Below, piece after piece: positions 1-64,000 of a DNA stretch of 64,000 nucleotides (positions are counted from its first letter, which is position 1; each line of letters begins with the position of its first letter). The stretch comes from Macrostomum lignano (lineage: Eukaryota). The stretch is from the NCBI GenBank assembly GCA_002269645.1, contig NIVC01001153.1, positions 62,001 through 126,000 on the forward strand. The letters are read 5' to 3'. The notes beneath the pieces are model-generated. The model did no database searches and was not told the DNA's origin. It saw nothing but the letters and a program-made list of their open reading frames with translations. The position numbers were made by a program, and so were the translations under genes.

Positions 1-941
1 CGCTATCCAGCCGCTGTCTCGCGCTGCTCCTGCTGGCCATCTGGCTGACCTCGCTGCTGCTATCGTGTCCTCTGCTAGCATTCGCCAACGCCGTCCCAGA
101 TCCCATGGCCCTGGAGAGAAACGGTCAAACTCTGTACTTTTGTAGCGAAGGCTTCGATACTTATCACTCGGCGAAACTATTCTACAGCTGCGTCACCCTG
201 CTGCTGCAGTTCCTGCTGCCGTTGATCTGCATTGCCGGCTCCAATGTTGCCATTCACTGCCGGCTGCAGCAGCGGATGCGGAAGCGCCGCCGCCACCTGT
301 CGCAGAATCAGTTCAGGAGCCGGCGTCGCTTCCGCGTCAGCCTGATGCTCGGCGTTATCGCCGCCGGCTTCGCCCTGGCCTGGCTACCGTTGACCGTTTC
401 AAATGCTGTGCACGACTACAGCAACTGGCGTCAGTGGTTGCTATGGCAACAGAACAGATCTTCCAGTGATGAAGTATCGAAATCGCAGCAGCAGCAGCAG
501 CAGCCGCTGCTCGGTGATCGAAATGCCGAGTTGCACAGCCTCTGCCTGACAGTCATCCTGGTCTCGCCCTGCATCAATGCCACTGTCTATGGCTTTTTCA
601 ATGACAAGCTCAAGGAGCAGTACAGGAATATTCTAAGGGAACTTCTTCACAAGTTCACCAACGTCTGGCGTCGATTCAGAAGTCTTTGCAATCCAGTTTG
701 TCATCTGCATCAGGATGCGGCCATCGAGAGCCCGTTGCGGTCAGCATCCACTGAATCTGTGAAGGATGAAGGAGTAAACGAAGTCGCCGTGCGGTCTTGC
801 AGCTGTGGGAGCTGCAAAATCGAGGAGCTCGTGCTGTACAATGCCGTAGCCGAGGCGCTGCTACCGATGGCGTCGCCGGAGGCGTCGACTCAGCAGCAAT
901 TGTCGACAGGTCGATTTGACTCTCAAGTTGTAGTCGAGTAA
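1..941 (+). CDS. Rhodopsin-class GPCR (neuropeptide Y/F receptor-like), TM4 to C-terminus; 5' end lies upstream of the window
   Basis: Frame is open from base 3 (LSSRCLALLLLAIWLTSLLLSCPLL = TM4). It continues through TM5 (YSCVTLLLQFLLP), TM6 (AWLP) and TM7 (SPCINATVYGFFN) to TAA at 939-941. Confidence 0.85.
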   Translation, partial: LSSRCLALLLLAIWLTSLLLSCPLLAFANAVPDPMALERNGQTLYFCSEGFDTYHSAKLFYSCVTLLLQFLLPLICIAGSNVAIHCRLQQRMRKRRRHLSQNQFRSRRRFRVSLMLGVIAAGFALAWLPLTVSNAVHDYSNWRQWLLWQQNRSSSDEVSKSQQQQQQPLLGDRNAELHSLCLTVILVSPCINATVYGFFNDKLKEQYRNILRELLHKFTNVWRRFRSLCNPVCHLHQDAAIESPLRSASTESVKDEGVNEVAVRSCSCGSCKIEELVLYNAVAEALLPMASPEASTQQQLSTGRFDSQVVVE

Positions 942-1034
942 AACTGCTTTAATTTGCCACTCTTCAGTTTTCCTGATCCCAGTTCAAACATTCAGATTCT
1001 CACACTCGGTTACTATTCTCCAAGATCCTTGCAC

Positions 1035-1625
1035 CCTCAGTTGCTGGACCAGCCTCCCAAATCATCAGTTGCTGAGCCAGCCTCCCAGATCCTTAGTTGC
1101 TGAGCCAGCCTCCCAGATCCTCAGTTGCTGTGCCACAAGCCTCCCAGATCCTCAGTTGCTTGACCAGCCTCCCAGATCCTCAGTTGCTAGACCAGCCTCC
1201 CAGATCCTCAGTTGCTGAGCCAGCCTCCAAGATCCTCAGTTGCTGGGCCACCAGCCTCCCAGATCCTCAGTTGCTAGGCCAGCCTCCCAGATCCTCAGTT
1301 GCTGGGCCACCAGCCTCCCAGATCCTCAGTTGCTGGGCCAGTCTCCCAGATCCCCAGTTGTTGGGCCAGCCTCCCAGATCCTCAGTTGCTGGACTGGGCC
1401 AGCCTCCCAGATCCCCAGTTACTGGGCCAGCCTCACAGATCCTCAGTTGCTTGACCAGCCTCCCAGATCCTCAGTTGCTAGGCCAGCCTCCCAGATCCCC
1501 AGTTGCTGGGCCAGCCTCCCAGATCCCCAGTTGCTGGGCCAGCCTCCCAGATCCCCAGTTGCTGGGCCAGCCTCCCAGATCCCCAGTTGCTGGGCCAGCC
1601 TCCAAGATCCCCAGTTGCTGGGCCT
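1035..1625. repeat. ~28-bp minisatellite (CCTCCCAGATCCTCAGTTGCTGGGCCAG)
   Basis: About 20 degenerate tandem copies; same family at 32020-32595. Confidence 0.95.
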
Positions 1626-2863
1626 CTCAGATATACAAATCACTGAAACAACAAACTGTTCATTAAGAGAGAAGATCATCCAAACAGCAGAAAACTTTTA
1701 GCATCTGTACACAGCATGCATTGCCGTTGTGGGGTTTGTTTTGGAATGATATATACTATTTTGTAACTGTGTTACAAAAATATTGGATCTATGCGCCTAA
1801 ACTGATATAGTACATACTCGAGTCCCTTCTTATTAATACAATATTACACACATTATTCATTTTATTCATTTTCTCCAAACCACTGCAAGTTCTTAGTTAA
1901 AAAATCTAACTACGCTACTTGTATTTGTGAACGCAGTAGTGTGTTGTGACAATCAGCTACAGTTATACTTTTTTTCTATACAAACGTAAGCTTGTTGTGA
2001 GTCATGCGTTCAATGCTACTCTGCACTAAATAGCACAACTAAGGCAACCCATCAGATCTTTATTATTTTGCTTTACAATTTGATTTGAATTGAGCAACGG
2101 AAAGATTTTTGAAGTGCGTCATCTTCCCATTGCATGCTACGAGCTATCTTACAGGATGCAGCATGAACCCTGAATACAAAGTATTGTAGCTTTGTCAGAA
2201 ACCTGAACATAGAAATGTTCTGTCCTAGTTGTTGGCGAGTCTATCGTGTTAATTTCAACTAAATTAGATGCTTAATATATCCTAAAATACATTCCGAAAG
2301 ATCACTTGTCAGTTTATGCTGTTTAGCATATCCTGTTGTTGTTATTCTTCTATTCGCAAGGAAAACCGTTCGATTTGAATTTCTAATTTTATACCCTGTG
2401 TGTAACTATAATGCGGCTGCATAGTTGACCCTCAGATTAGCGGTTCCGTAGCAAATTTTTCTGGCCTTCGAAGATTTCACTAAGAACAGCTTTGGCTCTG
2501 GCGCACAATCAAGCATAATAAATGCATTACTCCACATCGTCCAATATCTTCGAGATCTCATTCATACGCATTGTACATACATCTCGAGTTAAGAAGTCAA
2601 AAATAGAAAACAAAAGCACTGGATTTAAAGAGAACTCAAATTACGAACTTTTCAGTTCAAGTTAAAAAAGGCATTCTATTTATATTTCGTTGACCTGTGC
2701 TTAGTCAATATTGTTTTACAAGTTTAATTATCTCGACTCAAAACGATATTAAACAGCCATCGCGTTGATGTTAACAATTCAATCAATAGTATTGAGAAAT
2801 TGTCCACAAATTTATGTTCAATTTTTCAAAGTCATCTAAGCTTCATCGAGGAAGGCGAATGAC

Positions 2864-4303
<1,440 letters not shown>

Positions 4304-4479
4304 GTTGGCTAAGAGCTGAGCGAGTCGGGAAGCAAAAGCTTCAAAGAGAGCTTAGACGGGCTTTTGAGGTTAGCTGAGGAGCGCCGGAGCGGTTGGCCTC
4401 GGGGCCGCCCTCGGCTGCCGCTTTTATGCTTTTCTCGGCCCGTCGGCGGGGGGGCAGCGTCGCGAAGGCGCCGCTCGGC

Positions 4480-4930
4480 AACGGGGGTTGAGCGCCTGGC
4501 AACGGCTTGGTGGGGTGAGGGTGAGGGTGGGTAGGGTGGCTGACAGGGTGGAGTTTCAATTGATAGCCCCCTGCCGCAGTCTATGCAAAAAAGGCGAGGA
4601 GCGGTGGAGGTTGGGAGCGGCGGCTTTGCTACGCCTTCGTCAAGCCGTTTTTCTCTCTATTGTTGCCATGGTAGTCTCTGGGGTATGGGGTAGGGGTTGG
4701 AAGAGCAGCTTTCAAAGAGGCGCGGGTACGTGGTTTAATGGTTGGCAAGTTAGGCAAGGCTGGAAAGCGAGAGAAAGGGGGGACTGGCGGCGGCCCTAGC
4801 AACGGCGGGGTAGTTGGCAGGTTTGGAGAGAGATGAGGACAGGTAAGAGAGAGAAAGAATGCTTGGGTTGCGCGCGAACCCACACGCTTTAGAGCTGCGA
4901 CCAACTCTTCTTTCTGGCCATGGCAACCCC
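4480..4930. promoter_or_regulatory. Tubulin A upstream region with RFX X-box-like sites
   Basis: GTTGCCATGGTAG at 4662-4674, CTGGCCATGGCAAC at 4914-4927, CCCTAGCAAC near 4794; CATAAAA TATA-like element on the minus strand near 4425. Confidence 0.55.
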
Positions 4931-5229
4931 CCACCCCCTCTTGGGGGCGTCCATGACAACCGCTTATGCCTGCCCCTACCTAGAAGAGTGGGGCTGTTTA
5001 TCTTGAGTACGGAGGGTTGAGTTAGAAGCGGCCGCATAACTTAACTGCGACTGAGTACAGTAGCGTGAGCGGATACTGCATGCATTCCTGTCGTGCAATG
5101 TTGGAGGGGGTGGACAATGCGTATCTCAGGAATGCTCTGCAGTGATGATGACGCACGTTCGATGCAGCTGCATGGGACAATGGGCAGCTTGGAGCCTGCA
5201 GAATATAGAAGAATAGGCCGAGGGGGGGG

Positions 5230-5540
5230 GGGGTTATAAAACTCAAAGCATTTTCAGCTCTCTCTCTATGCTGCGCAAGTATAGAGACGACCGATTGCTG
5301 AATAATAGAACAAGTTTAGCAGCTGGGTGTGGAGATGGGGTTGCTGCTGTGCAGAGCTATTGCAGAAAGGCTTCGTTAATTTTTTTCGCTAAAGCTATAA
5401 GCTGAGACTCAGGAGAGAGAGAGAGAGAGAGAGAGAGAAAGATTTAGATTTTAACCCCCGCTTCTTTCTGGCTATACCTGTTAAAGCTGCGACTCTCGCC
5501 CTAGCAACCAGCGGCGTCCGTTGCCCGTAGCAACGCGAAC
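5230..5540 (+). promoter_or_regulatory. Promoter-like block: TATAAAA, (GA)n tract, X-box GTTGCCCGTAGCAAC
   Basis: TATAAAA near 5234, GA repeat near 5413-5437, X-box at 5520-5534 and a half-site near 5500. Confidence 0.4.
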
Positions 5541-6014
5541 TGGCTCTACCGTACCCGCTATTACCCGCCCCCTCTCCACTTCGCGCTCGCTTGCAACTCT
5601 ATACTCTACCTGCAGTTAACCAACACCCCCACCCCTCCATTCCCAGCAAGCAGAGATACTGACTGTATGTGTGCACCTGCATGGAATCAATCTAAAGATT
5701 TTTCTGCTTTTAGGAAGTAAGGGAACTTTAGCTTTTTGATTGAGATTTAAGGTCGAGAGTGTTGGTTGTCAAAGATGACTCATGTTTAAGTGTTAAAATG
5801 ACTAATATCAATGCCACCTTGTTATTTTTTTCACTTTTACTCAACTTTTAACCTTTATGCGACTTTTTCTAAGGTGGCAAAAGTTGCTGCAGTTTTTGCA
5901 ATTAGGGCTAAAAAGACTCCCTTCATACCCGGCTACTTGAGGCTGCCGGAGCATGTTGTTTACTGTCAGGCACAGAATGCCAACTGTTTTCCGGTTAATT
6001 GCCTTACTCGCGAG

Positions 6015-6276
6015 AGGGGCCCGCGAAGCCTCTCTATCCGGCCCTCCGGGTCCTTTGAAACTTCACAATAGCAATCCCGCTCAAGATTGGTGTCTCTTTT
6101 CAGCTCTCTATAGTCGATCTCCTCCCTCTTTTCCCTCCTTTCTCCTCTCGTTTCGTCCCGTCTCGTCTCTTCTCCTTTATTCCCCTCGTCTCTCTTCTCT
6201 ATTTCCTCTCTTCTCAGCCCTCCTTAGGCCTCAAGTCAGATGCTATATAGGTTGTAAAAAAGTTTGCCAATCCCTG
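6015..6276. mobile_element. Partial hAT-like MITE (family shared with 63056-63362)
   Basis: Shares GGTCCTTTGAAACTTCACAAT, a CT-rich interior and the right TIR TTTGCCAATCCCTG with the 63 kb copy; left end not found. Confidence 0.6.
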
Positions 6277-9060
6277 CCTTGTTCAAATTCGCAAGATTTT
6301 CCAACTCTTTATACGGGAGCAAAAGGAATTACAGACCTCGCGTATAATGTAATAAAAGGTACGAGCAACGCTCGTATTATCGCTGAAGAAAAAATGGAAG
6401 ATAAAATGCCAAAAATGGTCATGTCGAAAGCAAGTGCGAATAGTTGAATTTGAGCAATATGCAACAGAATTAAAGCTCCATACTCGTTTAAATACCCGCT
6501 GTCAAATTTTCCAATTTCCATAAGTTACCGTCGCGGTTTATAATCTACAGTGTAACTGTGTAATCTTAAGAAATCATAGCAGCAGAGTTACAGAGCCCCT
6601 AAATAAGTATTGCTGCTCAAACATATAGCATAGAAAGACCAAAACACGAGTCTGAATTGAGAAACTGAGATAACAGAGATTGCAATGAGTGAGTAAGAAG
6701 ATTCGCGTTTGCTCAGGGGGTCACGCACTGCTGCATGCAGCTGCATGGCCATACAGTGAGAGAGCTGTCTGCACACAGTTCAATGCAGATTTGAGGCGAG
6801 CCTCCAGTATGCCGGTTGCTATGGACTCATCCAGTGAATAGCTGCTGCAGCACTGCTTGCCGACTGTCTTCGAATAAAGAAGACAATGACCCGAGGGCAG
6901 GCTTAAGCAAATAATACAGACGAGATTCCGCCTCATATCTTGGGGGCACAACTCTGTTTAATTAGCGTTGAACTGCAGAGAGCTCCATCATCGCTAACAA
7001 TTGCTCATGCAGGGGCATTTCTGTTAACGAACCCACCCATGATAATTCTTCCAAGTTTGGCCGTCTCGAGTTGAGATGAAGTTTTCGAGTGGCCCGAGTC
7101 CCAGTCTCTCGATCTGTGCAGGCTTTGAGAAACCATTTTCCTGCCAAAATAAGACTTGTCTCGCTTCAATGCATCTTATATGGTAGATGCAAATTCTAAG
7201 CATTGTTCGCCATTAGCTAAGCCTCGAGTGCTCAAGTTGGGGGCCACAAAATGCTTCTAGAATGCAATCTTTTCGCGATTCAATCTTTAGGCAGTGCGTG
7301 CGTTATATACTCGTAAAATGGTTTCAGTGCAGGTAAAAATATGGAGCCTTTCAAAATAGATGGCGTCCCTAGTTACCCGCAGGCTTAACCAGTTTTAATT
7401 GCTGGGCAACTCGCAGACTTATTTCGCAGACCTAACTCGAAATGAACAGCATTTCGAGTTAGGCTTCTGTCTGCCATTTTTGAGTGCAGTTTTTTCATTT
7501 TATTTAGAATCCAAAATGTATGCTTTACTGCTTTCTGTTAAATTTTGCTCCTAAATGCGTCATCGTCAGCCTGAAAATAGTGCGTCTCGAGCCACTGTAA
7601 AGAATAAAATTGAAAGTTAATTAAAGTTTATCGAATGACGAATCAGTCTGCAACACATCTGGGGCATTGCAGGGGGGCTCACTACGAGCTAAACTCTGCT
7701 ATTACCAACCAAGTACATTTAACTGTAGAGTTACAATCGCCTGAGTCGCAACTCAACTTCAAGTTTCTCTTTGTTCAGGTCAATACCTCTATGCAGACCT
7801 GTAAACAAGTTTGCCTGTATTGCATGACTCATTTAAAAGAAGAAAGAATGTTCCAAAGTTTTCTGTTCATTTAATTTGAATAATTAACAAATAAAGTTAC
7901 ACAGCGAGTCACTTGGAGTCTCCGAATTGGGGCACTTTGGGTTTAATTATTCGAAATACGTTTGCAGTTTAAATAATGAAGAACTGCTCTGTAGCTTATG
8001 TGTAAAATCATCGGTCTACAATGTCCCATTCGAAGAACAAACGTTTTTTTATTTTTCACCCGATGGCGAATGTAAAAGTGAGGAAACAGGATTGGGGTGG
8101 GGACTGGAATGTGGGAGAACTGCATGGATGGGACATCCAGCATTCGCACAGTTGATGCGTTAGTGGTGGTTAAATAAATAGATAGCCCCCAGCTGCTTCA
8201 ATACCCACAGATGAAGCTGCATACTAATATACAGTTCAACGGATGAACTCAAACCCGATATGGCCGCTTGGGTATTCGGGAAAAAATTTAGCAATCATTT
8301 TTTTTCATCTATTCTAGCTAGCTTAACAGTTCACTACAGCCCATCTAAACAAAGATTTTGCAGATCTTGAAACGTGATACGAATTTGAAAACAAGATTAG
8401 ACTAGAGAGAAGAGTAGAAGAGATAGAAAGAGAATTAATTACCCATGGCCATAGGCGAAGACTACAAACACCGGTCCTACTGCTTTAGAAGTTAGAATAC
8501 CAAGGTCTTGCTTGCCTTAGAATGACTGGATTAGTTAGCCGGTTTTGGGCATACAAAAAATTCTAAGCCCCAGCATTGTCCGTTACCATCCCAACGTTTG
8601 AGCCGGTTTGAGTTGGAGTGCTAAGTGCTGAGTCAGACTCAACCCCCCCCCCCCCTAGCTCCAGCCCTCTCACCCCATCCACTTCATTCTCATTCTCTCT
8701 CGTTCACAATTCACAAAGAAAGAATTGGAGAATGGAGCACGCATAAATTTGATGCAGAGAATGGCGAAGTCTTTCGTCCTCCGCCCATCCTCCTCCCTCA
8801 TCTCCTCTCACTGCCCATCCTTCCATATCTGTCTGCCCGACTATAATAGACCAAAACCCCTCTCTTTCGTTCCCAACTCTCACTGTACATTGAAAACTAT
8901 GTACATTGGCCAGAGTGTACAGCAGGCCACATGGAGGCTGTCTTTCCTAATTGCAGTTTTGTGACTCAGAGCGCGGCTGGATTTAGCAACGGGTCGCGCC
9001 CACCCCACCAACCCCCCGACCACCCCACACACCCCAGCTAGTCTGAGTGGCGGCGCAAGC

Positions 9061-9067
9061 TATAAAA
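9061..9067 (+). promoter_or_regulatory. TATA box of tubulin B
   Basis: TATAAAA ~120 bp upstream of the ATG at 9183, preceded by C/GC-rich boxes and TTAGCAAC near 8983. Confidence 0.65.
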
Positions 9068-9182
9068 CTGGTACCCCTCAGCGCCCGCCCGGCACTATCT
9101 ACACCGCCAGGACAAGCCAGTCTAAAGCTTCCTCTCTTATTCCGTCCAGACTTCTACATCCCCCCTTACTAATCCCGTCAGA

Positions 9183-10832
<1,650 letters not shown>

Positions 10833-11394
10833 GCCATTCGCCATGGACTTGAACATCCGGCACTCCAGACTGACAGACTGGCGCGGAATGATTGGAACAT
10901 TCTAATATTTATACAATATTTTAAAATTTTGTAAGACACCCAAACTACCTGTAATAACCAACCATGTTTTTTAATATTGAATCAGCGATTTATTTAAAAA
11001 ATATTTCTCTATTCAAACTTTTAGGCGTTGTGCTTTTTAATACCAAAGATGTGCGTTAAAATCTCGATTAGGTTTTTATCAAATAACTAATGATGGAATT
11101 CGATCAATAGTTTAGAACTATTATTCAAATCAAAGCTATGCTACGTCGATGTTAAACCACATCTTTTTGATCGGGTAGCGAAATTAAACCAATTGCCCAA
11201 ATAAATGTCAACTTCGGCGATTGTTTTTTACCAACAAACTTAGTTCCAGGTTTTTTGTGTGTTTACATGTATTTTATTCCTGGATAAGTATACTTTAATA
11301 CGGATCGTAAGCGCCTCTGATGCTGGTGCCCACGAAGATAATGTACATGAAATGGGGCCGCAATCAATGAAAGAAATGACGCCAAAATAAAATT

Positions 11395-12690
11395 AAATGG
11401 CGCCACAATATCAAATAGAATGGCGCCACAATATCAAATAGAATGGCGCCACAATATCAAATAGAATGGCGCCACAATATCAAATGAAATGGCGCCACAA
11501 TATCCAATAGAGTAGCGTCACAATATCAAATGAAATGGCGCCACAATATCAAATAGAATGGCGCCACAATATCAAATAGAATGGCGCCACAATATCAAAT
11601 GAAATGGCGCCACAATATCCAATAGAGTAGCGTCACAATATCAAATGAAATGGCGCCACAATATCAAATGGAATGGCGCCACAATATCAAATGGAATGGC
11701 GCCACAATATCAAATGGAATGGCGCCAAAATGTCAAATGGAATGGCGCCACAATATCAAATAGAATGGCGCCACAATATCAAATGGAATGGCGCCACAAT
11801 ATCAAATGGAATGGCGCCACAATATCAAATGGAATGGTGCCAAAATATCAAATAGAATGGCGCCAAAATATCAAATAGATTGGCGCCACAATATCAAATG
11901 GAATGGCGCCACAATATCCGATGGAAATGGAATGGCGCCACAATATCAAATAGAATGGCGCCACAATACCAAATAGAATGGCGCCACAATATCAAATGAA
12001 ATGGCGCCACAATATCCAATAGAGTAGCGTCACAATATCAAATGAAATGGCGCCACAATATCAAATGGAATGGCGCCACAATATCAAATGGAATGGCGCC
12101 ACAATATCAAATGGAATGGCGCCAAAATATCAAATGGAATGGCGCCACAATATCAAATGGAATGGCGCCACAATATCAAATGGAATGGCGCCAAAATGTC
12201 AAATGGAATGGCGCCACAATATCAAATGGAATGGCGCCAAAATATCAAATGAAATGTCGGCACAATATCTCAAATGGAATGGCGCCACAATATCAAATGA
12301 AATGGCGCCACAATATCCAATAGAGTAGCGCCACAATATCAAATGAAATGGCGCCACAATATCAAATGGAATGGCGCCACAATATCAAATGGAATGGCGC
12401 CAAAATATCAAATGAAATGTCGGCACAATATCTCAAATGGAATGGCGCCACAATATCAAATGAAATGGCGCCACAATATCCAATAGAGTAGCGCCACAAT
12501 ATCAAATGAAATGGCGCCACAATATCAAATGGAATGGCGCCACAATATCAAATAGAATGGCGCCACAATATCAAATAAAATGGCGCCACAATACGAGTAT
12601 CAAATGGAATGGCGGCACAATCAACAAATGAAATAGCGCCACAATATCAAATGAAATGGCGGCACAATATCAAATGAAATGGCGCTAAAA
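11395..12690. repeat. ~24-bp minisatellite (AATGGCGCCACAATATCAAATGG)
   Basis: About 50 tandem copies with recurring variant blocks. Confidence 0.95.
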
Positions 12691-13594
12691 GTAAATGAAA
12701 TGCATGCCTGGTTGAATTCAATTAAGTGCCCGATCAATTAATGCAAGTGATACATTACATACTCGCACATACAAATTGCTACATGAGCATTGTAAACAAT
12801 AAACATGTACATTCAGATGCTATAGATCTACGAGTAAAAGCTGAAAAGAATTTAGAATGCCAAGAAGCTAATAATTAGTTTCATGTAACAGTACATTACT
12901 AATGTGCACTCATTTATTTAAGGTCTAAAGAGCTATTAAAGCATGAATTGGTGCAAATTCATTGCGTATGTAAATATTTATATTTTTCATTTAAAAAAAT
13001 CAAATTAAAATATGAAAAGGCAAATTTAGGCAGTGCAGGAAACACCGAAGTATAAAACAAAGGCACTGCGGTACATGCATGAGATGTCCATGCACAATTC
13101 AACTGTGGGGCAATTGCTTATAGAATCAATAAAAATGTAATGAGGGCTAACTTGAAATGATGAAAGCAGCTCTAAGCTAATTACGCATATATATGTACTT
13201 TTAGCGTGCATGTAAAAACTTACTGATAATGCAAAATGAAAATGTAAAAGTCGAATTTAGTTGAGCAAAGTTGATTTGTGTTTTTTGTTTAAATTCAAAA
13301 ATTTTTTAATTGGGCCAGGCGAAAGATTTGCGGATTAAGAAATAAGAATTTTTTGGAGGCGGAACAGAAATTACATAGAATACCACGCTAACTGTGGGGA
13401 GCGGGGTGGCTGTGTAAGCTGCGCGCACATAAGAAAATTAAAAGCTGATAAATAGTGACCGTATATCCAATGTCGTAGGCCAATGATCATGGGCTAACGC
13501 CCTTAGCAGCAAGGTTTTCTATCATTTTAAATATTGCTATGCAATTATAGCATACACATCCGGTAAGTGCATATATGCGATTTTTATTTGCGTG

Positions 13595-13667
13595 GTTGCC
13601 TTGATGTTGCTATGCCGTTGCTATGCTGTTGCTATGCTGTTGTTATGCTGTTGCTATGCTGTTGCCG
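13595..13667. repeat. 11-bp repeat GTTGCTATGCT
   Basis: About 6 copies just 3' of the NDK-like gene. Confidence 0.8.
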
Positions 13668-13738
13668 TGTGCCTGTAAAATCATCAATGATGCGCCTTAT
13701 TCTGTAAAAACAAGTTGACAAGACAACAAACTAATTAA

Positions 13739-16700
13739 TCAATTGTTGTCAAGGCAAACAATCAAGTCGTTGGGAAGAAGCGGCATGCAGAGACGGTTGG
13801 CCAGGTGAGCAGCAGCGGCGGTGGCGTCTTCGGTTTGATAGACCACAGACGGGTGGCCCAGCTGGGGCAGCAGGCCCGCGGTATCTGGTGGCATCGACTC
13901 GCTGAAATGGGTTGAAGTTCAGGTTTATTACAGTTTTTGTCAATCCGAAGATTCGGGCCAGATGGGGATGACCTGCTGAGAATCTCATATGAGACATGCT
14001 GATGGAGAGACAGAATCTCATGGGAGATTATGCTGATGGAGTGAGAATTTCATGGGATATAATATTGATGGAGTGAGAATCTTCAGGGATATAATGTTAA
14101 TGGAGTGAGAATCTCATATGAGACATGCTGATGGAGTGAGAATCTTATGTGATATAATGTTAATGGAGTGAGAATCTCATATGAGACATGCTGATGGAGT
14201 GAGAATCTCATGGGATATAATGTTAATGGAGTGAGAATCTCATATGAGACATGCTGATGGAGTGAGAATCTCATGGGATACAATGTTGATGGAGTGAGAA
14301 TCTCATAGGAGATGATGTTGATGATTGAGAATCTCATGGGAGATGATATTGATGGACTGAGAATCTTATGGGACCTCAGAATTTCAGAAAATAGAGACAA
14401 GCGCAGGTACAGTACTCTCAAGTGGTGAGGGTGACGGAACAAGAGTCCACATAAATCCATATTCCATCATACTCATAGAAAGGCAATTCGCTAAAAATAT
14501 CCTACTTTAAGTAGTTTCTCAAGCCGAGCGACACCAGGTTTCCTTCCAGAATGAAAACTAAATAGTTTCCAGGAATCAGCTCGTTCCGATTCTGTAGAAA
14601 AATGTACAATTATGTAAACATAAACAAGCTGCATCATACATGATACATGAATATCAGAGGCGCCAGCACCAGAGGCGCCAGCACCAGAGGCGCCAGCACC
14701 AGAGGCGCCAGCACCAGAGGCGCCAGCACCAGAGGCGCCAGCACCAGAGGCGCCAGCACCAGAGGCGCCAGCACCAGAGGCGCCAGCACCAGAGGCGCCA
14801 GCACCAGAGGCGCCAGCACCAGAGGCGCCAGCACCAGAGGCGCCAGCACCAGAGGCGCCAGCACCAGAGGCGCCAGCACCAGAGGCGCCAGCACCAGAGG
14901 CGCCAGCACCAGAGGCGCCAGCACCAGAGGCGCCAGCACCAGAGGCGCCAGCACCAGAGGCGCCAGCACCAGAGGCGCCAGCACCAGAGGCGCCAGCACC
15001 AGAGGCGCCAGCACCAGAGGCGCCAGCACCAGAGGCGCCAGCACCAGAGGCGCCAGCACCAGAGGCGCCAGCACCAGAGGCGCCAGCACCAGAGGCGCCA
15101 GCACCAGAGGCGCCAGCACCAGAGGCGCCAGCACCAGAGGCGCCAGCACCAGAGGCGCCAGCACCAGAGGCGCCAGCACCAGAGGCGCCAGCACCAGAGG
15201 CGCCAGCACCAGAGGCGCCAGCACCAGAGGCGCCAGCACCAGAGGCGCCAGCACCAGAGGCGCCAGCACCAGAGGCGCCAGCACCAGAGGCGCCAGCACC
15301 AGAGGCGCCAGCACCAGAGGCGCCAGCACCAGAGGCGCCAGCACCAGAGGCGCCAGCACCAGAGGCGCCAGCACCAGAGGCGCCAGCACCAGAGGCGCCA
15401 GCACCAGAGGCGCCAGCACCAGAGGCGCCAGCACCAGAGGCGCCAGCACCAGAGGCGCCAGCACCAGAGGCGCCAGCACCAGAGGCGCCAGCACCAGAGG
15501 CGCCAGCACCAGAGGCGCCAGCACCAGAGGCGCCAGCACCAAATCATACGAATACAGAGATTCTAAGAATCATACGTGACTCATTGCCAATCACCAGTGT
15601 TCTCACATTCAGCACAGCGTCCACCTGCCGCCGTTGGCTCCCGCCGTCTCTGCTCAGGCCATCGTGCCCAGCTGCTTCCAGACGGTGCAGTCGAAGGTCG
15701 CGACCGAGGCTGGCGCACTGCCCGGGTGTTGCGGCTTCAAGGCGGAGGCTCCGCAAGCCGATTAGTCGGACGCCTCGACGGTGCAGCAGGTCGCAGAGGC
15801 GGGCCAGCAGAGGCAGCGCATCAGCGGCTGGCAGGCGCCACAACAAGCCGGTGCAGTCGCCAGCGGCGGTGGCTGTCGAAGGCGGCGACGGGTTGGCAGC
15901 GTATCTGCTGGCCGCTGCCGATTGCTGCTGCTGAGATGCTGCGAGGAGCTCGAAATCGGTCGCGATCTTCAAAGCGGTGTTTCGAGTTTTCGTAATTTTT
16001 TGAGGATCAAACTACCAGCTTGTGTATCTGAAATTTGGATCTTTCTAACTTTGATTAGGAGCCCCTCTCTCCACGTTTCTTCAAATACGTTAAGGTGCCT
16101 TTAGGGGATAAACCTTCCTCACCTGTTTCTCCCCAAGTACTTTTGAGGACTGCTCCTCTTAACCTGCTTTTCCCCAGGTACTTTTGAGGAGTGCTCCTCT
16201 TTTACCTGTTCTCCCCAGGTACTTTGAGGAGTGCTTTTCTTTATACCTGTTTTCCCCAGGTACTTTGAGGAGTGCTTTTCTTTATACCTGTTCTCCCCAG
16301 GTACTTTTGAGGAGTGCTCCTTTTTACCTGTTCTCCCCAGGTACTTTCGAGGAGTTCTCTTCTTTACCTGTTCTCCCCAGGTACTTTTGAGGAGTCCTCC
16401 CTCCAATAATAATAAAATAACTGCTTACACCTGCCCTAATGGGCACATGTGCAACCGACAGCTCAGCCGCAGCTATTGCGCGGCGTATCTGAAGGCTGCG
16501 TACGGCTGTTCAGTCCAAGGACTGGGGGTCGCCACCCACACCTTCAATTACCCCAGCTAATGCTGGCACCCATTTTACAGCTGGGTGAACTGAAGCAATG
16601 CAGAGTTAAGTGTCTTGCTCAAGGATACAAATTATTATCCGAGTGGGATTCGGGAATCGAACTTCTCCAAAAACGTAACATCTCTATCTGCTCCTCACCA

Positions 16701-19700
16701 ATCGATCGATGCCCAGTCTCTTTTCGACATCGTTCACTTCTTGCCAGTTTGTCGGCATAGCAACGGCAACCCTCGCTGGCAGAACTTCGACCAAAGCCGA
16801 TCGTCGGCACATCAAGGCCGACACCGAGTTTTCTCGCTGCAGCCGAACAGCGCATTGAAACTCGTCAGTGTCGAGCTGACGCACCAGGCCTAGCCAGTCG
16901 AGTTCGAAAGCGTCCCTAGCAACCAGCCGAGCGGCCCTAGCAACAGCTCGCAGGTGCCAACGTTGATCGTCATTGCTTGCGCCTTTACCACTGCTACTAT
17001 TACTGAGAAGTAGGTAGCTGTGAGTCACCACTCGATCGGGGCCGGGATGTCTGAGCTGGGCGAGGACGGTGGCCGCTTCGGCTGAGGCACCTGAGGCCTC
17101 CGGCGGCGGGCAGGTCAGCAGACAGGGCCGGCGCTCCGAGCATTCGAACAGTTCGAAGTCGGCGAATAAGTTGCGAGTGAGGCTGCGGGTGAAGGACATT
17201 GTAGATTGATTGACAGGTTGCGCATGATTTTCCAGGAGTCACTATTCTAGTTGCTTAAAGTCTTTCCCTGACAACCCTGATTCTTCTGACACCCTGGATG
17301 CTGACACTCCTGACACTCCTGACACTCCTGACAACCTGACACTCCAGACAACCTGACACTCCTGACAATCTGACACTTCTGACACTCCTGACACTCCTGA
17401 CAACCTGACACTCCTGACAACCTAACACCCCTGACAACCTGACACCCCTGACAACCTGACACCCCTGACAACCTGACACCCCTGACAACCTGATACCCCA
17501 GTCATCCTAAAAAAGTAATCCTAAAATTTCAAGTCTACAACTCGCAGTTTCAGTATCTTTACTATGAGTAACATATTAAAAAAATACGTTTAAAATTTAA
17601 TTTATCTACTTTATTGAAATTACTTTACTAACAGTAGGTGGTAACAGTTGAAATATTACAATATGCACTCACCAGTAGGCCTGATGCCAGGAGATGCTGT
17701 GCAACAGTCGATAGTCGCTGCAAGCTGGATAGTGCGGCGCAATAGCGTCGAGTTGGTGCATCAACCCGACGCCTCTGATGACGAATGTCAGAGCTGGCAG
17801 CTCCATCAACGGCTTGGCTGCTCGCCATTCGCTGCCGCCGCCACTTCCGCCTAGCAACTGCTCGGCAACGAAATGAGCGTGCAGCTGCGGAAACCGAGGC
17901 AGGCACTTCAAGCCGAGCAGCTCGAATTCGGCCAGCTGATCCAACAGTTCGGCGGCGATGGCTTGGAAATTCCGGCCGGAGACGATGAGAACGGCGAGCT
18001 GCTCCTGGTCTGCGTAGCGGGGCTCGTCAGGTCGGTGAGCGTCCGATTTTAGCTTGGGTAGCTGAGGGGTGTGGCGGATTGGTGACTGTGGGCTCCAGTG
18101 ACCTGCTGCTTTGATGAGGCGCTATTGTCTTCTTTTGTTCCATAATTGATGAAGCGCCATTCCCTCTGATCCCCATTTGATGAGGCGCCATTCTCTTTGT
18201 TCCTCATTTGATGAGGCCCATCCCCTCTGCTCCCCAACTGATGAGGCACCACCCCCTCTGTTCCCCATTTAATGAGGCGCTACTGTCTCCTCTGTTCCCC
18301 AATTAATGAGGCGCCATCCACTCTGTTCCCCAATTGACGAGGCGCCATTGTCTCCTCTGTTCCCCAATTGATGAGGCGCCATCCCCTCTGTTCCCCATTT
18401 GATGAGGCGCCATTGTCTCCTCTGTTCCCCAATGAGGCGCCATCCCCTCTGTTCCCCATTTGATGAGGCGCCATTGTCTCCTCTGTTCCCCAATGAGGCG
18501 CCATCCCCTCTGTTCCCCATTTGATGAGGCGCCATTGTCTCCTCTGTTTCCCAATTGATAAGGCGCCATTGTCCCCTCTGTTCCCCATTTGATGAGGCGC
18601 CATTGTCTCCTCTGTTTCCCAATTGATGAGGCACCATCCCCTCTGTTCCCCATTTGATGAGGCGCCATTGTCCCCTCTGTTCCCCATTTGATGAGGCGCC
18701 ATTGTCCCCTCTGTTCCCCATTTGATGAGGCGCCATTGTCTCCTCTGTTCCCCAATTGACGAGGCGCCATTGTCTCCTCTGTTTCCCAATTGATGAGGCA
18801 CCATCCCCTCTGTTCCCCATTTGATGAGGCGCCATTGTCTCCTCTGTTTCCCAATTGATGAGGCACCATCCACTCTGTTCCCCATTTGATGAGGCGCCAT
18901 TGTCTCCTCTGTTTTTTAATTGATAAGGCGCCATTGTCCCCTCTGTTCCCCATTTGATGAGGCGCCATTGTCTCCTCTGTTTCCCAATTGATGAGGCACC
19001 ATCCCCTCTGTTCCCCATTTGATGAGGCGCCATTGTCCCCTCTGTTCCCCATTTGATGAGGCGCCATTGTCCCCTCTGTTCCCCATTTGATGAGGCGCCA
19101 TTGTCTCCTCTGTTCCCCAATTGACGAGGCGCCATTGTCTCCTCTGTTTCCCAATTGATGAGGCACCATCCCCTCTGTTCCCCATTTGATGAGGCGCCAT
19201 TGTCTCCTCTGTTTCCCAATTGATGAGGCACCATCCACTCTGTTCCCCATTTGATGAGGCGCCATTGTCTCCTCTGTTTTTTAATTGATGAGGCGCCATT
19301 GTTTCCTCTGTTCCCAATTTCATGAAGCGCCATTCCTTTCTGTTCTCCATTTGATGAGGCGCCATTACTCTCCAGCTGTTCCTCATTCGATGAGGCGCTC
19401 TGAGGCAACTCACCGAGTCAATTCTCGTACAGTGAACAGTTTGCAGCACAGCTGACAAGCACGGCATGGCAAAGAAAAGCAGCGACGCTGGGACGCCTGT
19501 AAATCGGAATATTTTATTTAAAACTGTATTTCAGCTTTGCAATTCATGTCAGACTACTCACTAGTAAACTAAGAAGTGTCAAGTTTCTGTCTTGACACTT
19601 CTCTCTGTTTCTACCTGTCAACTGTCTTTGACAGTTTTCCTCGAATAAGGTGATTTATAAAATCTCATCGAGAAATGCTTCTAAGAAAATGTGATTATTG

Positions 19701-22700
19701 GCCGCCCCAAAGGGGGGCACTAAATTGCTAGTCCATATGCTAAAAATGGCTTGTGGTCAAAAGTTAATCAGAAAAATTATTTTCATCGATCTTCAATGGG
19801 TAGAGCAGCACTGAGCATTATTTAATACTTCAAGTCCTACTTGACAATAGTCTTGATTTCTTCTCACCCAGCTCTCTTCTTGACTTGATCTCCTTCACCA
19901 CATTCTGGATGAAGGCGCCGGCGTGATGCAGCGCGTTTTCGCGTCTGAGAAGCAGAACGCAGGCGACTCCGTTTGAGAAGCAGGCGGCTTGGCTGTCAGC
20001 CATGCCTAACAGATTGGCCAGCTCGTCTCGGTGCAGCTGCACTCTTCGACAGCCAATCAGAGCGAAGCCGCTCTCGCTGGCTAGATGAATCACCTGAGAA
20101 TGGTTTTATATTGACAGGTAAACCTTTAACAGGTAGGGGACTTCTGACAGGCTAAACTCTTCTGACAGGTTAAACTCTTCTGACAGGTTCAACTTCTGAC
20201 AGGTTCAACTTCTGATAGGTTAAACTTCTGACAGGTTTAACTTCTGACAGGTTTAACTTCTGACAGGTTCAACTTCTGACAGGTTCAACTTCTGATAGGT
20301 TCAACTTCTGACAGGTTTAACTTCTGACAGGTTCAACTTCTGACAGGTTCAACTTCTGATAGGTTCAACTTCTGATAGGTTAAACTTCTTACAGGTTAAT
20401 TTCTGACAGGTCAACTTCTGACAGATTCAACTTCTGACAGGTTAAACTTCCGACAAATGAACCTGTTTTGTATAGAAAACTTAAACGGCCATTCAGCAGC
20501 CAAGCAACTGCTCACCCAGCCGATCTCAGTGACCAGAGGCGAGGCCAACATCGCCACGTCCTCCAAGGGCGCCGCAGTCAGCAATCTGGCTACGCAGCTT
20601 AAATCCTCGCGGTCGGGGGCCAGGGCTCGAACCTGCGACTGAGTCATCTTTGGCGACAGGCGGCCACCGAAGTAGCGGGCCAGCTCTCTGTCAGGGAGAG
20701 AAAGAACTCCATCAGTTTAACTTGGCGCACTTAGCAACAAACCTATACTTGATTTACCTTCCCCATAGCAACAAACCCATTCTTAATTTATATTCCCCAT
20801 AGCAACAAACCCATGCTTAATATATAAAATGGTATTATAATATTAATATATAAGTGCTTACATTCCCCATAGCAACAAACCCCTGCTTAATCTACCTTCC
20901 CATGGCAAACAAACCCAATGCTTAATTTACCTTTCCCATAGCAACAAACCCATACTCAATAACCTTTCTCATAGTAACAAACCCATACTCAATCTATATT
21001 CCCCATAGCAACAAACCCATATTCAATATATTCCCCATGGAAACAAACCCATACTCAATCTATATTTCCCCATAGCAACAAACCCGTACTCAACTCGCCT
21101 TTTCAGTAACAAAATCCTAAACTCGGTTTAACTTCCCCATAGCAACAATGATTTTAATTAACTACCTGGGCACACTCTCCGCATAGCGACTAACCGCCCA
21201 GCCGTCGCGCCGGCCTTCAAACACGCCGCCGGAAGCGGCAACCGATCGCATGGCCGTCACGGCCCCGCAGCCGCGCACAGCGATGGCCAGTGTGGCCGCC
21301 TGCGATTTCGCCGCCGAATAAATCATTCGAACTCCGGCCAAGTCGCAGCCAGCCGATGCCACAGACCGCAGCAGGCGGAGCATCCTCGCCGGCTGAGCAG
21401 CCGCCAGATCCCTGTCAAGCTCCAGCACGGAGGCCTCCATAGGCAGAGAGCAGGGTGGCCAGTGCTCCACCAGACCGGACGGCTCTCGTCTCAACGGACA
21501 CCAGAACATCGAGACTCGGTCGCTGGCCAAGGATCGACCGTCCATCGATCGACTCAAGCTGAGCAGAGTCGATAGCGGATGCCTACTCACGAATAGGTCG
21601 TTAAATTCGGCATTGAACCAAGCTGAGCAGGCTTGATGAAGATTCGTATCGGACAGGTAGCGATGCAGCGGCATGTCCCTGTTGGCGTGGGCGGCAACTT
21701 GCAATCGGAGCTGGCCGCTGCCGCAGTCCGCTAGCTGGCGAAGTCCGAGGATGTGCAGTGGATCGGTTGGTTTGGGCTGAGCAGCTGACAGGCTGAGTAG
21801 CCAGACTAGCAGGCAGTGGTAGCTGGCATCGCGAGCTGTGTCAACAACGTCCAGAGGCTGACCGTTGACTCCCAGAAGCTGACCGCATGGACTTAGCCGG
21901 GCTTCTAGGAGCAGCAGATTCTCCGACTGGCGGCAGGACGGGTCAAGAGGCTCGGGAGCCGGCTCGGTAAAGCTGACGTCATCATGAGCGACCGGTTCGA
22001 GGCCGACCGCTACGAGATTCGGCGCCAGGTCTCGGAGAGCGAGCAGCAGCGATCGGCGGCGTGACAGCTCCGCTTCCCGCTGGCGCCTTTGGGGGAGAAT
22101 TTGTGGGTGTTGGCGAACTGCTTCTTTTAAGACTTTTAGATGCTTTTAGAGAGATTATGCAGTCGAATCTGTGGGGCTGATTGTCACTCCAATAGTTAGT
22201 ATTAATGGGGTTGATTGTCGCTTCAATAGACAGTGGAAATGCGGTTGACTGTCGCTTCAATAGACAGTGGAAATGGGGTTGATTGTCGCTTCAATAGACA
22301 GTGGAAGTGGGGTTGATTGTCGCTTCAATAGACCGTGGAAATGGGGTTGATCGTTGCTTCAATAGACAGTGGAAATGGGGTTGATTGTCGCTTCAATAGA
22401 CCGTGGAAATGGGGTTGATTGTCGCTTCAATAGACCGTGGAAATGGGGTTGATTGTCGCTTCAATAGACCGTGGAAATGGGGTTGATTGTCGCTTCAATA
22501 GACCGTGGAAATGGGGTTGATTGTCGCTTCAATAGACAGTGGAAATGGGGTTGATTGTCACTTCAATAGACAGTGGAAATGCGGTTGACTGTCGCTTCAA
22601 TAGACAGTGGAAATGGGGTTGATTGTCGCTTCAAAAGACAGTGGAAATGGGGTTGATTGTCGCTTCAATAGACCGTGGAAATGGGGTTGATTGTCGCTTA

Positions 22701-25700
22701 AATAGACAGTGGAAATGGGGTTGATTGTCGCTTCAATAGACAGTGGAAATGGGGTTGATTGTCGCTTCAATAGACAGTGGAAATGGGGTTGATTGTCGCT
22801 TCAATAGACAGTGGAAATGGGGTTGACTGTCGCTTCAATAGACAGTGGAAATGGGGTTGATCGTTGCTTCAATAGACAGTGGAAGTGGGGTTGATCGTTG
22901 CTTCAATAGACAGTGGAAATGGGATTGACTGTCGCTTCAATAGACAGTGGAAATGGGGTTGATCGTTGCTTCAATAGACAGTGGAAGTGGGGTTGATCGT
23001 TGCTTCAATAGACAGTGGAAATGGGATTGACTGTCGCTTCAATAGACAGTGGAAATGGGGTTGACTGTCGCTTCAATAGACAGTGGAAATGGGATTGACT
23101 GTCGCTTCAATAGACAGTGGAAATGGGGTTGACTGTCGCTTCAATAGACAGTGGAAATGGGGTTGATCGTTGCTTCAATAGACAGTGGAAATGTCGCCAC
23201 CACACACTGAAAATATTCCTTCAACAAAGCAGTTTTTTACTCACATTGCTTGCAATTTTTTCTCCAAATCAGCAGCTGGCGAAAGAGTTTGCGGCGCAGC
23301 CATGCTAACATTTTCTGGTTTCAACGCCGAGTTTGCTGCTGAATCATCAGACAGTTTATGCTGTCCGGTCGATGCCGTCTTTGACAGGCCATTCTCTTTT
23401 GGCTGTGAGTCTTTGTCAGAGGCCGCGTCACCGCCAGCAACGGGTGAAGTCTTTGTCCCAGCGAAGGCTGTTGTCGAGACTTTTTGAGCTGGCGGACGCT
23501 TCGAGTTGGCGTGGGAATTGGCTGGCCTAAATTTTGGGAGAATTTTTGTTTGGGGGGTTGCTAAGGCGGCTGAGGGGACCGATTGCAAGGCAACACACCA
23601 GCCACTAACCATCCAGCCTGTTTAGCCCGTCGATACGAGTCCAGCCAGAGACCTCCCGCTGCGCTATCGTCCTCATCCTCCGAGCTGCTCTCTCGATGAT
23701 TGTCTCCAACCGCCGTGGCGTCAGCCTTCGCCTCCGACGAGTCCAACAGCGTCGGGCCAAACCGCAGCAGGTCGGACATCTGCAGCGATGCAGCTTGGCT
23801 GTGTCGAAGGTCAACTCGAACTGTTTGTCGTTTAGCAGACGCTTCCATAGCTTGCAGTGCCCGATCAGTGAGCGAGTCCGCGTATGCTGCCGCACCGCTG
23901 CTACTGTTAGTAGTGCTAGTAGCCACTGCTGTGCTTGTTGATGCTGGGCTGCGGCTGGCTGGCGGAGCCGGTTGCGGTTTCGGCTGTCTGGAACCGCTGA
24001 ACATCAGGCTGTGCTGGCTCAACTGACGGAGCAGCTCGTCGTTGCGGGCTGCATCTGTCGGGAATGCGGACAAATCGCTAGAGCTGACAGACACTACAGC
24101 TGACAGACACTTCAGCTGACAGATACTACAGCTGACAGACACTACAGCTGACAGACACTACAGCTGACAGACACTACAGCTGACAGATACTACAGCTGAC
24201 AGACACTACAGCTGACAGATACTACAGCTGACAGACACTACAGCTGACAGACACTTCAGCTGACAGACACTACAGCTGACAGATACTACAGCTGACAGAC
24301 ACTACAGCTGACAGACACTACAGCCGACAGACACTACAGCTGACAGACACTACAGCTGACAGATACTACAGCCGACAGACACTACAGCTGACAGACACTA
24401 CAGCTGACAGACACTACAGCTGACAGACACTACAGCTGACAGACACTTCAGCTGACAGACACTACAGCTGACAGACACTACAGCTGACAGACACTACAGC
24501 TGACAGACACTACAGCTGACAGACACTACAGCTGACAGACACTACAGCTGACAGACACTACAGCTGACAGACACTTCAGCTGACAGACACTACAGCTGAC
24601 AGACACTACAGCTGACAGACACTACAGCTGACAGACACTACAGCTGACAGACACTACAGCTGACAGACACTACAGCTGACAGACACTACAGCTGACAAAC
24701 AGACAGTTGGCAACTCACCAGGCTCAGCCGTCAAGCTGGCGATGTCGATGTCAGCGGGCTCGTCAGGCAGCTGGAGCTGGTCCAGCACTTTCGACAGCTG
24801 CGCATCGGCAACGTCGCCGAGCTTCAAAGGCGCCCAGCTGCCGCCGTGGCTGCGGCCAGCTGAGCTGGCCAACGTCGTGGATTTTTTCACCTCCGTCGAA
24901 GCATTCAGAGCGGGAGCCCCTGGCGAAGCTGCAGCCGTGGAGGTTCCGGCCGAGGCAAACCGTTTTGGCACGGTGCTCTGGTCGGCGTCGCACTGCGTCC
25001 CTGACGACGTGGATTGTGTCGTCGTGGATAAATACGGTTTCTGCATCTCTGCTGAGTCTTCTTTCGCTGACCAAAACCCAGAGGCGATGTCGCGCACCGG
25101 TTCTGGAAAATCGACGGCCATGTCGCTGTTGTCTCCAACTTCAGCTTCATCCTGCCAGTCCAGCGAGTTGGAGTCCTGAAAAAAAGTATTGAGCACAATA
25201 TTTAATTCAGTCTAACTGTATTGAAAATATACTTTAACAAATCATTTGAGAATCTTACATCCAAAAAGCTGAGGTCGATATCGCCTGACTCTTCATTGCC
25301 CAGGGTTGGCCGGGAAAAAATCTGAATCTGTAGTTATTTAAAATTAAAAATCAAGTACAATACAGTTTACATTTAGGTGATTTTTCGTATGAAGGGAAAT
25401 GAATGTGAAATGAGAATCTATTTGTTGTGAATTATAAGTTCAAAGATCACTTTATAAAACTTTCAAAAAATTGCAAAGTGAATGAAAAGACTGTAGTGGA
25501 ATATAAGGTATAGCTTTTTTATAAAAATTATAACATGTAGACAAACTTTTTGATATGATGATACCATACATGTTTTTAAGTAATTTTGTGGATTCATATA
25601 AATTAAGTACGCCTTAAGTAAGGTAGGGTATTTGGTATTCCTTTACAGATAGGACACCGGGTAAATTATTTTTGTGATATCCTATTATGGTCTAAGGAAA

Positions 25701-25879
25701 ACAGTGCAAATCACACGAAAAGCTGCTACACTTGAAAGAAAATAGTCTTAAATAACTTAAAGTTTGATTCGCTATCTCACATTTGATCCACCTGTGGAAG
25801 ATGTTTCGTCATCGTCATCGTCGCTAAAATGAATTTCTGGTAGCTTAAAGCTTAGTTCATTCTCTTCCTTTGAGTCCAT
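13739..25879 (-). CDS. Multi-exon gene with disordered acidic N-terminus and several degenerate NDK-like modules; DNAAF8/Daap1 (C16orf71)-like
   Basis: Hand-spliced exons: 25879-25781, 25327-25259, 25175-24719, 24054-~23610, ~23560-23245, ~22168-21166, 20687-20516, 20093-19868, 19451-19414, ~18061-17673, 17182-16885, 16011-15607, 14591-14506, 13901-13739. Most junctions are phase-compatible GT-AG. Motifs TVRVDLR, YHCLLVWLLSL, RELARYFGGR, FELLGLKCLP, LLLRRENAL and LFADFELF resemble my recollection of non-mammalian Daap1 and NDK folds. Two junctions (~23600 and ~22150) are unresolved. Confidence 0.6.
13975..14375. repeat. ~42-bp intronic minisatellite (GATGGAGTGAGAATCTCAT...)
   Basis: About 9 degenerate copies in the last intron of the NDK-like gene. 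Confidence 0.9.
14656..15540. repeat. Perfect 15-bp repeat (AGAGGCGCCAGCACC)x59
   Basis: No variant unit seen; intronic. Confidence 0.97.
16119..16400. repeat. ~40-bp intronic minisatellite (TTTACCTGTTCTCCCCAGGTACTTTTGAGGAGTG)
   Basis: About 7 copies. Confidence 0.9.
16405..16715 (-). mobile_element. tRNA-derived CORE-SINE (MIR-core-like)
   Basis: Minus strand: B box GTTCGATTCCC (16651-16661); core CCTTGAGCAAGACACTTAAC...TCAGTTCACCCAGCTGTAAAATGGG (16569-16628); (ATT)n tail near 16405-16420. Confidence 0.7.
17270..17500. repeat. TGACACTCC/TGACAACC short-unit array
   Basis: Mixed 8/9-bp units, intronic. Confidence 0.9.
18140..19400. repeat. ~32-35-bp minisatellite (TTGATGAGGCGCCATTGTCTCCTCTGTTCCCCAT)
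   Basis: About 35 copies, intronic. Confidence 0.95.
20130..20450. repeat. ~15-bp minisatellite (AACTTCTGACAGGTT)
   Basis: About 20 copies, intronic. Confidence 0.9.
20730..21150. repeat. ~34-bp degenerate array carrying TTCCCCATAGCAAC (X-box-like)
   Basis: About 10 copies of CCCATAGCAAC or close variants, intronic. Confidence 0.85.
22205..23190. repeat. 34-bp minisatellite (GTCGCTTCAATAGACAGTGGAAATGGGGTTGATT)
   Basis: About 29 copies, intronic. Confidence 0.95.
24080..24700. repeat. 16-bp minisatellite (CAGCTGACAGACACTA)
   Basis: About 38 copies filling almost the whole intron 24055-24718. Confidence 0.95.
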
Positions 25880-26283
25880 CTTAAGGAAATTGCAAGAAAA
25901 AATAAGAGTAAAATTGTAAAAATCTACTCAGTTTCAGCAGGTCAAATTTGCACACTACGCTGGAATCTAGAGCAGACAAGCGTTTTTAGGAGCAGAATAT
26001 ATTCTTTTTGTTCATTTTGCATAAAAAACATTTTTATTTAAAAATTATATGTAAAATTATAATTATAAAGTTTTTCTGATTCTCATTTCTATTTATTTTG
26101 TTTTAGCCCTTAAGTTCTTAGAAAAAAAGTCCAAAACTTCCACGTGCGAGTTAATGCCCTGGCAATAAGGTTGAGAATAAAGGCGGAAATCCAGACATTT
26201 TAAAAGGCAATCAAACATATTTTTGACCATAAGAAATTTAACTTAACTATTAGTAGTAGCGACAGCGTCAAAATATTAGTTTA
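25880..26283. promoter_or_regulatory. Bidirectional promoter between the NDK-like gene and PWP1
   Basis: Only ~400 bp separate the divergent ATGs; CACGTG E-box at 26141-26146 and X-box-like AATGCCCTGGCAAT at 26153-26166. Confidence 0.55.
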
Positions 26284-29200
26284 ATGTCTCAGCGAAAGTT
26301 TTATCCAACCCATTGTTGGGTGCCTCAAGGATGCTTTGATCTTGTACCACGCCATGTAAGTTTTCCTATACATTGACACAGTTCATAAAGTATATTTTTA
26401 GGCTTAAAATACAATATTCCAGATCGTGATGAGCTTATGGTCTAAGTAATTTAATATTTATAAAATATTCCTCTCATGATTCATGTTAAGACCAAATGGC
26501 AAAAGAATAGGCTTAAATAAGAAACTGGCCCAAATGATGCCAACTGCAGCATAAAAAAAGAAAAAATAATGTTAAATTTGTCAAGATGATAGTTTTAGAG
26601 AATATCAAATATACATGTGATGTAGATGGCATATTGCAGAAAATATAGGCCAAAAAATCATGGCATATGAATGCTTTACTGACTGGCATATATCTAGCAA
26701 ACAATTTAACAAATGCTTTGGTTTGGCTCATGTACATTGGGTTTACAAGAAGAAAATGCAACTTTCTGGCACCATTATTGGCTTAAAGTTCTTAACCAAA
26801 CTTGTTTAAGCTTGCAATGCAGTGTAAAACAGCTTAAAGAATATGATATCATTATATAAATAAATTATGCTAAGCAATCTTTTGCTATAGACTTATTAAA
26901 GTTAATTTCAAAAGATGACAATAAATTTGGTTTTCAAATAATACACAAAAATTTTCTATTGTTACGAATAAAAAATGAACTTAGATCAATGATACAATAT
27001 ATATAAATTTTTGTTCTATTAATTATTTCCATTTTAATGATATAGGCCTAGCCTTAGGCCCCCTATAGGTTTCATATTTTGCAAGAATTAGGCCCTATTT
27101 ATAGTGTCTATTGCTTATTGCATTTTTTCTATGTTTGTTAGTCCTGGAATTTTTATTGGTACATAATTTATTAAAACACTTGATTGGCATACTATTCTAG
27201 CATATATTTTACTTGATAGCCAAATACTTTTTAGTATATATATATGATCCACAATATGGCATGTAGAATGCAAATGGAGGTATCTAAATTGAAACCAATT
27301 TTTATTCCTTCTAGGCCTCTATGTTTTGGTTATAAACATTGAGTTTTAGTAGGCAGAATTAAAAAAAGCTTGCTTGCTGGCTTTTATATTTTTAACTTTT
27401 TGCTAATTGAATTGCTAGCTCTTTTGCTATGCATTACAAATGCAAGCCAATTGTTTTATTGTGTATAAACTATCTAGATTAACTGTATATAAAATTAGGT
27501 ACATAGTTTTTAATTCAGTTACACAAATAGATTGTATTCACTTTTAAATTAATTGCTAGTTCAAATAAACCTAGTCCTAAATGATAAATGTTAATACCTT
27601 TAATTAACTAGAATGTTAGTTTTTCAAAATTGTCTATAAATTTATTTGGTCCCATTAACTTTACTTTGTTAGAAGTAAAAAAACAATACTTTCATTAATT
27701 TTAGGCAGACAAAGATGAAAACTATGCTCAGTTGTTGAATGATGAGGCTGCCAAAGCAAGACGAGACCTGTAAGTCTTAATTGTTTTTAACTTGACTTTG
27801 CAAATCAATATTTTAAATATAAACTGCTAAGATTAGGGTAAAGGTAATGGTGCCCACTCATATACAGGCTATATAATGGGGCTATAGCACCGACTAAAAG
27901 ATCTGAGGAGAGGGTCAGCAGCCACTGAAGGATCTGAGGGGAGGGGCAGCAGGCACTGAAGGATCTGAGGGGAGGGGCAGCAGGCACTGAAGGATCTGAG
28001 GGGAGGGGCAGCAGGCACTGAAGGGTCTGAGGGGAGGGGCAGCAGGCACTGAAGGATCTGAGGGGAAGGGCAGCAGGCACTGAAAGGTCTGAGGGGAGGG
28101 GCAGCAGGTACTGAAGGGTCTGAGGGGAGGGGCAGCAGGCACTGAAGGATCTGAGGGGAGGGGCAGCAGCCACTGAAGGATCTGAGGGGAGGGGCAGCAG
28201 GCACTGAAGGGTCTGAGGGGAGGGGCAGCAGGCACTGAAGGGTCTGAGGGGAGGGGCAGCAGGCACTGAAGGATCTGAGGGAGGGGCAGCAGGCACTGAA
28301 GGATCTGAGGGGAGGGGCAGCAGGCACTGAAGGATCTGAGGGGAGGGGCAGCAGGCACTGAAGGATCTGAGGGAGGGGCAGACAGAATATCCCATCATGG
28401 TTATCAACAGTTCAATGAAGAATTCTCAAAGAGCTGTGAGCCAACAGCTCAACACAACCAACTCAAACAAAGCTACTTCTCTGTAAATTTAGCCAAGCTG
28501 CCAGAGCCGCTGCCGCAGGACAGTCAGGCGGCGAGGTCATGGACGCTGACGCTGGCGGCGACGCTGAGAACGAGGCGCCAGACGACGATGACGAAGACAT
28601 TGACGACATCCAGCCGGCTGATGCAGACGCGGCTGATGACGGCACAGACGACGAGGACGACGAAGACGAGGACTCCAAGCTGGTGCCAACAGACAATCTG
28701 GTTGTCGTTGCCCAGGTGCAGCAGAACCAGGGCATCTCAGAGGCTCAAATACACGTTTACAATGAGCCTAATAAGCAGTTCTACGAGCACAGGTGCTTCT
28801 ATTTGGACTCGATGCCGCTGTGCTTCGAATTTGTTGGCAGGGGCGGTCACCTGCTGGCTATTGGCAGAATGGAGCAGTCCATTCAGCTGTGGGATCTGGA
28901 CTTGATCGAGGCTCTGTTGCCGTCTGTGCAGTTGGAAGGCAAGTGTGCACTTTTTATGTACAGAGAGTGTACATGCTTGACGATTAGACCGTCAATCAGG
29001 GCCGTTGAGCACTCTGTGTGAGCGTGTCTTTAGCCTGGAATTAACGAAAGGGGTGATGATGGAATGCTTGAGAGATTCGTTAAGAATGTCCAGCAGTTGA
29101 AGTTTGCTCACTGTTCGAGGTTTGGTCACCTGGTGCAACCTGTTGAAGGTCCAGAAGCTCCGGCTTTGAAGCTCCGGCTTTGATAAAATTTGGATGCTTG

Positions 29201-31931
29201 GCAAGGCTGCACTAAGGCGAAGTGCTGATTGGCGCACAGGGGTGTACATTGAGTATCAGAATCGTTGATTATCTCGACGGTCGGGAAGGCTGGCGACTTG
29301 ATTCTTGTTTGCGTTTGCCTTCAGTTCCGAATTGGAACTCTATTGAATAAATACTATCCGCTATCCTCAGGTCACAAAGACGCTGTGTTGGACGTTTCCT
29401 GGAATCCGCGCTCCCCCCAGGCTCTGGCCAGCGCCAGCGCCGACAAATCTGTGGGCCTGTGGGATCTGGACGCTAAGCGTTGCGTCAGGATGCTGGACAA
29501 GCTGCACTCTGACAAGGTGCAGTGCCTGGCCTGGCACCCGCAGGTAATGCAGCTCGGCTGTGAGATAGCATAGCGAGAATCGCCCTCAAGGCAACCCCAA
29601 GAATCGCCCTCAATACAACCCCAAGAATCGCCCCTCAAGTCAACCCCAAGAATCACCCCTCAAGTAAACCCCAAGAATCTCCCTCAAGACAACCCCAAGA
29701 ATCGCCCTCACGACAACCCCAAAAATCTCCCTCACGACAACCCCAAAAATCGCCCTCAAGACAACCCCAAAAATCGCCCTCAAGACAACCCCAAGAATCG
29801 CCCTCCAGACAACCCCAAGAATCGCCCTCAAGACAACCCCAAGAATCGCCCTCAAGACAATCCTAAGAATCGCCCTCCAGACAACCCCAAGAATCGCCCT
29901 CACGACAACCCCAAAAATCGCCCTCAGGACAACCCCAAAAATCGCCCTCAAGACAATCCTAAGAATCGCCCTCCAGACAACCCCAAGAATCGCCCTCAAG
30001 ACAACCCCAAGAATCGCCCTCCAGACAACCCCAAAATCGCCCTCAAGACAACCCCAAGAATCGCCCTCAAGACAACCCAAAAAATCGCCCTCCAGACAAC
30101 CCCAAGAATCGCCCTCAAGACAACCCCAAGAATCGCCCTCCAGACAACCCCAAGAATCGCCCTCACGACAACCCCAAAAATCGCCCTCCAGACAACCCCA
30201 AGAATCGCCCTCAAGACAACCCCAAGAATCGCCCTCCAGACAACCCCAAAAATCGCCCTCCAGACAACCCCAAGAATCGCCCTCAAGACAACCCCAAGAA
30301 TCGCCCTCACGACAACCCCAAAAATCGCCCTCAGGACAACCCCAAGAATCGCCCTCAAGACAACCCCAAGAATCGCCCTCAAGACAACCCCAAGAATCGC
30401 CCTCAAGACAATCCTAAGAATCGCCCTCCAGACAACCCCAAGAATCGCCCTCACGACAACCCCAAAAATCGCCCTCAGGACAACCCCAAAAATCGCCCTC
30501 AAGACAATCCTAAGAATCGCCCTCCAGACAACCCCAAGAATCGCCCTCAAGACAACCCCAAGAATCGCCCTCACGACAACCCCAAAATCGCCCTCAAGAC
30601 AACCCCAAGAATCGCCCTCAAGACAACCCCAAAAATCGCGCTCAAGACAACCCAAAAAATTGCCCTCAAGACAACCCCAAAAATCGCCCTCAAGACAACC
30701 CCAAGAATCGCCCTCCAGACAACCCCAAGAATCGCCCTCAAGACAACCCAAGAATCGCCCTCAATACAACCCCAAGAATCGCCCTCAAGACAACCCCAAG
30801 AATCGCCATCCAGACAACCCCAAGAATCGCCCTCAAGTCAACCTCAAAAATCGCCCTCAAGACAACCCCAAGAATCGCCCTCAAGACAACCCCAAGAATC
30901 GCCATCCAGACAACCCCAAGAATCGCCCTCAAGACAACCCCAAGAATCGCCCTCCAGACAACCCCAAGAATCGCCCTCAAGACAACCCAAGAATCGCCCT
31001 CAATACAACCCCAAGAATCGCCCTCAAGACAACCCCAAGAATCGCCATCCAGACAACCCCAAGAATCGCCCTCAAGTCAACCTCAAAAATCGCCCTCAAG
31101 ACAACCCCAAGAATCGCCCTCAAGACAACCCCAAAAATCGCCCTCCAGACAACCCCAAGAATCTCCCTCACGAGAACTCCAAGAATCGCCCTCCAGACAA
31201 CCCTCGCCCCTCAAGTCAAACTCAAGAATCGCCCTTCAAGTCAAACCCAGGAATCGCCCTCAAGACAACCCCATGAATTACGTACACTAACAAGTTAATC
31301 GATTTCATATATTCTAATCTCGCTACTTGTTAGTAGGCAGAAGAACCGCTGAAATAAGAATCTCTACTAATAAATTTGATAGGAGCCTCACCTATTGCTC
31401 ACTGGCGGCTACGACTCAACAGTTCGTCTGTCAGACTGTCGAGCCCCTCAACAACAACAGCAACAGTCAGCATCTTCAGCCTCATCAGCGCCAGCCGCCG
31501 GCTCCGCCCCATCGTGGCGTCTTGACGGCGAATGCGAGCGCCTAGTCTGGGACAGCCGGAATCCGTTCTTCCTGATGGCCTCAACCGAGCGTGGCTCCGT
31601 GCAGCGCTGCGACGCCCGAGCCCCCGGCGCCCCCGTGTCCACCCTGACTGCTCACGACGGAGCCTGCAGCGGCCTCTGCCTGACCGACTCCGGCCTTCTC
31701 TGCACCGGCGGGGCCGACGGCCTTGTCAGACTGTGGCGCTCCAATCCCGACGGCGAATGGAAGTCCTTGGCTAATAGAAACTGGAACATCGGCGAGGTGA
31801 CTAAATTGACAGTGAACCCTGACTGTCAGTGCGTGCTGGGGATTACTGGGCTGACCGGATTTCAGGTGTGGGACGTGCGGGAGCACGCCAAGGCTAGGGA
31901 GTACCTGCGGACCAGAGGGGTGCCTGTCTGA
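26284..31931 (+). CDS. PWP1: Periodic tryptophan protein 1 (WD40), exons 26284-26355, 27705-27769, 28493-28938, 29371-29543, 31383-31931
   Basis: N-terminal CWVPQG..P, acidic tract, DNLVVVA, HVYNE, PLCFE, LWDLD, GHKDAVLDVSWN, LASASADKSVGLWDL, HSDKVQCLAWHP, LLTGGYD; all phases compatible, with one GC-AG intron. Confidence 0.88.
27895..28380. repeat. 30-bp G-rich minisatellite (GGGAGGGGCAGCAGGCACTGAAGGATCTGA)
   Basis: About 16 copies in PWP1 intron 2; same family at 36775 and 52110. Confidence 0.95.
29575..31275. repeat. 24-bp minisatellite (GACAACCCCAAGAATCGCCCTCAA)
   Basis: About 70 copies in PWP1 intron 4. Confidence 0.95.
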
Positions 31932-32019
31932 CTGCTCTGCGATCGGCTGGGCTTTGGGCGAGAGTCTGTCTACTGTGGCTAGGCAAGTAACTGGGTGAAT
32001 TCTCAAGTTTAACATTTGG

Positions 32020-32595
32020 CCTTCCAGATCCTCAGTTGCTGGGCCAGCCCCCAGATCCTCAGTTGCTGGGCCACCAGCCCCCCAGATCCTCAGTTGCTGG
32101 GCCACCAGCCTCCCAGATCCTCAGTTGCTGGGCCACCAGCCTCCCAGATCCTCAGTTGCTGGGCCACCAGCCTCCCAGATCCTCAGTTGCTGGGCCAGCC
32201 TCCCAGATCCTCAGTTGCTGGGCCACCAGCCTCCCAGATCCCCAGTTGCTGGGCCAGCCTCACAGATCCTCAGTTGCTGGGCCAGCCTCCCAGATCCTCA
32301 GTTGCTGGGCCAGCCTCCCAGAGTGTCAGTTGCTGGGCCAGCCTCCCAGATCCTCAGTTGCTAGGCCAGCCTCCCAGATCCTCAATTGCTAGGCCAGCCT
32401 CCCAGATCCTCAATTGCTAGGCCAGCCTCCCAGATCCTCAGTTGCTGGGCCAGCCTCACAGATCCTCAGTTGCTGGGCCAGCCTCCCAGATCCTCAGTTG
32501 CTAGGCCAGCCTCCCAGATCCTCAGTTACTAGGCCAGCCTCCCAGATCCTCAGTTGCTAGGCCAGCCTCCCAGATCCTCAGTTGCTAGGCCAGCG
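32020..32595. repeat. ~28-bp minisatellite, same family as 1035-1625
   Basis: About 20 copies starting ~90 bp after the PWP1 stop codon. Confidence 0.95.
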
Positions 32596-33479
32596 CCACT
32601 CCCTCTGAGCTGAAGCGAGTACAACAACAATATTACTGTAATATTGCTGCCTTTTCAACTCAAGCTTGTTTTTCCCAAACAAGCCAATCTGATTGTTCTG
32701 CTAATTAGCAAATCTAGAAGTCGCGATTTGAAATGAAAATAAATTCGTTTTATTTTTCAATAGACGCGCATTTTGCTTATAAACTAACTCTGAGTTTGGC
32801 GTGTGTTCCCCCGATGCGATGTTAGGGTATGATATTGGATGAAGATAAAACAGTAATGCAGTCGCTTGATGAAGATTGAGTGGCAGCTGGCAGCTCAATT
32901 GTAATAATGATATAATTATGCAAATTGGATAATTGCAAGGATAGAAAAGCTTATTAATTTTGCTTGTATTGTTTTATTCATTTGAAGGTATATTCGATGA
33001 AAATTATCCTAATTAGGATCGTATGTAATGAAACATTCGTGTCTCAATGGATTAAATTTGATTTGAAGGGCCACAATTATACAAATAGCAGAGAATCGTG
33101 CTAAGATGGATTAATTTAGACCTGAGCATCGTAATGAAGCAAATAATTATCTTTCTTCAAGGTTGGTCTTCTCTGATCATATCTGCCTGTCGGCTTAAGT
33201 GCTGCAAGGTGGAGCCGAAGTGCCCGGGCATATCGCCATTAGTCTCAAGTGTGCACCGGTTCTGTCAATGATTCTTAGCTGAGCAGTGATGCGTGAGTCT
33301 GTGAAGAACTTACTAATAAGGAATTCTAGAGAGTTGCAATCTAGTGCTGCTAACCGTGGGAATCCCCACTCTCAGGTTTTTCTGAGTGGACAAGATCATT
33401 TGGGGCATCACGTGATTAAATTTTATAGAGTACATTTTTTTCACTGGAATTCCCCCGCGATCATGAGTGAGATCGGTTT

Positions 33480-34400
33480 GGAAATTTCCTATCTGAGAGA
33501 GTCTGATTAATTTGGAAATTCCCCCTCTGAGAGACTCTGATCAAATTGGGAATTCCCCCTCTGAGAGAGTCTGATCAAATTGGGAATTCCCCCTCTGAGA
33601 GAGTCTGATCAAATTGGGAATTCCCCCTCTGAGAGAGTCTGATCAAATTGGGAATTCCCCCTCTGAGAGAGTCTGATCAAATTGGGAATTCCCCCTCTGA
33701 AAGAGTCTGATTAAATTGGAAATTTCCCCTCTGAGAGAGTCTGATCAAATTGGGAATTCCCCCTCTAAAAGATTCTGATTAATTTGGAAATTCCCCCTCT
33801 GAGAGTGATCAGTTTGGGAATTCCCCTCGTGAGAGTCTGATCAGTTTGGGAATTCCCCATGTGAGAGAGTCTGACCAGTTTGGGAATTCCCCCTCTGAGA
33901 GAGTGATCAGTTTCGAAATTCCCCATCTGAGAGTCTGAACAGTTTCGAAATTCCCCATCTAAGAGAGTCTGATCAGTTTGGGAATTCCCCTCTGAGAGAG
34001 TCTGATCAGTTTGGGAATTCCCCTCTGAGAGAGTCTGATCAGTTTGGGAATTCCCCTCTGAGAGAGTCTGATCAGATTGGGAATTTCCCTCTAAGAGTCT
34101 GATCAGTTTGGGAATTCCCCTCTGAGAGAGTCTGATCAGATTGGGAATTCCCCTCTGAGAGAGTCTGATCAGTTTGGGAATTCCCCTCTGAAAGAGTCTG
34201 ATCAGATTGGGAATTCCCCTCTGAGAGAGTCTGATCAGTTTGGGAATTCCCATGTTTTAGAGTCTGATTTTTTGGTAGTTTCCATCTTTGATGATGATTA
34301 TTTTGGGAATCCCCCTCTGCTAGTCTAATTTTTAGGGAATTTCCATCTTTCAGAGTTTATTCATTTTTGGAATTCCCAACTTTGAGAGTTTGCTTATTTC
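33480..34400. repeat. ~35-bp minisatellite (GGGAATTCCCCCTCTGAGAGAGTCTGATCAAATT)
   Basis: About 25 copies, decaying at the right end. Confidence 0.9.
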
Positions 34401-34704
34401 GGGAATTATTCTCTTATCTCCTCTGATCGTTGCACTCTTCGTGTTAATAATGATATAGCTAGAATTCCTCACTTTTATAATTATAATCAAGCAGTTCTAC
34501 ATGTACAACTTTCAACTTGGTTGCTGGTATTTGCGCATTAATTTTTTTATGAACCATCACGCTTTGTTGCTCTGTTGAAGCGAGCTCTCATCTCATTTTT
34601 ATTTCTCTCTAACGGTTTATTTGCGATTCAATTAATCAGTTGTTAGTCTTGTGTCATTAAAAGTCCTTCAATCAGTCCTTGCTGAACGGGACGCATCGAT
34701 GTTC

Positions 34705-37700
34705 TCAGCTGAGCAGCTGCCTCTCCAAGTTGACGGAGTTCAGCATGGCTCCGTAGCAGGCACCGACGCACCGGTTGGTGGCCGCGCGGGAGCCCAGCTG
34801 GTTGCAAGGGGCGCGGCACTCTGCCGGCAGCGGCAGGCCCATCTCCTCGAAGAACAGCCGCATCAGGCGTGTCTCCGAGCGCAGCACCGCGGCGTCGCGG
34901 ACTCCGCCTCGACAGTTGCGACCGGTGGCAGCGCATTCCGCCGTGGCTGCTGGGTCTTCGTCAGCCGCCTGCTTGGATCATGGGTTTGCGCGAGATCTGC
35001 TGTTAAGCTACTTGTAGTAGCATTCATCTTGCCGCCAGTGTTGAATGCTGTCGCTTTTCTCTATGTGCTGCCTTTCTCTCTCTCTCTCTCTCTCCCTTTT
35101 CCCTCATTGTCTCCCTTCTCTCCCTCTCTGTCTCCCTTCTCTCCCTCTCTGTCTCCCTTCTCTCCCTCTCTGTCTCCCTTCTCTCCCTCTCTGTCTCCCT
35201 TCTCTCCCTCTCTGTCTCCCTTCTCTCCCCCTCTGTCTCCCTTCTCTCCCTCTCTATCTCCCTTCTCTCCCTCTCTGTCTCCCTTCTCTCCCTCTCTGTC
35301 TCCCTTCTCTCCCTCTCTATCTCCCTTCTCTCCCTCTCTGTCTCCCTTCTCTCCCTCTCTGTCTCCCTTCTCTCCCTCTCTATCTCCCTTCTCTTCCTCT
35401 CTGTCTCCCTTCTCTCCCTCTCTGTCTCCCTTCTCTCCCTCTCTATCTCCCTTTTCTCCCTCTCTATCTCCCTTTTCTCCCTCTCTGTCTCCCTTCTCTC
35501 CCTCTCTGTCTCCCTTCTCTCCCTCTCTATCTCCCTTCTCTCCCTCTCTGTCTCCCTTCTCTCCCTCTCTGTCTCCCTTCTCTCCCTCTCTATCTCCCTT
35601 CTCTCCCTCTCTATCTCCCTTCTCTCCCTCTCTGTCTCCCTTCTCTCCCTCTCTGTCTCCCTTCTCTCCCTCTCTATCGATTCTCTCCCTCTCTATCTCC
35701 CTTCTCTTCCTCTCTGTCTCCCTTCTCTCCCTCTCTGTCTCCCTTCTCTCCCTCTCTATCTCCCTTTTCTCCCTCTCTGTCTCCCTTCTCTCCCTCTCTG
35801 TCTCCCTTCTCTCCCTCTCTATCTCCCTTCTCTCCCTCTCTGTCTCCCTTCTCTCCCTCTCTGTCTCCCTTCTCTCCCTCTCTATCTCCCTTCTCTCCCT
35901 CTCTATCTCCCTTCTCTCCCTCTCTATCTCCCTTCTCTCCCTCTCTGTCTCCCTTCTCTCCCTCTCTATCTCCCTTCTCTCCCCCTCTGTCTCCCTTCTC
36001 TCCCTCTCTGTCTCCCTTCTCTCCCTCTCTGTCTCCCTTCTTCGCCCTCTATATCTTCTCTAGTCCATCTTCTGTCATTTCACCATTAGCCTGTTTCTAA
36101 TTAATTGAAATTACTCTAAGACAGATTTCTCTCGAACGCTGAGACACAGACAGTGTTAGAGATGAAGTGACAGGTAAGTCGAACTGTTCAAATTAGGAAA
36201 TCAAATGAAGGGATCAAGATCTTGACTTGACTTGATAATCCCTCCCCTAATATTTAATCTTCGAGAGGCTTAACGAATCCCAAAAGAATTTGCCATTTAC
36301 TCTGACGCGTACGGAGAATGAACAAAGATGGGAATTATGAAACTAGCGAAGCTTTCTTTCTTTTCAAAGAAATCAGACATTTTCTGCAGCCCAAGAATTT
36401 GACAATTGGCAAATTTGCACAATTATCAGCAAGAATATGGCATTAAGTTAGATCATTGGTGGTTATGCAAATTGCTTAGGGTGGACTTATAGTGATAGAT
36501 TTTCATGTGTTAGTTCAGGTCTGGATCAAGGCTTACGGCCTTTCTAGCAAGCCACAAAATGTGTGCTAAGCGGGCAGCTAAATCTCAATTTGCTTAGCAA
36601 TTTTTTATTGCTAACTTTCCGTTTTCTCAGCAAATATCGCTGATTGCTAATCGGTGATAAGATGCAGTCAGAAGGGTTTCTCTGATTGGTATAAATTGGA
36701 TCTTGTTCATGGAAGCTAGTTCCTGTTCCAGCTAGGTCTCGGCTAAAATGAATCAGCGAATAAAGGATTGAATCCGCAGGCACTGAAGGATCTGAGGGGA
36801 GGGGCAGCAGGCACTGAAGGATCTGAAGGGAGGGGCAGCAGGCACTGAAGGATCTGAGGGGAGGGGCAGCAGGCACTGAAGGATCTGAGGGGAGGGCCGC
36901 AGCAGGCACTGAAGGATCTGAGGGGAGGGGCAGCAGCCACTGAAGGATCTGAGGGGAGGGCCGCAGCAGGCACTGAAGGATCTGAGGGGAGGGGCAGCAG
37001 GCACTGAAGGATCTGAGGGGAGGGGCAGCAGGCACTGAAGGATCTGAGGGGAGGGGCAGCAGCCACTGAAGGATCTGAGGGGAGGGCCGCAGCAGGCACT
37101 GAAGGATCTGAGGGGAGGGGCAGCAGCCACTGAAGGATCTGAAGGGGAGGGGCAGCAGCCACTGAAGGATCTGAGGGGAGGGCCGCAGCAGGCACTGAAG
37201 GATCTGAGGGGAGGGCCGCAGCAGGCACTGAAGGATCTGAGGGGAGGGGCAGCAGGCACTGAAGGATCTGAGGGGAGGGGCAGCAGGCACTGAAGGATCT
37301 GAAGGGAGGGCCGCAGCAGGCACTGAAGGATCTGAGGGGAGGGCCGCAGCAGGCACTGAAGGATTTGAGGGGAGGGGCAGCAGGCACTGAAGGATCTGAA
37401 GGGAGGGCCGCAGCAGGCACTGAAGGATCTGAGGGGAGGGCCGCAGCAGGCACTGAAGGATCTGAGGGGAGGGGCAGCAGCCACTGAAGGATCTGAGGGG
37501 AGGGGCAGCAGGCACTGAAGGATCTGAGGGGAGGGGCAGCAGGCACTGAAGGATCTGAGGGGAGGGGCAGCAGGCACTGAAGGATCTGAGGGGAGGGGCA
37601 GCAGGCACTGAAGGATCTGAGGGGAGGGGCAGCAGGCACTGAAGGATCTGAGGGGAGGGGCAGCAGGCACTGAAGGATCTGAGGGGAGGGGCAGCAGGCA

Positions 37701-37917
37701 CTGAAGGATCTGAGGGGATCGAGGGGCAGCAGGCACTGAGGGATCTGAGGGGAGGGCCGCAGCAGGCACTGAGGGATCTGAGTTGAAGGCAATATGACAC
37801 TGTGTACATGGTCTTTCTGTTTGATTACATGCACTACAAACTTACAGTAACGGGTGATCCACTAGCAACGGCTTCTAGAAGCAGTAGAGCCAGACCTAAA
37901 GAGAACATCAGCTGCAT
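34705..37917 (-). CDS. Small secreted 6-cysteine protein of unknown family (exons 37917-37846, 34968-34705; 111 aa)
   Basis: Exon 1 [24 protein letters not shown] ends at GTAAGT (phase 0). Exon 2 follows CAG (phase 0): [22 protein letters not shown]...ECRAPCNQ...[11 protein letters not shown]...LLS*. Confidence 0.65.
35065..36045. repeat. 21-bp polypyrimidine/polypurine array (CTCCCTCTCTGTCTCCCTTCT)
   Basis: About 45 copies, almost all C/T on the + strand. Confidence 0.95.
36775..37780. repeat. 30-33-bp G-rich minisatellite (same family as 27895)
   Basis: About 32 copies in the intron of the secreted-protein gene. Confidence 0.95.
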
Positions 37918-39503
37918 GTTGTTGCTTTGCAAAAGTTCTCGCGGAGAAAAATTTGATGAGTTCTATTTAATGTGAATTTTTATACAATATCTTGTAAGTC
38001 GAGATGAGCAAAGAAGGAGGGATGCAGCTGCTTGAGACTAGAAATTTATGACAGGGCCATCTTCATAATTCCGCTTTGCCTCCACGTCCCCTGCGCATAT
38101 AGGCTCCGCGCGATCTATCTGTTTTGTGATTGGATTGCCATGCCAGAGTAAGATAAACGAGTGAGTGACTATCAGTGATTGGCTGCATGGTTGCATGTAT
38201 TAATGTCGCTGATTCTGTGTATAGCTATTTAGCTAGCTACTTTATTAGCTCGTAGTTATTCTTCTATACATTTATATCTTTGTGCGATAATATGATGGGA
38301 ATAGGGCTTATCGTGACTTAGTGTAATTACATGTGTACATGTATATATTTTAGCTGCAATAACAACACAAAATACGCTGTAACTTGTCAGTCTCAGCTGC
38401 AGCTATTATAGTTTAGTACTCGTAATCATATATCTAGAACGATAAAACATACGCTCGTAGAAATTAGATCTAGACCTATCGATTTATTTAAGATTATCTA
38501 TCCCGCCGCTATGAGCACACTTTGAGCATCTTAGAGGCTATATATGTACATCAAAGATTTAGAACCCTAGCCTAAACTGCCAGCCGCCAACTCAGCGTGT
38601 TTTAGCTTGGAGTGTACATATACGTGCTACTGCACCGTTTGCTCTCTCGATCCCCTGTTTGAACTTGTTCGACTCTACGAGAACTATATATGCGTTATAC
38701 ATGTATATTAATAATTCAACGAAATATTACTAGCTAAATAATTTTCTATTTTAATTACTGCCTTGACTATGACCTATATTCTATAAGGTTCGAAATGCAT
38801 TGCATTGGCCATAAAATAAAATAAAAACAATTGTAGCAAGTTTATGTTTGTTCTCGATCGTTTCATTCTATCAATCTTTATTAGTGAGCTTACTCAACCA
38901 GAACTTTAGCTGTCGTATTCTGGTCCCTGACCAAACGCAAAAATACTGTGGATGTAATATTTAATCTATTCCCCCCAGTCCGTTTTCGTTGATACTGTGG
39001 TTCATTGTTAAACATCAGACGATCGAGTCAATATGCATAATTAATAGTCATATATCACATGTACTCGTATATATTGCTACTAGTTCATTCGATAAACACG
39101 CACTTCTCGGAGTTAAACTTGCGTTCATTTGAGTTCATTATCATTTGATTGAAGGCTGGCTAATGCACTAATTTCTCGTAATTAACTAACAGTTATAGCG
39201 CAACTTTTTTTATCCCCTGCAGGTTAAATTATATATAATCTGCGATGTATTTAGACAAATTTTATAAATAACGAGGTGCCCAAAGAATGTTTTTATAGTC
39301 AACTTCTTTACACAGTTTGTATTTTAATATAAACTTTTACAAAAACTCATATTGTAAATTTGTTTTACTTTAGAAGCAAAGATTGCTTTGAACAGGCGTG
39401 TCTTAACTTTCACGTCGTCCACAACGCATGTAATCATTACTTTAACTTAAATAGTTTGATCTAGAGTCATTTAGTCTGTATTAATGAGTTTTTTGTGAAT
39501 AGA

Positions 39504-42500
39504 ATGGGTTCTGAAGAGGATATTGACGTAAGCGGGGAAGACTTTACTGACCCCGATGACTTTGTGGATGATATCGACGACAAAGGTAAGCCCATAGGTC
39601 ACCCCATGCGGATACAAACGAAGTCAAGACTAAAAAAACGTGCGCAAAATCTTTAAAAGAATTAATGCTACTAGTTAAACCGTAGAATGAGAATGCTTAT
39701 ACTTATTTTATACTGATTTTTATTTAAAAAACAGATTTTAATTTATATATTATAATCATATTCTTAATCTTCTAGATAGTTAGTGTAACTTTCTGACAAT
39801 GGTATTAGTGTTTGTCCATTTATTAGATTTCCTAACTGTTTAGATTATCTTTCATCCTATAAAGGTCTGGCAAAAGTTTGAAAAATGGAAAATCAAAAGT
39901 ATTTTATCATTATAAACTTTAAAGAAGTCCAATTGCTTGTACGATTATAACTATAAGACTAAGATTATAAACTTGCATGGGCCTGTCAGTATCAGTTTGA
40001 CATCTTTGTTTACAATCATATAGGCTTAATTATTATTTGGCAATAGTACAGTTTTGTTCATGAAATTATTTTTTGTTTAAATTTGAAAGTTTAAAACCAA
40101 AAAACAAAAAACAACAATGTTTTAAACTATTCTAGCGACTGTGCCAGAGCTCACTGGTCACAGAATTTTAAAGCAAATGGGCGCTCTATTAATATACTTT
40201 TTTCATTAAATTTGTGCCACGCTTAAATGCTACTTGAAATGCAAGTTGTCTATGGAAAAAATAGTTTAAAAAATCAAAAAGGGGCTTAAACTGTTTCCCT
40301 TTAGCTAAGAAGCTGCTAATATCTGTTTTTTCTTTTGGACAACATATTGTATCATGGCTGGACAACCACTAAGACCCTTGTGGATAATTCCACCGAATGA
40401 AGTGCTGCCAGCAAATGCTCTACCGCAATTAGAGCTAAATGCGCACAACCTGATGGCTACCAAAAGTGCACCAGATGCTGTCTGCAATTTTACAACTTTT
40501 TCCTATAGGGTGCCAACATAAAAAATAGTAAGAAAATAAACGTCAACAAAAACATAAAAAGTAAACTTTGTTTAATTCAAGCCAATGCGTTTCGTCAAAC
40601 ACAAGATGTCGTCAAGGCAAATTTAATCAACCTAAGATCATACCACCAATATATTTAAGCAAAAATCACTGTATTGTCTAGAGAGGGGTCAAAACAGTCT
40701 AGTAGAATTAAGAAAGTGCCAAGTACACAACAAAGTGAGAGAGAAAAAAATAATAAAAAATAGGCACGGCTCTGCTCACAATACTCTTAGTAGAGGTTGG
40801 ACGGGATTGAAATCTTTGGGCGGGATTGGGATTGGGAATAACTTTTTTCTTGGGATTAGGATCAGGATCGGGATTCAGGAATTGAGATCAGGTCTTTTAG
40901 TGTATTGTCCATGTAAAGTTAAACAAAATTGAGAAAAGATTGTCAAGATCAAGAAGTAAAACACAACAAAATTGATATGAAGTTTTGTAACCAACAAAGT
41001 AAATAATGTAACAAGTACAAGTTAAAGCAAAATACCTTCAAGTAATCACTAATTCTATAAATTATTAATTGAAAGACCTGTTCCTGAATCTCAAGTTTTT
41101 TAGGGTCGGGATTCTGGTCCCACGGGAATTCAATTTTCCTCGGGATCCCAAGATTTCGGGATCCCGTCCGACCTCTAACTCTTAGCTCACGTTCCACCCC
41201 ATTGCCAACAAGCTGCACATTCAGGTTGGGTTTGTGCATTCTGATATACGAAGCTTCGATAATCTTAAGCTTATGGTCAAATTTGCACCCATCCAGCACT
41301 GTAAAGAGCTGAATTGGTTTACCATCATAGCATTTTTTACAAACAAGCAGATGGTCATTAATTGCAGAGCTTTTTAGCCAATGTTCCCTAGCTCTAGTAT
41401 GTAGGTGTCGCTTTGTTTTTCTAATGTAAGAAATGCTCTGATCCTCAGAGCAGCGAAATTGGTAAACAACACCAGCCCTTAGAGCAAGTGGAACAGCTGA
41501 CTTGAGCCTGCTGGCATAGCGACTGATCTTTTCGGTGCAAAACACAATCCTAATGGTGTACTTAAGCCATTTGCTAAACATTTTCTTAAGTTTTTCCTGA
41601 AGTCAAGCGAAGCGTTGCCAAAAAATAGGAGAACCAACAGAGTGTCCCAAGAATCTATCTCTGGTTGCCTAGGTTTCGCATCGCTAGAAACTTTCTTAGT
41701 GACAAACACATTGATAATATGGCTGACAAAACTGAAAGGGTAACCATTAGATCTAAGGAATTTAGTCAGGGCACGAACCTCTTGGTGAAATAAACTCCAA
41801 GAACTGCTCACCTCGTTGGCTCTATGAAGAAGGCACCTAACTAACCCAGATTTCCAGTGAGTCTTCAGTGAGAGTTTATGTCAGACTCACTGGAAATCTG
41901 GGCATTTGTTAGACAAGCTACACTTCAACATAAAAAATAATTACAATAAGTCCAGAATTGTTTCTACACAAATTTTTAAAAACATATATAATATTATAAA
42001 TATAAAAGTTATATTAAACTTGATAATGGCTGCTGTTTCAATAACTTTGTTTTAATTTTGTTTCTCTTATAAATTGCATTAATGTTTTTTATTTTAGTTT
42101 CCAATTATTTTTAAAAGATTTTATGCTGGGTTTTTTTCGTCCATAACTTGGGTGCGATTTTGCACCCTGTGCTAGATTTCAGGGTGCAATTTTCAAGACC
42201 AGGATGCGCTGCATGTCCATAACACTAAATTGTGAAATATGTATCGCATCCTTGCAAAAAATTCTAGTGCGCTTTTCGCACCCTGAGTCAAATTTTAGGG
42301 TGCAATTTTTAAGACCAGGATGCTATTTGCACCCATTTGCACAAAAAAACCTAGATTTTATATTGGTTAATATCTAACTACACAATTACATTAGCCCTGA
42401 ACTTTGCTATTTTTTGTAGGCCAACTATATACACTTCATTTTAAACCTAAAAATTCTATATGCCAAGTGTACACCAAAATTGTTAGCAATAGCAAAAATA

Positions 42501-45500
42501 TGCTAGAATTTTCCAACATAAAGGCCATTTTCAGGATTATAAGTTTCTCCATGTTTTTTGTAAAAAGTGAAAAGTGAAAAAAATAGCAGATGAAAATCAT
42601 AGTCAAGATCATGGCATGCCTAGCCAGAACACATCAATCAAAAAAGTTTGATTGCACTATGTACCATAACTTTTTTGAAAAAAAAACACAAAAATTAATA
42701 ATTTTCTATTTGAAAAATACTAACAAAACTTGTTTTTGAATTTGTTTCATAGAAAATGCAATGTTATAATAAATTAATTAAGAAGTTGTCAATACACTAG
42801 CAAACAAAGAATGCTAATAAAAAGAAATTATATGCTAATTTTCTGTCAAAGAAAATATCATATACTCATGCACTAGGAAGTTTTGTGTTATATCAAATTG
42901 TGTCAATTTTTATTGTCTTGCACTATACTGTGCTAAATTTTTCTCCCTTGCCTGCTATTGTGCCAGAATGTATCAGCATAGCAAATGTCCAACCTTTTAG
43001 ACTAGAATTTTCCATGAAAAATGCTATCTTCTTGACTTTAAGATAAAAAGATTGCAATAAAATTCACATGAAATATAGTACAAAATCACAGTTAAAATGT
43101 TAAAATCTGCAGTTAAAATTATGTCCTTAAAGCTAAATTTCATAGTACCTCTTTAGATTGTTACTAGAACAACATATAAAAATATATCATATTGTTTCCC
43201 TTTGCTTTGAATATTGTTGGCTAAATTATAAATGAGTTAATTTAATATTGAATATGTTATATTATGTTATGTTATTATGTTATATAAACTTTATCAACTT
43301 TGGATTTAAAATACAATAAAACAATAAAGCTATTAAGAAAAATATTTATCTATTAGCATTGGTTCTAATGTTAAGCTCTAGAATCTAGTCAGCAGTATCG
43401 TTTGTAGCAATGTCACCATACATGCGCAACTGCTGGCCGACCTGGCCGATCTGGCCACCGTAAATTATGGTGGACCAGGGGTAAGTCGCAAAAATTCCCA
43501 GCCTGAAGAATACAGACATAGCACTAATTAGATGACGAGGCATTTATACCTTATAAGACAGTCATAGTTACTCCTGCCGTTTACCCAAAATTGCGTTAGG
43601 GTTTTCTTTTACAGGTAAGTTGCATTTTTGGTCAAAAAGTAAGTCGCATGGCCAGTGTAAATCAGGGGGTTGCGCATGTATGAATGTCACAAATTGTCCA
43701 ATCTTAACCAGTTAATGTTTGCACATTGCTAGGAGATACCCTGGCATCAGTTGATTATTTCTAATGATTTCCAAGATCTGGCATCAGTGGCTGGCAATTA
43801 GTGGCCTCTGGCAATTGTTTCTGCTGATTGCTAGGATCTGGCACTGGCACTTATGGCTAATGATTGGTGGTTATTCGCGATTGGTTCTGATGATTGCTAG
43901 GATCTGACACTAGTGGCTAGTGATTGGTAGCCTCTGGCAATGGGTTCTAATGATTGTCAAGATCTGGCACTAGTGGCTAGCATTGGTGGCCTCTTGTAAT
44001 TGGTTTTGATAATTGCTAAGATCTAGCACTAGTGGCTTGTTATCAGTGGCCTCTTTAGTGGCCTTAGATTCTTCTTAATACAATGGGCATTGCTAAGCTT
44101 AAAGTTAGATTCATATCCCAGCAACCTGCAACATGCCAAAATATAGGAGCATGTGCCTAAGGCAGGGCATATATACATTTTTTAAGATATAGCTACACAC
44201 TATGCATGTTGCTATTCTTGTTTTTCTATGTACAAGTTACCATTTTAGAACATTTTAAGACTAGTTTCATTGACTGGGTTTGAAGACTTGTTTTGTATAT
44301 TTGTGTATTCTAGAAATTTTATAGATGTGAATCCTACAAATTTACTATTTTAGAATTATATATAAATTATAGATATTGATCTATTTTTAAATAGCCTTAA
44401 GTCAGAAGTCACTAAAACAAAGATTACTTTTAGAAGATATCAAGTTTGAAATGATTACAATGGTTAGTAATTAGATTGGTCTTAATTGGTCTTATAGCTT
44501 TTTAAACCCATATCTTTGTTTGGTATAGAGATCCCTTGTTTGGTTGATGATGCTTTATCCTAACTAAATAATTAACAATCTATAGTTTAGACAACCTGAA
44601 CTATCTATGAGTTAGTTTATAAGTTTATAAGGTCAAGTAAGATGAAAACCACAAAGCTAAAGCACTTATAACCCAATAGATTCAAAACTTTGCTTATAAA
44701 GATAGAGACATTAAAACTAGGTCAACTTTGTCTAAGTCTAAGTTTGACTAAGGATTAAGTTTGAATATGCTTACCACAGACTAAGACTGCCACACTTATA
44801 AGTCAAGCTAGGAATTGGGGGTTCCCAAATCATTGCTTTCTTATTGGCTAGGTATAAATCATTTTGCTTTGTGTTTCTTTAGCCAACATTTGTGTTTTTT
44901 GACTCAACTAGAATTATATAAATCATTTTGTAAATCTTTGCTTTTTTGTTATATAGAAACATTATAATGAAAGTATAGTTTTATTTTTTAGCTTAGCTTG
45001 TAAACTGTTTGGAAATAGGAAGATCTATGCAAGAATGCCTTTGTTGGCCTTCTCTATACATAATCCTTTCCTTGACTATATAATTCTCTAGCTAAAAGGA
45101 AAGCAGTGATTTGGGAACCCCTATTCCAAGCTTGACCAAAAAAGTATAGAAGTCTTGGTCTGCCATATCCATAAATATAATTGATAGATCCTGGCAAACC
45201 TAAATCAAGATCATTGCAAACCTTGACTAGGTTATTGACTAGCTAATCAAAAGTAATTAGCTACTATTAAGGTACCTAGATAGATAAATTGTTATATCAA
45301 AATAGGTCCATTTAAAATGAAACATTTTAAAGTATTTTTATATTTTTTGAGTATACATAACTTTTATGCTTTGAAAGAATTATTAGAGAATGAACTTAAT
45401 ACAAAAAGGCAAAATAGAATACAAATAGAATTCTGACATAAGTAAATCAATTCTAGTGAGCAATAGGGTAGTTTACCATGTCTGGGTAGTCTTCTAGGTC

Positions 45501-48500
45501 ACAAATGGGCAAATTATGTACATGTAAATTTCTTGATGATTTCCTTGTCATTATTGGTTTTTTCAAAATGGAGAAAACAATTTTCTATTATTATTCATGA
45601 TAATTTTGGATGAAAACAATTTTTCTAAAAATAAACAAACAGAAGTTAAGCAGAAATACAAATCAATGTTTTGACAAAACTAAATTTGGAGTTTTTTTGC
45701 ATTTGCTATTTATATCCACATTGATTCCACAAAACAGTAATCTGCATCCAAATTTTAGTATGCAAATCTGTTCCATATTTGCATCTATTTTTGCAGTTTT
45801 AGTTGATACTGCTAGGAAGCATTCCTTAAGCTTGTATTTATTTTATATTAGCATTGGCCTATTAACTTCAATTAGTTATGAACTCTTTGATTTAGCATGA
45901 AATTGTTCAGCCCCTTTGTTAGAATTATGTACCAGTGTATGCCAAAATGAAATTTGCCTCCAGCTGCATTGCTAAATTCTGCGCCATCTTCAATGATGAC
46001 TGCTCCACAGCTTTAAGGGAAAGAACCCTCTCAAGTTAATGGTAGGATTTTTCTCTTCTAGTAGCTTCACTTGATAGGCATTGTTATATAAGCTTAAAAT
46101 GAAAGCTAGTTTTGCAGTTGCTTGTCCAGAGTGCTAGCAAAATTGCAGTGACTTAACAAGGCTTTCAGGCTGGCAATAAACCTAGCTAGGCTCTCACTAA
46201 GCTGCTGCAGATGTGTCTGGAACTGAAATCTGATTGCCAACTCAGATGGCTAATGTGTAATGGTCCTCCAGAATCTTAGTCAACTGGGCTAAAGACTTGT
46301 TGGAGACTTTGGCAGGTATAGGTAAACAGGTTTCTCAACATTCTCATCATGCCTCTACTGATGACAAGTGTGGCCACTTTAGCTTTTTCCTTCACTTCCT
46401 TATAGGTTAAGTAATGGTCAAGGTGTTTTAGCCAGACCTCAATATTGGTATTGGCAGTAAGAATTGGAATTTCACTCAGTGCAAAGCTCATTGCCATTGT
46501 AATAAGCCAGCTCATACAATTGGGCTCTTTGTAAGACATGTTTATGGACCCTAGAACAAAAGAAAGGGTGGTTGGCTTGACTGCCCAGACCCCACTATTC
46601 TAGCCACACATGAGATTGCAAACAAACTACCTAGTATAGTGCACACATACAGAAATACATTAGTTAATCAATTACTAGTAAGCTTACAATTAATAACTAA
46701 AAATACACTAGCATAACATTGCAATATCATATGAAAGATCTTCTTTTTTCATCAAAATTTACCTACTTCATCTATTTATATAAAGACTATGCTAAACTGT
46801 GTTTCTAAATAGTTGGAGCCTACAACTTGGGTCCTAATTTGTATGTTTTAGATAAACATGTTTGGTTAGTCTTGTGTTGCTAGAGAATACTGCATAGCAA
46901 TAGTAGACTAAAGTGGCCAGCAAAATACTCTTCTTAGATATTGTAATACTTATTTTTATATCTTAATTTTTTAACACTTTATTTAGGCATTTTGCCTATT
47001 AGATATTATGATTATTTGTTTTTTTGTTAATATCATTGTTTTTAATTCCTTTTCTTGTTATGAACATAATTTAGCATTGTAAAAATAGTTTTTAATTTGG
47101 CCCTTATTGTAGCCAGTCTACTAAACTAAGTCAGATATCCCCTTTTCCTACACTAGACTATGCCAATATGCCATACTATGCCTACTAGAAATGGGATAAA
47201 ATGACTTTTTTAAACTAATTCTATTAGATTGAATATCTGATAGAACCAGTTCAAATACGAAATAATATCAAATATTCAAATATGAATATTTTAATTAATA
47301 ATATCCCTTTAATAGGTAGTAAAACGGCTCTACCTTGAAAAATATCATTAAACTTCTCTTATCTCTCCATGCACGTCTAGAGCTCCTAGGCGACATCCTA
47401 GCTGAGAAGCCCCAGGAGAAGAAAGCTATTAACAATGCATTGGTACTATCCGGCCTACCAATTGTTGATTCAGCCAGAATCGAACGCTTGCAAGCATTCA
47501 TTCGTGACAAATTCTTGGACAAGCATGGCGAAGTGGTCAAGTTTAGCATGCCTACAGATGAGAATGGCAATAGCCTAGGCTTTGCCCTATGCTGCTTTCA
47601 AACTGACCAGCAGGCCTTGGACGCCTTAACCGATATTCAAGGCGCCTCATTGGACAAAATGCACACGCTCAACGTGTTCAAGTTTTCCGACTTCAATCGT
47701 CTAGCCGACGCCGACGACGAATGGAAGCCGCCAGAGAAAGCGCCGTTTGTTGATCGAGGCGACCTGCGCTCCTGGCTGCGCGAGGACCGCTGTCACGATC
47801 AGTTCGGCGTGCTGCACACCGCTGGCAGCGTTGCCACCATCTACTGGCACTGGCCTGGCGATCCGCAGCCAGTGGATTCGGCCACTAGAAATAACTGGAC
47901 TGAGAGCCGGCTGCACTGGTCACCGTTGGGTACCTATCTGGCCACCTACCATACTAAGGGCATCGCTCTGTGGGGTGGCGAGAAGTTCGAGCAGATTAAT
48001 CGATTTCAGCATAAAAATGTGCAGATTATTGATTTTTCGCCCTGCGAGAGGTGCGTACTTAAATTTGCTTCTTTAAACTGAAATTTAGTCTTTCATAAAC
48101 CCGGAGCTTCTGTCCTTGAGTCCCTGTCACACTCTCACCTTTAGTTGTCCTCGAGTCCCTCTCACAAACTGACCTTTAAAACTGTCCTTGATTCCCTGTC
48201 ATATACGCTGACCTTTAGCTATCCTTGAGTCCCTGTCATAAACTCTCACCTTTAACTGTTTTTGGGTCCTTGTCATGAACTTTCACCTTAAACTGTCTCT
48301 AAGTCCCTGTCCTAAACTCGAGCTTCTGTCCTCAAATCGGTCATAAACTCTCACCAACTGTCCTTAAGTCCCTGTAACAAACCCTCACCTTTAACTGTCC
48401 TTGAGTCCCTGTCACAAACCCTCAGCTTTAACTGTCCTTGAGTCCCTGTCACACTCACCTTTAACTGTCCTTGAGTCCCTATCACACTCACCTTTAACTG

Positions 48501-51500
48501 TCCTTGAGTCCCTGTCACAAACCCCCACCTTTAACTGTCCTTGAGTCCCTGTCACAAACCCTCACCTTTAATTGTCCTCAAGTCCCTGTCACAAACCCTC
48601 ACCTTTAACTGTCCTTGAGTCCCTGTCACAAACCCTCACCTTTAACTGTCCTTGAGTCCCTGTCACAAACCCTCACCTTTAACTGTCCTTGAGTCCCTGT
48701 CACAAACCCTCACCTTTAACTGTCCTTGAGTCCCTGTCACAAACCTTCACCTTTAACTGTCCTTGAGTCCCTGTCACAAACCCTCAGCTTTAACTGTCCT
48801 TGAGTCCCTGTCACACTCACCTTTAACTGTCCTTGAGTCCCTATCACACTCACCTTTAACTGTCCTTGAGTCCCTGTCACAAACCCCCACCTTTAACTGT
48901 CCTTGAGTCCCTGTCACAAACCCTTACCTTTAACTGTCCTTGAGTCCCTGTCACACTCACCTTTAACTGTCCTTGAGTCCCTGTCACAAACCCTCAGCTT
49001 TAACTGTCCTTGAGTCCCTGTCACAAACCCTCACCTTTAACTGTCCTTGAGTCCCTGTCACACTCACCTTTAACTGTCCTTGAGTCCCTGTCACAAACCC
49101 TCACCTTTAACTGTCCTTGAGTCCCTGTCACAAACCCTCACCTTTAACTGTCTTTGAGTCCCTGTCACAAACCCTCACCTTTAACTGTCCTTGAGTCCCT
49201 GTCACAAACCCTCACCTTTAACTGTCCTTGAGTCCCTGTCACACTCACCTTTAACTGTCCTTGAGTCCCTATCACACTCACCTTTAACTGTCCTTGAGTC
49301 CCTGTCACAAACCCCCACCTTTAACTGTCCTTGAGTCCCTGTCACAAACCCTTACCTTTAACTGTCCTTGAGTCCCTGTCACACTCACCTTTAACTGTCC
49401 TTGAGTCCCTGTCACAAACCCTCAGCTTTAACTGTCCTTGAGTCCCTGTCACACTCACCTTTAACTGTCCTTGAGTCCCTATCACACTCACCTTTAACTG
49501 TCCTTGAGTCCCTGTCACAAACCCTCACCTTTAACTGTCCTTGAGTCCCTGTCACAAACCCTCACCTTTAACTGTCTTTGAGTCCCTGTCACAAACCCTC
49601 ACCTTTAACTGTCCTTGAGTCCCTGTCACAAACCCTCACCTTTAACTGTCCTTGAGTCCCTGTCACAAACCCTCACCTTTAACTGTCCTTGAGTCCCTGT
49701 CACAAACCCTCACCTTTAACTGTCCTTGAGTCCCTGTCACAAACCCTTACCTTTAACTGTCCTTGAGTCCCTGTCACAAACCCTCACCTTTAATTGTCCT
49801 CAAGTCCCTGTCACAAACCCTCACCTTTAACTGTCCTTGAGTCCCTGTCACAAACCCTCACCTTTAACTGTCCTTGAGTCCCTGTCACAAACCCTCACCT
49901 TTAACTGTCCTTGAGTCCCTGTCACAAACCCTCACCTTTAACTGTCCTTGAGTCCCTGTCACAAACCTTCACCTTTAACTGTCCTTGAGTCCCTGTCACA
50001 AACCCTCACCTTTAACTGTCCTTGAGTCCCTGTCACAAACCCTCACCTTTAACTGTCCTTAAGTCATGTTGTCATCAGATAAAACCTATTAACTATCGCT
50101 TTTTTACCTCCGCAGGTACCTGGTAACCTTCAGTCCCAGCGTGACTAAGGAGGATCCTCACGCTATCAAGATGTTCGAAGTTGACACTGGCAAGATGAAG
50201 CGCAGTTTCCTGCACGAACAGGCGGCCAAGTGGCCCGTATTTAAATGGAGCCACAAGGGCGAATTCTTTGCCAGAGTGCAAACGGGCAAAGCGCTGCAGG
50301 TGTTTGAGACCCCGAGTTTCTCTCTGCTAGATAAGAAATCAATCAGTGTGCAGGACGTGCAGGATCTGAGCTGGTCTCCTACTGACAATATCCTGGCCTA
50401 TTGGATTGCCGAAACGGACAACCAGCCCGCCAGGGTTATTCTAATGACTATGCCAGAGAAACGAGAGGTGGCTACTAAGATGCTGTTTAATGTGGCCGAT
50501 TGCAGAATGCACTGGCATCCGCAGGTTTGTTTGCGCTTTTGTACTTTTGATAGCCTTTCCTGATGCGTGCGAAATCGCCCTTAAATGTCCCCTATCTGCT
50601 GAAATATCCCGTAAATTTCCCCTATCTGCTAAAATCGCCATTTAATGTCCCCGTCTGCTGAAATCGCCCTTAAATGTCCCTACTTGATAAAAATTGTCCT
50701 TAAATGTCCCCCGTCTGCTGAAATCTCCCTTCAATGTACCCCATCTGATAAAATCGCCCTTAAATGTCCCATAGCCCTGCTAAATAGGCACAAATAAAGA
50801 CTAGTGTTTTCATTATATAAACATTCCTGTCTGCATGTACCTCACCCCGTGATTTAACACCTTCAGGGCAACTATCTGTGTGTCCGCGTCAACCGCTACA
50901 CAAAGAAGAAGCTGGACGCTGACAATACGCCCAAGTACATCAACATCTACACCAACTTCGAGGTGTTCCGTATGCGCGAAAAGAACATCCCAGTTGAAAA
51001 AATTGAAGTCACGGACGCCGTCTCCTGCTTCAACTGGGAGCCGCACGGCAGCAAGTTCGCCATGGTGCAGGGCATCGCTAGCAAAGGCCTGTCCGTTGTA
51101 TTTTATCAGGTGAACGCGCACGACATCGAGAAGGTGAAAGTGCTGGAGAAGCGCAATGTCAACACGATCAGCTGGTCGCCTATTGGTCAGCACGTTGTCC
51201 TGGCTGGCCTCAGATCTGCCAATGGTGGCCTGGAGTTTATCGACACCTCCGACATGAAGACCACGGCCAATCAGGAGCACTTCGGCGCCACCGATATTGA
51301 GTGGGATCCAACTGGGCGCTACGTTGTTACCACCGTGTCATTCTGGCACGTGAAAGTTGACAATGCTAGTCACGTGTACTCTTCGCACGGCACTCTGCTG
51401 TACAAGCTGAACAAGTTGGAGCGAATCTGTCAGTTCGCTTGGCGACCGAGGCCGCCAACTCTGCTGTCTGATGAGCAGATTAAGGTAATTAATTAGCAAG

Positions 51501-53305
51501 GCGATCTGTCATTCTGCTGAACCTGGGAATTGTCCTGCACACCCGTTGAAAGCAATACCGTGACACAGTCGCTAAAAGTCCTTGACAACAACTCACTAGT
51601 CTACGGCTCCAGTCACTTGCGCCGCCCCAGAGTCGTTTTAGAGTCGCAGACAAGAAAAAACGCTTCAAAGTGACTCTTCTTGGCTTGGGTACCATTTTCA
51701 ACGGAACGATCCATCCCCTTGTGTTTTTTAAAAATTGTACTTTTAAAATGATGCATCCAGTTCTGCTTCTGTTTAAAAAAAAAGCTGAAGACAACATTAT
51801 ACCAAATCTATTCTGATTGAAGATGTTAAAACATTACATTTAAAAATCGGCTTTCAAAGCTAAAATTTAATTCTTCATTTGTAAATATTTCAAACAACCA
51901 ATTCTCAGAACATCAAGAAGAACATGAAGACCTACAGTCGCCGGTTCGAGAAAGAGGATCTGCAGTCCTCCACTCGCGCCAGCAAAGAGCTGCTCGAGAA
52001 ACGCGCCCGACTCAAGACCGAGTACGAGAAATGGCGCGCCAAGTTGCTCGAGAAGTTCCGCGGCGAGAAGCAGAAACGCTTGGAGCTGAGAGGTAAGTTA
52101 AGGTCTTAAGGAGGGGCAGCAGGATCTAAAGGGAGGGGCAGCAGGCACTGAAGGATCTGAGGGGAGGGGCAGCAGCCACTGAAGGATCTGAGGGGAGGGG
52201 CAGCAGGCACTGAAGGATCTGAGGGGAGGGGCAGCAGCCACTGAAGGATCTGAGGGGAGGGGCAGCAGTTACTGAAGGATCTGAGGGGAGGGGCAGCAGG
52301 CACTGAAGGATCTGAGGGGAGGGGCAGCAGCATGAAGGCACTGAAGGATCTGAGGGCAGGGGCAGCAGCCACTGAAGGATCTGAGGGGAGGGGCAGCAGT
52401 TACTGAAGGATCTGAGGGGAGGGGCAGCAGTTACTGAAGGATCTGAGGGGAGGGGCAGCAGGCACTGAAGGATCTGAGGGGAGGGGCAGCAGCATGAAGG
52501 CACTGAAGGATCTGAGGGCAGGGGCAGCAGCCACTGAAGGATCTGAGGGGAGGGGCAGCAGGCACTGAAGGATCTGAGGGGAGGGGCAGCAGCCACTGAA
52601 GGATCTGAGGGGAGGGGCAGCAGTTACTGAAGGATCTGAGGGGAGGGGCAGCAGGCACTGAAGGATCTGAGGGGAGGGGCAGCAGCATGAAGGCACTGAA
52701 GGATCTGAGGGCAGGGGCAGCAGCCACTGAAGGATCTGAGGGGAGGGGCAGCAGGCACTGAAGGAGCTGGGGGGAGGGGCAGCAGGCACTGAAGGATCTG
52801 AGGGGAGGGGCAGCAGCCACTGAAGGATCTGAGGGGAGGGGCAGCAGTTACTGAAGGATCTGAGGGGAGGGGCAGCAGGCACTGAAGGATCTGAGGGGAG
52901 GGGCAGCAGCATGAAGGCACTGAAGGATCTGAGGGGAGGGGCAGCAGCATGAAGGCACTGAGGGATCTGAGGGGAGGGGCAGCAGCATGAAGGCACTGAA
53001 GGATCTGAGGGGAGGGGCAGCAGGCACTGAAGGATCTGAGGGGAGGGGCAGCAGGCACTGAAGGATCTGAGGGGAGGGGCAGCAGGCACTGAAGGATCTG
53101 AGGGGAGGGGCAGCAGGCACTGAAGGATTTTGAAGGCCTACAAAGAGCCGCCAATGCCGCACTGACCCCTGAACCACCTGACACCACAGGCGTGGACACG
53201 GACGAGCTGGACAGCAACGCGCAGGATTTCGTAGAGGAGACGCTGGAATTCCCCATCAAGGTGGAACGCATTCGCATTGACAAGCTGCCCCAGGTTGCTG
53301 AGTAG
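39504..53305 (+). CDS. EIF3B: Eukaryotic translation initiation factor 3 subunit B; exons 39504-39585, 47381-48050, 50116-50524, 50867-51484, 51909-52092, 53190-53305
   Basis: [84 protein letters not shown]; canonical phase-compatible splice sites. Confidence 0.95.
40560..41880 (-). mobile_element. 5'-truncated Penelope-like retroelement (RT C-terminus + GIY-YIG endonuclease + 3' tail), interrupted by a MITE
   Basis: HWKSGLVRCLLHRANE...FLRSNGYP (RT thumb) and GVVYQFRC..SYIRKTKRHLHTRAREH...IEASYIRMHKPNLN (GIY-YIG), with a frameshift between them. Confidence 0.85.
40791..41177. mobile_element. hAT-type MITE, 387 bp
   Basis: TIRs TAGAGGTTGGACGGGAT / ATCCCGTCCGACCTCTA (1 mismatch); perfect 8-bp TSD ACTCTTAG. 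Confidence 0.9.
42126..42354. mobile_element. Candidate MITE
   Basis: CTGGGTTTTTTT / AAAAAAACCTAG ends, ATTTTATG/ATTTTATA flanks, internal repeated GGGTGC/GCACCC motifs. Confidence 0.5.
43417..43682. mobile_element. hAT-type MITE, 266 bp
   Basis: Perfect 14-bp TIR CATACATGCGCAAC and perfect 8-bp TSD AATGTCAC. Confidence 0.9.
43740..44070. repeat. Decayed ~58-bp tandem repeat (GATCTGGCACTAGTGGCT...)
   Basis: About 6 diverged copies. Confidence 0.7.
45950..46560 (-). mobile_element. Degraded Ty3/Gypsy-like gag relic
   Basis: IEVWLKHLDHYLTYK..KAKVATL and QQLSESLARFIASLKALLSHCNF resemble retrotransposon gag; interrupted by stops and frameshifts. Confidence 0.55.
48100..50060. repeat. 38/34-bp minisatellite (ACCCTCACCTTTAACTGTCCTTGAGTCCCTGTCACAA)
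   Basis: About 50 copies filling eIF3b intron 2. Confidence 0.95.
50570..50790. repeat. ~30-bp minisatellite (AAATCGCCCTTAAATGTCCCC.TCTGCTG)
   Basis: About 7 copies in eIF3b intron 3. Confidence 0.85.
52110..53130. repeat. 30-33-bp G-rich minisatellite (same family as 27895)
   Basis: About 33 copies filling eIF3b intron 5. Confidence 0.95.
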
Positions 53306-54684
53306 TCCGCCAGGCCAGACCAATTGACTCCTTTGTCTGCTGTCGTTGTGTGCGTGCCCAGTGCCGTGTCTGATACAATAGTATCGCCGTCTCCGCCTAT
53401 TTTTAGCCCAGTCTGAGTCCGTATCTTTAGATAAATTTTGGTCACCACAGGCCGTTGCAATGTCGGCGCTGCACTTGTGCGGTGCCTCTTGCCGCCTGTT
53501 GACCCAATCGGCATTGTGCTGCCACTTCTCCCAGCTGCAGCCTGTGCCATTCTGCGATTATAATTTGTTAGTTCAAAGTTCCCTGTTATCTCCTGTCCGT
53601 GTTCCATCTTTGTCTTAACTTCCTCGAACCGTTTTGTGTGACTCCAGAGATTTCTATCGACATTGTGCTTCTTGTTGTTTGCTGTTGCGTTTTTCTGTCG
53701 CTAGCCGAAAATTTGCTAAATTATTTTTTGCCAGCTTTTCAAACACTCGGTTGTGGGTTTATTTCTTGTGTCAAGTTATTGGGTTATGACTGATGAATGT
53801 TTATCTATGATGATGAGGGTCTGTGCTCTGTGTGACTTGCTTGATGCTTCTTCCATATTTAAAATTCTGTTCCTGTTAATTTCATTCGTTTGTTTGTTTA
53901 TTAACTCCTTTTCTGTGCCTCCCGAATGTCTCCGCCCCTTGATAGCCTCTATATACATATATTATACTGTTGCTGGATCTAATATTTAATAATTAATCAT
54001 ATTGATAAATTGTGTACTAGCAGGCCCAGAATTTATTATTGTGTTAATTCATGCTTAACTGTTTAGCGCTCTGTTTGTGTCCACTTGACAGCAAGTCAAT
54101 TATAATTTATGGTGTCTGCTAATGCTGACCGATGCGCACGCTATTGGGAATTTGTGCTGGATAAAACATCTTGCGCGCGTTCTGGCTTTGTTCTAATTTT
54201 ATTTCCTGTCAATCATTGCACAGTCATTAGAGCCGAAAGTGCCCAGCAAATCTAATTGTTTTTATTTGCAACAGAAAGCACTTTCGGTGTCATACCTGTG
54301 CTACAGCAGTTGTCATTTTGCCATCTGAAACAGATTGAAGTGCGTCTAAATCGATCGATATTTTACAGTGCTGCAGCGCATCTTATTTTGTGCAGCATTG
54401 TTATCTTTTTTTAATCAAGCGAAATCGGCGAGTTTAAAAAATTCGCATACGCACTTCTTCTTTCAATTGGCACACATACATAAATAAGACATAATTTATA
54501 TTTTTGAAAATTGACATTTCTACATAATCATCGCACTACGAGGGGTGTCCCAGAAGTAGTGCCACTTTTGCTTGCTTCCACAAGTATTAATGTATGTTTA
54601 AAAAATCATATGCCTTAAAAGTTAGCGGCTTATTTTTGCTTTCATGCCACGAAAGTCCGGTTTTTATAAGTGCTTCCTGCTATG

Positions 54685-56001
54685 TAGGGGTGTTCGGGAT
54701 GGCATTTTTTCGGGGTTCGGGGTTAACCCCGATCCCGAACATCTTTCGGGAATCCCGAACCCCGTCCCGAACATTTATCGGGAACCCCGAACCTTTCAGT
54801 TCAACTTAAGGTTGATGTGAAATTAATTTTAGGCAGGTTGCATTTCTTTTGATGTGTGAAACATCATGTGCCTCTTTCTCTGCAGAAATGGAAGCTATCT
54901 TATCAATCAAGAATCAATCTCTCTTTATCTTAATCTCGTTTACTTAGTCTTTGGTGGCATTGCCATTGAAGCACGTTGACGCTAGTAAACACTAAAATAA
55001 TCTGAATTCTCATGTCATCTAATCTGAATGATCAGACTACCAAGTGATGATAGAATAGAACGCGAGTCACTTTACAGTCTCTGGCTCAACGAATATGGCA
55101 TACAGCTAATCGAACTTGTCTCGCAAGAACATTAACTTGCTGAGCGATGAGCTGGAAAGGATGCAGCGTTCCTTATGCTTTAGAAAACCGGCAGCACTGA
55201 AGGCGCACTCTGATGGGACAGATGATGCTGGGGCAGTGAGGTGAAGCTTAGCGAGCTCTGCCAGCTCTGGAAGATTAGCGGAGTTCTGCTTCCAGAATTC
55301 GCTGACTGCTACCTGAAAATTCTGCTGCGCCAGACTCCTGTACAGAGAAAGCTGATCAGCTGCTCTGCGCCTCGCTTCCTTCTTCCTCGCGTCTCCTCTG
55401 GCGCCAGAGTTCGATGCAGTCGCATTGCACTCCTGAGTGGTAATTCCAGATAATCTGCAGAACTGCAAAAACTTGCATCCAGAGCTCTCTTCAGTACCTG
55501 TAGTGCACTGCTATTTCGGGTCTCTCCTTCGCTCTCTCACTTTTTAGCCTTCCCCCGTGCCTCGGCATTGCGTGTACGCCCTTGCACTGTTACGCAACAG
55601 TGGCACGTTGTGCTCACTAGCTCGCATGTACTCAAACTAGTATATATATGCTTAAATATACGGCCATGAGAGCCCAACTTCTGCACTCACACAAGCGCAC
55701 TACAATACCCGAAATGACATTATCGTGCATCTCCTCGGTAGCGGCCATTGTATTTGCGCTGCTGGCAGCAGCAGCGGCATCTTGCCCAGAAAGCTGCTCA
55801 AGGCTCCAGATGACCTCACGTTAAAAACGAAGAAAAGCTAATTCTAATTCATAAGGATTTTTCGTAGTTCTATGGTGAATTCAGAAAATTTGCGAAACCC
55901 CGAAATCCCGGTCCAAAATCCCGTCCCGAACCCCGATCCCGAACATTCATCGGGACCCCGAATCCCGCCCCCGAACCCCGACCTAACCCCGAACACCCCT
56001 A
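54685..56001 (-). mobile_element. Internally deleted hAT DNA transposon, 1317 bp
   Basis: Perfect TIR TAGGGGTGTTCGGG, 8-bp TSD CTGCTATG/CTGCTGTG, subterminal CCCGAA repeats, and a hAT dimerisation domain (FWKQN..LPELA.LA..L.APASSVPSE.AFS.AG) at 55106-55468. Confidence 0.92.
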
Positions 56002-56760
56002 CTGCTGTGAGCAGCATGCATTACCCTTGGCCGTAGAAATGCACACCGCATAGTGCTTCTATGCTCACTCAGAAGAAAGCCCTCCTGAAATTTCGGATCC
56101 CAACTACCCGTTAGCAAGCTGCGCTTATCAAAGGAGATTTCGGCTTCCAGTAAACCATCAAAATCAGACTTGATGAGGAAGGCTATTAGAGACTCCACAG
56201 TCCACTGATCCTGACTAACGGGTGTGGAGTATTCGAAAATCTGTCCTAGCAGCGTCTTTACAGTTCGAGCCTTTAAGCTATCAGACCAATCCAAGATAAG
56301 CATGCATAGCCAGTCTACGCAGGAATTGAACAGTTCAATGGTCTTCTATTAGGCCGTCTCCAGCAAAGAGTTCGTACAAGTTCCTAGCGATGGAGTCAGA
56401 CGTCAAAGTATCCGTGCTGACCTTCATCAGTTCAAACGGATCGCGGTCGAGCTGCAGCGGATCTCTCGGCACACTACCTAACGCGTCGAAGCCCACCTGT
56501 TGGTTGAAATTTCCGCAGGAGAATTCGTATAGAAATCCTGACAAGGATTGGCACTTCTGTTCATCCAGCCGAGCATGCGGGTGACCTCGGACAGGCTCAC
56601 CGCGGTCAGCGTGGTGCTGTTGAACTTCACAGTAGGAGCGATGCAAACTCCTCCGCATTGCACCTCCGCTACTAGACGCAGCAGGGCTGCGGCTAGCAGC
56701 ACAAAACTATAAGACGTCACCAAGCTATTCAAGATTTCCCCAGAGCTAAGCGAAATCAAC
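56002..56760 (-). pseudogene. Neprilysin/M13 peptidase N-terminal fragment with two frameshifts, ending at the hAT insertion
   Basis: Hydrophobic anchor, then NPCQDFY/EFSCGNF (frameshift near 56529) and LFNSCVD (second shift near 56345); no catalytic domain found. Confidence 0.6.
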
Positions 56761-57104
56761 CCGACAGTTCTCAAGAGAGAGAGGGTGATAAAATTTATAG
56801 CCAAATTTTGTTAAAATTATTTCTAGCTACAGTGTCTTAATCCAATTTTGGTAAACAGAAAATTGCTACATTTTTGTTGGCGCGAAACTCTTATTGAAAA
56901 AAAGAAACCACGAGCCTGAAAACAAACAAAAAACAACAATTAATTACATCGTTAATTCCAGTCTTTCGCTTTGTTTAAGCAGACACTACCAAAATCAAGC
57001 GGTATATTTACACTTAGCAATGGCTATCATAGAAATTAATAATTTGTACAGATTTCGTCGAAAACCACTAAGTAAGTTCCAGGATCATAAAGCGAGGCTA
57101 GGGA

Positions 57105-57980
57105 ATTGGGGATAATAAAGTGAAACTCGAGATCAGGAAGTGACACTCGGGAACTGGGGATCAGGAAGTGAAACTCGGGAACTGAAAGTAGGGATCAGGA
57201 AGTGACACTCGGGAACTGAAAGTAGGGATCAGGAAGTGACACTCGGGCACTGGAAGTAGGGATCAGGAAGTGACGTTAGGGAACTGAAAGTAGGGATCAG
57301 GAAGTGACACTCGGGAACTGAAAGTAGGGATCAGGAAGTGACACTCGGGCACTGGAAGTAGGGATCAGGAAGTGACGTTAGGGAACTGAAAGTAGGGATC
57401 AGGAAGTGAAACTCGGAAACTGAAAGTAGGGATCAGGAAGTGAAACTCGGAAACTGAAAGTAGGGATCAGGAAGTGAAACTCGGAAACTGAAAGTAGGGA
57501 TCAGGAAGTGAAACTCGGAAACTGAAAGTAGGGATCAGGAAGTGAAACTCGGAAACTGAAATTAGGGATCAGGAAGTAACACTCGGGAACTGAAATTAGG
57601 GATCAGGAAGTAACACTCGGGAACTGAAATTAGGGATAAGGAAGTAACACTCGGGAACTGGGGATCAGGAAGTAACACTCGGGAACTGGGGATCAGGAAG
57701 TAACACCCGGGAACTGGGGATCAGGAAGTAACACTCGGGAACTGAAATTAGGGATCAGGAAGTAACACTCGGGAACTGGGGATCAGGAAGTAATGCTCGG
57801 GAACTGGGGATCAGGAAGTGATGCTCGGGAACTGGGGATCAGGAAGTAACACCCGGGAACTGGGGATCAGGAAGTGACGCTCGGGAACTGGGGATCAGGA
57901 AGTAACACCCGGGAACTGGGGATCAGGAAGTGACGCTCGGGAACTGGGGATCAGGAAGTGACGCTCGGGAACTGGGATTA
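57105..57980. repeat. 38-to-29-bp minisatellite (GGGATCAGGAAGTGACACTCGGGAACTG[AAAGTA])
   Basis: About 25 copies; the unit shortens along the array. Confidence 0.95.
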
Positions 57981-58117
57981 AAATAAAAAACTGAAAAAAA
58001 CTCACTTCTTGTTTCTGCAACGCAGAATTTTTCTCAACTTTTACCTTTAAAAGATGAATAACAATAGGCGACTCCCCGTTCGGGTTCATAAAAGATAAAA
58101 ATTCCAGTTATGCCATT

Positions 58118-58793
58118 TTATCCGTGACTAGCCAGTACATGAAAAAAATGAAACACTTCGTCGGAATCTTGCACGGCAACCACTGTGCCGCATACCGAAC
58201 ACCGCACAGGGTGGTAAACTTCTTCGTGATTAGTTGTTCCACTATTCCTACCGCCGCCTCCATCGCCCAGAGAGGTAGCATCGGTGGCATTTAAAGTTTC
58301 ATTCGTATTGACGCAACAATTGGTAACGAACATGGCTCTGTACTGATTCTTGTAGCGAACGTGGCGTTGACAATCGAGACAGACCAACGACATGCAGGCT
58401 GGGCAGTTGAGCACCGCGTCTGTGGACCGGCCAGCGCCCGACAAGGCGGTACCGCGCAGCCGATCAACCCACTGCTGGTCAGCTGCGTCAGCATCTGGAT
58501 CGTAGTGCGGAGCTGGCGGCGTCTCCGCTGTGCCATCAGCGCCTTTACTGATGGCAGCTGCACCGCCTACGGCAAGCTCAGTCTCCTCGTCTACATCTTC
58601 ATCAAAGTCCTCATCCTCTGGAATCTCTTCGCGATCCTGAAATTTTTGTTGCCTTGCATTTGTTTCTTAACAGTTGTAAGAGCTGATAGCTTATGACGTT
58701 CTCGAGACTGCGTCAAGGACTACTTAAGTAGAAGAATGGGAACCTACGCTTCTTAAAAACATTTTAGGAGACAGGTTTTACCGAAAAATTCAT
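58118..58793 (-). CDS. EAPP: E2F-associated phosphoprotein; main exon 58636-58118, tentative first exon 58793-58782 (MNFS)
   Basis: [53 protein letters not shown]...[15 protein letters not shown]. Confidence 0.88.
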
Positions 58794-58812
58794 TATGGTT
58801 AGTTAGCTGGCA

Positions 58813-59215
58813 GGGTCGCCATCATAAACCCGAAATATCATAAATCCGAAATGTCACAAACCCGAAATATCACAACTCCGAAAACCAAAATAGCATTGCC
58901 CATCACAAACCCGACATATCACAACTCCGAAAGCGTTAGCAACGCACAACATAAACCTGAAATATCACAAACCCGAAATATCATAACCAAAATAGTGTTG
59001 GACATTGCTAGAACTTTGAAGTTATGATATTTCGGGTTTATGATGGGCAATGCTATTTTTTCGTAGTTATGATATTTCAGGTTTATGATGTGTGTTGCTA
59101 TCAATTTCGGAGTTATGATATTTCGGGTCTTTGCTATTACGGGTTTATGATATTTCGTGGTTTATGATGGAAAGCTCTTTTCGGAGTTGTGATTTTTCGG
59201 GGTTGTGATGCCCCC
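58813..59215. mobile_element. Fold-back MITE with long repeat-built inverted arms
   Basis: Left arm made of ATCA(T/C)AAACCCGAAAT units mirrors the right arm; flanked by direct repeat AGCTGGCA (58805-58812, 59216-59223). Confidence 0.8.
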
Positions 59216-59237
59216 AGCTGGCACACTCCAAGCGACA

Positions 59238-59497
59238 TTGTCACACAACCGGCGAGAGGCATTACTGCCCATTCCGCCGACTCCCCTGAGCAGGCACACA
59301 AGCGCGCGGATACGTACGCAGTCATACGCACAGGCACACACTCACACAGGAGTGTACATCGACCCAAACTTTATATTATCGTTAGGCATGTACACTTCAC
59401 TGCGCCTTGGGGGTTGGCCCTCAAGGGCGTTAATTGACGAGCAGACTCGAAATTAATGTGACTGCACTTGGAATCGAGCCCGCGGGCCGCTGACACA
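59238..59497 (-). mobile_element. tRNA-derived SINE copy, 5'-truncated
   Basis: Inverted homolog of 60421-60715; B box GGCTCGATTCC; abuts an (ATCA)n run. Confidence 0.75.
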
Positions 59498-60191
59498 TCA
59501 ATCAATCAATCAATCAATCAATACAGCTATATAAGAAGAGGCAAGACATGTCAAAAAGATGAACTTTTGTGCTGAAGAAATGAAAACCTCCAATCTCTGC
59601 AATGTATTTTGTTCGGTAAAACCTAGAAGCCACATCAAACTTTAGAAACCCACTTTAAATGTTCAACTAGCAAAGGGGGGGGGGGTGAGCATGAGCTCAG
59701 CGTATTCCGAGGTTAGCAGGTTTCGACTGTTTTTCGGTTTAGTTAAACGTACTCTGACTTAAACTGTCCATTGGGCTGTTTTTTCTCTCATTCTTTTCAT
59801 TTTTATATCGTGTTTAGACAAAATCACTTACACGGGGTGTACTGTACAGTGAACCTGACTTAGAATACGTGAATCGAATGGAAAAAAAAAACTGTTTTAT
59901 AAAGTCATTCAGCTGTTTTTCAGAAAAATGATTAATTTTGTATACCATCATGATGTTTTTATGGTATATTAAATCGCATAAATAAATTAGTTGGTTATTA
60001 TTTATGAAACAATGCAAGAAAAAATTATCAGGAGTCAGGACAGATTCGGCACAAACAGAAATTTAAGTAGGAAAACAATATTGAAGTTAATATCTATTAA
60101 AAAGGCACAGCAGTCTAAAAGATTGTAGAGCAAAACAACTTATAAAAACCGTTCAAAGAGTTCTGTGTAAATAAAGTAGACAACAAGCTGG

Positions 60192-61990
60192 TCAGTAGCG
60201 TTTGCCGAGCTGCAGCGGATACGGCGGCAGATTGGCACCAGACGGAAACTTCAGCTGTGGCGGATTCTGAGGCGGACAAAACCCGAACGCCTGCAGGCAA
60301 ATGATGGATTTTTACAAATATAATGTAATGAAAGTTATGAAAGTCAGGGTCGATGTACACCCTGAGCTCTTGCCTGCCTACGTATTCGTGTACGTGTCAT
60401 GGAATAGGCATGACTGACTAGGGGGAGGGCGTAGCCCAGTGGTCCAGCGCGGGGCTCTGATGTGCCAGCGGCTCCCAGGCTCGATTTCAAGTGCAATCTA
60501 ATTAATTTAGGGCTCGTGCAATTAACGGCCTTGAAGGCCAACCCCCCAAAGCACAGTGAAGTGTACATGCCTAACGATAATATAAAGTTAGGGCCGGTGT
60601 ACACTCCTGTGTGAGTGTGTGCCTGTGCGTATGACTGCGTACGTATCCGCGCGCTTGTGTGCCTGCTCAGGGGAGTCGGCGGAATGGGCAGTAATGCCTC
60701 TCGCCGGTTTGTGTAACTCTTAAAATCAGCACTCACTCTGGATCCTTGACAATATTCGTAATCGTACAGCGGTGTCTGTTGCGGCGGAGGTTGAGGCGGA
60801 ACGAACGCCGAGCGCATTCCACCATACGGAACAGACTGGTGCTGGTTGGCATAATTGTAGTTAAAAGAAGAGGGCGACTGTGGCTGCTGGACCTGCAGCG
60901 GCGCCGGCTGCCACTGATCGCCAATGTCGCCAGTGTAATACGAAGGATGGTGCTGAACTTGGCTAAGAAATTCTTCCGGCATCACAGGACGACTACAATG
61001 ACTTGGATCATGATAGGCATCCAGATGCTGTGGTGGATTATAATAATAATTTGAATCGTGGCCAATTTGATGCCTTAGATGGTGAAAGTCTTCATTTGAC
61101 GGAGCAGCAATACTGTTAACCATGGCCTCAACAGAGCTTAGGGACGACGACTCGACCGCAGCAGTAGCAGCGGGGTTGTCGGCAACAGCCGCGGTCAAAT
61201 TTCTACAGTCAACCAGAGGCGGAGGCGGCGGCAGCACCTGAACATTTGGTGCAGTTGGTGGCGACCACGCGGACGCCGTTTCCATAGCAGCGGCGGCACG
61301 AATTTTGCGCCAATTGGCACTTTTAGCTGGCAGATCTTTGAAAAGTACTTTTTTAGATTGTTTATAGAATTTTTTCGGTCTGCTTCTGGCACTAGAAGAG
61401 GACTGTATCTGCTCTCGTGGAACAAATGTGTAAATATCAGCCAGTGGTATATCTTTATCCAGCAGGCCGGCATCTTTGAGGGCTTGCAGCACTTTGTTAA
61501 CCAGATGCTCATCCGGCGGAATCCAGCGCAGCTGTACCTTACCATAGGCGCCGCTTTTCCAATCCATGTACTGCGACTTGTGATTGACGAAGCAATGCTT
61601 CGACAGGCCCTGTATGCTAGTTTTGTGCACTAGACAGAACGGACAATTGACAGACTGCTTCGCTGAGTTGGTGTTGAACTGGTAGCGACCGAAGCAGTTA
61701 ATAAAGAATGGCGAAGCACTAGCCAACATGTCGGCTGGTAGACTTTCAATGTTAAACGCGCTGCTGGATGAGCTGCTACTGGCATCCATAACGCTGGCTA
61801 TAGCGGCAGAGTATCTGCAGCGCCCTTTCACGCTTAGCTGGTGCCTTTCAAGATTGCGAGACGATACAAATGATTTGCCGCACTTGTTACAAAAGTGGCT
61901 CTTCTTGCGAGGCTTTGGTGATAGTATCGTTACTTGTTGATGTAGCTGTTCTTGCAGCTTCTCAGTTGGCTCCATTATTAGTTCTGTCAT
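60192..61990 (-). CDS. Zinc-finger protein (exons 61990-60737, 60290-60192; ~450 aa)
   Basis: CNKCGKSFVSSRNLERH and CPFC..K.SIQGLSKHCFVNH fingers, then a P/Q/S-rich tail; phase-0 GTGAGT donor at 60736 and CTGCAG acceptor at 60291. Confidence 0.75.
60421..60715 (+). mobile_element. tRNA-derived SINE in the zinc-finger gene intron
   Basis: A box TAGCCCAGTGGT and B box GGCTCGATTTC; second copy at 59238-59497. Confidence 0.75.
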
Positions 61991-63055
61991 CTCGTTCGCT
62001 TTATTTTCCTAACGGATCAAAAATGTTTTCATTTCGTCGCTTATTTATTGATGCGTGGAGGCTAAAAAAGCAGAGGGAGAAGCTGACGATCATTTTTTGC
62101 TTGAGCTCCGGCCAATGATTGCCTCTATGCCCATCCAATAAACGGGTGGGCGTTTTTCAAACCATATTTGGATAATAAGATGGAGTTTACTGAGCTAGGA
62201 GTGGCTCTGGCTCTCAGACCCATGCGAATGTGCATCAGACTGTACCTGCTTAGCAACTTACTAACCAATTCCAATAGCTTGATTCTAGAGTCAGTAGCTC
62301 AACTCTTTTAAACAATAAACTTCCAGTTCCCATCGGTTGCAAACAAAAAGCTGCCCGCCCCGACCGCACCTGCCTTCTTCTTCGCATACGGGCGCCAAGC
62401 GTCTCTTCAACAGTTTCTGCTGGCTGTATGCGCCTGCAGGTTGAGCCACGCATCAACAACACTAAGAGCTTTTTTAACTCATCGCTTGGATGACTGCGCA
62501 TATTTAATGAGAAAAATTGCCACAGCTAGCCATTGCTCTAGAAAAGCGTCAGTCTGAACAGGCAATTTCTGGTCAGCGTTTTTTTCTCTGCCATCCCATG
62601 CACAGCTCTGGGCCATCGGCTCTGTCTAATAATTTGACTTAAGCCCGTCAACGCCGGGTAGGAGAGAGAGAGAAAGAGAGGAAAATACTTCTCGTGATGA
62701 AGTGAGTCAGCGGCGTAGCTAGCAATTAGTCTCTGAGAATTTTTTATAAACCATCCTCTGTCAGAAAAGTTTTAAATTGGCATTAAAACAGAAGCATATG
62801 GATGCTTGTAACTTCAGTTCGAGTCTCATCCCCAACCATATCTTGAGCACTTGATCATACACTTGGCAAGATTAACCCAACAAGTTCTCCACTGTCTAAC
62901 CATGCAAAGCTAGCTATAACTCAAGCGACTGAGCATAAAAGTAGTAAATCCTTGGCCTATGCTGTTTAGTTACCCTTTTTGTTGGTTTAGCGCACAAACT
63001 TCAGTTATACTACTCGTAGAATATCAGGAACTTAGTCTTCCTAAAAATCCGAAAG

Positions 63056-63362
63056 CTGGGGTCGGCAAACTCAAGTCCAGCCTGCATAGCATCTCAATTT
63101 GGCCCCCAGGTCCTTTGAAACTTCACAATTGCAATTCAGCCCACTTAAGTTTTGTGCTTCTTCTCTGCTCTTTTCTCTCAAATAATTTCTTTTCTCTTCT
63201 CTCCTTTCCTCTCTGAGGCTAGCTATATTCTTTCTTTGCCTCTACTTTTCTTTATCCCTCCTCTATTTTCTGTGACCCTCTTATCTCTTCCCTTCTTTGG
63301 CCTACAGTCATGCACTAGATTCTCTATCTGGCCTTGGAGGTAAAAAATTTTGCCAACCCCTG
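63056..63362. mobile_element. hAT-like MITE, ~307 bp
   Basis: Ends CTGGGGTCGGCAAA / TTTGCCAACCCCTG; homologous to 6015-6276; TSD decayed. Confidence 0.7.
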
Positions 63363-64000
63363 TTTTAAAGGAACAATAACGCTTATTAACATCGTAGCAA
63401 AAATGCACTACATACTACTGCTGATCTTTTGATATAGTAGAAATTCAAGATCAGCTTTGTAGCTTAATACTAAATAGCATTAGTCCAGAACTAACAATGT
63501 GTAAACTAAAATTTATGATCAAATCCTAAAGGCTACTTGGTAAAAAAAATATCATTAGAAATTAAAGTTTCTGCTTCAAATAAAATAAGAGCCTTTAATG
63601 TGCCATACAATTATTGACAGAAAGTATTTAAGGTACTTAAGGCTTATTTATGACATCTTGTCTAAGCCTGGTTCTTGAAGTGGAAAGCCTTTTTTGAAAA
63701 ATAAACTTGTAGGCAACTATGCAACAAATATTTTTATTTTGAATATTTCTTAAAATAATATTTGTAGTTATTTTTTGTTCAAATTGAGCCAGACTTTAGC
63801 ATAAATAGATATGATTCTCTACCAGAAGATAACTTTTTCCACTTCCACTATTTATAGGTTTTTAACCACTTAAAATAAATAGCCTATTTAGAATAAATAT
63901 TGAAAATCAAATCAAAATTACTTTATTTCTTTGTAAAGTGAGATAAAAGAAACATATACTATATACACTACTAATAAGTAAAATACTGAGATCAGAAGGC

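Follow-up and report, generated by a model that had tools for sequence, protein, structure and literature searches.

The minus strand of the window analysed here (64,000 nt of the Macrostomum lignano genome, corresponding to contig NIVC01001153.1 in reverse orientation) carries a two-exon gene that we consider, with a probability of about 0.8, to be a real, transcribed gene for a small secreted protein, helical and locked by disulfides, which is exported intact and belongs to a family detected so far only in M. lignano. The gene model is a base-for-base match to a public M. lignano gene: its 111-aa product is 100% identical to the GenBank entry 'hypothetical protein BOX15_Mlig023147g3', encoded on three contigs (PAA56986.1, PAA71607.1 and PAA78561.1), and the annotated range on NIVC01001153.1 corresponds to positions 34705-37917 of the window. 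A reading of the raw sequence had recovered this exact eukaryotic model. The original prediction called the gene hidden, which is true of a prokaryote-style ORF track, where, as it stated, only a 60-aa piece of exon 2 (34705-34887) is listed, but not of the databases. Since BOX15_Mlig023147 has been public since 2017 as a hypothetical protein, any novelty would lie in its function, receptor or structure.

Gene structure and transcription

Everything that had been proposed about the structure of the gene holds: 24 codons, an intron of 2,877 nt, and 87 codons plus a stop. The features of the gene are as follows.

37979-37984, minus strand: TATAAA box, 62 nt upstream of the ATG (pattern search); probable core promoter
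37917-37915, minus strand: ATG start codon, with an in-frame stop upstream
37846-37917, minus strand: coding part of exon 1, 24 codons, for the predicted signal peptide and first few mature residues
34969-37845, minus strand: phase-0 intron, GTAAGT...CAG, 2,877 nt
34705-34968, minus strand: coding part of exon 2, 87 codons plus TGA
34621-34616, minus strand: AATAAA, putative polyadenylation signal, 84 nt past the stop codon (pattern search)
34603-34598, minus strand: AATAAA, putative polyadenylation signal, 102 nt past the stop codon (pattern search)

A GTAAGT donor directly follows exon 1, and exon 2 is preceded by the acceptor ...CCAAGCAG. Exon 2 holds every predicted helix and the entire cysteine framework (Cys 36, 43, 75, 79, 91 and 95), whose spacing, C-x6-C-x31-C-x3-C-x11-C-x3-C, is as originally described. 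The TATAAA box probably functions as a promoter element, and the two AATAAA sites (34598-34621) may serve in polyadenylation. A scan for bacterial promoters and terminators was set aside as irrelevant for a eukaryote.

The GenBank annotation of the assembly was built from RNA-seq-derived transcripts (data sets SRP082513 and SRR2682326) and TransDecoder only (PMC5730564). It follows that a spliced mRNA exists, the support for the splice junction 37846/34968 coming solely through this annotation pipeline.

Three near-identical genomic copies of the gene encode the same protein. Exon 1 and the 600 nt 5' of the ATG are the same in all of them, exon 2 has 1-2 differing sites, all synonymous, and differences amount to 3-5% within the final 120 nt of the intron.

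A two-locus family

The sole relative detected in an exhaustive HMMER search of 1.84 billion representatives is another M. lignano protein, Mlig023736 (BOX15_Mlig023736g1-g3; UniProt A0A1I8HWV6), with E 6e-14 and 52% identity over residues 8-109. Overall, the two proteins are 52-58% identical and make up a two-locus family, each locus being present in three near-identical genomic copies. The paralogue shares the architecture of our gene: its signal-peptide exon (60 nt vs 72 nt in Mlig023147) is followed by a phase-0 intron, which also contains a minisatellite, and one exon encodes the mature chain. It also has six cysteines, lacks lysine (pI about 6.5) and retains the motifs ECAxTGRxCxGG, RLMRLxFxEM, RCVxxCYxAMLxSVNL and QLLS. 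At the same time, it resides on another contig among other neighbours, its intron is 454 nt long compared with 2,877 nt, and its cysteine spacing is C-x6-C-x31-C-x1-C-x7-C-x3-C, so that the first CxxxC becomes CxC and six residues are missing from the loop between Cys3 and Cys5. Its only RR lies inside the conserved CVRRC motif. Identity between the paralogues is highest in the C-terminal helix (77%), followed by the block from Cys1 to the central helix (63%). The pair has a dN/dS ratio of 0.31 overall, or 0.43 when only the part starting at the first Cys is considered; values of 0.3-0.4 would indicate moderate constraint only.

In UniProt, Mlig023736 carries the automatic label 'FZ domain-containing protein'. 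The Frizzled cysteine-rich domain spans about 120 aa and has ten conserved cysteines. We rejected the label, as Mlig023736 has six cysteines only and gave no Pfam match at E up to 10; the Frizzled domain was also absent from the PDB-sequence and Foldseek matches.

How much weight does the open reading frame itself carry? It is not beyond chance on its own, since 16% of shuffled exon 2 sequences keep the frame open over 87 codons and ORFs are present here in other frames, as well as on the opposite strand. Coupled with the lack of any known domain, this would fit a real transcript whose frame is untranslated or functionless, an accident of GC-rich sequence. Against this stands the 52%-identical paralogue, in which the reading frame, all six cysteines, the predicted signal peptide and the position of the intron are retained at a dN/dS below 0.5. 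Differences between the genomic copies are synonymous only, and GC content at the three codon positions (0.68/0.58/0.82) peaks at the third position of the proposed frame. GC at that position over the whole coding sequence is 0.82 in this gene and 0.87 in the paralogue, compared with 0.61-0.70 in neighbouring exons. We therefore regard an accidental frame as very improbable. What lifts the gene above chance is the exact match to a GenBank CDS that derives from transcripts and is present on three contigs, the paralogue that shares its architecture and cysteine number, and the codon-position GC. Thus, where the original prediction could have failed, we found a transcript behind an identical GenBank model, a homologue with six cysteines and no known family.

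Properties of the protein

As judged by inspection, exon 1 encodes an N-terminal hydrophobic core, in agreement with its proposed role as a signal-peptide exon. The core comprises ~12 residues (Kyte-Doolittle mean up to 2.55) and is followed by small residues, AVAS; the N-terminus of the paralogue is likewise hydrophobic, with VQAS at the corresponding place. Inspection also points to a candidate cleavage site, AVA/S or VAS/G (the slash marking the cut), and the signal peptide would accordingly be removed at about residue 18/19. The resulting mature chain is predicted to have about 92 residues, a mass of 9.7 kDa and no lysine. With a pI of 6.4 and a net charge of about 0, it contains no dibasic site (KR, RR, KK or RK), no amidation signal (the C-terminus is QLLS) and no N-glycosylation sequon. 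The protein is also free of repeats and low-complexity stretches typical of structural or adhesive proteins.

AlphaFold produced a helical model with a pLDDT of 74.8 overall and about 90 for exon 2 residues 31-50 (mature residues 55-74), the models being of moderate confidence and resting on a three-sequence alignment. One of the helices is amphipathic, with a hydrophobic moment of 0.54 and neutral charge. The idea of two helical CxxxC pairs stands for the second pair (C91/C95), which is conserved and lies within a long predicted helix, but not for the first, which is placed in a loop by AlphaFold and is reduced to CxC in the paralogue.

An alternative to secretion is that the hydrophobic stretch serves as an anchor or organelle signal, for example in an ER-lumen protein or a twin-Cx3C protein of the mitochondrial intermembrane space. 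Small Tim proteins lack an N-terminal signal peptide and carry a pair of Cx3C motifs separated by 11-16 residues. The segment C75-x3-C79-x11-C91-x3-C95 fits this spacing, and in an alternative UniProt model of Mlig023736 that begins further upstream the hydrophobic stretch would be internal. However, the paralogue, having lost the first Cx3C, does not fit the twin motif, and there is no match to the small Tim family (zf-Tim10_DDP) in Pfam at E up to 10. In addition, the stretch is N-terminal in our protein, its length and the small residues that follow it in both paralogues are as in cleaved signal peptides, an in-frame stop precedes the ATG, and a KDEL-type C-terminus is absent. A non-secreted protein is therefore highly unlikely in our view.

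Searches for relatives

The orphan status claimed for the protein was borne out by Pfam, PDB sequence searches and Foldseek searches with AlphaFold models. Pfam searches (E up to 10) assigned no family to the protein, in its full-length or mature form, or to the paralogues; the lone match, to the Conotoxin O-superfamily (Toxin_18) at E 4.7, was judged to be due to chance. Neither the protein nor the family profile matched a PDB sequence below E 1, the only chance match having E 1.6. Foldseek comparison of two AlphaFold models with PDB returned unrelated helical fragments (best E 4.2 and 3.0), and a match to the Jug r 2 leader peptide appeared at E 7.2 only. Just the two M. lignano clusters were recovered when 5.8 billion proteins were searched by a word index, using the single sequence or the family profile as the query, and no relatives outside M. 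lignano were present among the 1.84 billion representatives searched exhaustively with HMMER. JGI metagenome contigs scanned with the family motifs yielded 135 pattern matches and no confirmed relative. With no orthologue found outside M. lignano, deep conservation offers no support.

Comparison with known protein families

Several families of secreted six-cysteine proteins resemble Mlig023147 in outline. Eclosion hormone consists of a signal peptide and a helical mature chain with six cysteines in three disulfides, and it is secreted intact without dibasic processing. The arthropod hormone is thus similar in that the signal peptide directly precedes a helical six-cysteine chain. However, its cysteine spacing differs from the 6/31/3/11/3 observed here, it has about 62 residues rather than 92, and the Pfam Eclosion family was not matched at E up to 10. 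Hormones of the CHH/ITP/MIH group are secreted helical proteins of about 70-80 aa with six cysteines, again in a different spacing, and usually undergo dibasic processing or amidation; our protein has no dibasic site and does not match Pfam Crust_neurohorm. Insulin/relaxin proteins combine a B-chain C-x11-C and an A-chain CC-x3-C-x8-C with a C-peptide between dibasic sites, whereas here there is neither a CC doublet, nor a dibasic site, nor a Pfam match. These results, both in Pfam and in spacing, agree with the earlier statement that the protein could not be matched to insulin, eclosion hormone or CHH/ITP patterns. Classical neuropeptide prohormones have mono- or dibasic sites at which short peptides are released, many of these ending in a Gly for amidation; our protein differs from them in having no dibasic cleavage site and in ending in QLLS.

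Saposin-like proteins are secreted helical domains of about 80 aa with six cysteines and three disulfides. The spacing in Mlig023147 is not of the saposin type, and no saposin-like match was obtained in Pfam, in PDB sequences or, with a model of moderate confidence, in Foldseek. The Cx3C-x11-Cx3C segment resembles twin-Cx3C helical hairpins (small Tim proteins, plant alpha-hairpinins and scorpion CS-alpha/alpha toxins), but our protein has a signal peptide and two extra cysteines and matches none of them in Pfam or Foldseek.

The CxxxC...CxxxC spacing nonetheless recalls helical-hairpin defence peptides. Together with the predicted secretion and disulfide stabilization, and with one strongly amphipathic helix, it raises the question of whether the protein could be an antimicrobial or defence peptide, with this helix damaging the membranes of microbes. 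We find this improbable: classical membrane-active peptides are cationic, whereas the mature chain has a net charge of about 0 and the amphipathic helix itself is neutral. Furthermore, the paralogue has dispensed with the first CxxxC, and neither Pfam nor structural searches linked the protein to saposin-like or hairpin peptides.

Among flatworm proteins, there is a parallel in gene organization. In the taeniid 8-kDa/antigen B family, exon 1 encodes a signal peptide and, after one intron, exon 2 provides a secreted protein that is small, helical and specific to flatworms, so that the cestode genes are alike in outline to Mlig023147. That family, however, is not known to have a six-cysteine framework, and the exhaustive search detected no sequence similarity to it.

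Possible mode of action

Exon 1 supplies the N-terminal hydrophobic signal sequence and exon 2 the whole mature protein, which in the ER would fold into a mainly helical mini-protein with three disulfides. This mini-protein would then leave the cell intact instead of being cut into small peptides. Tentatively, and at somewhat less than even odds, we propose that it acts outside the cell as an intact binding ligand, be it a hormone-like signal within the body or one that is transferred or released. Its contact surfaces may be the best-conserved parts of the family, namely the RLMRLxFxEM helix, which is central and amphipathic, and the C-terminal helix with the invariant QLLS at its end. A still bolder proposal, that Mlig023147 and its paralogue represent a hitherto undescribed family of extracellular signalling proteins, helical and locked by disulfides (hormone, pheromone or seminal 'allohormone'), of Macrostomum or a narrow flatworm lineage, with no relative of solved fold, is in our opinion rather doubtful.

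The secreted protein could also be a gland product that acts outside the worm and is not a signal, such as a seminal-fluid/prostate, cement-gland, eggshell, rhabdite or adhesive component. Gland products typically come from small, lineage-restricted genes with a signal peptide, a TATA box and strong codon bias, and our gene fits this profile. The lack of relatives in other species is in keeping with a fast-evolving reproductive protein, and one study (PMC5977470) reports that M. lignano has many transcripts for putative seminal fluid proteins whose expression is limited to the prostate. On the other hand, the lack of repeats and low-complexity stretches like those of structural or adhesive proteins and the moderate purifying selection between the paralogues speak against such a role. 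Both genes are also absent from the searched supplements of a seminal-fluid screen and a rapid-evolution study, in which transcript names partly differ and the text was covered in part. On balance, a gland product is rather less likely than not. More generally, in the M. lignano study supplements searched, with text coverage in part, we found neither of the two gene names, nor an expression site or phenotype for either gene; likewise, searchable paper text contained no mention of Mlig023147, its protein accessions or the conserved peptide strings.

M. lignano serves as a model in work on regeneration, stem cells, bioadhesion and the sexual conflict of hermaphrodites, and its hormones, seminal-fluid manipulators and gland products are expected among small secreted proteins restricted to its lineage. 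In this respect, the gene is a compact candidate, with a 9.7-kDa predicted product, one paralogue and a putative TATA promoter suited to reporter transgenes.

Intron minisatellites

The intron had been described as mostly repeat, and indeed minisatellites account for 1,981 of its 2,877 nt (69%; TRF). Two arrays are present.

36776-37782, minus strand: 31-nt minisatellite, 31.7 copies (TRF)
35077-36050, minus strand: 21-nt minisatellite, purine-rich on the gene strand, 46.5 copies (TRF)

Across the three genomic copies of the gene, the intron measures 3,375, 2,877 and 2,226 nt with the same splice sites; the 21-nt array has 68.3, 46.5 and 25.6 copies, and the 31-nt array 31.7, 31.7 and 24.7. 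ORFs of 470, 351, 421, 363 and 338 aa that extend across the intron are translated minisatellites and not genes. Similarly, a 97-aa ORF at 34643-34936 reads exon 2 in a different frame and is a side effect of the GC-rich sequence. The unit of the 31-nt minisatellite also occurs elsewhere in the window, at 27893-28381 and 52121-53128.

Gene model and transcription

The predicted 111-residue product is identical over its full length (100%) to the GenBank entry 'hypothetical protein BOX15_Mlig023147g3 [Macrostomum lignano]'. Three contigs of GCA_002269645.1 carry a gene for it (PAA56986.1, PAA71607.1 and PAA78561.1), the gene ranges being 3,711, 3,213 and 2,562 nt. On NIVC01001153.1, the locus with the 3,213-nt range matches the reverse complement of window 24705-47917 at every base, and the gene as annotated there spans exactly 34705-37917. 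Thus, the gene, originally described as hidden, is hidden only from the bacterial-style ORF track. According to the genome paper (PMC5730564), the only source of the GenBank annotation was RNA-seq data, assembled into transcripts both de novo and with the genome as guide, in which TransDecoder defined the ORFs. Since the annotation contains the identical two-exon CDS, it implies that a spliced Mlig023147 transcript was assembled, on the evidence of the annotation pipeline.

Reading the minus strand over 34500-38100 and assembling the exons by script reproduced the proposed coordinates, codon counts, intron and cysteine spacing exactly.

Features of Mlig023147 in the window
37984-37979, minus strand: TATAAA box, 62 nt 5' of the ATG
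37917-37846, minus strand: coding part of exon 1; ATG at 37917, 24 codons, then GTAAGT
36776-37782: 31-nt array in the intron (Tandem Repeats Finder)
35077-36050: 21-nt array in the intron (Tandem Repeats Finder)
34968-34705, minus strand: coding part of exon 2; resumes after ...CCAAGCAG; 87 codons, TGA at 34707-34705
34621-34616, minus strand: AATAAA signal, 3' of the stop codon
34603-34598, minus strand: second AATAAA signal, 3' of the stop codon

An in-frame stop lies upstream, and no other ATG comes between it and this start codon. The intron (phase 0, 2,877 nt) is indeed mostly repeat, the two arrays together making up 69% of it. The product has cysteines at positions 36, 43, 75, 79, 91 and 95 (C-x6-C-x31-C-x3-C-x11-C-x3-C). 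Exon 2 has a G+C content of 69%, and 16% of its shuffled versions stay open across 87 codons. Its open frame alone is therefore unremarkable and other evidence is needed. As originally noted, the ORF list of the window holds a 60-residue piece of this exon. The ORFs of 338-470 residues that run across the intron are minisatellite translations (SLSPFSP... and PSDPSVPAA... repeats) and should not be mistaken for genes:

34651-36063 and 35045-36100, plus strand
36544-37809, 36743-37834 and 36753-37769, minus strand

A single paralogue and signs of selection

Searched exhaustively with HMMER, 1.84 billion cluster representatives yielded one further protein, P0002 (E 6e-14, 52% identity), which is BOX15_Mlig023736, likewise present in three copies in M. 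lignano. A profile of the two paralogues run against 5.8 billion clusters and a family-motif scan of JGI metagenome contigs found no further relatives. The Mlig023736 gene has the same build:

Exon 1: 60 nt, signal-peptide exon, ending ...GTGCAG/GTGAGG
Intron: 454 nt, phase 0, containing a minisatellite
Exon 2: 258 nt

All six cysteines are kept in the alignment, as are the blocks ECAxTGRxCxGG, RLMRLxFxEM and RCVxxCYxAMLxSVNL and the C-terminal QLLS. The Cys3-Cys5 loop is six residues shorter in Mlig023736, where the spacing becomes C-x1-C-x7-C-x3-C. The paralogues are most alike in the C-terminal helix (77% identity), followed by the stretch running from Cys1 through the central helix (63%), and least alike in the Cys3-Cys5 loop (38%). 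By the Nei-Gojobori method, dN/dS between them is 0.31 when every aligned codon is counted and 0.43 when counting starts at the first cysteine. GC3 reaches 0.82 in Mlig023147 exon 2 and 0.87 across the whole coding sequence of Mlig023736, whereas recognisable exons nearby have 0.61-0.70. Because the paralogue, dN/dS and GC3 agree with the transcript-based annotation, a translated gene under selection is by far the best reading of the sequence data; an untranslated ORF, which the unremarkable frame of exon 2 might suggest, is very improbable.

Comparison of the three genomic copies points the same way. No differences among them occur in exon 1, in the initial 80 nt of the intron or in the 600 nt 5' of the ATG. 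Exon 2 of the window copy differs from the other two at one and two positions, all synonymous third-codon positions, whereas the final 120 nt of the intron diverge by 3-5% and one 3' flank by about 3%, weak but consistent evidence for constraint on the coding sequence. Intron length varies with minisatellite copy number (31-mer: 31.7, 31.7 and 24.7; 21-mer: 68.3, 46.5 and 25.6). The triplication is in line with the redundancy already known for the DV1 assembly (PMC5730564).

In GenBank, the CDS of Mlig023736g3 (6001-6868 of its locus L004, on NIVC01000858.1) is marked partial because the frame is open 5' of the likely start (MRASAAALLLL...). In UniProt, the model starts further upstream, at another ATG (MKTGRSGQ...), and has been named automatically as an 'FZ domain-containing protein', a label that finds no support in Pfam, PDB or Foldseek; the protein contains six cysteines instead of ten.

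Predicted secretion and fold

At both N-termini, some 12 residues form a hydrophobic core and small residues come next, with candidate cleavage sites (AVA/S in Mlig023147; VQA/S or ACG/F in Mlig023736); by inspection, both are predicted to be typical cleaved signal peptides. An intracellular protein is accordingly a far-fetched alternative. The mature Mlig023147 chain would have about 92 residues (9.7 kDa, pI 6.4), with ten Arg, no Lys and ten Asp plus Glu. It contains no dibasic site, N-glycosylation sequon or C-terminal Gly. We therefore rejected a classical prohormone processed into short peptides; the chain should leave the cell intact.

AlphaFold2 gave a helical model for the full chain alone (mean pLDDT 68.7). 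For exon 2 with a three-sequence alignment, mean pLDDT was 74.8, rising to about 90 at exon 2 residues 31-50 (mature residues 55-74), with helices at mature-frame residues 30-39, 50-67 and 85-110. The original prediction envisaged helical CxxxC pairs. In the model this holds for Cys91 and Cys95, within the long C-terminal helix, but Cys75 and Cys79 fall in an inter-helix loop, a placement that agrees with the lack of conservation of this first CxxxC in Mlig023736. The central helix combines strong amphipathicity (hydrophobic moment 0.54) with electrical neutrality.

Known families and possible function

Pfam searches (E up to 10) with the full chain, the mature chain and the paralogues revealed no family beyond one chance match of 9 residues to Conotoxin O-superfamily (Toxin_18; E 4.7). 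Membership by profile is thereby excluded for the eclosion hormone, CHH/ITP, insulin, saposin, small-Tim and Frizzled families, the first three of which had already seemed not to match. Neither the protein nor the family profile retrieved any PDB sequence save a chance match at E 1.6, and Foldseek comparison of both helical AlphaFold models with PDB returned nothing below E 3. With six cysteines, a hydrophobic N-terminus and no known family, the proposed orphan secreted protein is supported. The closest analogy in making is with eclosion hormone or a saposin-like mini-protein, in which a signal peptide likewise directly precedes a helical three-disulfide chain, here a predicted one; the resemblance would be of type, not membership.

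What is already known is that Mlig023147 is annotated as a hypothetical protein and has a single paralogue, encoded in the same genome. Literature text mentions neither the gene names, accessions nor conserved peptide strings, M. lignano paper supplements with available text name neither gene, and the M. lignano literature searched yielded no expression or phenotype data for them. We tentatively favor an intact extracellular ligand (probability roughly 0.4), as the best-conserved parts, two helices and the invariant C-terminal tail, look like putative binding surfaces. The neutral charge disfavors a cationic membrane-active peptide, which makes a role in defence improbable. A non-signalling gland product, seminal-fluid proteins included, is conceivable, if somewhat unlikely; that the chain lacks repeats and low complexity disfavors a structural or adhesive protein.

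Genomic surroundings

Neighbors were placed by mapping the GenBank locus of the window copy (L002) onto the window:

39504-47917 and beyond, plus strand: 692-residue WD40-repeat gene, upstream side of Mlig023147
26284-31931, plus strand: 434-residue WD40 gene, downstream side
from 25879 downward, minus strand: 1,411-residue gene, beyond the 434-residue WD40 gene

None of these neighbors points to a cluster of related secreted genes, and Mlig023736 lies on another contig with different neighbors. A long AT-rich stretch at 38001-46000 (30-37% G+C vs about 50% elsewhere), within the 692-residue WD40 gene range, presumably represents large introns of that gene. Within the range of the other WD40 gene, a 24-nt array of 71 copies (29576-31278, plus strand) gives a 574-codon open frame of PQDNPKNR-like repeats. 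At 51743-51819 (plus strand), there is a match to the Rfam C/D-box snoRNA family snR61/Z1/Z11 (45.6 bits vs a gathering threshold of 45, E 0.0015).

The 31-nt unit of the Mlig023147 intron, ACTGAAGGATCTGAGGGGAGGGGCAGCAGGC, recurs at 27893-28381 and 52121-53128, and a 28-nt array occurs twice (1035-1624 and 32019-32594). Both look like dispersed minisatellite families, possibly borne by a mobile element. An array at 14655-15541, consisting of the 15-mer CAGAGGCGCCAGCAC repeated 59 times, is unusually homogeneous: its units are perfectly identical (100% matches, no indels), compared with 80-96% matches in the other arrays of the window.
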